A stretch of DNA of 64,000 bases, taken from contig MU008173.1 of assembly GCA_010909165.1 (NCBI GenBank), positions 248,001 to 312,000 on the forward strand, written 5' to 3'. The translations under genes were made by a program, and so were the position numbers. A model generated the notes under the pieces. It saw only the letters and a program-made list of their open reading frames with translations, was not told the DNA's origin and did not search any database. Of the stretch, positions 1 to 64,000 are shown piece after piece. Position 1 is the stretch's first letter. The number at the start of each line of letters is the position of its first letter. Source of the DNA: Anthoceros angustus. Taxonomy: Eukaryota > Plantae > Anthocerotophyta.

Positions 1-2549
1 CTTCAATGAGTATTGTCGGCGCCGATGGCGACCACTCCCTCCCTAGCGTATGTTTGTTGCAATTGTTACGACGATTATTCTGATCACGCCGATAGTGATC
101 GCGGGACGCCTCGCCATGGCTTCCGCCTCCTGGCCACCTTCACCGAGCCTCCAAATTGGCTCGTCCACTGGCCGCCCGCCAGTCCCGCCGCCTGGCCTCG
201 CTTGCGCCTGCCTCCGCTGGCCCCGCCCGCAGAGGTCCTCACTGGCGCCTCCTTAGCTCGCTCACCGCCTCCTCCATGAAGGAATTTAGTCCGCCCCTGC
301 GGATGGACCAGACCTCCTCTCGCCTCCCGCGCTTCCTCAATCCGGCCGAGAGCTCGGCCTTCCTTCGCCTCCCGGCCCCTCCAACCGCCTCCCGGAGGAG
401 TACCATGCGCCCGGTGGCTTTCACCTCGGGTCTTCTGGCCCATCGCAGAGACCCCAGCATACTGGCCCATGACGGTAGCTGTGACCCGCCGTGTTTCTTC
501 ACGGCCACCGGTGAGGCTCCCACAAAGTCCGTAGCGGAGCCGATTTCACGGTCCGCCAAGGACCTCCATACTGTCCGAGTAAGTCCGGACTGGTTCCTCG
601 ACTAATCAGACCCTTAGGTCCCGAGGCCGAGCTCCCGAGCTTCACCTCCTTGGCCCTTTGGTCATGAGCTCCTCCGCCTCTTTTCTCCCTGGGCCTTGAG
701 GAGGTGAGGGAGTCCGGAGCAAGTTTTTGCCCCTTCCTGCCGGGCCACAGACGGCCCGTGCCGCCGCTGTCCTCTCGCCTCGGGCCCCTCTCTCGCCTCC
801 ACCGCTTTCCGCTTGCCACCTGTAAGGCAAGGTACCTGCACTGCACCGAGGTGCCGCCAGGTAGCCGTGGTCTTGCGCTCTTCGCTCCCTCGTCCGGGCC
901 CCTCACCGTGGTTGTGGCCGGTGGCGGGCCGGGCCTGGGCCGCCTCGCCGGACTGGCCGCCCGGCTATGCACTGTGAGGAGGGAAGCGGAATTTCTTCCC
1001 ATACTGGGTGGTGAGGGGTCCGCTCTGCACGTATGGAGTCCGGAATCCTCCCGCCGCCCCTCCCGGTCCGCTTGGCCTCGACGATCGGCCTCCTCGCGCC
1101 TTGCCCGCCTCCACTTCCAGGGCCTCCACCTTTCCCGAGCGCCGCCAAGCCTCCTTGAGGAGCTCAAATGCCCCATACATGGATCGTGCATGGGGGATGT
1201 GATGGCGAGGGCTTCTGGCCCCGAGCTATGGGCCTCGACTAAACCGCCGAAGATGATCCTTCCCAGCCCCGCCTTCTTCCTCGGCCGCAACGATGCGTGA
1301 ATACCAGATTATCACCAAGGTGATCCACCTTGGTGAGTAGGTTCCAATGGACAATGATCCGGCTACCGCCTTACTCGACCGCCCAATGCCTGGATATCGC
1401 CCAAATCACAGGGTCCGCCCCTGTGCCTCAAAGATCGCTGGCCGTGGGTCGGCCCTATCTTCCTTCGCCTTGAGGGCCCGCACCACTCCCCTTCTTCCTC
1501 CTTTGGCTAGGTCAGACCTCCTCCAAGGTCCATCGCCTTGGTCCTCCCGAGGTTCTTGACCGCACCTCCTTATTGACCGCCGCCAAGATTTTCCGAACTC
1601 CGACTGAGTGACATCAACGCTGCATATCCGAACGCATCCAAATGCCACTCCCCGCACCAATCTCCCTCGCCCGGCCCAAAGTCCGGATAGCGCCGAGTCA
1701 CAATGTTGCGCCCACGAGGTTCCATGGCTCCCAAACTTCCATGAGCTTTTGGGTGCCATCGCCTTCTCCTCCCTTGCTGCCGAGCCGCTTGTGAGACCGC
1801 CGGCACGCGCTTCGCCGCTGTCACCGCCCAACCTCAACGTGAGCCGCCAAGACGCTCGAAAGGCCCAACGAGATACCGCCAGAGAGCCGATGGAGCGCAA
1901 GAGATCGCGAATTGTCTCGAGGCCAGCAGTTGAATGACCTTCTTCGCCACGGAGTAATCAAGTGGAAGGCCCGCCCAGTAATCGAGGTCCGCATGGCTTA
2001 TTCGACCTTACGCCCGCTACTCGCCTTACGCCGCTGCACTGCCTTTTACGCCGCCAAGGCAGCCCGCGGGCGCGTGAATACCGCATAACGGCCTCGCAAG
2101 GTTACGGTCCCGGGCCAACCGCATGCCCGCCCCTCCACCTGTGGTCGCCCACGTGGCCGCAGTCCATCCTCACTACCAACTTAAGTTATTTCGGCGATTT
2201 ATCCCTGCCTCGGTCTGGAGTGGGTCCGACTTATCCTGCTCTCGCCGCCATAGTAGGTCCGACGCTCACTCGAGTCCGGAGTTGCTATCCGTGGCTTATT
2301 CCCCCTTTTCGCCTATTTTATCCTTCGCCTCCTACAAAAAAACAAAACCCTACCTATTTCCTAACCCCCCAAGGGAAGTCCGTAGTCCACAATATCCAAC
2401 CAGTGTAAGTGCCTCCCCATCATAAGCTCTCTTGGTATAATGAATTCCATGGCCACTTGTCCCCTTAAGATACCTTAAGATTCGCTTCACAAATGATCAG
2501 GTGCTCTCAGCTCTCGTAAATCGAGACACCATATACTAACCTGGCAAAG

Positions 2550-3530
2550 TTACATCAAAGTCTCCGTGATTCGGAAAGAAATAAGGATCCAAATTGCATA
2601 AGGAACAAGACTCATCTCTGCATTGTCTTGATCTGTCTTAGGAGATTGATCAACCGAGAGCTTACAACCCGTCTCCAGTGGGGTAAGAGCTGGCTTAGCC
2701 TCAATCAATTTGTACTTGAACAGCATATCATGAATATACTTTTCTTGATGAATCAAGAGGGTACCACTAACAGGATCTCGTTGAAGCTGGGTTCCCAAGC
2801 AATAAGACAGCTCGCCGACATTCACCATATCAAAACGACCAGAAAGGAGGCCCTTCACTTTGGTAATCCCTTCCAGGTCGTTTCCCAGCAAAACACAGTC
2901 ATCAACATAGAGTGCTAATATAACGAACTCTGTTGACTCTTGCAGAAGATACACATTCGTATCAGCAGTACTCTTCTTAAAGCCAAGACCAAGTAAGAAC
3001 TCATCCATGCACTCGTACCAAGCACAAGGACTCTGTTTCAAGCCATATATAGTTTTCAGGAGCTTGCAGACCCAGTCTTCTTTGCCTTGTAGCTCGTAAC
3101 CCTCAGGTTGCTGCATAAATATCTCCTCATCCAACTTACCATATAAGAATGCTGTCTTAACGTCCATCTGATGGATGAACAGGGAGAAAAAGGCAGACAA
3201 CGAAAACAGCACCCGCAAGGACTGAGATTTGACCACAGGGGAAAAGGTATCATGATAGTCAAGGCCGGGAACTTGGGAGAACCCACAAGCCACTAAACGA
3301 GCTTTGTACCTGGCGATGCTCCCGTCCGCCTTATACTTCAACTTGAAGACCCACTTCGAGGTGACAATCTTCCTCCCCTCAGGCGGAGGGCAGAGCTCCC
3401 AAGTATTATTGTGAATAAGGGAACGGTATTTAGATTGAATTGCAGCCTGCCAGAGTGCAGCTTCAGGCCCAGTAGTGGCTTCTGTATATGTTTGTGGCTC
3501 ATAACCAGGATTGACAGCGAGATTGGCCAC
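2550..3530 (-). pseudogene. copia reverse transcriptase (truncated)
   Basis: ORF motifs KWVFKLK, RYKARLVACGFSQVPGLDY, HQMDVKTAFLYG, YGLKQ, LYVDD. Confidence 0.95.
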
Positions 3531-3557
3531 ATCAATAACAACTTCACCAGCTTCGTT

Positions 3558-5570
3558 GAGGTAGAGGTCAAGCGTCCTTCTTAGGCCACAGCTCTAATTC
3601 CTCAACTGGTCCAAAGCCTAGAGTCTGCAACTACTGCCATAAACCCGGCCATTGGATCAAAGATTGCAGAAAGCGAATCAAGGATGAATCGATAAAAGGG
3701 AAACATCCTGTAGAAACAAACACAGCCAGAGCTTCCACTCCTGGGCTGTTGGTGACATGTTTGACTTCCTCAGCAAATGACTGTCAGAAGTGGTTTCTGG
3801 ACAGTGGAGCATCAAACCATATGTGTTCCCGACGGAAGTCTTTCCTTACCTATGAAGTCTCCTCTTATAACAGCACTGTTATGTTAGGTGATAACTCTAC
3901 ATTACCTATCAAGGGCACATGAACTATTCAAGTCACGTTGAAAGATGGCAGCTACTTGCTTTTAGAGAACGCATTATATGTACCAGCTCTTGCAAAGAAT
4001 CTGGTTAGTACGATGGCTTTGGGTAAAACTAATCAGTTCAGAATTACCTTTGAAGGTGTTGAGTGCATCATATCGAGATTGACAGCTCCGTCCGTTCCTA
4101 GTGCGAGAGGCTTGCCTCTTCATGATCTGTATCTTCTGGACTTTGTTTTTGATGTTCCTCCTGCAATAGTTAATGTCACAGAGGCTACAAAAGCATCCAA
4201 CAATGCATTCCAGTGGCACTGTCAACTCGGCCACCCCAATATACAAGCTATGAGGAGACTGCTGCGTGAGCGAATGGTAACAGGCTTCACTGAAACTGAA
4301 TTGCCTGACCTTGACTTATGTGTGGCCTGCGTGCATGGAAAACAATTCAAGTCCCACTTTGGCAGTGGGAAGCCACGTAAGGCCACAGAGATTCTGGACT
4401 TAATCCACACTGATATATGTGGACCTATGTCCATACCTTCGTGGGGAGGAGCTCGCTACTTTGTGGTGTTTGAAGATGACAGATCTCACTTTACTGTCAC
4501 CGAGCTTCTTCGCCAGAAAAGCCAAGTTTTTGATAGCTTCAAGCGCTACCTAGCATATGCTGAGAGACAGAAAGGCCTCAAGTTAAAATGCATCCGATCT
4601 GACAATGGAAAAGAATATCTATCTACAGCTTTCCAAGAGTATTGTCAGGAGAGGGGGATAACAAGACAGCTTACTATACCGTATCATTCTGACATGAATG
4701 GCCGTGCAGAGCGAAGACACAGGACCATCCAAGACGCTGCTCGAGCCCTTCTGTTCCAGGGGAGGCTTCCTATCCGCTTCTGGGCAGAAGCTGTTCAAAT
4801 GGCAACTTATCTTCAGAATAGAACGGCAGTTTCATCTCTCCATGGTTGTACTCCCTTTGAAGCATGGACAGGTTCACAACCAGATTTGTCCCATCTTAGA
4901 GTTTTTGGTAGTACAGCCTATGCCCATATTCCAGATAAGTTGCGTCAGAAGTTTGCGTTTAAGTCCAAGAGACATATCTTTATCGGGTACACTGCAGGAA
5001 TTCATGGTTATAAGCTATTCGAACCTATCAGTCGTCGAGTTGTACATGCACGTACCGTTGTTTTTGATGAGAGTCTAGTCCTCAAACCTCCTACACATTC
5101 CTTTGACGACTTTCTAGACCCTGATATTGTTGAGTTAGATAAACCAGTTCAAGAGGTAGCCACTGATATACGTGATTCTGATGTTGTTCACTTTCCTGAT
5201 TCAGATCCCTCCTTTCTGGAGCTTGATCCTCATCTGTCTGCATCTCCCCTTGTGCCACCTTTGCCTCCAGGTGATGTTGAGCCTGATTTGCCACCTCCTG
5301 TTCCTCCTGACCCACCTGATCCCCCTAATTCCGGTGAGCCTCCGGATGATTTTGTTGAGTTTGCGACTGCATCCTGCTGCTCTGTGGTTCCCGCCTCATC
5401 TCGCATCCAGTTGGTTTGTTGATTGCTGAGTGTCATACCCATACCACCACTGGCCTCGTCGTTCCTCCAGAGCAGGACCCCCGGATCAGCGTGAGCCTCC
5501 TTATCAGAGTGAAGACTTTCGGCCGTCGAAAGTTCCTCGGCCCCATGGTTCAAATAGCCTCCTCTATCTC
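3558..5570 (+). pseudogene. inverted copia segment: zinc knuckle, protease, GAG-pre-integrase, integrase, linker
   Basis: + strand reads CNYCHKPGHWIKDC (CCHC knuckle) and WFLDSGASNH (protease). ORF 3938-5422 has WHCQLGH, LIHTDICGP, IRSDNGKEY, NGRAERRHRT. Flanking gag and RT are on the - strand. Confidence 0.93.
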
Positions 5571-6322
5571 TACCACGGAAACGACCACGACCTCTACCAC
5601 GACCTGAGAAAAGGGCGGTATCACTCTGTTTATATGAGGTTGAGGAACCCCCTTTATACATAAATTTACGGTTGGCTTCCGCTTGTAATAAGGCTCCAAC
5701 AAGTTTCTGGACAGTAAGGTTAGTGGTCGCTGGTTGTGTTGCAGTAGCAGGCGTGACACTTGCGGATGCTTGTTGACTAGAACTCCACTGCTCATAACTA
5801 GGAGGCAGGGATGCTAACAACTGAATTGCTGCTCTGGACTCTGACAGGATGACTCCACATGACGCAAGTTTGGCTCTAGCGGCCCTAAACTTTGCTACAT
5901 GACTCTCTACAGAATCTGATTCTTTCATGCGGAGATTTTGGAAGGCTACTGTTGCTGCAACCTCTGTCATGATATCCTTGGACTCATAGGTATCTGACAA
6001 AAGTGACCAAACCTCGTTTGAAGTCTGAGTCAACTTGATATGAGGTATCATCTCTTGCGAGACTGATGCAACCAGTATGGTTCTGGCCTTCCTATCTTTA
6101 AACTTCCACTCAAGTTCATCCTTCATTGTCCATTGAATACTTGAACCTCCGGCGTTGCTTGCAGTAGTCTTGACCAGCAATTTTCGTGCGTACCATCGCT
6201 ATGTCCATTATGACTTCTCTTCTAAGATGCACGACCCCAAAACCTGCAGCATCGAAATTGTGAGGGGTAAGCTGGTCTTTATCCTGTAACCTATCGGACC
6301 CCGAGTCTTGTTGCCCGGACAT
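5571..6322 (-). pseudogene. copia gag (UBN2-type)
   Basis: DRKARTILVASVS, LRMKESDSVESHVAKF, LLASLPPSYE and RG-rich tail; frameshifted near the N-terminus. Confidence 0.88.
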
Positions 6323-6982
6323 GATGCCTACACACCCATGGAGTTTTCAGAAAGATGCACTCAGGCGAGCAATCTGCTCCCTGAGAATTCCTAATTCCTT
6401 GGTGTGATTTGTAACATCTGATTCTAGTTTGGCCATAGTTATCAAATCAGAAATACGAAGCTTCTCATGGCGTTCCTATCTGGAATGAACATTATCAACC
6501 CAATGAGTGAAATCTTGTACTGTACTCTTTACATTGAGGATGGAGTTCACAAGAACGTCATGTTTGGAGAATGCCTCAGGATAAGACTTTGATTCCTTGT
6601 CAATTGGCGTAACTGAAGTTGGTTGCCGCCTAACCGAAACGTGTTCTGATGCACGTGTGTTTGATGCTAAAGCTTGTGAATTTAGAAACGACCTCAGGAA
6701 TCGGGCCCGGTCAGCACGCTCAGCAGAAGATGCAGATTTCTTGAAGTACAATTCCTCAAACTCAACCTCAAAGCTGAAGGGGTGAGTCGACTCCACAAGT
6801 CTCTCCTTTCCCTTGCCCGATTCTGGCCAAGATTGCCTGCAGAAACTTCTGCGAGGCATTGTCTCTATGAATTTAGAATAAGCGGGTATCTTGGGAAGAA
6901 GACCCGTCCATCTTGAATATCTCAAGCCAGCATACACAATATAACATAGAATATAATAGCAGCTAGGTACAGAGATCTTGCT

Positions 6983-6994
6983 GCTCTGATACCA
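6983..6994 (-). promoter_or_regulatory. primer binding site (tRNAiMet)
   Basis: + strand GCTCTGATACCA = TGGTATCAGAGC on -, directly abutting the LTR end. Confidence 0.9.
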
Positions 6995-7321
6995 TGTTCC
7001 GTTTACTGATGTATGCCAGAACGATCATGGACAACGTGCACGTTCTAGCCATACACAAAAGATGTTTATTACAAGAAAAACAAGCACATAAGCGCTAGCA
7101 CAAAAACGGTTATTGTAACCACCCATTAACACGTCTAGGGTTTTCACAACCCCTGGTATATTCTAATGTTAAATAAATAAGCACATGATTTCCAACAACC
7201 TCTGAGAGGGTCATCACTTCTCCTAGGTTTAGCTTCTTGGCCTGGATGGATTGCTTGATGAGACCGTTCTTCGTCGAGATGAACGTGCACCAGCTTGAGG
7301 GAAGAGTCATCAGGAGGGATA

Positions 7322-8040
7322 CACTACTAGGAAAACGGGTCTTTTACAACGGAAATTACAACGGCAATTACTACGACTTTACGTCGTCCGTTGTAAAACC
7401 CTCGTAGTAAACACACCTTAGGAATATCCGTAGTAAATATTCATACTAATTATACGATGGCTATACCCTGTATTATATACGATATTGTCCTGGTATACGT
7501 TGTACGACTTAACTGGGTGGTCCGTATAGTGGTTAACCTTTACAGCAGACGCCTTTACTACGGACAATACTACGATGCACTTACAACGGGTTTTACAACT
7601 TCACTAACCATGGTTAATATATTATAGTTAAGTAATCAAGGTTACTTGACTATAGTTTACTAACTAGGATTAAGTAACTGTTGTTACATGACCCCATATT
7701 AATTGGTGTTAAGTAACCACGGTTAATTAAACTCAATGTCTCTATAAAGAGCCGCACCTTGTTGTAAATGTCCGTTGTCAAGTGCGTCCCTTTACAATGG
7801 ACTTTTAAACCTCGATGTAAAGGGGTTGTAAATGTGTTAAACCTTTACAACGACCCCTGTAAAGGAACCCATTGTAAAGGGTTCGTAGTAAAGATATCCC
7901 TTTACAACGACCCTTGTAATGGAACCTCGTTGTAAAGTAATGGGTTTAGGATTAGTGTCCTTGTAAAAGTGTTGTGTGTGAACTAAAACCAATTCGATGT
8001 AAATCTCGGAGGTCTCTGTATAAACATCCACCTACAGCAC
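7322..8040 (-). mobile_element. CACTA terminus (TIR CACTACTAGGAAAACG) plus subterminal TTTAC(A/T)ACG repeat array of CACTA element 1
   Basis: CACTACTAGGAAAA at 7322 followed by dozens of TTACAAC/TTACTAC motifs in both orientations. The first ~35 bp nearly match the reverse complement of the end at 34642. The partner end was not confidently located. Confidence 0.88.
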
Positions 8041-10095
8041 CCAAAACGTCACCTACAACCCCACTAGGACCAACCCCACAATCACGCATACAAATCTAAT
8101 CGCAAGAAGGTAAACCATTTCCGAATTGTTTGGGAGAAGACAGCGCAACATGGCCTACATCCTACAATTCACCGAATTCACGTCCTTGGCCTCCACCACA
8201 AAGAGCCTCTCAAGACAGAGTCCATCGGGAAGACATCCCATCACGATATCCACAAACAATTGCTGCATTCGGCTACAAAATGTTTGACTGGATGTAGGAG
8301 TCGAATAACCTGAGCTAAGAAGTTGCTTCCTTAGCCTTCCTTGCAACGGTTTGGGGAAGAAGGTGCTCCACCATGAACCCTTCATCACGGACCTTCTTAT
8401 GCAAGATTGCTTCCATCACCTTTTCATCACATTCCCCACTGTCGTATCCTGCCTCATGCAGAAGGTTCCAGACATTGACGGCTGTATCCAGCTTCCCGTC
8501 ACAGTCTTTTTGAGGACCCAAAGATGGAGCTGCAGTTTCACTTTCCTTCCAATAAGCTCTAAGCTTTGTCAGCCAGTTTCCATGCCTAGAACCCACATAC
8601 TTAATCTCTTCAAAGGTGGCGTGTCTATCAAACTTGGCTTTGAACCTGTCCATGAACTGCTTTTGCCCTCCAAACCCAAAGCATGAATATGGCTTATCAT
8701 TCATTTTCCTCAGAAGGCGAGCTTCACTTAGGAGCAATGACACCGCCTAGCTTGTCCTTCTCTTGTTTCAATAGAACATCCCAATACTCGCTTTAAGGCT
8801 CTTAGGCGTGTACTTGACGCAAGCTTTCTTGCCCTTCAAGAAATGCCTAGCCTCCTTCCTCAAGTTGTTCTTCCAATGCCTCAGAGCCACTATCCGAGCC
8901 ACAACACGTTGAAACGTCCATGGACCGATATGGTCTCTATAAAGAGCCGTACCTTGTTGTAAATGTCCGTTGTCAAGGTGCGGTCCCTTTACAACGGACT
9001 TTTAAACCTCGATGTAAAGGGTCGTTGTAAATGTGTTAAACCTTACAAACTGCTAAAGGAACCCAGTTGTAAAGGGTTCGTAGTAAAGAGCTATCCCTTT
9101 ACAACGACCGTTGTAATGGAACCTCGTTGTAAAGTAATGGGTTTAGGATTAGTCCGTTGTAAAAGTGTTGTGTGTGAACTAAAACCATTCGATGTAAATC
9201 TACGGAGGTCTCGTATAAACATCCACCTAGCACCCAAAACGCGTCACCTACAACCCCACTAGGACCACGCCCACAATCACGCATACAAATCTAATCGCAA
9301 GAAGGTAAACCATTTCCGAATTGTTTGGGAGAAGAGAGCTCGCAACATGGCCTACATCCTACAATTCACCGAATTCACGTCCTTGGCCTCCACCACACGA
9401 GCCTAAGGTGCTCAAGACAGAGTCCATGGAAGACATCCCATCACGATATCAAGACAAACAATTGCACATTCGGCTACAAAATGTTTGATGGATGTAGGAG
9501 TCGAATAACGAGCTAAGAAGTTGCTTCCTTAGCCTTCCTTGCAACGGTTCGGGAAGAAGGTGCTCCACCATGAACCCTTCATCACGGACCTTCTTATGCA
9601 AGATTGCTTCCATCACCTTTTCATCACATTCCCCATCGTATCCTCCTCATGAGAGGTTCCAGACATTGACTGTATCCACTTCCCGTCTGCCTTTTGAGGA
9701 CCCAAAGATGGAGCTGCATTCACTTTCCTTCCAATAAGCTCTAAGCTTTGTCGCCCGCCATGCCCGAACCCACATACTTAATCTCTTCAAAGGTGGCTGT
9801 CTATCAAACTTGGCTTTGAACTCGTCCATGAACCGCTTTTGCCCTCCAAACCCAAAGCATGAATATGGCTTATCATTTTTCCTCGTAAGGCGCGAGCCTG
9901 CTAGGAGCAATGACACTAGCTTGTCCTTCTCTTGTTTCAATAGAACATCCCAATACTCGCTTTAAGGCTCTTAGGCGTACTTGACGCAAGCTTTCTTGCC
10001 CTTCAAGAAATGCCTAGCCTCCTTCCTCAAGTTGTTCTTCCAATGCCTCGAGCCACTATCCGAGCCACAACACGTTGAAACGTCCATGGACCGAG
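7740..10095. repeat. tandem duplication, ~1.2-kb unit, second copy indel-rich
   Basis: CTCTATAAAGAGCCG at ~7740 and ~8935, followed by collinear near-identical sequence. Confidence 0.9.
8050..8930 (-). pseudogene. CACTA-family internal ORF remnant of unknown function
   Basis: WKNNLRKEARHFL...YSCFGFGG...VNVWNLLHEAGYDSGECDEKVMEAIL aligns by eye with 33070-33570(+) WRNNVRKEARYFL...YACFGYGG...INVWTLLKDAGYSIKECDEKVMEAIL. Confidence 0.6.
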
Positions 10096-12567
10096 ATATC
10101 CGCTAATTGCTTTCCACAAGAAGGACATCAACATCGAATGTTCCTGAAATCGCCAACAAAGGTTGCAAATGACGAATGAAGTGCACCCGATCCTTCATTG
10201 GAAACCAAGATGGCGAGTCTCGAGAATATAACCCGCATAGCCGAAAAAGCATGATCGATGGATATGAATAGGGCAATCGAAAAATAAGGCCTGGACATCT
10301 AAACCTAAGGACTTTCAGCTGAAATACTGCACAGGCTTGATTTACAGTCCGAGCTACAACTGCTTGTAGCTTAGACCTCGAATTGCCACAAGACTACTCG
10401 AAAAATAAGAAACCGCTCCACGCTTATTCATGCAAATGAGAAAGGAGAACCTCATGTCAGTAAGTCCCAAATCCTCTTCGTTTTCTACCTTTTGTTGCCC
10501 ATCATCAAAACACGCTGGAATTTCAATACCATCCCCAACATGGGCATCAACGGGAGATGCCCAAATTGTGGACATGCTCTTGCCCTCTTGTCGGTGCATC
10601 CTCGTCCTCTCACAGTGGGATGAACGGGATCCTTGGGGTGCTCGGACCACAACGCCTCGATCCTAGCTTGACGTCCCGCTAGCAATCTCACCTTGGGTTT
10701 AGGGGAGCACAAGCATTTCCTCCGAATTATCACTCGAGACTTCCCTCCTAGTGCTTTTTTGAGGAGTGCATGTCCCGCCTTGCTAGCATGCGGACACATT
10801 TGTAACCTCCAATCGATCATCGTAAAACTGACGGCGGATCTCCTTGGCCGACCTCTTCCCAACCCGCCTCCTTGTTCCCTTCGTGGTGAGTGTGCTTTTT
10901 GTCCGAGGCTGCAAAACTCGACTTGCAATGTGTTCATCAAGCAACGCTTTGAGATTCGGCACCGCATGGCATAGACCCATCCGCATGTGTGCTCATTTGA
11001 CATCCCAAAGGGATGGTCCATGTTATCAATCGAATGGGCAATGCCCACGCATGACCCAAAGCCATCTGGTTGCTATGAGATGTCCGTCCCACCAAAGAAC
11101 CTTACATGAGCGTTAGGGTTGTTTTCATCATCAATCGCATCGAGGTATTGTGCACATTGGTTCTTGTGAAAACCGCCGAGTCTCGCTGCGCATCATCTTC
11201 CTGATGCTGGTTTGCTCGCCTCAACCTAGTCAAAACCCTCTCCCTCTGCTTTGATTTTTGGCGCTGGTGCCGCAGACACCATGCTGCTCACCTTGATGCG
11301 CTTGGACCGCCTGTCCCACCTCGAGCTGCCCTCCCAAGCCCATCCATGCCATGCCTCCAAGCTGTATTGTTGACCGCCCTTTGTTGCACCTTGCCCGCCA
11401 GCGCTGCCCGACCGTCCATCCTTCCCATGCCGAGTATGTTGAAGACCGCACGGCCTGGGTCTCACGCCTCCGTGCTTGCGCCCCAGATTTCTTCACCGTC
11501 GTCCACTTGCCTTTCGGTGTTTAGGGCCGGCCCTAAAATGGCTGACCATAGCCAAGTTCCTCGTTTACAACCACATTGGGTCCAATGCACCATCCTCGCA
11601 TCGAGCCTCGACAGCATCCCAAAGGCGCCTGCTGCTGTGTCTCGGGTCCTTCTCGCATTTTACAAGCAATCTTCTGGCTAATCACTACTAGGAAAAGTAT
11701 ACTTTACTAATTGAAGTTTACAACGGGTGCATTTTACCATGACCGTCCATTTTACTACGCCAATTGAAGGCACCTTTCAAGTCCATGTATTATTTTCAAG
11801 TATAGCCACAATTTACTAAACCTCATTCCAACTTTACTACGGGCTTGTTTTGCCAAAGAAAAGGCATGTGGCAAACAAAATGGACTTTACTACGGGCACT
11901 TGTTATTTATAACATAGCTTATGGACGTTGTTGATGGCATGTTTGTTTTACGGGACTACAATTTACTACAGACTTTCTCCATTACAACGGGTTCTTTTAC
12001 AACATGCCAATGGTATTTTACAACATCCAATAGTTTACTACACCCCTGTAGAGTTTACAACAAGACCCTTTACGGCGAGACAGTCGTTTACAACACTAAT
12101 TTAGAATGGGTTTTGATGATAAACCACGTCTTATTACCCTAAAAAGAAAAATCGTAGAGGTAAGCGTGTACATCGATTAAGGCTTGGGCTAGGCGACAGA
12201 AACGAGAACAAAGGGGCTGCGGTGGGGACATGAAAATCCTCCTTCGATCATCTCCACATCGCGTTGGCGGCTGTAGTAGACTTGCAAAAGTGTCGTTGTG
12301 CTTCAATCCAATCAGGAAGCCACAACCTAGGTGGGCGCTCTGAGGGAGCCTCAGGAGGCAATAATTTCCATGAAGCATCGCCCATCTCCATTACCCGCCT
12401 CTTGAAATCCAAGGCCTCCACAGATTGGGGCGCCGGTCCGCATCCTCATCTCGATGGGTCGCGCTGAAGCCTCCGATTCACCTGCTCCCATGTGGCGATA
12501 AATCTCTAGGCACTCCGCCCGCCATCCGGATTCGGGGCCATTTCCTCCGGACATTGGGAAGCCGTTC

Positions 12568-13638
12568 TTCCTTGCCCTCGCGCGTTTAAAGCCGTTGTGA
12601 GGCGGTTAGCGCGGAACCATGAAGCACGCGTCGTGACGAAAATTCACCTTTGCGTGCGAGGGCAAGGAAGAACTTAAGGCACGCTTCATGCAAATCTAGG
12701 AGGACAATAAGAAGGCTGGATTCGGGCTTCGTGGGAAGACCAAACGCACCATGCAACCAAGCCGGAGTCGAAACAAGCAATGCCTCCATTTATGCCCATC
12801 CGCACCAATGGATGCACACGCGGCGAGTGGATTCAATGAGTCCATTCGGATGAAATGCCCGCGTGCCTTTAGACAAGTGACGGTGGCGAGAGCCGGATGG
12901 TGTCGCAAAGCGGAGTGGTCAACAAGATTCGTTTCTCAAACCATAAACCCTAGTTACATATCCCGCCATGGAGGCATATATAGCCCATGGAAACCCAAGT
13001 CTCCTTGGCTTTCGGGTTAGGTTAGGTACACCTTAACCCATGGGAAACATGAGTTAGGGTTTGGTTACCGAGAGGAAAACTTGAGTTAGGGTTTGGTTAA
13101 AATATCCTTCCTTGCCCTCGCCGTTTGGCCGTTGTGAGGCGGTTAGCGCGGAACCATGAAGCACGTCGTGACGAAAATTCACCTTTGCGGTCGAGGGCAA
13201 GGAAGAACTTAAGGCGCTTCATGCAAATCTAGGAGGGCAGAATAAGAAGGCTGGATTCGGGCTTTGGGAAGACCAACGCACCATGCAAATCCGAGCCGGA
13301 GTCGAGTGTGCCAAACAAGCAATGCCTCCATTTATCGCACCAATGGATGCACACGCGGCGAGTGGATTCAATGAGTGCATTCCGGATGAAATGCCGCGTG
13401 CCTTTAGACAAGTGACGATGGCGAGAGCCGGATGGTGTCGCTGAGTGGTCAACAAGATTCGTTTCAGTCAAACCATAAACCCTAGTTACATATCCGCCAT
13501 GGAGGCATATATAGCCCATGGAAACCCAAGTCTCCTTGGCTTTCGGGTTAGGGGTTACACCTAACCCATGGGAAACATGAGTTAGGGTTTGGTTACCGAA
13601 GCCAAGGAAAACTTGAGTTAGGGTTTGGTTAAAATATC
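12568..13638. repeat. tandem duplication, ~540-bp unit
   Basis: CTTCCTTGCCCTCGC...GCCGTTGTGAGGCGGTTAGCGCGG at ~12568 and ~13107 with collinear continuation. Confidence 0.9.
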
Positions 13639-16439
13639 CTTGACTTGCGAATCGCCGCTTGCCGATAATGTGTGCGCAATACTGGAATTGGGCTCGGCAT
13701 CGGCGAGGAGGATGGGCGGGGCCCCTATGGTGTCAAGTGTGACCAATGGCGCATGCCACGTGCACCCAAATGCAAGCAGGCGCCACATGGCTGCGTGCGA
13801 GCTTGGATCGATCGGTGCGAACTTGATCGATGAAAGTGCCGATCTTGCTCTCAAGTGGTCGAGACAGGACACTTTAGGGTCGAGTTTCCTTGGACTTTGA
13901 GTTCGTGAATCCATGGTTTGACGAACCATGGTTAACAAAACCCATGGTTAACAAAACCCATCGAAAATTCAAATAACATTTCCTTGGGCTTGAGCCGTGG
14001 TGGTCGGATGGTGAAGTTGCCATGGGCACCAAATCCAAGGACACTCACGCCTCGGATTGGACTTAGGGTGAAAAGAAATGTAATTACATGGCCTATATAG
14101 GCTCGCGATGAAATGGGTTTCCTTGGCTCATGAAAATTGCAAAACTTTTCCTTGGACTTGAAAAAGCAAATAACGACTCCTTGGGCTTCAAAGCCGAGTT
14201 TGGGTCGGATGGTGAACTTGGGTACCAAAGGCCAAGGACACTTACGCCTATATATGGACCGTAAATAATGGATAATAAACCCTGTGTAGTTTGTTTCCCG
14301 CCATGTTACATCCGCGAAATGAAACTTGTCTGCGTTCTGCCCGGCTCTGAGGCGAAGTCCATGTGACTGTTGTCCTCTCTTCTCCCTTGTTCCGTACCAC
14401 TTCTCGATCGCGGGGTTTCAAGCACCGCGTGACAACCCTACTTTGAAATTCTTACTACGGATCGGGCGGTGGAGGACACATCAGCAAGCGTGGTCTAAAC
14501 CGACTAAGGTTGAGGTATGTTCTCCTTTTTTTTCCTCCGCCCAATCTGTAAGCTGACCTTTCCAAAGCTCCCATGAATCACGGCCGGTCTTGTGTAGATG
14601 CCTAAAGCACGAGGAAGATTCAAGCTATGAGCGGGCCGATTCGAGACCGGCGCTGGCGCAGCATTAGTAGCGAGATCTTTCATGGAGGCCACGTGGGCCA
14701 GACGGACTAGGCTGGACCCAAATCTGGGTAATTCACGGAACAGGCGGCTGCGATTGCTCGGGCGTCAGGAGGCACGAAGGGCAAGTGGCGGCGGTGAAAA
14801 GAGCAGGCAAAGTCTCGACTTCAAGATCGGGAAAGGAGGAGGAGGACTTTGATTTGCCTCTCAAGGCTTCCGGACGCGGCAATGGAACAAGAGGGAGGAG
14901 CGCGGTGGGCAAGTTAAGGTAAGTTCCTCGTGGGTGGGAGGGTCGGATGGCCGGAGACACAGCGTGGGGCGTCATCTACGCCGGCGGGTGAAGGACCAAA
15001 AGCGAGCTGTCGGCTAGGGCATCAGCGCATGTTCGGAGAGGATGAAGACAAGCGAAGAGGCCAGTTCACAAGGATGAGTGTCGCCATATTTGAAGAAGCG
15101 GGCATGGGCTCACACCGCTCATAAAATCATGGAAGGCGATTCGAGACTTGGGCGAGGAAGGCGCCCGTGAAGGCAAAAGCGACCGGGATCAATCCCGGGC
15201 CGTTGGGGCCTATCGACTCCTATAGAAGGGGGCTCTGTGGTATGCACAAGCTGCGGATCTGCAGAGGAGGTGGTTGAGGGGCAGTCAAATGCACGGCGCA
15301 ATACATCCAGGCATCACAAATTTTACCCCCTAGATTCAAACGATTTCCATACGGAATCCATCACTTGAATGCGTCTGATTCTATGTTGAAAATATGCAAT
15401 GTTTGATAATTTTGACCAAGTTCCATGTTTAATCAACCTTGAAATTCGCTAAGGTTTCCATGTGGATTTTGGAAGTTCGGAAATTCATACTAATTCTACG
15501 TTGAAAATGTACACGATCCCACCCTTAGAGTTTTTATATGGATTCGATAATTTGGAAAAATCGAATTCTACATTGAAAACACATAAGATCGCCCCCAAGG
15601 GTTTTCATGTGGATTGTGAGCTTTGAGGTTCACATAAAGCGTGAAAATGCACGGAATCCAGCCCTTTAGGGTTTTTGTGTGGATTCTGACAGTTCGGAGG
15701 TTCGCACGAATTCTGTGTTGAAAATGCATGAGATGATTGATTGACTTTGGGCAAAGTTTTCACATCTAATCAACTTGAAAACTATGGTACCATTTTGTTA
15801 TGTGGATTATACATTAAGTTCATTCATTATCAACTCCTATGCTTGCTTTGTGGTTTCAATGTTTATTTTTATTTAATTTATAATATTTTAAAATGCTTAA
15901 AATATGTAAATTCTATGTAGTTTCAAACATTTAGGAGGATCACATAGTTTACATGTAGAAAGTACATGACATATTCATGTTTTAAGAAAAAATTCATGTT
16001 GAATCAAAGTAGCTTGTATAGAAAGCATATGTAGAAAATGTAGTATCTATTACTATCGATTCTTCATGGTGAATACATTCATTTTATAAATTATACATAC
16101 ATATTTATAATCTACAAGAATATATATGGAGTACATCTAGGTTCAAAGGCGTTGGGAGACTACACGTAGTCCCTTATGAAAGTACATTATTTGTATAATG
16201 ATGAGTTATTGAAGTTATATACATTTCAATGTAGTGTATATTCTTATTCAATAATTTTTCTATAAAATAAATAATTTTAATATATTCATTAGATACTATA
16301 TTATTAAAACAGAATATTAAATAAATAAATTAATTAGATATTAAAATATTACTTATTTATACCATATTATTATATCAAAAATATGTTTGAAAATATTAGA
16401 GAAATCTATATGCATAAAGGAATAAAAGTGTACTCCACC

Positions 16440-18200
16440 TCAAATGCCTAATAAGAAACACCGGTGCTAATATAAAACCTAGCAATCTTCTCAAAAGAAG
16501 ACCACAAAATGAGGAAAAGACAGCCATAAGTAGCAAGAGAATGTAAGGATCCGCGTTTTTGTAACTACGACATAGTTACAAACAAGCATCCTCAAAAATC
16601 TCCTAAACCACTAAGAACTAAATGAGGTGAAAACTAAATGAGGACTTGATCCTTCTCATTCGGCCCGTGCTCCAATAATCCTAGTTTCCATGTTCTTCAT
16701 GCCCAAGAGATGCTCATGCATCCTAGGAGCTTCCATTACTTTTCCATCCATTGCATATTCCAAATGCAAGAGTTTAAGTACTTAGTCGAACTATATAATT
16801 AGATATAGTATATGAAATTAATTCATGGTTGTTTCACTTACCACGTATAGGAAGAACCAGCTTGCTCCAAAGTAATTGTAATAGGCTCACGGGCATTATA
16901 CCTTGCGCCCATAAAGACTTTGGATGAGTGCCGCTTTGAGCCCCATGGGTCTATGCCGCCATTTGCAAACTCTTGAATACGCCATTTATTCCCAAGTTTC
17001 CGGACTTGTAAATTTTCAAACCAAGACTCCTTCCTGCGTGACATCCAATCACGGCTTTGGTAAGCCTAGGAGCTCATACAAATGAGCTCGCAACGCAAGA
17101 ATTGATACAACTTTAGGTCGCAAAGAAAGCGAAGATTAGGAAAGTGAACTTGAAATTCAATAAATACCTTAGTATAGCTCCCCTCCGATCGCGTATGTTT
17201 GTAAAACCATCTTCTTGTGCCCCGTTCTCCTGTTGGACCCCACGCTTTATAAAACTTACGTAATAGGGACTCGTCGATAAATCCACATCCATAGACTGAG
17301 TAAAAATCTTGCACCATTTTATCGAAGGGAACATAGTAGAATATGGACCCATTCCCAAGAGCAACTTCGGTGACAATAGTCTTGATTGGTTGGCAACAAT
17401 AGCCGGGTTGCAACAGTTTCTCTAGTTGTGATAGGGCATGTATATTTGACTTTTGCAAGACATAAATTGTCTCTTTGTGCTCAAGCTTGTCTTTGAGATG
17501 CTCGAGTGTGACCTTGTGAGACATTTGGCTCTTCTTCACTCAACCCTTGTTCGAGTTGAGCAAAGATCTTCGCTCGGGACTTACTGCTCAAGACCGGTCC
17601 CATCAGCAGCTTGGAGACCGGGTGCTTGTCCACGGGCGCTTGCCACCGGTCTACTACCGGCAATTGGTGACCCTTGCGCTTGTACAGACTTGCCACGTGA
17701 TGTCTACTACGAGCAATTGGAGAGAGCGTGTTTGTCCATCACCGACTTGTCGCTGAGGTCGATATCGGCAATTGGAGATTGCCGAGCTATCACACTTCCG
17801 AGATCTCGCAATGATACCGCTAGTTGAAATTGTTGTTGCACTTACACGTCGATCGGAGCTTGCAAGTCTCACAGTGCAATAATAGGCCTTTGTTGTGCAA
17901 TGGTAGTAGCATATCTCATTGTGCAATGGCGAGCAGTGCAATAGCAGATTCACATTGTTGCGCCGGTGCATCCGATCGCTCAACAAGATGGCGATTCTTG
18001 TGCGCCTGTGAGTCGGAGAATCTCCTCCTCGCACAAGACTCTACGAATAAATGGCGTTTGGCCAAGGAGAGCAAGGAAGAAGGCGGCCTTGATTTGGAAA
18101 CGGAGGTCTTCCTCTAAGCGGTCCCTCGTGAACTTGAAGTCTCAACATCAACATCTTCAACTTGTTCCTTTCTTGATGCGAACTTCTTCTTATCTCAAAT
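16440..18200 (-). pseudogene. degenerate ORF with weak CMC/TNP2-like transposase character
   Basis: Fragments IFYYVPFDKMVQDFY, GGIDPWGSKRHSSKVFMGARYN and LSGLGDF*GCLF loosely resemble DGxxPF..S...YN and downstream Cys motifs; many stops. Confidence 0.33.
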
Positions 18201-18363
18201 GACGGCTGAGTCCGGCCGATCGATGCTGCTTGTAAGCCTTGGCATCGCACAACAACAAACCAAATCAAAACAAAAGAGGCAAAAGGAGCATTCAACATTA
18301 CAATAATCAGAATGCTGATCGACCTCGAGATCCGCACGTTGGTAAACCTTCCCGATCGATCGA

Positions 18364-21300
18364 CTCAAGGCTGATTTCACACACCACGCAATTCCGCTCA
18401 ACGCATTCCGCCAGCACTCCGCTCGGCGAACTCCCGCTCCGGCGCCTCCGCTCGGCGAACTCCGCTCGGCGAACTCCCGCTCCGGCGCACTCCGCCCGGC
18501 GAACTCCCGCTCACGCACTCCGAGCCGAGTCGATGGCGAACCTTTGAAAGAAGCAGCAAAATAGAGAGAGAGGTTCCGCCCAGCCCGTGATGAAAAGAGG
18601 GCTCGCCTGCCTCCCGCCAAGATTCTCGCATTCAGACATGCCCACTGCCAAGATTCGCACAGAGCTGCTGCTCCTGACATTTTCGCACTTGATTATAGGG
18701 TCAATCCTTGTAACATTTCGGACATAGAATCGGTGCACATTTTTAAGAGCGATTGACTTTCATATATGCTAATGAATCTGGTGGAAATAGCAGCAAGCAC
18801 CGAGGGCTTGCGGGAGCTTGAAGTTGTGAGCTTGGCAAATATCTTGAGGATTGTTGCATTGTCCTTCAAGAACGTGTCATTGTGCATCATGTCAAGGGCA
18901 TTGAAAGCGTCATAGTCGTTATGCCATGATCGAGCATCATTCATGAGTTGTAGAAGCGGGTGATTGCAACACTGTAATAGGAATAAGCTGCCTTCAATTC
19001 GGATATGAGCGGAATGCACGTGATAAACGCAACTAGCTTCTTAGAGCCCTTGGCCCTAACCCCTATGTGCCGATTGGTGAAGTAACGGAGGTCTCGACGC
19101 CGCAGAAAATCCACGGAATAATCAAATCGAACATGTTGTCATCATCCTCCACATGGTTATTCGTCAGAGAGTGTAGATCTCCTCACCAAAGCCACCGAGA
19201 GAAGGAAGGGCGTTAGACGCTCATCCTAAGATTTGTTAAAAAGGCGGTCTTCAAAGGAGCAAGTCATCAGCTCACGATTGCAATGACCTCCTTGAACTCG
19301 GTCCCCATGGATCCCACCACGTAGTCCGGAAGTGGAATGCATCCCCTAGGTTATGATTCGACATTGCAAACCAACCACCGTCGTGAAACAATCTAGCATA
19401 TGTAGTTCGAGCTCGACTCAGGCGTAACCCAATGCAAGGAAGTGAACTAAGAACAGTTCCTTCCACCTTACATGTACAAATCCCTAAGTGGAATGCATCC
19501 CCTAGGTTATGATTCGACATTCATGCAAACCAACCACCGTGAAACAATCTAGCATATGTAGTTCGAGCTCGACGTAACCCAATGCAAGGAAGTGAACTAA
19601 GAACAGTTCCTTCCACCTTACATGTACAAATCCCGCAGTAGCTCCCCACAAATCCACGGAAGGAGTTGCCGCAGTGCTGTAGTGGACCAGTCGCAAGCAG
19701 CCGCAAGGGCCCGGGCTTCACTCTTGTATCCCTCAACCTCTTGGCCAAAAGTTCGCCTTTGCCATGCTTTTCCCACGAGGTGCCCTTGATGGAGATGTGC
19801 TCCATTGGTGTTGGTGGACAGAGATTGGATCACTCTTGAAACATGTGGTCGCCCCATCCCATTATTCAACACCAGCTTCTTGATGCAAGGCTTGTTGTGC
19901 TTCAACCCCTGGAACAACTCCTCGGTGAAGTTGCACCGTAGGGTTTCAAAACACGAACTGCAGATCAAGCTTCACGCACTTGTGCAAGATAGGCATCGAC
20001 AGGATCCAGCTCCTCCTCATCCAGGGAATGGCCGTGCTCCAAGACAAGGTGCGTGATGCTGCTGTAAGCCACAAGTGATGCCACACAAAATAGCCGCCAC
20101 GCACAGGAGCTTCAAGGTGGTGTTGAGAGTAGCATTCCAGCCACCGCTTCTTGAGCCTACCCTCCAGTGGCTGCCATCCTCACCTCCAACCCGGATACTT
20201 CAAGCCACAACCCGGGTGATGGATTGGTTAAGTGAGCACATGTGAGACCGTGAGACTACAACTCCGACCAGCTCGAGGAGGGCACCGCCACTCAAGGCTG
20301 ATTTCACCGCACACGCAATTCCGCTCAACGCATTTCGCCGCACTCCGCTCCGGCGCACTCCGCCCAACAAGCTCTCCCGCGGACTCCGCCCGGCGAACTC
20401 CCGCTCCGGCGAACTCCGCTCCGGCGCACTCCGCTCCGGCGAACTCCCGCTCCGGCGCACTCCGAGCCGAGTCCGATGGCGAACCTTTGAAAGAAGCAGC
20501 AAAATAGAGAGAGGATTCGCGCCCAGTGCGTTAAAAGGCTGGCTCGCTCCTCGCCAAGATTCTCGCAAATTACAGCCACTGCTCGCAGATTCTCGCACAT
20601 TACAGAGCCCTGCTCGCCAAGATTCTGCACTGATTATAGGTCAATCCTTGTAACATTTCGGACATAGAATCGGTGCACATTTTTAAGAGCGATTGACTTT
20701 CATATATGCTAAATGCTGGTGGAAATAGCAGCAAGCACCGAGGGCTTGTGAGCTTTGTGAGCTTGGCAAATATCTTCCGAGGATTGTTGCATTGTCCTTC
20801 AAGAACGTGTCATTGTGCATCATGTCAAGGGCATTGAAAACGCCATAGTCAGTCGTTATGCCATGATCGAGCATCATTCATGAGTTGTAGAAATCGCAAC
20901 ACGTAATAGGAATAAGCTGCCTTCAATTCGGATATGAGCGGAATGCTGTGATAAACGCAACTAGCTTCTTAGAGCCCTTGGCCCTAACCCCTATGTGCCG
21001 ATTGGTGAAGTAACCAGGAGGTCTCGACTAAAAAATCCACGGAATAATCAAATCAACATGTTGTCATCATCCTCCACATGGTTATTCGTCAGAGAGTGTA
21101 GATCTCCACCAAAGAGAAGGAAAAGGTGTTAGACGCTCATCCTAAGATTTGTTAAAAAGGCGGTCTTCAAAGGAGCAAGTCACGGCTCCCGATTGCAATG
21201 ACCTCCTTGAACTCCCCATGGATCCCACGTAGTCCCTAAGTGGAATGCATCCCCTAGGTTATGATTCGACATTGCAAACCAACCACCGTGGAAACAATCT

Positions 21301-22045
21301 AGCATATGTAGTTCGAGCTCGACGTGCAACCCAATGCAAGGAAGTGAACTAAGAACAGTTCCTTCCACCTTACATGTACAAATCCCGCAGTAGCTCCCCA
21401 CAAATCCACGAGGAGTTGCCGCAGTCAACTGGTCGGACTCAGTCCGCAAGCAAAAGCGTTCCGGCTTCACTCTTGTATCCCTCAACCTCTTGGCCAAAAG
21501 TTCGCCTTTGCCATGCTTTTCCCACGAGGTGCCCTTGATGGAGATGTGCTCCATTGGTGTTGGTGGACAGAGATTGGATCACTCTTGAAACATGTGGTCG
21601 CCCCATCCCATTATTCAACACCAGCTTCTTGATGCAAGGCTTGTTGTGCTTCAACCCCTGGAACAACTCCTCGGTGAAGTTGCACCGTAGGGTTTCAAAA
21701 CACGAACTGCAGATCAAGCTTCACGCACTTGTGCAAGATAGGCATCGACAGGATCCAGCTCCTCCTCATCCAGGGAATGGCCGTGCTCCAAGACAAGGTG
21801 CGTGATGCTGCTGTAAGCCACAAGTGATGCCACACAAAATAGCCGCCACGCACAGGAGCTTCAAGGTGGTGTTGAGAGTAGCATTCCAGCCACCGCTTCT
21901 TGAGCCTACCCTCCAGTGGCTGCCATCCTCACCTCCAACCCGGATACTTCAAGCCATAAGCGGGTGATGGATTGGTTAAGTGAGCACATGTGAGACCGTG
22001 AGACTACAACTCCGACCAGCTCGAGGAGGGCACCGCCACGGGGCT
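18364..22045. repeat. tandem duplication, ~1.8-1.9-kb unit, each with a 14-16-bp GC-rich microarray
   Basis: CTCAAGGCTGATTTCAC at ~18364 and ~20291; ACTCC(C)GCTC(C)GGCG(A/C) arrays at 18415-18525 and 20341-20468; identical ORF fragments in both copies. Confidence 0.9.
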
Positions 22046-22907
22046 CAAGGCACGCAAGATAGGAATCAACATAGCTGCCCGCTCGGATTCTTGTGCCGGT
22101 CATATCCGATATCAAGCCTCGCCGAGCGTGGTGGTGAGCGCCACGCCTGCAATCGCCCACCCTCATGGTCCATGCCTATCCCAAAGAGTCCCAAGGTTCG
22201 CAGAGCGGCGAGTGGGTGAGGATGGCGAACGCGTCACCGCAGCTCCCTATCATATCGTTGTCGCCAAGATACAACTTGTCGAGTAGTGAGCCGCTCTTGT
22301 CTCGCAAGGTCGGAGATGAGCCCACACTCACCCAATTGCCCGCATATCCGGATACTCCAACTGCAACCGGTCGTAGGAGCAGCAAGTGCACACGCCTGCC
22401 GTCCCGAATCCTCCGAACCCGCATAAGCTCAGTTTTCCACTGGATTGTGCTTCAACCCTTCAGCTGTTGCTCCACGCCGCTCACTACTGCATTCCCACGC
22501 CTCAAGGGATTCAGATCGATGGTTCTCGTGCGCTGCCGATCGCTCATGATGCGCAAGCGCAGATGGCGCCTCGATTTCCCCAACGCTTCATGTTCGCCAT
22601 GCTCAAGAAGTAGGAGCCCTGTGAAGCCGCAGATCCGGAGGAGGAAGCGCAGTGAAGCTCGGCGATCGGGACTCGAGGCTCTCACAGGCAACCAAAGCGG
22701 CGGAAGAGGAGGAGGAAGAGGTCGCTGCCATAGCGCCAACTCGGCATTCGACCTCCCGCCGATCCTATGTAATATTATGGCTTCCGATCCTTGTAATAGG
22801 ATCCAGATAGGATCGGCTTTGGCATTCGACCTCGAAGCGGCTATTGCTTGCCGGATCAAACATTCCCGAGCATACCCAAGCCGAGCCTGCATTCCGACCT
22901 CCCGCAA
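19272..22907 (-). pseudogene. captured leucine-rich-repeat (RNI/F-box-LRR-like) gene fragments
   Basis: SITHLVLEHGHSLD, ELFQGLKHNKPCIKKLVLNNG, AEGLKHNPVEN and LLDKLYLGDNDMIGSCG show LxxLxLxxN-like periodicity; frameshifted. Confidence 0.45.
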
Positions 22908-22981
22908 GCTGCAGCTATGGCCTTGCCCGGAGTTGCGCTGTCCGGTTGCAATATGTCACACCCTAAATTTTAGCAACTGCT

Positions 22982-23118
22982 GAAACCCGAAATTGGAAGT
23001 GCTCAAAACTCAACCCATTGAAACTCAAAACTGGAAGTGCTCAAAACTCAACCCGTTGAAACCTCGAAACTAGAAGTGCCCAAAACTCAACCCGTTGAAA
23101 CCTCGGAGTGGAAGTGCC
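22982..23118. repeat. 38-39-bp tandem repeat x3.5
   Basis: Unit GAAAC(C/T)..AAACTGGAAGTGCTCAAAACTCAACCCGTT. Confidence 0.9.
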
Positions 23119-23386
23119 TGAGGGCCGAGCTTCTCCGCCACTCACCTTCTAGCTTTTCCGCTGGGCTCGGCCTTGTGGGCTCGGTTTCTGCTTCATTATG
23201 ATCTTCACATATATGTACTTCTAGCTTTTCTCGTGGACAGGCTCACTGGCCTGCTTGTGGCTTGCTTCTTCATTATATACTTTAATTTGCAGTGTGATCC
23301 AAGTGGTCGCCTATGGGTTTGGATTGTGAGAGATGTGGGTCTGTGAACTTCTAATTTAGGAGCTCTACGGTCTCATCAACTTCAAA

Positions 23387-25955
23387 GTGCTAGGTGTAAG
23401 ACAAGGCATGCAAAGACTCCGCTTAGAATCAATACCACATGAAACCAGATATGGGGGACATATAGTTGCTATGAATGAGCAAGGTATGCAATATGTGCAA
23501 GCGGAGTATGATAGGCATCAGGAGCATGTGGACGAAAGGCAGCCAACTGAGACTGAAAGTTTAGGAGTGAGTCTCACATTTGAAAGAATAGTGGATACCA
23601 CTTCTTCTCTTGTGAAACCATTTGATGCCACACTGAGTATGGTACATTTCTTACGCAATTGTAGAAATGGTGCAGGGTTGTCTAATCGAGATATAAATGC
23701 TCCGCTTGGTTCAAGTCTTTGTCTCATCCTTCGCTCAAGCCGGAGGACCTTGTGAAGTGCTACAGATGTGAGAAAGTATGAGGCTTCTTTGGCAGGCTCA
23801 CAGGATGGATGGCATGAGGTTTTAGTGAATGAACCCGGAGACAATACACTCACATTGCAATATCGAGATTCGAGTGAAGTATTGAGGGAACTATTTGGGG
23901 CTTCAGCCAATAGGGAAGGTTTTATACGGCGGACTCAAATTGAAGCTAGCGAGACTTACACCACACCAGATATCGGGAAGTGGTGGAAATCCATGCAGAG
24001 TCTAGTTGATAGCAAGTGTGAAGGTGGAGTTGTGGCAGGACTGATTTTATATTCTGATCAGACTAGTTTATCCAATGACAGATCGTGTGGTCATCCTTTG
24101 ATGATGAGTCTCGGCAATATCAAATGTGAGCTCGCCGAGCCGAAGGGCATGCTCTTCTAGCCCTCTTACCAATCATACCATCCGAGATACATACAAGTTC
24201 GGGGCAAAGTGCAAGGAGGAAGTTAAAGGCCTTTCAACGTTGCTTGGAGATCATTCTCAAAACTGTAAAAGATGCTTCCTATAGTGATTGGAAATGGATG
24301 ATCCCTTGGGAGACAAGCAATGGGTATTTCCAATGATATACTTATATATTTGTGATAGTTTGGAGGGCTGCAAGGTTACTTGCACATATGGTTCTAACAA
24401 GTGTCAAAGGCCCCGCAGATTTGTCTTGTGAAGAAACAGAACCGAGCATGGTGCAAGTCCGCCGAGTCATGACAGATGCATATGAAGATTTATGAAGATA
24501 CGAATGCAACCAAATGCGGAGAATCTGATCACCTCGAACGTTGGTCATTATATGCGTGGAGTGTGCTCTTTGGGGATTCAATGGCGGATTGATGAGTTGG
24601 GAAATCCATACCTTTCTATCCACCCGGATCTTTTACATCAAAGTGAGCGGGGTCTTTTCAAGCGCATGGTAGGAATCCTTGTGGAAATGGTGAGGAACCC
24701 GCTTGAGCAACATTTGCCGAGTAGAAAGCCATTGAAAGAAATGGATCGACGATTACAATTCATTGCAAACAAACCACATATGCCGAGTTCGGACTACCGT
24801 AATGACAAAGGAGGGTATTTCTCATCACAGGCTAATTTCGCCGCATTTGAACATAGAGCGTTGATGCAAGTTGTTGTCTTCTGCATGCTTGGTGTATCCC
24901 AACACGATAGTTAAGGTGTTTGTGAAGTTTTTGTCATGGTACAACTTGCTTTCTGGAGTTCATCACATACTGAGGCAAGCTCGCAAGAAGTGGATGACTC
25001 ATGGTAGATTTGGTGGATTTTTGAAGTTGCATATGAGTAATCGCGTAAATCTGAGTTTGGAATACTCAAGGTGCATTTGATGTCACATTTTAGTGATGCA
25101 ATTAGAAGGTCGGGACTAGCATGGGAATTTAATACCAACATGTTTGAGAAGATGCATATTGCTCTTATGAAGATCCCTTATAGAGCATCCAATCGGAGAA
25201 ATGTTGTAGCTCAACTTGTCCATCACCAGCAACGACTAATAGCTTTAAGAAGACAAGCTCACCAGAGAGAGGGGTTTGAAGTTGAAGAGGAGTCAGATGA
25301 CACTGCTTTGGATGAAGCTGTCCGAACGGGTAAGAATGTGTTTAGCAGGACATCGATGTGTCACTTCCAATTGACTAAACTCTATCTCCCAAGTGATTCT
25401 ACTCAATTGACTAACAAGGTCGAAGTTCTTAGATGGCCACCGAGGTGAGAGCCGAATTCCAACATGCCTTAGATGTGTATCTAAGGGACCAAGGGCTTGA
25501 TGAAGTGACTCAAATTGTAGTCAAGAAAGCCATGGCGATACCTGGAGTGGGTGATCGGTTTGGATCCCGGCCTATGTATGTGCGTGCAACACAAGATTTC
25601 TTTGCGGGCCATGGTTTAGTGATGTGGCTTTACGGATGGAGGCATGGATCGGATCCAATAACTTGGTACGGGCAGCTTAGACGATGTTTGTGTGCAATAG
25701 TGCCTTGGGGAAGATGAGGTTGTGGAGCGAAAATTATGCTTTGTGCGACTTTACCAAGAAGTTCACGAGAATGCATCGAATAGATTGGTCCAATGCAAGG
25801 AACTAGTGTGGGCATCAACGAAGCTCGGAGAGCACCGGCATAGAAGCCGTCGGGTTCCAAGCTATCCGGTGATAGATGCTTCAAACATACTCGAGGCTCC
25901 ATCTAATCCCTCACTTCAATGCAGAGATTGACGTTCTTTCCGAACCACTATAAGT
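23387..25955 (+). pseudogene. Plavaka-family (CMC-related) transposase, frameshifted
   Basis: Ordered motifs LQYRDSSEVLRELFG, GKWWKSMQ, LILYSDQTSLS..GHPLMMSLGNI, ICDSLEGCKVTC, HPDLLHQSERGLFK, FNTNMFEKMHIA and C-terminal VIDASNILE.VHLIPHF..FFPNHY match the Plavaka transposase pattern as I know it. Confidence 0.82.
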
Positions 25956-26104
25956 TAACGCTGTCTTGTGGGGAATGAGTTGGCTGTTGGACCCAAGCCC
26001 GAATTTGGCAAACTCTATCTCGCTTTGTTGATAGTGGGGCAACTTTCAAGACCGCTAACCTCAAACCTCGGAGCATTTGGGGGTCCAAGTACAGCAATGA
26101 CGAT

Positions 26105-27000
26105 TGATACATTATCTAATGCTTGGAGATGTGTCTGCATTTTGGATAATGTCTGTAGGTGCACGAGATTAGAACTCTCCTGACTCCACGTATTGAAGCT
26201 AGGTGGCCTGCAAACTTTGCTGGCCACCTAGCTTTTCAACAATCTTACAGATTGTTGCACAAGGCCTTGATGAGACTATGGGAGAGGAAGAAGAGCAAAG
26301 TCAAGCCTCCAAGGGACTTCCCAGAGTCAGCAACGTTGATGATTTCCAGGGGGAAGAGAGTGATATAATTCTTCTTTCTTTGGTCCGCAGCAACCACCTG
26401 GAGGTTAAAGATGGCCCTGGCAAGATCGGGTTCCTGAGCGTATCCAACAGAGTAGTATCTTCATATGAACTAGTGAACCTTCATACTGATGAGCTCAGAG
26501 AAAGCTTACTGGGAACAGAAACAACAGATGCACGGATCACGTAAATTCCGGTTTGTGCAGCAATACCCCTCGATGAGTTTCCTTGGTGACTTGCTTAGCT
26601 TCATTTTCTCCGCTTTCCAGAGATCGGACAAACTGCTTGACAAGGACAACATTGTCACAAAAACATGGCCACTACAGCTGCTTGGTAAGACGAGTTCCTT
26701 GCAGCCCGTCACATCTCGTCTTTCACGAGCAGAAGTACCAAATCTGAACGGTGACATTCCCGCGAAGAATTGAACTTGCCTCTACTTACGGCTGCCAAAT
26801 GTTGTGCTTCAACTGGGTGTGTTTTGTGGGTTGTCGCATTGTTGTGGCGGGCTTCAACCCACCTTAAGATTTTGGTTTTGCACCGCCAATGCCGCCTGGG
26901 AGATGCGGAGGCCTTCGTTAGAGCACCAAGGTGCGACTGGGCCTGTGAGGCTCGCAGTGCTTGTCGTGGAAGTCGGTCGCTAGCCGGGTGCGGTCGGTGA
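26105..27000 (+). pseudogene. ZNFX1/NFX1-type SF1 helicase C-terminal fragment (AAA_12) followed by Cys-rich zinc-finger remnant
   Basis: HEIRTLLTP, RVSNVDDFQGEESDIILLSLVRSN...GKIGFLSVSNRV, then CRLGDAEAFVRAPRCDWACEARSAC. VDxFQGEExDI.ILSLVRSN..IGFL...NRV is typical of ZNFX1-like helicases. Confidence 0.7.
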
Positions 27001-28245
27001 GCTTTGGAGGGCGGCAGGTGGGGTACTATGAAAGTCAATGTCGAAGTCACTAGTCGCATGATCTGCAGCGGGTAGGGACAGGTTTTCTAGTCTATGTCGG
27101 TAGGTGCTAGGAGCAGGAGCACTTGTGGCAACAAGTCTTTCTGGACCGTACTATGTGGTGGGACAATAGACGAGAGAAGAAGAGCTCCCATTCACCGACT
27201 TCCTTAAGGGGTCCTGAGGTCTTGTGGTGTCCTGTGGTTAAACAACATGCTTAAGCCAGCTTGGATCAATGAAAAGCTCGATTCAAAAGGTGTGAGGATG
27301 GATCAAAGCCATAAGGTCCCGAGTGTTGGCCCATTTTGGCTCAATGTTTGAGATGTACTACAACTTTGAGAGGATGTATGGTAGTTCTAGACTACATATC
27401 ATGGTCACCGGAGCTAGCCTCACCTTCTCGGCCAGCGTGGGAGGCCGACCTACATGATCCCGTCGTGGAGCGATTCGGGACCAACTACCCCAAGGTACAC
27501 ACCACCGCCAAAGTGAAGGGACTATTCAACACGTTTGTGCTTTATGTTGTAGTCAATGAAAACATTTGATGAGTCATCACCTCATGTGGTGGGAAGACTT
27601 TGGAACCTTTGCTAGGAGATGGGATCTTTAATTCGGATGGGGAGAAGTAGAAGAAGCAACGGAAGATGACCAGCCATCCAAGGTCCTTCGTGATTTCAGG
27701 TCGTAATGAAGCAATGCGCTAGCTCTTGCCTGAGTAAAGCATACGGATGAGTGCCCCCATCGAGCCTTCTGGTAAGCTCATGCTGGCTCTACCACTTTTC
27801 AGCTTTTCAGTGTGGCGCTCGACCCCGATCCTCTAGCTACATACTTATGTATTGGGCGAATCGCATGTGGAGAAAGTGAGCCCAGTCGTTGTTGCTTGTC
27901 TTGTTAATAAAATTCCAGTCTTCGGTGGTGGACCGTGGAAGTGAGCTCGCTTGGTGTGTGTCCAGGATTCTATGAGGGGCTCTGCTAACCTCGCCTTAGG
28001 AGTCAACTCGCAAGCAAAGCCTCCAGAAGGTAAGGAGCCCAAGACTTCCGAGAAAGTGTGGGTAGGGACGGGTTTTCCAGCTACGGTCGTTGTGAGGGAG
28101 CACTTGCAGCAATTTTTGTGGACCACCTGTGGTGGGACAATGACGAGGTAAGAAGAGCGCTGCTTCGACTTCCGCAAGGGGTCCGGCGAGGTGTGTGCTT
28201 AAGCAACATGTTTAACCCTTTTGGGTTGATGAGCACCTCATGTGC

Positions 28246-31100
28246 ATGGATCTGCAGATGGGACATGGTACCTCTCCTTCCGCCCACCTCCCGGATGAGC
28301 CTAAACCGGGAGGCGTGCAGGATCGGCAATGGGTGTTGTTCTGCTACCGTGAGCACGCGCGTCGCAAGCTCGATGCCGTTGGAGCCTGAATCGCGAAGAC
28401 AGTAGTCCGCCATTTCGGCCTCTGTGTAATCGTACTAAACTGCGTAAAGAAGGATTTGGTTGTGGGGTGTCGAATTCATGATCTCACCGCCAAACTTGGG
28501 TACGAGACGAGTGCATACGTGGGGAACCATATCATGCGCATGTATGCATGTGGAGGTAGGCTGCAGGAGGCCATGGGTTCACCGGTGGGCAAACCGGATG
28601 TCTTCATGTGTTTTTCCATAATCTGCACATGCTAATTACGGAAACCTGGGAGGCAATACAACTGCATACCATGAAATGGGTAGGTCGAGTGAAGGCGATG
28701 CTCATGTCTTTGTAGCTGCCCTTCAAGCTTGTGCATTTGCCGACTGAATCTGGCGAGAAAAGTGCACCGCGATGTAGTGAGTGGCATTCCTACTAACTTG
28801 TTTGTTGGCCTTGTGGACATGTATGCAAAATGTGGCGAACCAAAAATGGACGCTGTTTTGACAAGATGGCCACAAAGGATGTGGTGACATGGATCTGCAG
28901 ATGGGACATGGTACCTCTCCTTCCGCCCACCTCCCGGATGAGCCTAAACCGGGAGGCGTGCAGGATCGGCAATGGGTGTTGTTCTGCTACGTGAGCACGT
29001 TATGTCGCAAGGAAGCTCGATGCCGTTGGAGCCTGAATCGGCGACAGTCCGCCATTTCTGCCTCGCACCTGTACAAAAGCGTACAGCCTAAGAAGGATTT
29101 GGTTGTGGGGTGTCGAATTCATGATCTCACCGCCAAACTTGGGTGCAGACGAGTGCATACGTGGGGAACCATATCATGCGCATGTATGCATGTGGAGGTA
29201 GGTGCAGGAGGCCATGGGTTCACCGGTGGGCAAACCGGATGTCTTCATGTGTTTTTCCATAATCTGCACATGCTAATTACGGAAACCTGGGAGGCAATAC
29301 AACTGTACCATGAAATGGGTAGGTCGGGAGTGAAGGCGATGCTCATGTCTTTGTAGCTTCTTCAAGCTTGTGCATTTGCCGACTGCGCGTAAAAGTGCAA
29401 AAGTGCAGTGTAGTGGCATTCCTACTAACTTGTTTGTTGGCAACGCCTTGTGGACATGTATGCAAAATGTGGCGAACCAAAAATGGACGCTGTTTTGACA
29501 AGATGGCCACAAAGGATGTGGTGACATGGATCTGCAGATGGGACATGGTACCTCTCCTTCCGCCCACCTCCCGGATGAGCCTAAACCGGGAGGCGTGCAG
29601 GATCGGCAATGGGTGTTGTTCTGCTACGTGAGCACGTTATGTCGCAAGGAAGCTCGATGCCGTTGGAGCCTGAATCGGCGACAGTCCGCCATTTCTGCCT
29701 CGCACCTGTACAAAAGCGTACAGCCTAAGAAGGATTTGGTTGTGGGGTGTCGAATTCATGATCTCACCGCCAAACTTGGGTGCAGACGAGTGCATACGTG
29801 GGGAACCATATCATGCGCATGTATGCATGTGGAGGTAGGTGCAGGAGGCCATGGGTTCACCGGTGGGCAAACCGGATGTCTTCATGTGTTTTTCCATAAT
29901 CTGCACATGCTAATTACGGAAACCTGGGAGGCAATACAACTGTACCATGAAATGGGTAGGTCGGGAGTGAAGGCGATGCTCATGTCTTTGTAGCTTCTTC
30001 AAGCTTGTGCATTTGCCGACTGCGCGTAAAAGTGCAAAAGTGCAGTGTAGTGGCATTCCTACTAACTTGTTTGTTGGCAACGCCTTGTGGACATGTATGC
30101 AAAATGTGGCGAACCAAAAATGGACGGGTTTTTGACAAGATGGCCACAAAGGATGTGGTGACATGGAATGCTCGATTGCCGTATGCAAAATGTGGCGAAT
30201 CGAAAGATGCACGGATTTTGACAGATGAACAGAAAGGATGTAGTGACATGGAATGCTCGATTGCCGGGTACACGCAAGGGCTTGGACAAATGCGCAAGAG
30301 GGCTTGCTTTTGGCTAACCATGTTACTTTGCTTGCCTTCAAGGCTTGTGGAAGCACGATGCCTCAGTAGGGCAGTGTGCACTATTGTCGAAAGAGGACTG
30401 GGCGAAGTGGTGGGCAACCGCCTTGTGGACATGTATGTGAAATGTGGTAAACTAGAAGATGCCGTGTTTTGACAAGATGGCCACAAAGGATGTGGTGACA
30501 TGGAATGCTCGATTGCCGTGTATGCAAAATGTGGCGAATCGAAAGATGCACGCCAGATTTTGACAAGATGAATGAGGAAAGGATGTAGTGACATGGAATG
30601 CTCGATTGCCGGGTACACACCGCAAGGGCTTGGACAAATGCAAGAGGGCTTGCTTTTGGCTAACCATGTTACTTTTGCCTTCAAGGCTTGTGGAAGCACC
30701 GATGCCTTCTAAGGGCAGTGCACCCTGCATTGTCGAAAGAGGATCCGACGAGTGGGCAACCTTGTGGACATGTATGTGAAATGTGGTAAACTAGAAGATG
30801 CCCGTGTTTTGACAAGATGAACACAAAAGATGTTTTGACTTGGAATGCCCTCGACTGGGTAGGCACAAGAAGGGCTCGGCCAAGAGGCGCTTGTTATGTA
30901 TGGACAAATGGAGGAGGCGGACTGCTTTTGGCTGACCATTTTACTTTGCTTGCTCAAGGCTGTTCAAGCAATCGGTGCCTGGAAGGGCATGCACTGCTCA
31001 CAGATTGTCGAAAGAGGATTGCTAGTTAATGTAGTGGTGGGCATCTGCGTGGACTGCTTGCAAAATGTGGTGAACTGGAAGATGCATGCCAGTTTACCAT
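28246..31100 (+). pseudogene. PLS-class pentatricopeptide repeat gene fragment, in tandem degenerate copies
   Basis: GNHIMRMYACGG, AIQLYHEMGRSGVK, LVDMYAKCG, FDKMATKDVVTWNA, DMYVKCGKLEDA; three ~637-bp copies starting at 28246, 28889 and 29526 plus shorter copies. Confidence 0.88.
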
Positions 31101-31234
31101 ACCCTGAAAGAGATGGAAACTTCATCCCGGATCCCTCTATTCTGTCTCTGCAGACACCCCTTAAACACCTTGTTCATAGGTCAAGCGTGAGGGGCCCATG
31201 ACCCTGTGAGCCCAAAGATAGAAACAAATGCCTT

Positions 31235-31375
31235 GGGTTCCAAGCTATGTGGTGATAGATGCCTCAAACATACTCGAGTTCATCTAATCCTCACTTCAAT
31301 GTAGAGAGACGTTTTTCCGAACCACTATAAGCTCGAACATTGCGGTTGTGGGAATGAGTTGCTCGACCCAAGCCT
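31235..31375 (+). repeat. second copy of the Plavaka transposase 3' end
   Basis: GGGTTCCAAGCTAT..GTGATAGATGC.TCAAACATACTCGAG...CCGAACCACTATAAG...GACCCAAGCC recurs from 25852-25998. Confidence 0.85.
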
Positions 31376-33069
31376 TGGGTCAAGCAGAATCGAGTTAGCA
31401 TTCTAGCTTGGCAAACTCTATCCCGCTTGTCGGCAGCAATGTTCGTTGCACGCCATGCTTTCAACCGAGGAATGAAGTTGGAAAACAAACAGTCCGCAAC
31501 CCATGTGTTAATGTCAAACATAGACACCGATGCGGATCCCTAGTCTCGAATCTTGAATATATTTGATTTCGATGGAGTTTCCATATAGCTCATCCACGAG
31601 ATTGCTATATTAAAAATATTTCTATTAATATATTATACTATAGAGTCCTTGAATATGGAACCTCAAATATATGTTATGTCGATGGAGTTTCCATATAAAA
31701 CATTCATGAGGTTGTTTAATTATTTAATATATATTAACTATATATATAATTTATCATAAAATAGTATTATTATTAGATATTTATGTTACATGTAATCAAT
31801 ATGGAATATGATCGTTTAATCAACATACTATCCACATGAGATTTATATAGTTTCTATTAAAAAGAAACAATATGAGCATCATAAGGTATTTTGACATGGA
31901 AATCAACAATATATCAAAACATGGAATAAATGTTGAACATGTGTGGAGTTTGCTGCAAGGTAACATGCAATCTATATTGTATCGCCACGGAATCTTTGGA
32001 AACCTTTTTCAACATTGAATCCATACAACAATTTGAGACGAACTTCTGTGGTGAAACCATATTGAAAAATACCATTTTTCTCATTGAATCTACACAGAAA
32101 TGATCCACACGGCAACCGTGCAGAATCTGGGGGGGATAAAATTTGTGATGGGAGTGCACAAGATCCTTCCGCCCAAACCATATAAGCCATACATCTTTGC
32201 GTTGCAGCGTTACCTTAGGGTAACCATGATGCACTATTGGTAGAAGTTGAAGAGAGCAATTGAATTTGAACCCGCAGAGAACGTTAAGCTTGAAGCTATC
32301 AACATGGTACTGACGGAAGACAACATCATGTGGTCTAATTTTGTGAAGCATGTGAAGTCTGAGAGAAGGAGCACAAACACAGCCCTCCTAAAGCTGTAGG
32401 ACACCTTAAAACAATGTTCATCTTCAACTAGTCGGCGGGACTTGGAGGGTGGCGAACATGAGCAAGCAAAAGTTGCTATACCCGAGGAGAAGGATCGATC
32501 TTCCTCATGATCTTTGTGGCGAGGAAGATCTTGATATCATTCCAATGGAATGTCGAGATTTGGACATAAAGTGCTCTAGGGGCCCAAGAGGAAAAGGGTG
32601 CACGATGTCCATCACGAAGTGCTGCCCACATCCATCCTTGGTGGTATCTTCAATGTTTTGGTGGCATTTTAGTTTGAGCGAAATTTCGGGCACGAAATTT
32701 CGGGCACGAAATGTCGAGCACATGTGGGGGCTGAAATTTTAGGCCGCATGAAATTTTGGGGCACGAATTTCTTCTTCGGAAATTCTCTGAACGGGCAGAT
32801 CTAATGCGATTTGGAGGCTCAAGGGCATCGTTTTATGCCTCATTTGGAGGCTATGCACTAAACATGCTGCTGGTCTTTGTGTCGAGCTACATCTTCGTGG
32901 ATCCCTCCTTTTGCCCATGAAGGACAGAGTGCATTTTGCAACCCGCTCTCTGCAATCCTCTCATACATCCCTTTTGGAAGCAAAGCCGTGTGTGCTTCAT
33001 GTTGAGACATGTATCGAGACTTTGAGTGGTCCATGGTCTTTTTATTGTATTGTCTTGCAATTTGAACCC

Positions 33070-33570
33070 TAATCAAGTTTTGGAGGAACAATGTTAGGAA
33101 GGAAGCCCGTTATTTCTTGCAAGGACAAAAGCGCACCCAAGTATGTCCCAAAGAGTGTGAAGCAAATCTTGGGAGGTCTTTTGAAAGAGGAGCAAGACAA
33201 GATGGATGGAGTTGTTGCCCAAGCCGGCAAAAAGCGGCGCCATGAGGAGGAGCAAGGAGGTGGGAAGTAATAGCTATGCATGTTTTGGATATGGCGGAAG
33301 GGGTTTCTTGACAGGTTTAGAGGGAAGTTTGCGAGACCCAACCATGGATGAAATCAATCTGTTGGCACCAATCATGGGGCTTGGCTTACAAAGTTGAAAG
33401 AGTTTTGGATGCGATGGAACTAGAACTCCGACTTTGGGTGCAAGTGGACTCAAAGGCAAAGGACAAGGCGATTAATGTGTGGACCTTGTTGAAGGATGCA
33501 GGCTATTCCATCAAGGAGTGCGATGAGAAGGTCATGGAGGCCATCCTAAGCGAATGTCATAGATGACGGT
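33070..33570 (+). pseudogene. CACTA-family internal ORF remnant, homologous to 8050-8930
   Basis: WRNNVRKEARYF, YACFGYGG, ECDEKVMEAIL shared with the element-1 ORF; same position relative to the terminus. Confidence 0.6.
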
Positions 33571-34559
33571 GGATGGTGGGGCATTATCTTCCCATAAAGT
33601 TGCAAGACAAAATGAGGATGCTTGAGCATGATTAGTTAGGTCGTTGTCCGGGACTATTGTGTCTATTTTGTGATAGCACAGTTACGTGAACTTAAAGATT
33701 TAAGTTTGTGGTTCTCTTTTTGCGGTGGCAAACCTTTGGGGCACGGTCTTTGAGTTGAGGTCTTTGGGTGGAGAAAATTTTAGATGCCCGTGTAGCATGT
33801 AGGGGCTGAGTCTAATATATTGTAGGATGTAGGTGCAATCACGAATTCGGTACCCCATAACCCACACACAGCACTCCTTCATTTTACTACAGCAGTGCAC
33901 TTTACTACAATATAAATCCGTTTTACTTTACTACGGTCCTGCTTCAGATTTTACTACAGCCTTATTTTGCAGCCGGTGTTTTACAACGGCCCGTTATAAC
34001 TCTGATTGATTAACCTAACCATGGTTACATAACTATGGTTTATAAACCATTATTTAACTTGGTTAATAAACTTGAGTTAATTCACATTGGTTACTTAACC
34101 ATATTTTATTAACCACGATTACAGTTGTTGTAAATGTCGTTGTAGATCACTTGTGTGTTCTTGTAAAGTGGAAGTTAAACCCTAACTAATGTACTACGGT
34201 CTGTTTACTTGATTTTACTACGCCTTATTTTGCAGCCGGTGTTTTACAACGGCCCGTTATAACTTCTGATTGCACGATTAACCTAACCATGGTTACATAA
34301 CTATGGTTTATAAACCATTATTTAACTTGTTAATAAACTTGAGTTAATTCACATTGGTTACTTAACCATATTTTATTAACCACGATTACAGTTGTTGTAA
34401 ATGTCGTTGTAGATCACTGTAGTAATTGTTCTTGTAAAGTGACTGTTAAACCCTAACTAATGTACGGTCAACTCGTAAAGTACATCGTATGTATATCACA
34501 TCGGGTATATAGCCATGGTATACTGTGAAGACATTACACTGAAAATTACGCTATGTGTT

Positions 34560-36420
34560 TAGCATATTTTACTACAGTGTAGTAATTTTGTAGTAATGTC
34601 CGTAGTAAATTCCGTTGTAAAGGACACGTTTTCCTAGTAGTGAATGGCATCCAACCCATTGTTGGTTGTGAAGAATAGAGCTCGGATCGGAAGGCATGAA
34701 TGTAACAAAGTCGCAAAGAACACACAGAAACAACCCTACCCTCACCTCACCGCCAAAAGATCTGCTCGCGAACCCGGTATCGGGCGATGTGTGCAAACAC
34801 CTTAAACCCGCTACTACTCAAGCTGCTGGAGATGAGGTTTCATGACACTTATTGTTTTGAACACGGTGGGTTCTATCCGCCAACTTTGCCGCTAGTATTA
34901 GAAGTCCAAATCGCTTGCATGGTGCTCTTGTAATGTGAACTGCCTCGGGTAGACGTATTACACCGCATTTCCAACCATTTATAGCCAATTACTTCCTTGG
35001 GTTTCGGTAAACCATGATATGGTAAACTAGGGTTTCCCGAGACCTCGGCCCCAAACCCCAAGGACATATTACTTTGAATGAAAGTGTCCTTGGGTTTCGA
35101 AACCCAAGTACACTTTGTTAACCCAATGGGTTGGTATGTCACATACGATATCATAGCCATGGTATACTTGCAGAAGACATTACTAAAAATTAACGCTATG
35201 TGTTTTACAACGGCATTTTACTACAGTGTAGTAATTTTGTAGTAATGTCCGTAGTAAATTCTAAAGGACACGTTTTCCTAGTAGTGAATGCATCCAACCC
35301 ATTGTTGGTTGTGAAGAATAGAGCTCGGATCGAAGGCATGAATGTAACAAAGTCGCAAAGAACACACAGAAACAACCCTACCCTCACCTTGACAAAGATC
35401 TGCTCATGAACCGCCGATCACGATGTGTCGTTAGCAACACCCGTACTGAAACCCGGCTTACTCAATCGCTGCTGGAGATGAGGTTTCATGACACTTATTG
35501 TTTTGAACACGGTGGGTTCTATCCGCCAACTTTGCCGCTAGTATTAGAAGTCCAAATCGCTTGCATGGTGCTCTTGTAATGTGAACTGCCTCGGGTAGAC
35601 GTATTACACCGCATTTCCAACCATTTATAGCCAATTACTTCCTTGGGTTTGAGAACCATGATATGGTAAACTAGGGTTTCCGAGACCAAACCCCAAGGAC
35701 ATATTACTTTGAATGAAAGTGTCCTTGGGTTTGAAACCCCAAGTACTTTGTTAACCCAATGGGTTGGTATGTCACATGCATCGGTATATAGCCATGGTAT
35801 ACGGTGAGAAGACATTACCAGTGCTATGTGTTTTACAACGGCATTTTACTACAGTGTAGTAATTTTGTAGTAATGTCCGTAGTAAATTCCGTTGTAAAGG
35901 ACACGTTTTCCTAGTAGTGAATGGCATCTGCAACCCATTGTTGGTTGTGAAGAATAGAGCTCGGATCGAAGGCATGAATGTAACAAAGTCGCAAAGAACA
36001 CATACAAGAAACAACCCTACCCTCACCTTGACAAAGATGCATACATGAACCACGGCTAGCGATGTAATAGTTAAGTCGGCAACACCAACAGAAACCCGGC
36101 TTACTCAAGCTGCTGGAGATGAGGTTTCATGACACTTATTGTTTTGAACACGGTGGGTTCTATCCGCGCAACTTTGCCGCTAGTATTAGTCAAATCGCTT
36201 GCATGGTGCTCTTGTAATGTGAACTCGGCTCTGGGTAGGCGTATTACCGCATTTCCAACCATTTATAGCCAATTACTTCCTTGGGTTTCGGTAAACCATG
36301 ATATGGTAAACTAGGGTTTCCCGAGACCTCGGCCCCAAACCCCAAGGACATATTACTTTGAATGAAAGTGTCCTTGGGTTTCGAAACCCAAGTACACTTT
36401 GTTAACCCAATGGGTTGAAG
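34560..36420. repeat. triplication (~635-645-bp unit) spanning the CACTA right end and its flank
   Basis: TTTTCCTAGTAGTG+AAT ends at 34642, 35286 and 35919 with collinear flanks. Confidence 0.92.
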
Positions 36421-36530
36421 TATCCGACACCCAAGGACTCGCATTGATGTGTCCTTGGGTATTGGTCTTCTTAAACCATGGTTATAAGATTTCGGTAAAC
36501 CCTGATATGGTAAACCAGGGTTTTCCGAGA

Positions 36531-37513
36531 CTACTTGGGTGTCGTTGGGAGTCCTGGGCCTCTATAAGCGTTGTCCTGCAGGAGGGCCAATCTTGCTCTC
36601 AGTGTGCGGAAGATGCTAAGCTGTGTGTGGATACTTTCGCCATCCCTACATTTGAGCATGTGAAAGTTCCTTGTGGCAGCAGCAACGTGCTGCACATCTG
36701 TGGACTTGTGCGTCTGGTTGAATCTCTCCCAGATAGCGGAAGCAACACCGAAGGTGTGGTGCACCATGTCCTTGTCAAAGTCCGGCAATGAGCAGATTCC
36801 GAGCTCTTTTGTCCGACTTCACCCATTAATCAAAAGCTGGGGTTCCTGAGGCGGGGCAGGACGCAGACCCATCGACTATTGTCCAAAGGTCTGCATCCTC
36901 GAGGTGTCCCCTCATCCGGGTGGCCCATACATCATAGTCCACACCCATGAACCTGTCTTTTTCCTTGATCTCGATGCGTAGACTACCATATTGTGTAATG
37001 GGGTTTACAGCACCACCATCAATAGCGCCTCCACTAGCAGCGTGACCTCTAGATCCTGACATTTGGTTAGGGATTCAAGCAGCCCTTGCAGGCAGTTCTT
37101 GTTTTCGTTCCTTGGAGATGGCTAGACCTTCAATAGGGCTGCTAGGTGGGTGTGCACCTCCGTCAGTGCTGCCACATTTTGGAGTGTGACACCCACGAGG
37201 CTTCGAAATAAGCGGGTCTCGATGTGGAGTTTGTTTTCAATCTGATTGAGTTTCTTGGCGTCTCTCCAACTCAGAGAGTCCCCTATAGATTTCTTGATTT
37301 GTTTGGCTTGGTATGTGCTGCCAATCTATCCTTCTAACAATCCTACACTCGCAGGTGTGATAGTGGGGGCTTGCCGCACCGCGAGGAGGTTCGGGGACTG
37401 GGTATCGATAACCCCTGTTGCGAGCCATGAGAGGCCTTCCAGGACTTCACCTCTCGAGCCAGCTTATTAGGGGAAATCCAATGAAGAGCATGGTCATTCC
37501 TGCTCTGATACCA
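36531..37513 (-). mobile_element. truncated Ty1/copia element (copia-2): PBS, leader and gag N-terminus
   Basis: PBS at 37502-37513; KDRFMGVDYDVWATRMRGHLEDADLWTIVDG and AIWERFNQTH...FHMLKCRDGESI (gag); the LTR lies immediately right of 37513 but its far end was not determined. Confidence 0.85.
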
Positions 37514-38595
37514 TGGGAAAAACACAGGAGTATTTGGAGCATCTTTCGTTAAGCGTGTCTTAGCAATACAACATTGAGCGTTCATGATCATTGTCTTGTT
37601 TGTGCAGGTGTGGTAGTTGGGGGATGTGATGGTTCATGAAGCGGTGAGATAAATTGCATCCCCAGGGCATAGAATTGCCTGGACTGTGAGCCTTGGACAG
37701 TCCTTCTTCAATGACATCACCCCTTGATCAAGGAGTGCATGTTGTGGATGACATGATATGCGTGCATAAGAATTAGGTTGATTGACGAGCACGAAGCGTC
37801 AAATTTTTGAGCAGCAGGACAAGAGTCACAACACCGACAGTACATGTGCTTTCACCTTGTGACACCTTCTTGGTTAACATCTGGAAAGAAGCATCCAGGA
37901 TGGTGGACCACCCAGCTGTTTTGTTTGAATTTCTGCCTTAATGGCTCTAAAAGTTTGGAGTTGCATCACCATTACCAGCTTCTGTTATTTTAGGCATCAT
38001 GATCGTTACTATCAGTCATGTGTGTATCAACGACATTCATGGCCCGTTTGTGCAGTCTAATTGAACACACGATGCTAGGCACATGAAACTAACACATCCT
38101 TTTTGGATTTCAATTGGGTAGGGGCTTGATTAAGGTTAGTCAAGCTCCTTGTATGATCTTATATCGATATCATTATGCTTTAAGTTACCTGGCAATTAAA
38201 TTATCAAAGCTTGCACAGCTGCATACCACTTGTCCTGCTCATAGATCAAAAGGTTCACTTTGTGTGCTAGTTAGTGCTAACCTAACAAAGGCCAAGCAAT
38301 CATTGTTCTAGACTAATGTTACGAACGGAGGCGATGGTGTTCAGCAGTGCAACGAAGCAAAGAACAAAGTGATTAATAGTAAGAAATACATATCCTCATA
38401 ATTACACACATAGCGAAATTCAATATTATGTTTATTTAGGAGAAAAGATGACGGGACGAGCCCATACATATATATGCTGCAATCGAGTATGACCCATGGC
38501 CATGTCACCGGCCTCCATGCTCCGTGTAAGATTGTTTTTCACGTCTTTGCCCTAAAATTTCTAAGCAATTTAAAATTTTTCTTTCTTAAGGCCTA

Positions 38596-39700
38596 TTAGT
38601 ACAAGGGGGGCAAGGGCATAGAGAAGAGATCAGGGAGATGGGTGTTTGTGATTTTGGTGCGTTTAGAGGGCGCATATGGGGCTTCTCCTTGGGCTTCTCT
38701 TGTGGTCCGGATATGCCAAGGCGTTCAATGTTGTAGAGTTAGCGGCGAGGCTTTATTCCGACCTCCGTTAATCTGCTGAGGTCGCAAATTCCCTCGGCGG
38801 AATGTCCCGACAAGCTTTTGGATATCCTCGCCCACTTGGATCCGAGATATGAGGGTCTTCGAGGATACACCACTTGTACCTTGGAGTCGGTGTTTGTGAG
38901 TACCACACCTCCCAGCTGACCTTCAATGCATCAACAAAGGGTCATCCATACATCGATAGCCTTTCCCCGACCGCTTAAAGAGCACCAAACATTAATTATT
39001 GACCACCAATTCGACTGCACGTCCTCCTCCACTCCCACATACGTGTCCTTCAATTCTCGTAGAAGAATGCCATTTGGATCGCTCAAGAAATCTAAGCAAC
39101 TCCGCCTTGTTCTTGGTCATATTTAGGCTGCACATGCAAAGAAAGCCCTCATCTCCGTTCGCTCATTGTTTCCCAAGAGAAACAAAGCCACGTGACATGT
39201 GTTGCTAGATCCCTACCTTGTAACAAAAGCGTTGCCGTCAAAGGCAACCTTGGGATTGCGCTTCACCATGTTGAACACCTCCTTGTTGGCCTTAACATCC
39301 ACTTGGCACAAATTCTTGATATCCTCCTAGCATATTCTTCCAGTCCGGATAGCGACAACACAGACAACGTGAACAATCCCCATCCTCCTCTTCCTCCTCC
39401 TCAACCTTTAATGGTTTCTCCTTTGTACCCGAGCAATCAAAAGCTTACCTTCATAAGAGTTTCTACCACTCGCTTTGTTTGTGCTTGCACAGACAGCGGC
39501 ACTCGCGCCATGGCATTTTGCTGTAGCACCTGCTCTTTTCCTGAGGCTAGCCAATTGTATGGGGTGCCGATTGCTCCCACAGGCGATGACACTCCGACAA
39601 TGACAGTATCTGCATCTTCGGCTAAGTGCGTAGAGGGCGCCACGGGCATTGATGCTCGAGGAGGGCCGGTTGCTTCATGGGGCGGTAGAGGGTGCACTTA
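38596..39700 (-). pseudogene. transcription initiation factor IIE beta subunit, decayed intron-containing copy
   Basis: Exon pieces VQAQTKRVVETL | EDIKNLCQVDVKANKEVFNMVKRNPKVAFDG | NKAELLRFL..PNGILLRELKDTYVGVEEDVQ..VVYP..KITNTHLPDLF follow plant TFIIE-beta; GT donors at 39448 and 39216, AG acceptor at 39128-39129; frameshifts and damaged splice sites. Confidence 0.8.
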
Positions 39701-40504
39701 CGCTTACTCATAGGATGAGTCATCATCAAAACCGAGGTCTGCAGCTTTGCAACAGCACTGTGGGACACTAGCATTCTGCGGCAGTGCAGCGTGTCGGTCT
39801 TTTCCTAAGGAGCTAATATTTGTTGGGTGAGGGCACCACGGTCGCGGAGGGAGGGTTGGTTGCTCGAGTTATCTTGCCGCTGCCGATTGATTTGTGCTCC
39901 CACAACCTCGACGTTTGCATTCTCGCTCGTGCATCTCGCTCTTTTCCTTTGGAAAGCCAATTGCACGCAGAGGGCACCGTTTGTGTCATTGGAAGAGGCG
40001 GTTGCTTCGCGGCAGTGGAAGGCTTTGCTCGCTTAGTGGCGGGCGAGCCGCTCCGAAACCAAGGTGCGGCATTGCCGGCCGCTTGACCATCTCCATAGGT
40101 GACTCTAGGACGGTGGCATTCGCACGGTGCATCTCGCTCTTTTCCTACCGAGCCAATTGTAAAGAGGGCACCACAGGTGTCACTGGAAGGGGGCGGTTGC
40201 TTCACGCGTAGTGGAAGGCCGCTTAGTAGCAGATGAGCCTCCGAAACCGAGGCCTTCCTGGGCCATAGTCTTGCAAGTGCTCGCTACACAAAGCGCCAAT
40301 CCAAGTGCTAAGGGAAGTTTCTTCCAATGTTATAGTGGACTTAAAAATACTTCTTCTTTTTTCTTATATATTCTAGCACTTAATGGTCATGTAGCAAGGT
40401 AGGTAATCGCATATATAGACGAACCCCTACAAATACATTTAATTTAGAGACATTTGTAGAGTTTGAAAGTTATATTGAGGTTCAATAACTTGGATAAATA
40501 AAAA

Positions 40505-40698
40505 ATTATACGAGGTCCAAGGAAAGTAATTTTCGAGGTCCAAGAAGAGTAAGTATACCAAGGTCCAAGAAGAGTAATTGTACCAAGGTCCAAGGAGAGT
40601 CATTATACCAAGGTCCAAGGAGAGTCATTATACCAAGGTCCAAGGAGAGTAATTATACCAAGGTCCAAGGAGAGCACTTATACCGAGGTCTAAGGAGT
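40505..40698. repeat. 25-bp tandem repeat x~8
   Basis: Unit GGTCCAAGGAGAGTCATTATACCAA. Confidence 0.95.
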
Positions 40699-40753
40699 GT
40701 CCATCTTTGTGTAGAAACGATCTTCTTTTCTAATTTGATTAGAGTCGATCAAC

Positions 40754-40845
40754 TTACGACCCGTTGGGTGGAAGTCTTACGACCCAATAGGTGGAAGTCG
40801 TACAACCCAATAGGTAGAAGTCTCGAGGACCCAATGGGTGGAAGT
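40754..40845. repeat. ~23-bp tandem repeat x4
   Basis: Unit TTACGACCCAAT(A/G)GGTGGAAGTC. Confidence 0.9.
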
Positions 40846-41078
40846 TGTGGTCAGCATAATCACTGCAATGGCTGTGTTTTCACATAGTAAAATGTTCTTG
40901 GGTCATCCATAAAGTAGTCGATCGAGTATAGGGACCACTCAAAATTCTTGTTTGAATTGCTACCCCATTAGTGAACGCTTGTATACACTTTGATAGAGAT
41001 GACTCAACCGTGTCATCCTCGACCGCTTATCATGTGCGGAGTGAACTTGACATTTAAGGGTGAGTGTTGTAAGTAATA

Positions 41079-41275
41079 TGTGCTTTCACCTCTTGAAAAC
41101 GTTATTGGGTGGGGAAATAGCATCATGGATAGGGAGGCAGCTTCGTGCTTTCACCTCTTGAAAGCGTTAATGGGTCGAAGTAGTATCCTGGATAGGGAAC
41201 CAGCCCTTGTGTGCTTTCACCTCTTGAAAACGTTATTAGGACAAGGGACATAGCATCCTGGATAGGGAGCCACCG
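41079..41275. repeat. ~66-70-bp tandem repeat x3
   Basis: Unit begins GTGCTTTCACCTCTTGAAAACGTTA and ends ATCCTGGATAGGGA. Confidence 0.9.
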
Positions 41276-42089
41276 TGCTCTTGTTTGAATGTCACTCGAA
41301 TGGCTCTAAAATTTTGGATTTGCATCACCATTCCCATCCGTCTATTAGTTCACACATCATGATCGCTCACAATCACTCATGTATGTGTGAACGAAAGAGA
41401 CAATGCCAGGCACATGAAATCAACACATTCTCCTTGGTGTTGAATCAACCTCCTTGTATCTTACATTAATCTTTAAAGCTATCTAGCAATCAAAGGCTTG
41501 CCATGCTGCATACCCAGCCATACTAATTCATTGGGGTCCATTAATTTATGGGCTGCCACCCAATATGACCCCCTATTTATGGCCCTACCACACCCTATGA
41601 CACCCTATAACACATTATTTGTGACGCCACCATACCTTATCACACACTCTTCCACATACTTATGGCCTTGCCACACATGTCACCCCTCGGCACTAGGACA
41701 TGTGAGCATGTCGAGTTTCAAAATTCAAACTATAATTAAATAATCAAGGATCATTAATCATGATTTATTATTGAAAATTATTTAAAGTGACAAAGAATTT
41801 CTTCAATCACTCTAATTTATTTTTAATATTATATAATGTATTCGACTACTCAAATAACTCAAACTACTTTTTGATTTGTCTTTCATGTTTGAAACTTTAC
41901 AATTTGGTTCGGATAATGTTGGCTTTGTGGGAGGGAGCCACCATCCTCGCCTTACCTCCTCTATCTGCCTTAGCATCCTAAGCATGTGTCCTTAGCATCC
42001 TAATCATCCATCCTTAGCATCCTAAGCATCTTCCTTAGCATCGTAAGCATATGCAACCTACTCACAAGAGCTAGATCCTTAGGCATTCC

Positions 42090-42180
42090 TTCACCACATC
42101 CTTGTGCCTCTTGTCAAAACGTAGCGTGATGTTTCACCACATCCTTGTGCCTCTTGTCAAAAACGTGGCGTGATGTTTGA
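42090..42180. repeat. ~44-bp direct tandem duplication, preceded by short CTTAGCATC(C)TAAGCAT repeats at ~41985-42050
   Basis: TTCACCACATCCTTGTGCCTCTTGTCAAAACGT.GCGTGATGT twice. Confidence 0.85.
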
Positions 42181-42956
42181 CTCACCACATTTTGCAAGAC
42201 CGGATCCAAGGGCATTCCGTTCGACATCCTTTTGTGGCCATGCTAATAAAACCGCGCTTCTTTCAACTCGCATCTTGCACACATGTCCCACACCAACTAG
42301 TTGGCAACAAAAAGTTAATAGGCCTCCGGTTCCAGCGACAAATGCACACGGTTTGAAGGGCAGCATTAAAGATTCAGCAACTCTCAACTCGGTAGCTCGA
42401 CAAGGATGGCTTGGGACCGATCGCGATCTCGTCACGACAAATTGTTCACTTTTTCTTTTGGTCCTTCACCGAGGTGGAGCTCCAGTGTGGATGGGGTGCA
42501 CGGCGCATCCAGCTCCGTTGATCGGGATCGGTGCTCGGCAAATCGAAGGTAATCAAACATATATACGCCGTTGTATCTGACCTAGCAAGAATTGAAGTTT
42601 GCTTGGCATCAAAGCGATATCATGTTCTTGGCCCAATGAGATCGTATGCCTTGCAATCATCGTATGTTCGATTGGATAGTCCCAGTGTTGTTAGCGGTCA
42701 TGGTTCGTCGGGTTAACATTCTATAATACGCCATCTCTACAAAATTCGTGAACCACCACCACGTTGGTAGTTTATATATATATATGGATGTAATGTATGT
42801 ACAACACTGTGAGATCGTGTGCCTTGCAAGATTTCATCGTATGTTCGATCGGATAGTCGAGTGTTGTTAGCGATCATGGTTCGTCTATCATGGGTTAACA
42901 TTCTATAACATTACAATATAACTATATACAAAATTGATCAACATTGATCACGCTGG

Positions 42957-42960
<4 letters not shown>

Positions 42961-42997
<37 letters not shown>
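42961..42997. repeat. (TA)n microsatellite, next to a ~180-bp duplication at 42640-42915
   Basis: Direct reading of sequence. Confidence 0.95.
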
Positions 42998-42998
<1 letters not shown>

Positions 42999-43766
42999 TA
43001 GATGTTTTACATATTAGTTTTGGACATATTTTTTTGTTGTGGACTTTGGCACAATTTGATATTAAAACCAAGAATTTCATAGAGGAATTGGACTAAGACA
43101 ACCTAATGGATGTTGGAGAGAAGTTCACAACACTTGAACATTGCATATATGTATGTACATACATCCACTAGTACTCTTATTCAAAGTCCGAGGTCGAAAT
43201 TCAAAGACAAAGGCTGGTTGGCGATCGCTTCTTGCCCAAGATGTCACTTTCCTCGAGATCCAAAAGCCTTCCACAACGTGAAAGCAAAGCCACTCTTCTT
43301 CTCGTGGTACCCCAACAAATCCCGACTCATCACTAGGTTTGGCTTGCCGGGCTCACCCCCACGGAGGTGCCTCACCTTAATTCGTATGCACATCATGTCA
43401 CCCACCACTTTCACCCACTCAATGTCGGTTTGACCACTGGATGATATCGCTCGGCCTTGAGACACAAACGCGACCGATCCAGGCTCGCCCCGCTTCCGGA
43501 TCTCCAAGCCTTAATGGTGTGAACGGGTAGAGAGTTCCACGGTGCTCACACAACTGCACGGCCCTTACGCGACTATTAAACCACTTGAATGACACCGGAC
43601 TCCTCGAGTGTCATCATTGATGAGCACATTCGCATGGAGACTGCGCCTCAGCGACATCCGGTAATAGTCGAGCCTTCCACAACAATCCACCTTGTAAATG
43701 GTGTTGTCAATGCATAGGATTTGGTCTAGTGGCTCCTGCCGGCTGCCGTAAGCTCAAAGTCCACAT

Positions 43767-46700
43767 CGATGAAAATCACGCACACACACTTGCACAAAAG
43801 CTTGTTGCATTGTATAATAGAAAATACATGCCTTTATATAGGTAAGGTGGTTATAACCATAAGTGGTTGTAACCAATAAGTAGTTGTAACTAATATAACA
43901 ACTAACTACCTAAATAACTAAATAAAAGGAACTACTTAGTGCCCTAGAATTAATTAATATTTAATTCTAGATACCCTAGTGAATAGTGCCCTATTAGGTG
44001 TATATTTTATCACTCCCACTCACTATGAACTGGGGTGAGGTTAAGCTAGGAAAATAAGCTAAGTCTGCTTAAGGATTTCTTGAACTAGAAAGCTAAGGAG
44101 CTAAAGGAAAATCAAACTTAAGTTTGTAAGTGGTAATTATTAAATAATTAATAAATGGCCATAAACGAAATATAATTAAGGGAGAAAATTCGGATATTTG
44201 GCTTATCCGAAATCCTCCAAATACGGGATATTGCAGCAGTAGTGATACTGCAGCAGTTGCGTTGCCTTCTCATGCAGCTGCAGGTGAGCACTATGGTAGG
44301 AGCATCACACAGGAAGCCTGTCGGGCCATCTCCATTCGGATTTCCCAGCAATCTGTGGCAGATGTGGATGTCCTCAGCGGCGCGTCTGTGGGTATGTGGT
44401 TGCACCTGCATCCTTGTTCGCGCAAGCTTCTTTTGCCTCAACCTGCCCTTGAATCGGCCAGCCTCTGCTTCAGAGATCACTTGATGTCGCCGATGGACAG
44501 CTTCAATCCCCATAATCTCGGTAGCCTAGGTGCTGAGGAAGGACGGGCGCCCCCAGATTGCAAGCGTACATGCTCAAATTGTGAAGGATACCTCCAGATT
44601 GGAGAGCCGGAGCCTCCATTGAAGATATCTGCAGCCATGAGTGAGGAGAGGACGCGGCCGTCTACACGGGGCGTGGCCATACACCTAGTAGCGGCCCGCC
44701 GCGGCCATCATCGCGTCGCGGCTATCATCTCTTCTCATGCGCGCTCCACATGGGTGGTGATACGGCCTGTCTGTGGGGGCGCAACCTCCATCGCGCCCTT
44801 GCCTGGGGTCGCTCCTTCTTCCTTAACTTGTTTTTAAACCTATTGTCGGTTCATCTGTTATCCCGTTCATGATGCCCATGCATTTTGACACCTATAATAT
44901 ATCATTTGGTATACACGTGTTTGTGTGTCTACGTGTTTTTTCTTCTAGAGGTATGTAGGGAAAAATAGGTTTGCATTGTTTAGGTGTAATTGAGTTTGAA
45001 AACAATATTATTTGAATCAAATTGTAGTGATGATTGAGGCTAATCAAGTGGAACATGGTGTATGATGACCATGAGGAAAAATATAAACAAAATGCTATAT
45101 GGGGTTAGAGAAAGAGATGAGTTTAGGAATATGTAGAGTTTAGGTGATGCCTAAAATACCTAATTTATAGGAGCTGACCTCATGAGTATTTGTTTTACTT
45201 GTAGGTATAGATGTTGGGTGAATGCATATTACATAACGCCTCTAGCAAAATGATCATTACCAAGGGAAATCCAAAAGATCTATGAGAAAATGCCATCCAC
45301 ATAACAAGATTGCCTATGTGCCCATGTGAAGAGTATGTAACACACTCAAAACATTTATCATAAGTGCCTAAGATGCTGAAGGATGAGCACTTGAATTTAA
45401 AAGTAGGGATTTATTTTAAATTGATTATCCTTCTTATCAAAACTTGATTTAAATAATATCTCTTTGGGATCCCTGTAGTTGGTAAATGAGAATGCTCGTA
45501 CTTTGAAATAGAAAAAGGAGTCATTTGATGAAGACACAAGACTCTAGCTAAAACCTGGGGCTAGGATAAGAGGTTATCTTGCATCTGCCCCTAAATACCT
45601 ATATTAGGATTTTGTCTTAAGGTGGTTTGGACTTAATATCTAAAAAGCCCAGACTTTTCATATGTTTATTATGTAATTCCCGACTGAGGGATTTGGTTAA
45701 TAAATCGGCTGAGTTATCATGAGTAGGGATATAACTGATATCTATTGTTTTATTTTCTAACAGTTCTCTTATGTAGTGGTATTCAACTGCTATGTGTTTG
45801 GTTCTTGAGTGAAAAATAGAATTTCTAGCTAAGGCTATTGCCCCTTGACTATAGCTGAACAATGGTGTAGGGTCATCTTGAGTATGACTAAGTTCATCTA
45901 AGGCCAACCTACTCTAGAATATATCTTTAGCAACAGAGGTTAGTACCCTATACTCTGACTCAGTGCTGGAAAGGGCAATGGTAGACTGTTTCTTACTTGA
46001 CCATGAGATGGGGGCCTTGGCTAGAATAAGAACATAACCTGATACAGATCTTCTAGTATCGGGGTCACCAGCATAATCGGCATCAGCGTAGGCTGTCAAT
46101 CTTAGCTTGTTGATGCCGAGTGTATGTTGATATACAAGTCCGGTATGCATGGTGCCCTTAAGGTATCTAAAGATACGCTGATCGACATCGTGTTGTTCTC
46201 GCCCGATTTTCTAAAATTGTGTACACTAATTTCAAATGATATATCAAGTCTTGTGAAGTTGCTCAAATAAATTAGAGTGCCAATCGCATGTCGATATGGG
46301 CTACGACATTTCTTATGCGCATCATCTTGGGACTCATATCGATGAAGTTGAATTCCCGTAAATGGTGTAGGAGCAGTTTAGCATCCTCTAATCCAAACTT
46401 AATTAAGCTTTCCTTAATATATTTAGTTTGAACTATACTTAAAGTTTTATTGCTTCGATCTCGCATAATATTAACACCGAGTGCATATGTCATTTCTCCA
46501 AGATCAGTCATTTCAAAATGACTTCTTAACCAAACTTTAATTTCATAGAGAGGAGATGAGGATGAAGCCATAAATAAACATAAGTAAGTAAGGTAGTATA
46601 TCATTGCCGATAATGATATACATGCTAGCATCGCTTTACTTGACCATGAGATGGGGCCTTGGCTAGAATAAGAACATAACCGACATGATCTTCTAGTATC

Positions 46701-49700
46701 GGGGTCACCAAAGATAATCGCATCAACAGAGGGTCGTCAATAGCTTGTTGATGCCGAGTGTATGTTGATATACAAGTCCGGATGCATGGTGCCTTAAGGT
46801 ATCTAAAGATACGCTTGATCGACATCCAAAGGTTCTCGCCTGTGATTTTCTAAAATTGAAGCACTAATTTCAAAATGATATATCAAGTCTTGTGAAGTTG
46901 CTCAAATAAATTAGAGTGCCAATCGCATGTCGATATGGGCTACGACATTTCTTATGCGCATCATCTTGGGACTCATATCGATGAAGTTGAATTCCCGTAA
47001 ATGGTGTAGGAGCAGTTTAGCATCCTCTAATCCAAACTTAATTAAGCTTTCCTTAATATGTTAGTTTGAACTATACTTAAAGTTTTATTGCTTGATCTCG
47101 CATAATATTAACACCAAGTGCATATGTCATTTCTCCAAGATCGGTCATTTCAAAATGACTTCTTAACCAAACTTTAATTTCATAGAGAGGAGATGAGGAT
47201 GAAGCCATAAATAAACATAAGTAAGTAAGGTAGTATATCATTGCCGATAATGATATACATGCTAGCATCGCTTTACTTGACCATGAGATGGGGCCTTGGC
47301 TAGAATAAGAACATAACCGACATGATCTTCTAGTATCGGGGTCACCAAAGATAATCGCATCAACAGAGGGTCGTCAATAGCTTGTTGATGCCGAGTGTAT
47401 GTTGATATACAAGTCCGGTATGCATGGTGCCCTTAAGGTATCTAAAGATACGCTTGACTGACATCCAGTGTTCTCGTCCAGGATTTTCTAAAAATTGTCA
47501 GTAAGCACTAATTTCAAATGATATATCAAGTCTTGTGAAGTTGCTCAAATAAATTAGAGTGCCAACTGCATGTCGATATGGAACTGCTGACATTTCTAAC
47601 TTGTCTGCATCTGTCTTGGGACTCATATCTGATGTAAGTCGAATTCCACTGGCAAATGGTGTAGGAGCAGGTTTAGCATCCTCTAATCCAAACTTAATTA
47701 AGCTTTCCTTAATATATTTAGTTTGAACTATACTTAAAGTTTTATTGCTTCGATCTCGTGATAAAACACAAAAGTGCATATGTCATTTCTCCAAGATCAC
47801 TATTTCAAAATGACTTAACCAAACTTTAATTTAGAGAGATGAGGATGAAGCCATAAATACGTCATCGACGTAAAGTAAGACGTAAAGTATATCATTGCCT
47901 GATATCAAGATATACATGCTAGCATCTGCTTTACTTCGTCTGAAGCCCCTTTTTACTAACTTGACATGTATAGTAACATTCCATTCTTTGCCTGATTGCT
48001 TCAGACCATAGATGCATTTGATAAGTTTGCATACCCAATCTTCCTTGCCTTTAACTTCATAACCCTCAGGTTGTCGCATATAGATATCTTCTTGAAGACG
48101 GCCATATAAATATGTTGTCTTAACATCCATCATATGGAGCTCAAGATCGTGTTGTGCAGTTAGGGCGAAGATCATTCTAAGGGAAGCAAACTTTGCTACA
48201 GGTGCATACGTGGCATAGGGTAAATAATCTAAACCCGGAATTTGAGTGAATCCTCTTGCCACTAAACGTGCCTTATATCGCTCAATAGAGCCATCTCCCT
48301 TTCTCTTAATCTTGAATACCTATTTGCTAGTTACTATTTTTCTCCCCTTAGGCAGCTTAACTAATTCCCATGTAGAATTCTTTACTAACAAGTTGTATTC
48401 AGAATCTACAGCTACCTTCCATAAGTCTTTTTCAGGTGATGAAAAAGCTTGTTTTAAGGTGAGAGGTTCCTTTGGATCAGTTGTAGTCTTGTATACAGCT
48501 TGTGAATAAGGTGTTAAAGGGGGAAGTGGATCGTCAAAAACAGCTAGGTATCCTAAGGGAGGTTCTTTCCATCCTGCAGGGCCTGGAATATGAGGTCGAG
48601 ACCGCAGGTTGTACCTTGGTGCAGGTTGTACATCTTCCACGTCTTCAATGTGTATTGACTCCGAAGGGGGAGAATCAGGCGCAACCGCATACTCAGGGTC
48701 AATATAAGAGCCATCTGGGTCATCAGGAATATTCTCAAGATGTTGAGGTTCTTCTGTGTCCAATGGAGGTGAGTCTGGTCGTGGAATAGATGCTAACTCC
48801 TCCTCCTCCTGCATAATAGTTGCAACCAAAGGAACACGTGAAGCGAAGGGAAGAGGAAGATGATCGTATCAATAGAGCCATCTCCTTCTCTTAATCTTGA
48901 ATACCATTTTGCTAGTTATTTTTCTCCCTTAGGCGAACTAATTCCCATGTAGATTTAACAAGTTGTAGAATCTACTACTTCCATAAGTCTTTTCGTGTGA
49001 TAAAAGCTTGTTTTAAGGTGAGAGGTTCCTTTGATCCAGTTGAGTCTATACTTGTGAATAAGGTGTTAAAGGGGGAAGTGGATCACAAAAACTTTAGGTA
49101 TCCTAAGGAGGTTCTTTCCATCCGCAGTGGGCTGGAATATGAGGTTTTGAGGACCGCAGTTGTAATTTTGGTGCGTTGTACATCTTCCACGTCTTCAATA
49201 TTATTGACCTGGCGGGGAGAATCGCGCAACCGCATACCTCAGTGTCAATATAAGAGCCATATCCGGTCATCGTGAAATATTCTCAAGATGTTGAGGTTCT
49301 TCCGTGTCCAATGGAGGTGAGTCCGTCGTAATAGATGCTAACTCCTCCTCCTCTGCATAATCAACAACCAAAGGAACACGTGAAGGTGAAGAAAGAGGAA
49401 AGATGATCAGTATCATCGAATAGAGAACATTCATTATCATCCTCGGAAAAATGTTGATTGCCAGAATCATGAGCTCCCACTGAAGATGAGAATAGTTGAG
49501 ACTCATGAAAAGTAACACTCTGTGCATAAAGAAGCTTGCGAGTAGAAGGATCAAATAATTTATAACCTTTGATGCCTTCGGTGTAGCCAATAAAAGTATA
49601 TTTTGCAGCCTTGGGATCTAGTTTTTTGCGTTGTACTTTAGGAATAAATACATAAGCTGGAGATCCAAAAATGCGAAGATGGTCGACAAAAGGCTTTTTA

Positions 49701-52700
49701 CCAGTAAATGCTTCATATGGTGTCATACCAGGGACAGCGGATGTTGGCAATCTGTTGATGAGATATGTAGCTATAAGAATGGCTTCATCCCAATAAACCT
49801 TGGGGAGGTTGGCTTGGGTCAATAAGCATCCAGTGATCTCTTGAAGGCGTAAATTTTTATTTTCTGCTACGCCATTTTGCTGAGAAGTGTGTACAACTGT
49901 GAGTTGTTGAGCTATACCTTCAGCTCGATAAAAATCAGCAAATTCATGTGATGTAAACTCTCCTCCGTTATCAGAACGCAAGGTTTTGAGTTTCTATCAA
50001 GTAATCTTTCCGCCCAAGCCATATTATCCTTGAAGAAGTGATAGGCATCACTCTTGTGCTTGAGGATGTATGTGAGGACAAAGCGGGAATAGTCATCTGT
50101 GAAGGTTAGGAAATATCTGCTACCACTGAAGGATGGTGTTGAGATAGGACCACAAATGTCGGTATGAACAAGTTCTAAAGGAGAGGATGCCCTTTGTGGA
50201 GAAATGTTCTTAAAAGGAGCCTGGTGTCTTTTGGTGACGACACAGGCTTCACACCAGGGAAGGTGTTGTATGTTGGAAAGACAAGGAGTTCTATAGAGAC
50301 TACCCTTCGACATTTGAAAAAGCTTTGAGCTATTTGGATGACCTAAGTGACAATGCCAAAGCATAGTATGTGTAGGTGTATCATTGTGAGAGGCAATGAT
50401 GTAACGGAAACTCCACTTGAATTGACTACCCAGAAGACCATCGCCTAATATGCCATGCGTGATGACTAATTTTCTATTACTTGTGTAGGAAATCAAGTTT
50501 ATTCAGACAGGATGGGTCACTCCGCATAGTGTGTTCTTTATAAAGACTGCAATGATACACTAATTTTTGCATATGGCAGGAACATGAAGGACTTGATGAA
50601 GATGAAGGGTCTGACATGTGTTACATCTGAGTACAACTGAACCAATACCAGAGATGGTAAGATTGTGATCATCCCCCAAGAGGATAGACTGGTGTCCTGT
50701 GGTTGGAGAATATGACTCAAAAGAGTCCTTGTCATAATAGATGTGTGAGGTAGCTCCACTGTCAAGATACCAATTTTGATTTGAAGGCTGAGATGAAGCC
50801 AAACAAACAGTGAGAGCTGAGGGAGTTGCTGATGACTGTCTCTTAATAGCAACGTATGCTCCAGATGTGGCCTCTTTCCTAGGCTCGCCATTCTTCTTTT
50901 TTCTACAGTCCTTCTCCATATGATTTGGGACCCTGCACCAATTGCAAATAATTCCACTCTTCTTGTTACCTCTTGCAGGTAGTTGAGTAGATGAACTTTC
51001 TCCAATAAAATTATGTTCAATGGGATTGGCAGAGTGTGTGGGAACTGGTCCTTTGCCACGACTCGGCCTCGGCCTCGCCCTCTGGCGCCTCTGCCACGTC
51101 CTGCATACATCACTGCTATCTGCTGGATCGGGAATCTTGTCTTCTGCTAGACTCCTCCTGGATAAGTGCTCCAATCAACTCAATAAGATCAAGTATCAAG
51201 TCCGATTTGTCACGCCGCCCATTTGTCTCGAGCACTTTAGACAAATGCTTTTGAGTTGTAACGAAAGATCTATAGGAGGATGGTAAGGAAGATAGGAGGG
51301 TAACAAAACATTCTAACTCAGAAAGTTTGTGACCAAATGCAGCTTCAAGTTGAGATCTTGCCATGCGAAAAGCGCTAATGTGATGTTCAATAGTATCTGA
51401 TTCCTTCATTCTAAGGTTGTGGAAGTTATGATTGGCTGCTACCAACCTCATGACATCTTTAGACGAATATAATTGAACAAGTTGGTTCCACATATCCTTT
51501 GAAGATTTTGCCTCAGATATTTGTCTGACCATATGTTGTGAAAGCCCACCAATCAATGTGTCTTGTGCTCGTTCGTCTTTAGAATCCTAGGAACGTTTTG
51601 CTTCATGAGTGCCCCACCAATTGGGGCGCGTAAGACTTCCGTTGATGATGTCCCATAGGTCACGATTGCGTAGTACTCCACGCATTCTGAGGTGCCAGAC
51701 ATCAAAATCTTTACCATTGAATCTATCCTTCTCCTTGAAAATGTCTCCATAATTATTGTCGATAATTGTTGGATTTGATTCCTTATCTTGATTGATAGGT
51801 GGTGGAGGATTGACCAGATGAGGGTCAATGTGATCACCGCCATCATCCGAAGCAGCAGATGGCTTTATACACAACTACGTCGTGTGCGTGAGTTTTTTGG
51901 AGGAGATCATTCGAGGAAGTGGCTCGATGTAGAGATCTTCATTAGAATTAGAATCTGCAGAGAACTATTAGAAATTATGTTTTCTAAATCTTCAATACGT
52001 TTATTTAAACGATTGAGACCAAGAATAAGCAATGATAATTGCTGAATTGTGGCCTTATGATTTATCTCTGTATCTAATTTGATGGATTCTACAATTGGCT
52101 GCAAGAAATTTGTGTTGGTAGAAGCACTAGGACCAGCAAATATATTGGGAAGATGTTGCAGTGCAAGTGTAATTGATTCTACTTGTGAGTAGCTAAAACG
52201 AGAAAGTAGATCTCTTCTAGCAAGCTTGATCCATTGCCCTTGATTTTCTGATTTGATTATAATAGCTCCAATGTAGTTGCTAATAATCTTAGAATCTCCT
52301 TCAACTTGATCTCTAATGTGCTTAGGATTGATGATTTTTGGTCGTTTATCCTTTGTTGCAGCCTTGGATCTCCTTCTATTCTCTTGTCTACAAGGATTTA
52401 AGAAATCCATGGTACATAGACAAGAGAAAAATGCACAAACTGTGCATTATAAATGTATGAAATAAAGCATAATGAAGTTGCCGCCAAATAGAAGGCCTCC
52501 TTGGAGAATAATCTCCATATGATTGATCTAGAATAGAAAATGCATAGCAGGATTGATGCCTCAAAGGATGGCAAACAATATGCTTGAGAATCTAGAGCTG
52601 AAGCTCTGATACCATGATGAAAATTACGCACACACACTTGCACAAAAGCTTGTTGCATTGTATAATAGAAAATACATGCCTTTATATAGGCAAGATGGTT

Positions 52701-52860
52701 ATAACCATAAGTGTTTGTAACCAATAAGTAGTTGTAACTAATATAACAACTAACTACCTAAATAACCAAATAAAAGGAACTACTTAGTGCCCTAGAATTA
52801 ATTAATATTTAATTCTAGATACCCTAGTGAATAGTGCCCTATTAGGTATATATTTTATCA
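43767..52860 (-). mobile_element. near full-length Ty1/copia LTR retrotransposon (copia-3)
   Basis: 246-bp LTRs at 43767-44012 and 52615-52860 (about 7 mismatches by eye); PBS at 52603-52614; PPT GAGTGGGAG next to the left LTR; gag, CNWCRVPNHMEKDC, WYLDSGATSH, LVHTDICGP, RSDNGGEF, MMDVKTTYLYG, YVDD, WSSKKQSTIALSSTESEY, HSRTKHIAVEYHYIRE. Confidence 0.96.
45617..51874 (-). pseudogene. copia-3 gag-pol, fragmented by frameshifts and tandem stutters
   Basis: ORF pieces 51874-51116 (gag), 51174-50560 (knuckle/protease), 50496-49361 (integrase), 48829-47498 (RT), 46150-45617 (RNase H); triplicated ~637-bp block at ~45990-47870 and duplicated ~590-bp block at 48280-49400. Confidence 0.92.
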
Positions 52861-54712
52861 CACCGCGAGTTGCGAAAGTCCTGCATCCATCATTGGTGTC
52901 GCCGTACATGGCTCGAACTTCACCGCCACTAACATGGTGAAGTACAAACACCTTGATCCCACCATCCACCGCAACTACTACTTGCACACCCTACCGCAGT
53001 CGGGCCGCCAACTCGGCCTGATTCAAAGATAGGTAACTCAGCGCCTTGGTCACTTAATTGAAAATGCAAGAGTCCAGTGATATCATTGGATCCTCCCCAT
53101 CCCACGGACTTGTCTTAGCGACAACAATGTAATGTAGCACACTGGGTCGCGAGTGAACGGGACCCCACAAGGCACTCCGACTCAAGCTCATATTATACCG
53201 CCAAATGCGATTTGTCCTTCCTTCCACGGAGGTATTGCCAATACCTCCGTGGAAGGAAGGACAAATCCATCTCTGACGACCCTTGAGCTTGTAGGCCTCT
53301 CTTTAGCGGGGCGTGCTCCAGAGCACACCCCGTAGCAGGACCTGGCTCCACATCATGATCATCAAATTTTGCAGCATGCGTCTCCAAGAAAAGAGGCGAC
53401 CTCATATACGTGTACCACCGTCTGCACGCATCCTCCAAGCGGCAACGCTTGCCAGCGAGAGGACAACACGCCGCCCAAAAGCGTCGTCGAGGTTCTCCCA
53501 TAATGTTGCGTCCATATCATCGCGACTTGGGTCCAAAACAGCGAGTCGTAGCTTCACCTGATGCACCATAATCTAGCTTTGCACCAAGTTCCCAAGCAAG
53601 TTCACAATAAATTGTAGATTTTTGCTGCAACTTGGAACTCACCGGTTCAATGATAGTGGATTGATACGAAACCCTACATATATAGCCTGAGACTAAAATT
53701 GACGAAAAAAAGGAGGACATGTCGAGATTGAACGATATGAAAAGTTCTATGTACAACAACTAAGCTGAAGTTTCTAGCGGGTTGGGCACAAAGGCGTTGG
53801 CGAGGTGGAGCTCGAGCGGGGACCGGCCAATAACTGTGCACCATTTGGTCGGCAAAATTCTACTGCTGCATGACTAGGTGCACAAGCTGGCCATGGAGTT
53901 TGGACATGTCCTAGATTTGTGAGGAGCTTGGGTTGGGGATGTTTTGACCTTTTTGTGTTGGGTGATGGCGGTTTCGCCACCTTTTCGACTCTGTTTTTTC
54001 ATTGGATTGTCATGGTTACTGGATTCTTGGTAAAGCATGTCTTTGTGAGTCAAATGGTGTAAGAAAGTACTGAATTGGAGCTCACCTGATTGCTAACTAG
54101 CAAGATGTATGTGCGCTCAAGTCCCATCTCGTGATCGAAGCCTCAACGTCTGGATTGGTCTCTTGTTTTCAGTTGTGAGCAGATCGAGACCAGACAAAGT
54201 GTGCTGGATAGAGCATGTCCTGGAGCACGTTGCCATATGTTTTTGAATTTTTAAGTCCAAATACCCCAGCAGTAAAATGATGGAAATTATTTTCCAGCAA
54301 TTTTTCCTAAACAAATGCTGAAAACCCCTTGGACGTTTTGGGGTTAACAAAAGCCATAACGTGCTCTGTGTAGTAGACTGATTGACGTGTCTGCAGCCCA
54401 AACACGAGAAGACTTAGCAATTTCTTATTTCCCAATACCTATCTAGAAGAAAATGATGGAAACGGCCTATCCTATAGCACATTACAAACTTGTAAAAAAA
54501 TTACAGCTAAAACAGAAGACTTTTAGAGAGGAGCTAAAAGCTTCAATAATATGAGGACCTCAAATCACTTTCAGCATAAAAAATATCTGAAGCAAACTCC
54601 TCTCTGAACGGAACAATTTACTCTAATGCTGTAGCCCGATTGTGCAGGGGCTCAAGTCGCAATGGAGCCGCGGGCCTGAGGGAGGTTGTTAGCGCGCAGA
54701 ACGGAAGCAAAA

Positions 54713-55533
54713 ATGGCGACCGCTTCTATGGCTTGCGTCAATTCTCCCACCCTTGTACTCACTCCAGCCAGCAGCACCTCACGCCTTCACATCGGTTAGT
54801 CGCCACTCCTCATCATGCTAATGCACACAGGGAGGCACTGGGTTGAAGCCCTCCTGCTTGCTCTTGTGCCGCAGACAGTAAATCTTCCAGTATTGGAAGA
54901 ACGAACTTCAGGCTGAGTGCGTTGTCAAGGTGTATATTGCAGCGTCGAAGTGCTTCCGAGCTGAGAGTGGTGTCGGACCTCACTGCTGTGAGTGTGTGTG
55001 AGCCGTCGAGGGAATGCTATTCCGAAACCTGCTGAAGCCTTACTGGAGGCAAATGTGTTGGAACCTGGACGCAGAATGCCCCAAGAACGTCTGGGTCAAG
55101 GAAACCCAAGGTGGTGAACATGGTAGACCCCCTGGAAGCCAAGCGCCTCGCTGCAGAAGAGTGGAAAATGTTACAAGCCCGTGTCAAATTTAGGGTAAGG
55201 TTGGCGTGTGGCATTTGAAACCGTGTTGCTGGATGCTAAGCTTGGTGGACTCAATCCTTTTGACAATGCCCCTGTAGAGGCAACGACGAATAGAAGCCAT
55301 CAATGGTGGATGGGCTGTGCTGGGTTTGACAACCGGCATCGTTATCGAGGGTTACACTGGCGACGGAATACTTGTCCAGGTAAGTGATTCTGTTCTGCCT
55401 AGAGTCTTGACATTGTTCTCGGCCTGCTCACAGTGCTGAGGTACCAAGGACATGCTGTCTTCGTTCCCAGGTAGCTAATTATATTGACACCGTGACTGGC
55501 TATCTGGACGAGTTTGTTCCTCCTGGCTTTTAG
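54713..55533 (+). CDS. chloroplast LHC-like (LIL/SEP-type) one-helix protein, spliced
   Basis: Ser/Thr/Ala-rich transit-peptide-like start at ATG 54713. Exons give MVDPLEAKRLAAEEWKMLQARVKFR | RQRRIEAINGGWAVLGLTTGIVIEGYTGDGILVQ (55278-55378) | VANYIDTVTGYLDEFVPPGF* (55471-55533) with GT-AG introns. The 5' exon structure is less certain. Confidence 0.82.
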
Positions 55534-55705
55534 GAGAATGGAAGACATTACTGGCGGTTGAACAGCAGTTGTGTCGCAATTGTCGACTCTAGTTGCGTTC
55601 CTCGACTGGCAGAATAATCCAGATGTACCTGCCATACGTGGAGAATCCACCTCCGTTGATACTGGAAGGTTGGAGAGAACATATGTAACTATCATTCACG
55701 CCTCC

Positions 55706-55805
55706 TGTGTGTGCTTTCAAAGTAGGTGGAGAGGAAAAGCATCCAGAATTATAACTCGTGTGTGCGTTCAAAGTAGGTGGAGAGGAAAAGCGTCCAGAAT
55801 CATAA
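55706..55805. repeat. ~51-bp direct duplication in the 3' region between convergent genes
   Basis: TGTGTGC.TTCAAAGTAGGTGGAGAGGAAAAGC.TCCAGAAT.ATAA twice. Confidence 0.85.
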
Positions 55806-56139
55806 AAATATTTGCTTATTCAAGTAGCTCAAGGTGGCGTGGCAAGTTCCATGTATGCACAATATGCACAAGTTCAGAGCTTCTGAAACCAAAGAGTCGG
55901 CACTGAGCCGAGCAGAATCAGCCTGTCTAATGTAAACATGTAAACAGTTCTTGACGCCCTCTGAAACAGGTCATCTTCAAGGCTCCACAAAATTGAGTCA
56001 ACTGGCTCAAGTTCAGTCCACGCCAGTAGAGTAAAATAGTTCTACTACACGGATCCACTCTTGCAATTTACCATAGCAGACAACACTAGTGCAGCACCGT
56101 TCTGCCAGCAAGCTCTTGTATAAGCCACTATGCTTACCC

Positions 56140-57417
56140 TCAGTCGCGAGCCTTGAAGTGGTTTCTCACCAAGTAAGCAGCGATCACAGTGGAGGCAGCT
56201 CCAAGGACGGCCAGGGCAGCCAGAGTGTCCCCGCGCTCCCAGGTGTTCACCAAGTTAGTGAGCTTCTGCCAAGGCGAGAACCTAGGGGGAGCAAGCACCG
56301 CCTTCACATGCTCCACAGTTTCAGCATTGGATACCAGAGGTGTATCAACAGGCACTTCAACAGGCTTGCAGCAAAACTCCGGCTGACGAGGGCTTAAAAC
56401 CCCCCCGTTTTCAGAAGCAACAGCCGCCTTGGCGCAAGCACACTCTCCCTGTCTGGCCTCGTTCCTGCTGCGCTGGCTCTCCTTCTGCTCTGCTTCGCCA
56501 ACCCCCATCTGTCCCCTCCATAGCCGCTCAATAACCTCCCCGTTCTTTATGTGTTCTTCAAGCAGGACGGGCACATCCTCAGGAGTGACATATCCAAACC
56601 AGTGCCCTTGAGCAAGCCCGTCCGACCCCGGTCGGAAGACGATCACATTCCCCGCATACTTGTGGCCACCGATGTGGGAGCACGGACGCACGAAGACCTC
56701 CCCTCCCAGCCCCGCTTTCTCGGCTTCCTCCTTAAAGCCATCGATCAAGACAGGTCCGCAGTAGCCACACCGCCTGTCCTTGGCCGCGTGAGCACACACA
56801 AAGACATGACTCCCACTGAGCTTCTCGGAAGGTACCACGCTCGACTCCTGCCCTTGCACCAGCACCTCCTCCACAAACGTCTCAACCTGCTCCGGCACCA
56901 AGCCCTTGTACCGCACCATGTCCGGAAAGATGAGCAGATCCCCGTCCCCCTCCTTGCCCTCACACACAGTCATCCTCGTCTTGCGAGGGATGTCCGCGCG
57001 CCTGGCCTTCAGAGCGGATGCCAAGCTCCGCGGAAGCTGGTCAGCTTCCGAGGCCTCCACCTGGCTGGGCCAGCTCTCCGCGTCCTTGTAGCACAGGAAC
57101 ACATGCCTCTCATACAGCTGCACTGTCCCGACCAGCGGCTTCTCATACATCTCCTTCCTGGCGAATCCAACCTCAGAATTCTCATCTTTCTTCGCCTCCC
57201 CGTTGGCCACATGCTCCACGCCATTCACAGGCTCCGCAGCCACCTCGCCATCGGCATGCACAACGGGTGCAGGTGCCTTCTCTCCGCCGTTAACTTCCGG
57301 TCCAAAATTGGCTGCAGCAGAGTCGGAACTCACTTCTTCCACAGCTGCTGTTGCAAAGGAGCTTTTCTCCTCAACCTCAGGCGCTGCCAATTCCACGACC
57401 CCGCCTTCGGACGCCAT
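56140..57417 (-). CDS. sucrase/ferredoxin-like (Apd1/Aim32-type 2Fe-2S thioredoxin-like) protein, intronless
   Basis: Open ORF, likely start MASEGG at 57417; YERHVFLCY, HVFVCAHAAKDRRCGYCGP, CSHIGGHKYAGNVIVF, WFGYVTPEDV; C-terminal hydrophobic anchor. Confidence 0.92.
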   Translation of the reverse strand: MASEGGVVELAAPEVEEKSSFATAAVEEVSSDSAAANFGPEVNGGEKAPAPVVHADGEVAAEPVNGVEHVANGEAKKDENSEVGFARKEMYEKPLVGTVQLYERHVFLCYKDAESWPSQVEASEADQLPRSLASALKARRADIPRKTRMTVCEGKEGDGDLLIFPDMVRYKGLVPEQVETFVEEVLVQGQESSVVPSEKLSGSHVFVCAHAAKDRRCGYCGPVLIDGFKEEAEKAGLGGEVFVRPCSHIGGHKYAGNVIVFRPGSDGLAQGHWFGYVTPEDVPVLLEEHIKNGEVIERLWRGQMGVGEAEQKESQRSRNEARQGECACAKAAVASENGGVLSPRQPEFCCKPVEVPVDTPLVSNAETVEHVKAVLAPPRFSPWQKLTNLVNTWERGDTLAALAVLGAASTVIAAYLVRNHFKARD

Positions 57418-60330
57418 GGCCTTGACGCTGTGATCCCCTAATTCAACCCTTGTGCGTGCCCTACTCGATCTGCAGGGAGACAAGCAACGTGATCAGCCGC
57501 CAACACTGCGCTGCACACACACACTCTTCAGCCACGGGTGCAAGGCGACGAATCACGCACCTCGAGACGCAACTCAAGCTCGGAGCATTCGATATCAGCG
57601 GAATACGAGCAAGCAGCGGCAACAGCACATTCGGCCTAGGAATAGAAAAGGAGCTCGCACTGAACGTGAGCAGCTGGACCGAACACTCAAGCCTCACAAG
57701 GCCCGCGGCACGCTTCATAAATAATGTCGCCATATGAAGAGGCCATGCGTACCTTTTTCTCGCTCCCGGAATCATGGGTGACTTCATTCAACACCACTTA
57801 CCAGTGGGCACGTCTGCAGTCTACTTGGGTACGTAACTCTTCTCCATCTCAGAGCCCCACACTTCGAAGAAGAAGCGTGTGTTTCTTTAGGCCTTCAGGC
57901 GTGATACCGATTCTTTTCGTTCTCGTTTCGTCAGCCTCATCTTTCATTTGTTGAAGAGCCTCATACAAACAACATGTGTATCGGGGGACTTTGAAGGGCC
58001 TCCGAGTAGAGGTGCGAGCTTATATCGACGAGTTTATATGTCACGGGCCGGAGGACTTTAGAGCATGGGAAACTTAGAGAGCCTTGTAACATAGGGGTTA
58101 ATAAAGACAACGAGAAGTTGGAATGTGCACCTATACTAGGGTACTAGTCATATTAGCTGTTCTTATGTATATATTAAATGAATTTCTATCTATGCAATAC
58201 GTTCTAGAGGGCGCTATTATGAATAAACACAAGCAGCATAAATTCCATCATCGTGGTCGGCATCGATTAGTTCGAGCCATGTTGTTGCTGTCCAAGGCAA
58301 GACTCGGTATGCCTACAAAATTTTGGTTTTTTGAAATTGTTCATAAAGGGATTTCTACTAAGAGCGCAGTGTGTTTGGCATGTCTAGGGGTGCTCAAGTC
58401 CGAATCGGCTATCTTGTTTACCAAAAAACAAATTCTGAAATGGGCCACAACTACAACATTAAATGTCAAACCACAATGGTTTCTACATGTTATATACATT
58501 GGTCAGGTTTGCAATGGGCTGGAAAGCAATGCGAAGATCGCACAACAAGCGAGAGCGTCTCACCTGTATCCATAACACAGGGAAGTAGAGCACAAATGGA
58601 CATGTCTATTCACCATTGCGCAATGTAAAATCCCCAACCTACATCATGCGTTAGAAAAAACACTGCCAACAGTGCAACACATTCCTCCAATGATCGACAT
58701 ATCACATAGCTTGATGCATGAGAGGTTTTCACGGTACTAGCCTTGATTGGACGCCCATTGTTAGAGTATAGTCCATCATAGTTGCAATTCCAATCCACCG
58801 TAAAAAGGGCCCTTCTCCCTCTAGGTGTCCCTAAAGCTAATTAGTGGTCTCTGATCTACACACGCTACGGAGGTCATGCCTCCCTTTTCCTTGTTCCTTG
58901 AGGATGGTCAGAGGGGGCTTCAAGCCTCACTCTAAGAGAAGTAGTATGGGCAGGCACATGAGGCTCCCCTTCTCGATTTCTAGCCTCCATTTCTCGACCT
59001 GCAAGAGCTTGTCTCCGCTCTTGCTTGAGAAATGGAGTAGGTTCCTGGCATCAGGCCCGATCTTGCATCCAAGCCTTTTGAATCGCACCGACTTCTTTTT
59101 CTACTGCAATGAGGTTCCGCCTGGGTTTGGTCCAACCTCTGGCTTGTTTTCTTACATTAATTGTCTGATATAGGGCCCCTAAAGCGATCTTTGGAATACT
59201 CTAGCTTCTTCATGTCAATTGGCGGGCAGCGTATCGCAACACATGATACCATCTGAGATGTCATGTTCTTAATGGCTCAAGGAAGCGGCCCACATACATT
59301 GCTCAATGGCATTTCTCTCCAAGCTGATTGACTAGAGGGAACCAGGTCTTTGTTGCAGATGTAGTAGTAGCAGATGCTACTCAGGACACCGTCAACGAGC
59401 ATGTCATCATCAACCCTCCAGACCGGGTGGCGGAGGGATGTGCGACAACCAAGGCCTACAAGTACACCCCCATCTAGGAAGGCCTTGTGTTCATTTTGCT
59501 TGCTATCGAAACTCATAGGGCGATGTGCAAGGATTTTTTAAAGTTTATTAAGGGTTGTGCTAAGGCCTACCACACCTGTAAGAATGGGGTAGGTCTCCCC
59601 TTTCCTGTGTGGTGGCTTTTTTTTGGCTGCGTCTTTCCATCACCCTGCAGAGAGCGGTGACAAACGCAATTTACAGAACAACCTTAAATGCGGGAGACGC
59701 AACATCTTCAGTTCCCACGGTAAGTAAGCCCTTTCTTATTCCAAAGTACGATAATTAGGAGGCAATAGGTAGTTTCAGGGTAAACAATTGCGGGGACTAG
59801 CTCCCCTTGGCCTCTGGCCCTTTACTGCATATGGGACTTCCTATCTCAACATATTTATGAAGTATATGCATTCTTCTTTTCTCAAAAAAGCCCTTGCGGA
59901 GTACCATCGTAGAAGGACCATGCTGCAAAGCACCTTTTTTTTTTTTTTTCCCGCAACATGCTGCAAAACACATAGCCCGAATCCATATTATCGTTGGTGA
60001 GTTTTGTTGTTTTGCCGCTATATCTACCCTATTCTCTCAGCTAAAAATGGGATATGTTGATAATATTCTATACAATACAATGGGACTGGTGGCGAAGAAA
60101 GATAAAGTAGCATCCAGATAAGGGGCTTTGGTTTGTCGCAAGGTGACCGGCTAGGAATGCCTGAAATCAACCCGCGTTCTACAACCACAAGCGTCTGGTC
60201 ACGAAGAGTCCTTGAAATCCCCACTCCAGGCAGCAAAGTCCCTCAGGCCTTTTCCTTCCGTTCTCTCCACGACCCACGCGTACTCTTGTCTTCTCCCCAC
60301 TGTCCCGCCGGCTTCCGCTGCTCCTCTGCA

Positions 60331-62031
60331 ATGGCGGCCATGGCAGCCACCTCCAGCTTGCTGAAGCAGTCCGTGGCTGTGCCCAAGTCCGATTTCTCCG
60401 GCAAGGCAGTGCGCCAAGTAGCTGCACCCACCAGCGTCCGGTTGGCCGCGCCTCTGGCTGTGCGCGCCGGGGGGTATGAGGAGGAGCTGAGGAAGACCGC
60501 GGTATGTTCCGTTTCATGGGTTTTTGGTGTCGTAGTCTGAACTTCGCAGCTTGGTGTTGGTTGCCCATGCTACGGTGGGTTGTGGTGGGCAGAAATCGGT
60601 GGCGTCTCCGGGGCGGGGAATTCTGGCCATGGACGAGTCCAACGCCACCTGCGGGCTGCGGTTGGCGTCCATCGGGCTGGAGAACACCGAGGCTAACAGG
60701 CAGGCCTACAGGCAGCTCCTGGTGTCTACCCCGGGGCTGGGAGAGTACGTGTCCGGTGCCATCTTGTTCGAGGAGACCCTGTACCAGTCCACCACGGACG
60801 GGAAGAAAATGGTGGATGTCCTGACCGAGCAGAGCATTCTCCCCGGTATCAAGGTGGACAAGGTAGGTGGTGTCGAATTGTGGTGTCGAATTTCGGTACC
60901 TACTCTGCATGCATGCTTGCATGCTCTGTCGTTGCCTTTCTCATGCATTGTCGTTGCCTTTCTCATGCATTGTCGTTGCCTTTCTCATGCATGCTGTTGC
61001 ATGTTTTCCAGGGTTTGGTGCCTCTGGCAGGATCCAACAACGAATCCTGGTGCCAAGGTCTGGATGGCCTTGCCTCCCGAACTGCTGGCTACTACAAGCA
61101 GGGTGCTCGTTTTGCCAAGTGGTAAGTGTATTTCCCAAGGTTTTCTGTACATGCATCATTTTGGCCAGTGCTCTGAGCTGTTGTCCTCGTGGTCTACAGG
61201 AGAACTGTGATCAGCATTCCCAACGGCCCCTCTGAGCTGGCAGTCACTGAAGCTGCCTGGGGCCTTGCCCGATACGCTGCCATTTCACAGGTCCTTTCCT
61301 AGCTTCTCTATGTAAATAATTTCCCGTTTCGTCCAGCCCACTCTCGTCTCTGGACTTGTCCTTGTTTACTGAGGACCTGTCGTGACTGTGCAGGACAACG
61401 GTTTGGTCCCCATTGTTGAGCCCGAGATTCTGCTCGACGGTGAGCACGGCATCGACCGCACTCTGGAAGTTGCTGAGAAGGTGTGGTCCAAGGTGTTCTT
61501 CTTCCTGGCTGAGAACAATGTGCTGTTCGAGGGTATTCTCCTCAAGCCCAGCATGGTCACTCCCGGAGCCCAGAGCTCTGTGAAGGCCACACCCGAGCAG
61601 GTGGCGGAGTACACTCTCACCCTGCTGAAAAGGAGGGTGCCACCATCTGTCCCCGGGATCATGGTAAGACTGATTCCTCCTCGTCCAATTGTCTTCAACA
61701 CAGTCACCATGCCTGTGTAGTCTCCTGATAAGCTTTCTGTTGCTTCCTGCAGTTCTTGTCAGGAGGACAGTCCGAGGTGGAGGCCACCCTCAACCTCAAC
61801 GCCATGAACCAGAGCCCCAACCCGTGGCACGTGTCTTTCTCCTACGCCAGGGCTCTCCAGAACTCGGTTCTGAAGACCTGGAAGGGTCAACCGGAGAACG
61901 TGAAGGCAGCACAGCAGGCCCTCCTCGTGAGAGCGAAATTGAACTCCCTGGCTCAGCTCGGCAAGTATACCGCCGAAGGAGAATCAGAAGAAGCCAAGAA
62001 GGGAATGTTCGTTGCTGGATACACTTACTGA
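60331..62031 (+). CDS. FBA: plastid class I fructose-bisphosphate aldolase
   Basis: Six exons 60331-60501, 60593-60862, 61012-61121, 61200-61290, 61394-61663, 61753-62031 with GT-AG introns; transit peptide, [55 protein letters not shown]-terminal GYTY. Confidence 0.97.
60927..60992. repeat. 22-bp x3 tandem repeat in aldolase intron 2
   Basis: Unit TGTCGTTGCCTTTCTCATGCAT. Confidence 0.95.
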
Positions 62032-62560
62032 GGTGATGTAGGGCCCGACCCCTCGGGATTTGTCCCCTACCTGACCTCCTTGCCTGTCATGAGGGTAGTG
62101 CAGCGATGGCGTGAGTCGAATTGACTCACCCTCAAAAAAGGGAAGGAAGGAAGGATCTGTACCCGGTGGCGCGGAAGGAAATTCGCCTCCTGGTCGTAAA
62201 TCTGCAGAACTACGTAGCAAAGCCTAACTTGGATTCTCTGAAATTTTTGTAATTCTTTACCACCCTAAATTATTCCTTGTTTTGCTGAATCAAAATGAAC
62301 CATCGCGACGCCTGGCTGGCCGGCCGTCTTTCACTGAGTGCTCTCTGTGCTACCACGGCCTGATCGGGGCCTTCTCCTCAAGAGCTGATTTGCTGGTGGA
62401 GACAGCAAAGATGTGGGCCGTCCAAGTCCCGGACCCTGAATCAGGTTTCATCCATCTCTGCCCGTTGATTGGCAAAGTGCGTTCGCGGTGTAGAAAATTC
62501 TCGTGCACCTCATGACATGATACCTGTCCTTGTCCAGACGCGCTTCTCTGAGCCGCAAAA

Positions 62561-63655
62561 ATGTCTGTCACGACTCTTGGCACAGGCGAGTTCGAAAAGA
62601 AGATCCTGAGAAAGAAGGTGGTGGTGGTCGGAGCCGGGCTTGCCGGCGCGCTTGTGGCCAAGAAGTTGGAGAATCATGCCGAGGTATTCCTCGTAGATGC
62701 TAAGGACTTCTTCGAGGTCCCCACGGCAGCAAGACGGTGCATAGCGGAGCCGGCATTGGCCGCTAGAGCATGCTTCCTCCACTCCGACTATCTGGAGAAG
62801 CCAACCCTAGTAACAAACAGCGCCCGCAACGCCACCCGCACCGCCGTCACCACAGACCACGGCGAGCACATCGAGTTCGACTTCCTCGTCATCGCCACAG
62901 ACAACACCTACAAGAACGCGCTTACCAGGGAGGGCCGCCTCGAGGAGTTCCAGAAGGAGAACAAGAAGCTTGAGGCAGCCAAGCATGTGCTCATCGTGGG
63001 AGGGGGACCTTCGGGGGTTGAGCTGGCAGCGGAGGTGGCGACCAATTTCCCGGACGCCAAGCTCACGCTGGTGCACGCCGGGAGCAGGCTGCTGGAGCAC
63101 ATCCATCCCTCCGCGTCCAAGAAAGCCCTAGCGTGGCTGCAGGCCCGGGGAGTGGAGGTGATCTTGGAGGACAAGGTGGAGAACCTCAAGGCCCCGCCCT
63201 ACGCCACGGCCAAGGGCACCAAGATCCCGGCCGACGTGCACTTCCTGTGCTGCGGCAAGGCCGTGGGAAGCCCCTGGCTCCGGGAATCCGACTTCAAGGA
63301 CGCCCTGGACGAGCAGGGCCGGCTCAAGGTGGACGACACGCTGCGGGTGCCTGGCTTCCACAACGTGTTCGCGGTCGGGGATCTCACGGCCATCAAGGAG
63401 ATGAAAAAGGGGCACTACGCGGAGGCGCACGCCAATGTGTGCATCCAGAACATCAAGAAGCTCATCAAGGATCCCAAGTGCAAGCAGCTCAAGAAGTACA
63501 GGACGTCCAGATGCCTGGTGGCCGTGGTTCCGCTGGGCCGCCACAGCGCCATCTACCAGAGCCCGTGCTGCCTGTGCAGCGGCCGCGTAGCTGCCATCTG
63601 CCAGTGCAGCGATCTCGGCGTCTCCCGCACCAGGCGCCTGTTCGGGCTCAAGTAA
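62561..63655 (+). CDS. AIF/FSP1-like FAD/NAD(P)H-dependent oxidoreductase, intronless
   Basis: 364-aa ORF with two Rossmann motifs (VVVGAGLAG, LIVGGGPSGVELAAE), DFLVIAT, GRLKVDDTLRV..NVFAVGD; strongly GC3-biased codons. Confidence 0.93.
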   Translation: MSVTTLGTGEFEKKILRKKVVVVGAGLAGALVAKKLENHAEVFLVDAKDFFEVPTAARRCIAEPALAARACFLHSDYLEKPTLVTNSARNATRTAVTTDHGEHIEFDFLVIATDNTYKNALTREGRLEEFQKENKKLEAAKHVLIVGGGPSGVELAAEVATNFPDAKLTLVHAGSRLLEHIHPSASKKALAWLQARGVEVILEDKVENLKAPPYATAKGTKIPADVHFLCCGKAVGSPWLRESDFKDALDEQGRLKVDDTLRVPGFHNVFAVGDLTAIKEMKKGHYAEAHANVCIQNIKKLIKDPKCKQLKKYRTSRCLVAVVPLGRHSAIYQSPCCLCSGRVAAICQCSDLGVSRTRRLFGLK

Positions 63656-64000
63656 GATCAGAATGATCGAGCCCCGCGCTTGCCTACGCATGCACTTGCT
63701 GATGCAATTCCGCATGCGATCCACTTCATGCCGCAAACCGTTTGCCTTTCTACGCCAGCATCTCCAAGTAACGAAATACCTGCGAACCCTAAACGCCTTG
63801 AGAGTGAAATCCCGACCGTGTGTTGAAAAACAGATGAAGTTGTGAAAGGAAGAGATTGGTCCACAACATGTGTGATCCACTTGTGATGAGGAAATTAAAT
63901 ATCCCTTCTTGGCTAGAGGTTCTGGGATTTTGTTTATACATCCTTATGGTGATCTCCATGTACTGTACATATTTACATATCTATCTTTATTTATATTTTG

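Follow-up and report, generated by a model that had tools for sequence, protein, structure and literature searches.

Plavaka elements are cut-and-paste DNA transposons of the DDE type and form a clade related to CACTA/Mirage/Chapaev (CMC). Plant CACTA (En/Spm), Pack-CACTA and soybean Tgm-type elements carry subterminal arrays next to short terminal inverted repeats (TIRs), and they capture and shuffle gene fragments, a behaviour that is well known in MULE, CACTA and Helitron elements. Within the CMC clade, termini of the form CAC...GTG are widespread, and the PlavakaB elements of Agaricomycotina fungi are recognised by 5'-CATCA..TGATG-3' termini and a target site duplication (TSD) of 2–3 bp (Kojima 2025, PMC12730594). 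Fungal PlavakaB examples begin CATCAGAAATTTGG and CATCACGAAACAGG (PMC12730594). The red alga Bostrychia moritziana harbors giant Plavaka elements of 17.4–19.1 kb, mostly degenerate copies, which owe their large size to a set of three conserved accessory genes (PAG1-3), among them methylase/SET and ParB-like/oxygenase genes (bioRxiv 10.1101/2025.02.11.637652). Plavaka candidates have also been listed for red algae, chlorophytes, streptophyte algae and a moss in the genome paper of Spirogyra pratensis (PMC13519894). A 2026 paper places Plavaka in the ancestor of Archaeplastida and considers it "later lost in land plants", moss being the only exception mentioned.

The locus described here lies in a 64-kb stretch of DNA, which was analysed as a whole and is called the window, from a seed-free land plant, probably a liverwort or a near relative of one. 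Searches with its host genes point to a land plant and turned up no closely related annotated species. The window's segment 15312-32150 (16,839 bp) is very likely a single copy of a DNA transposon of the PlavakaB-like kind in a decayed state. Inverted-repeat search and pattern counts delimit it by a left TIR that begins with CATCAC (15312-15337, plus strand) and a right TIR that ends in GTGATG (32123-32150, minus strand), 26 and 28 nt in length. The core of these repeats, as reported by the inverted-repeat finder, pairs 15312-15330 with 32132-32150 over 19 nt with one mismatch, and it extends to the full TIRs once a 2-nt indel is allowed. The 19-nt terminal pattern has two matches in the 64 kb, which are the two element ends in inverted orientation, against a chance expectation of 0.03, and none of 100 shuffled windows contained two matches. 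Directly outside the TIRs, the GG at 15310-15311 is identical to the GG at 32151-32152, a duplication of the length described for PlavakaB, observed here in a single insertion, where any 2-bp duplication would match by chance in 1 of 16 cases. Both termini, CATCAC from 15312 onward and GTGATG up to 32150, carry the PlavakaB signature, and the bases that follow are similar as well (CATCAGAAATTTGG in the fungal element, CATCACAAATTTTA here). Membership in PlavakaB is assigned from these termini alone, as the transposase tree separates only streptophyte from basidiomycete sequences.

Two possible 2-bp duplications are in fact present at these ends, namely AT flanking CAC...GTG and GG flanking CATCAC...GTGATG. 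The preliminary description preferred the first, with boundaries at 15315-32147, and gave the second as an alternative. Its TIRs and 2-bp TSD hold, but the exact boundary is probably 3 bp off, and the alternative is favoured, as it fits the published PlavakaB termini and a further copy of the element. AT does adjoin both ends, next to termini of a kind widespread in the clade; however, the additional C/G pairing and the outer GG/GG match would then have to arise by chance, at about 1 in 64. Furthermore, PlavakaB termini read CATCA..TGATG, and both the inverted-repeat finder (15312/32150) and the similarity to the other copy reach 15312. If the element ends at CATCAC next to GG, the apparent AT duplication follows necessarily from its CAT/ATG ends. 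The reading with GG and CATCAC...GTGATG therefore probably ranks above that with AT and CAC...GTG, which is itself quite unlikely.

The other copy comes from sequencing run X1, whose source is the likely species of the window (34 of 77 contigs are at least 99% alike). A 617-nt contig of this run matches 15312-15686 at ~94% and continues with 225 nt that are unlike the window flank. It probably represents the left end of another copy with similarity stopping at 15312, a boundary whose distinction from 15315 is near the resolution limit of local alignment. X1 contigs cover 15312-16762 at a word depth of 8–59, and none was found over the unique flank 14485-15272. One complete element and one additional left end have thus been seen. 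Self-BLAST returned no further copies of the element or its flanks in the 64-kb window. Twelve exact matches to the 19-mer in JGI metagenome contigs were attributed to chance, since in none does the similarity go past the pattern, and BLAST found no match between them and the element.

Inside the TIRs, both ends of the element are AT-rich. The left terminal region (15312-16750) has a GC content of 31% and, judging from contig depth, is repeated in the genome; the right one (31230-32150) has a GC content of 35%. On the left, a plus-strand array at 15378-15810 combines TRTGGATY and ATTCWRYRTTGA motifs with a spacing of ~70 bp, and inverted copies of these subterminal motifs lie at 32014-32109. 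All five plus-strand TRTGGATY sites of the window fall within 15461-15801, ~70 bp apart, and two of its six minus-strand sites are at the right end, at 32025 and 32109. Likewise, the four plus-strand ATTCWRYRTTGA sites of the window are all within 15378-15710, and its sole minus-strand site is at 32020. These counts beside both TIRs bear out the oppositely oriented subterminal arrays that had been proposed. Next to the left terminal region, an internal segment (16751-18362) is ~90% conserved in a related species, where contigs of organism B cover 16751-18179; it gave no Pfam, PDB or atlas match.

The transposase gene occupies 23387-25820 on the plus strand, a short way downstream of a 38-bp tandem repeat in 3.6 copies (22981-23117). 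The Plavaka profile PF18759 matches 23756-24157 over profile positions 39-145 (E=1.7e-10; 41.1 bits against a cutoff of 26.3), and weak colinear matches continue in two other frames over profile positions 152-199 and 204-241. The Plavaka-like transposase of the preliminary description is thereby confirmed. An 840-aa protein from the liverwort Calypogeia fissa, which itself carries PF18759, aligns colinearly over residues 28-840 (tblastn, E=1e-103). The alignment passes through six in-frame stops (23753, 24429, 24483, 24912, 25005 and 25038) and four frame changes (near 24135, 24285, 25400 and 25700), so the gene is a dead, nearly full-length pseudogene, a state that had been missed before. Candidate catalytic motifs, assigned by similarity, are D at 24041-24070, D at 24339-24368 and E at 24621-24653; this putative catalytic E aligns with a D in the Calypogeia protein, and the region aligned with the Calypogeia cysteine cluster CSLPCSCCLC is a stop followed by a degenerate stretch.

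It could be argued that the element is a canonical plant CACTA (En/Spm, TnpD-type), given its subterminal arrays and captured gene fragments, which resemble those of this family and its gene-capturing forms within the same wider clade, or that it arrived recently from fungi by horizontal transfer, since Plavaka was first described there. Both versions are extremely improbable and largely refuted. The termini are CATCAC/GTGATG instead of CACTA; the duplication has 2 bp rather than 3, a 3-bp TSD being impossible here (AGG versus GGA); and Pfam finds PF18759, not the TnpD-type PF02992, with no other transposase family on the transposase pieces at E<=0.1 or even at E<=1. As for a fungal origin, the nearest transposase relatives are from Calypogeia, Klebsormidium and Closterium, fungal proteins match only with E of 1e-6 or weaker, and in the tree two basidiomycete proteins split from the streptophyte sequences with a branch support of 98%. 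Because the nearest relatives are streptophytes, the earlier suggestion of horizontal transfer is unsupported. A word-index search with the Calypogeia protein returned that protein alone. Around the Calypogeia relative's locus no convincing inverted repeat was found, with or without a CATCA start, and two Closterium copies share 8.5 kb at 97% with no clear inverted ends on the shared block.

About two thirds of the PlavakaB-like element is non-transposon DNA. This cargo consists of broken, tandemly duplicated fragments of host genes for an N-myristoyltransferase (NMT), a ZNFX1-like helicase and a PLS-class pentatricopeptide repeat (PPR) protein, which are probably passengers and not functional genes. 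On the left, self-BLAST reveals a tandem duplication of a ~1.9-kb unit with 87–97% identity (18363-22039), containing NMT fragments and an LRR-like stretch. The NMT fragment lies at 18861-19182 on the minus strand, with a second copy at 20686-21027. PF01233 (NMT) matches 18944-19138 (E=1e-6; 29.2 bits against a cutoff of 25), NMT_C matches 18696-19040 (E=2.9e-4), and human NMT1/2 chains match with E=0.002-0.007. This NMT cargo had been overlooked in the preliminary description. A 10.5-kb contig from a related species is similar to the element over the two NMT blocks 18862-18998 and 19010-19183 alone and differs to either side of them, which is an indirect hint of a parent gene. The LRR-like stretch (19524-19971, minus strand; duplicated at 21183-21720) is a weak lead to a possible RI-type LRR, with LRR_6 clusters as its nearest neighbours in a language-model atlas feature search (score 0.84-0.89). 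Two ORFs, 22138-22980 (281 aa) and 17069-17539 (157 aa), are probably not genes, having no Pfam, PDB or atlas support.

On the right, Pfam and PDB searches place a C-terminal fragment of a ZNFX1-like helicase at 26203-26541 (plus strand), with PF13087 (AAA_12) at E=2.1e-9 and ZNFX1 (9q9z_A, E=3.1e-6) as its sole PDB match. It is followed at 28245-31200 (plus strand) by frameshifted tandem repeats derived from a PLS-class PPR gene, made up of a ~640-bp unit in three copies and a ~339-bp unit in 2.3 copies. The LVDMY[AV]KCG motif occurs five times in this sequence, and the ORF 29960-30469 aligns with a synthetic PPR-DYW protein (9kfx) at E=7.6e-23 and with PLS9-PPR at E=1e-12; Pfam PPR matches are sub-threshold. 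The captured PPR and ZNFX1-like genes reported earlier are thus recovered as fragments, and the LRR gene reported with them has no Pfam or PDB match. This right cargo block is bracketed by two plus-strand copies of a ~190-bp direct repeat with ~80% identity (25847-26030 and 31230-31435), which belong to the element's own sequence.

The large share of interior that is not transposon-like raises the question of whether the two ends belong to separate nearby elements or are solo ends, with ordinary host DNA in between, the more so as two duplicated base pairs say little about whether a single insertion took place and no empty site was found in the window. This is very improbable, as the interior holds short and broken gene pieces, rearranged and in tandem duplicates, rather than genes in place, the right block sits between copies of the element's own sequence, and the ends are correctly oriented around a single transposase gene with a matching GG duplication. 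The search for an empty site relied on self-BLAST of the window, on flank reading frames and on Pfam analysis of flank ORFs. The reading frame said to be restored by excision comprises merely 58 codons between stops, with no homologue and no Pfam match, so it is no evidence for the insertion; it persists under both boundary readings because these differ by 6 nt. Pfam gave no matches on 54 flank ORFs, and the "host element" into which the insertion was thought to have occurred gains no identity from them. Scanning the window for Rfam families and tRNAs gave no hit.

By analogy with its family, the single PlavakaB-like element would be mobilised by a Plavaka DDE transposase that recognises the CATCAC termini and the short subterminal repeat arrays, cuts the element out and integrates it at a break staggered by 2 bp; the GG duplication would be the trace of such a break. 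With its dead transposase, this copy would depend on the enzyme of an intact relative for any movement. The right cargo may have been acquired by faulty gap repair or unequal recombination within the element; its position between ~190-bp copies of the element's own sequence points to acquisition inside it.

Compared with the fungal PlavakaB elements, the copy shares the Plavaka-type DDE transposase, the termini and the short duplication, but it resides in a land plant, yielded no TET/JBP dioxygenase gene, and has long AT-rich ends with oriented arrays, ~11 kb of host-gene fragments and a total length of 16.8 kb. It is like the giant Plavaka of Bostrychia moritziana in transposase, size and degeneracy, whereas none of PAG1-3 was detected in the element, whose bulk is broken host-gene fragments. 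To the Archaeplastida candidates of the same lineage it adds both ends, the duplication and the internal anatomy. As in Pack-type elements, unrelated host-gene fragments (NMT, ZNFX1-like helicase and PLS-PPR) lie between the ends, although such elements are typically without their own transposase and this one retains a dead transposase gene. The core of the preliminary description thus stands: the host is a land plant, the element is a DNA transposon of the Plavaka type and related to CMC, its ends can be defined together with a 2-bp TSD, and it encloses pieces of host genes. To call it an undescribed system was too strong, as Plavaka has already been published for Archaeplastida including moss, and giant Plavaka for a red alga; the element is useful, if rather unremarkable, as a further member of a lineage of transposons whose presence outside fungi was described recently.

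The window thereby documents Plavaka in the genome of a land plant, probably a liverwort relative, in a copy that preserves the two ends, the target duplication and the subterminal repeats. Its ends, duplication length and motif arrays provide annotators with a concrete model to find and classify bryophyte Plavaka elements, which are likely filed at present as "unknown" or as CACTA. Gene-fragment capture occurs in the Plavaka lineage as well, and no new mechanism is revealed by it. It has been considered, as an unlikely extension, that bryophyte Plavaka might constitute an undescribed gene-fragment-shuffling "Pack-Plavaka" system, which would acquire DNA between duplicated stretches of its own and propagate recurrent PPR pieces adjacent to the transposase throughout the family, perhaps giving rise to chimeric transcripts. 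If so, the near-identical termini of fungal and land-plant elements would reflect a very deep conservation of the interaction between the transposase and the transposon ends.

The open reading frame piece at 23756-24157 matches the Pfam Plavaka profile PF18759 with 41.1 bits (cutoff 26.3; E=1.7e-10) over profile positions 39-145, and no other transposase family appears for it in the Pfam listing. The preliminary description was thus right to see a Plavaka-like transposase here. The profile continues colinearly in two other frames, at 24130-24333 (positions 152-199) and 24288-24428 (positions 204-241). An exhaustive HMMER search with the 134-residue piece against 1.84 billion representatives yielded 66 proteins at E<=0.001, headed by CAM6089392.1 of the leafy liverwort Calypogeia fissa, a protein of 840 aa that also harbors PF18759. 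In a tblastn comparison, residues 28-840 of this protein are colinear with 23387-25820 (E=1e-103, 35-38% identity), and the match changes frame four times and runs through in-frame stops at six positions (23753, 24429, 24483, 24912, 25005 and 25038). Candidate catalytic motifs can be recognized in the translation (...LYSDQTS..., ...YICDSLEG... and ...HPDLLHQSERG...), and the stretch after the second D, which aligns to the cysteine cluster of the Calypogeia protein (CSLPCSCCLC), is destroyed in the window copy. As judged from its sequence, the transposase gene at 23387-25820 is a pseudogene, and this copy of the element is incapable of moving by itself.

The ends of the element can be read directly, with ...CCAGG followed by CATCACAAATTTTACCCCCTAGATTC at the left junction and GAATCTGGGGGGGATAAAATTTGTGATG followed by GGAGTG... 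at the right one. An inverted-repeat finder pairs 15312-15330 with 32132-32150 (19 nt, 95% complementary), and if a 2-nt indel is allowed, the pairing of these terminal inverted repeats (TIRs) extends through AGATTC, to 26 nt on the left and 28 nt on the right. A TIR given as CATCACAAAA with a 2-bp TSD, an unverified lead from another piece of the same genome, agrees with this reading. With up to 3 mismatches, the 19-nt terminal pattern has only two sites in the 64-kb window, which are the two element ends in inverted orientation; 0.03 would be expected by chance, and none of 100 shuffles gave two matches. Both ends adjoin AT-rich regions (GC 31% on the left and 35% on the right) that carry short motifs. 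All five plus-strand sites of TRTGGATY in the window lie at 15461-15801, spaced by about 70 bp; on the minus strand, two of the six sites are found at 32025 and 32109. Likewise, the four plus-strand sites of ATTCWRYRTTGA in the window all fall at 15378-15710 and its sole minus-strand site at 32020, the array being richer at the left end than at the right. As the inverted ends are unique in the window and the motif sites are oppositely oriented, both the imperfect TIRs and the opposed subterminal arrays, already noticed by eye, are real.

The exact boundary admits two readings, both present in the sequence: CAC...GTG flanked by AT, preferred in the preliminary description (15315-32147), and CATCAC...GTGATG flanked by GG, which it had kept as an alternative. 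The second is favoured on sequence grounds, since the flanking AT then simply falls within the inverted repeat, while under the first one more C:G pair (1 in 4) and the identity of the outer GG (1 in 16) would both have to be coincidence. [quoted passage not shown] Fungal ends in Figure S2 of the same study start CATCAGAAATTTGG and CATCACGAAACAGG, and closely resemble CATCACAAATTTTA of the window element (PMC12730594). Contigs from three public sequencing runs were aligned to 13500-19400; in run X1, from what is likely the species of the window, 34 of the 77 aligned contigs are at least 99% alike to it. One X1 contig of 617 nt matches 15312-15686 at about 94% and continues for 225 nt unlike the flank in the window. 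It stems from a further copy of the element and stops resembling the window at 15312. This also argues for the GG reading, as modest support, because a difference of 3 nt is at the resolution limit of a local alignment. A 3-bp TSD is ruled out (AGG versus GGA). The choice of CATCAC...GTGATG with GG, based on one insertion in the window and one extra left end, gives an element of 16,839 bp at 15312-32150.

It had also been proposed that excision restores a reading frame in a host element. Once the element and one TSD copy are removed, no more than 58 codons stay open from stop to stop, under either boundary because the two readings differ by 6 nt, and stop-codon frequency gives an estimated chance of about 17% for such an open stretch in roughly one of three frames. 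A Pfam search of 54 flank ORFs gave no match, and self-comparison detected no second copy of the flanks within the window. Thus, the reading-frame argument adds nothing. About 1 kb out in the left flank, a repeat at 13894-14287 reaches an X1 contig depth of 39-138, with zero depth at 14485-15272; this repeat holds a duplication of about 95 bp (13963-14052 and 14160-14249, 77% identity). Long ORFs resembling Copia-type retrotransposons (integrase/RT-like and gag-like, by eye) lie on either side of the element, at 2553-6198 and 47834-52446. Farther away are two apparent host genes. One, at 60536-61717, encodes a plastid-type class I fructose-bisphosphate aldolase, with an exon that shares about 90% identity with proteins of seed plants. 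The other, at 62552-63652, is an uninterrupted frame of 367 codons for an AIF/FSP1-like FAD oxidoreductase, whose best named matches (about 48%) come from a lycophyte, Ginkgo, mosses and ferns. These matches place the host among the land plants, as a seed-free species that has no close relative among annotated genomes.

Inside the element and outside the transposase, a Pfam scan of 121 ORFs of at least 55 codons gave NMT, NMT_C and AAA_12 as its sole matches. The first two are fragments of an N-myristoyltransferase (NMT) gene on the minus strand, at 18944-19138 (PF01233, E=1e-6) and 18696-19040 (NMT_C, E=2.9e-4), with human NMT1/2 chains as PDB matches. They sit in a tandemly duplicated unit of about 1.9 kb (18363-20291 and 20290-22039, 87-97% identity), and are cargo that had been overlooked. 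A 10.5-kb contig of a related species (runs X2/X3) shares with the element only two NMT blocks, 18862-18998 and 19010-19183 (minus strand), spaced by 557 nt in that contig versus 11 in the element. An intron of the parent gene may be missing from the captured copy, or a deletion may have occurred in it. The helicase piece at 26203-26541 (AAA_12, E=2.1e-9) has ZNFX1 as its sole PDB match (E=3.1e-6, about 45 residues), in agreement with the ZNFX1-like cargo first described. Sequence derived from a PLS-class PPR gene occupies about 28245-31200 in tandem repeats of about 640 bp and 339 bp; the motif LVDMY[AV]KCG occurs five times, with frame breaks after each. Pfam PPR scores there are sub-threshold (E=0.06-0.3), and the identity of this predicted cargo is settled by the ORF at 29960-30469, which matches a synthetic PPR-DYW protein (E=7.6e-23) and PLS9-PPR (E=1e-12) in the PDB. 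The LRR cargo was not confirmed: a language-model search places the stretch nearest to LRR_6 clusters (score 0.84-0.89), and Pfam and PDB gave no match. No match of any kind was obtained for the segment 16751-18362 or the 281-codon ORF at 22138-22980.

Directly downstream of the transposase, 25847-26030 holds a stretch of about 190 bp that has a second copy at 31230-31435, where the right terminal region has its inner edge. A 5.2-kb block with the helicase and PPR sequences is therefore bracketed by direct repeats that belong to the element itself. This block would have been acquired through faulty gap repair or unequal exchange, of which the direct repeats would be the trace. In the low-coverage X1 run, contigs cover the left terminal region and leave 16849-18621 without coverage, a pattern that would fit a family whose core is repeated and whose cargo is rarer; contig word depth, however, is not equivalent to copy number. 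Differences between the window and the contigs of the related species (13500-19400) are dominated by G>A and C>T (43/179 and 34/179 in X2), as expected of methylated, decaying repeats.

Plavaka elements were first named in fungi, and horizontal transfer from them had been raised as a possibility. Among the named relatives, the liverwort Calypogeia ranks first by score, followed by the streptophyte algae Klebsormidium nitens and Closterium (many proteins); the fungus Diversispora (E=1.6e-6) scores below the streptophytes, and the fungi Ceratobasidium and Panus (E near 1e-3) are lowest. In a quick maximum-likelihood tree (31 sequences, 372 columns), with the window transposase entered as a read-through translation with X at each break, this sequence falls into one group (SH-aLRT 88) with Calypogeia and four metagenome/Logan proteins that bear no label; two basidiomycete proteins are separated by a branch of 98% support, and Diversispora forms a very long, unplaced branch. 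Because of this grouping and this split, the transposase sequence fits an old streptophyte lineage and not a recent arrival from fungi. Closterium sp. NIES-65 has two 97%-identical 8.5-kb copies (L002, 9326-17843; L003, 9326-17995), each with a Plavaka gene and a second ORF of 458-476 aa that matches no Pfam family; clear inverted ends were not found in them.

Plavaka elements of 17-19 kb with three accessory genes make up one third of a red algal genome (2025 preprint, bioRxiv 10.1101/2025.02.11.637652), and the family has been reported in red algae, chlorophytes, streptophyte algae and a moss, with later loss in land plants inferred (2026 Spirogyra genome paper, PMC13519894). Among the papers listed as mentioning Plavaka, none deals with liverworts, ferns or gene-fragment capture. 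The window element is not a canonical CACTA element, as its termini, TSD length and transposase family do not match, nor a typical Pack element, since it retains a dead transposase gene. It is a Plavaka-type transposon, real and clearly bounded but dead, with host-gene fragments inside, and the proposal of such a land-plant element with definable ends and a 2-bp TSD is upheld by the TIRs, the GG/GG duplication and the PF18759 match. The new contribution is modest: a land-plant element that is structurally complete, has ends of the PlavakaB type (the sublineage being assigned by termini alone) and carries fragments of host genes as cargo.
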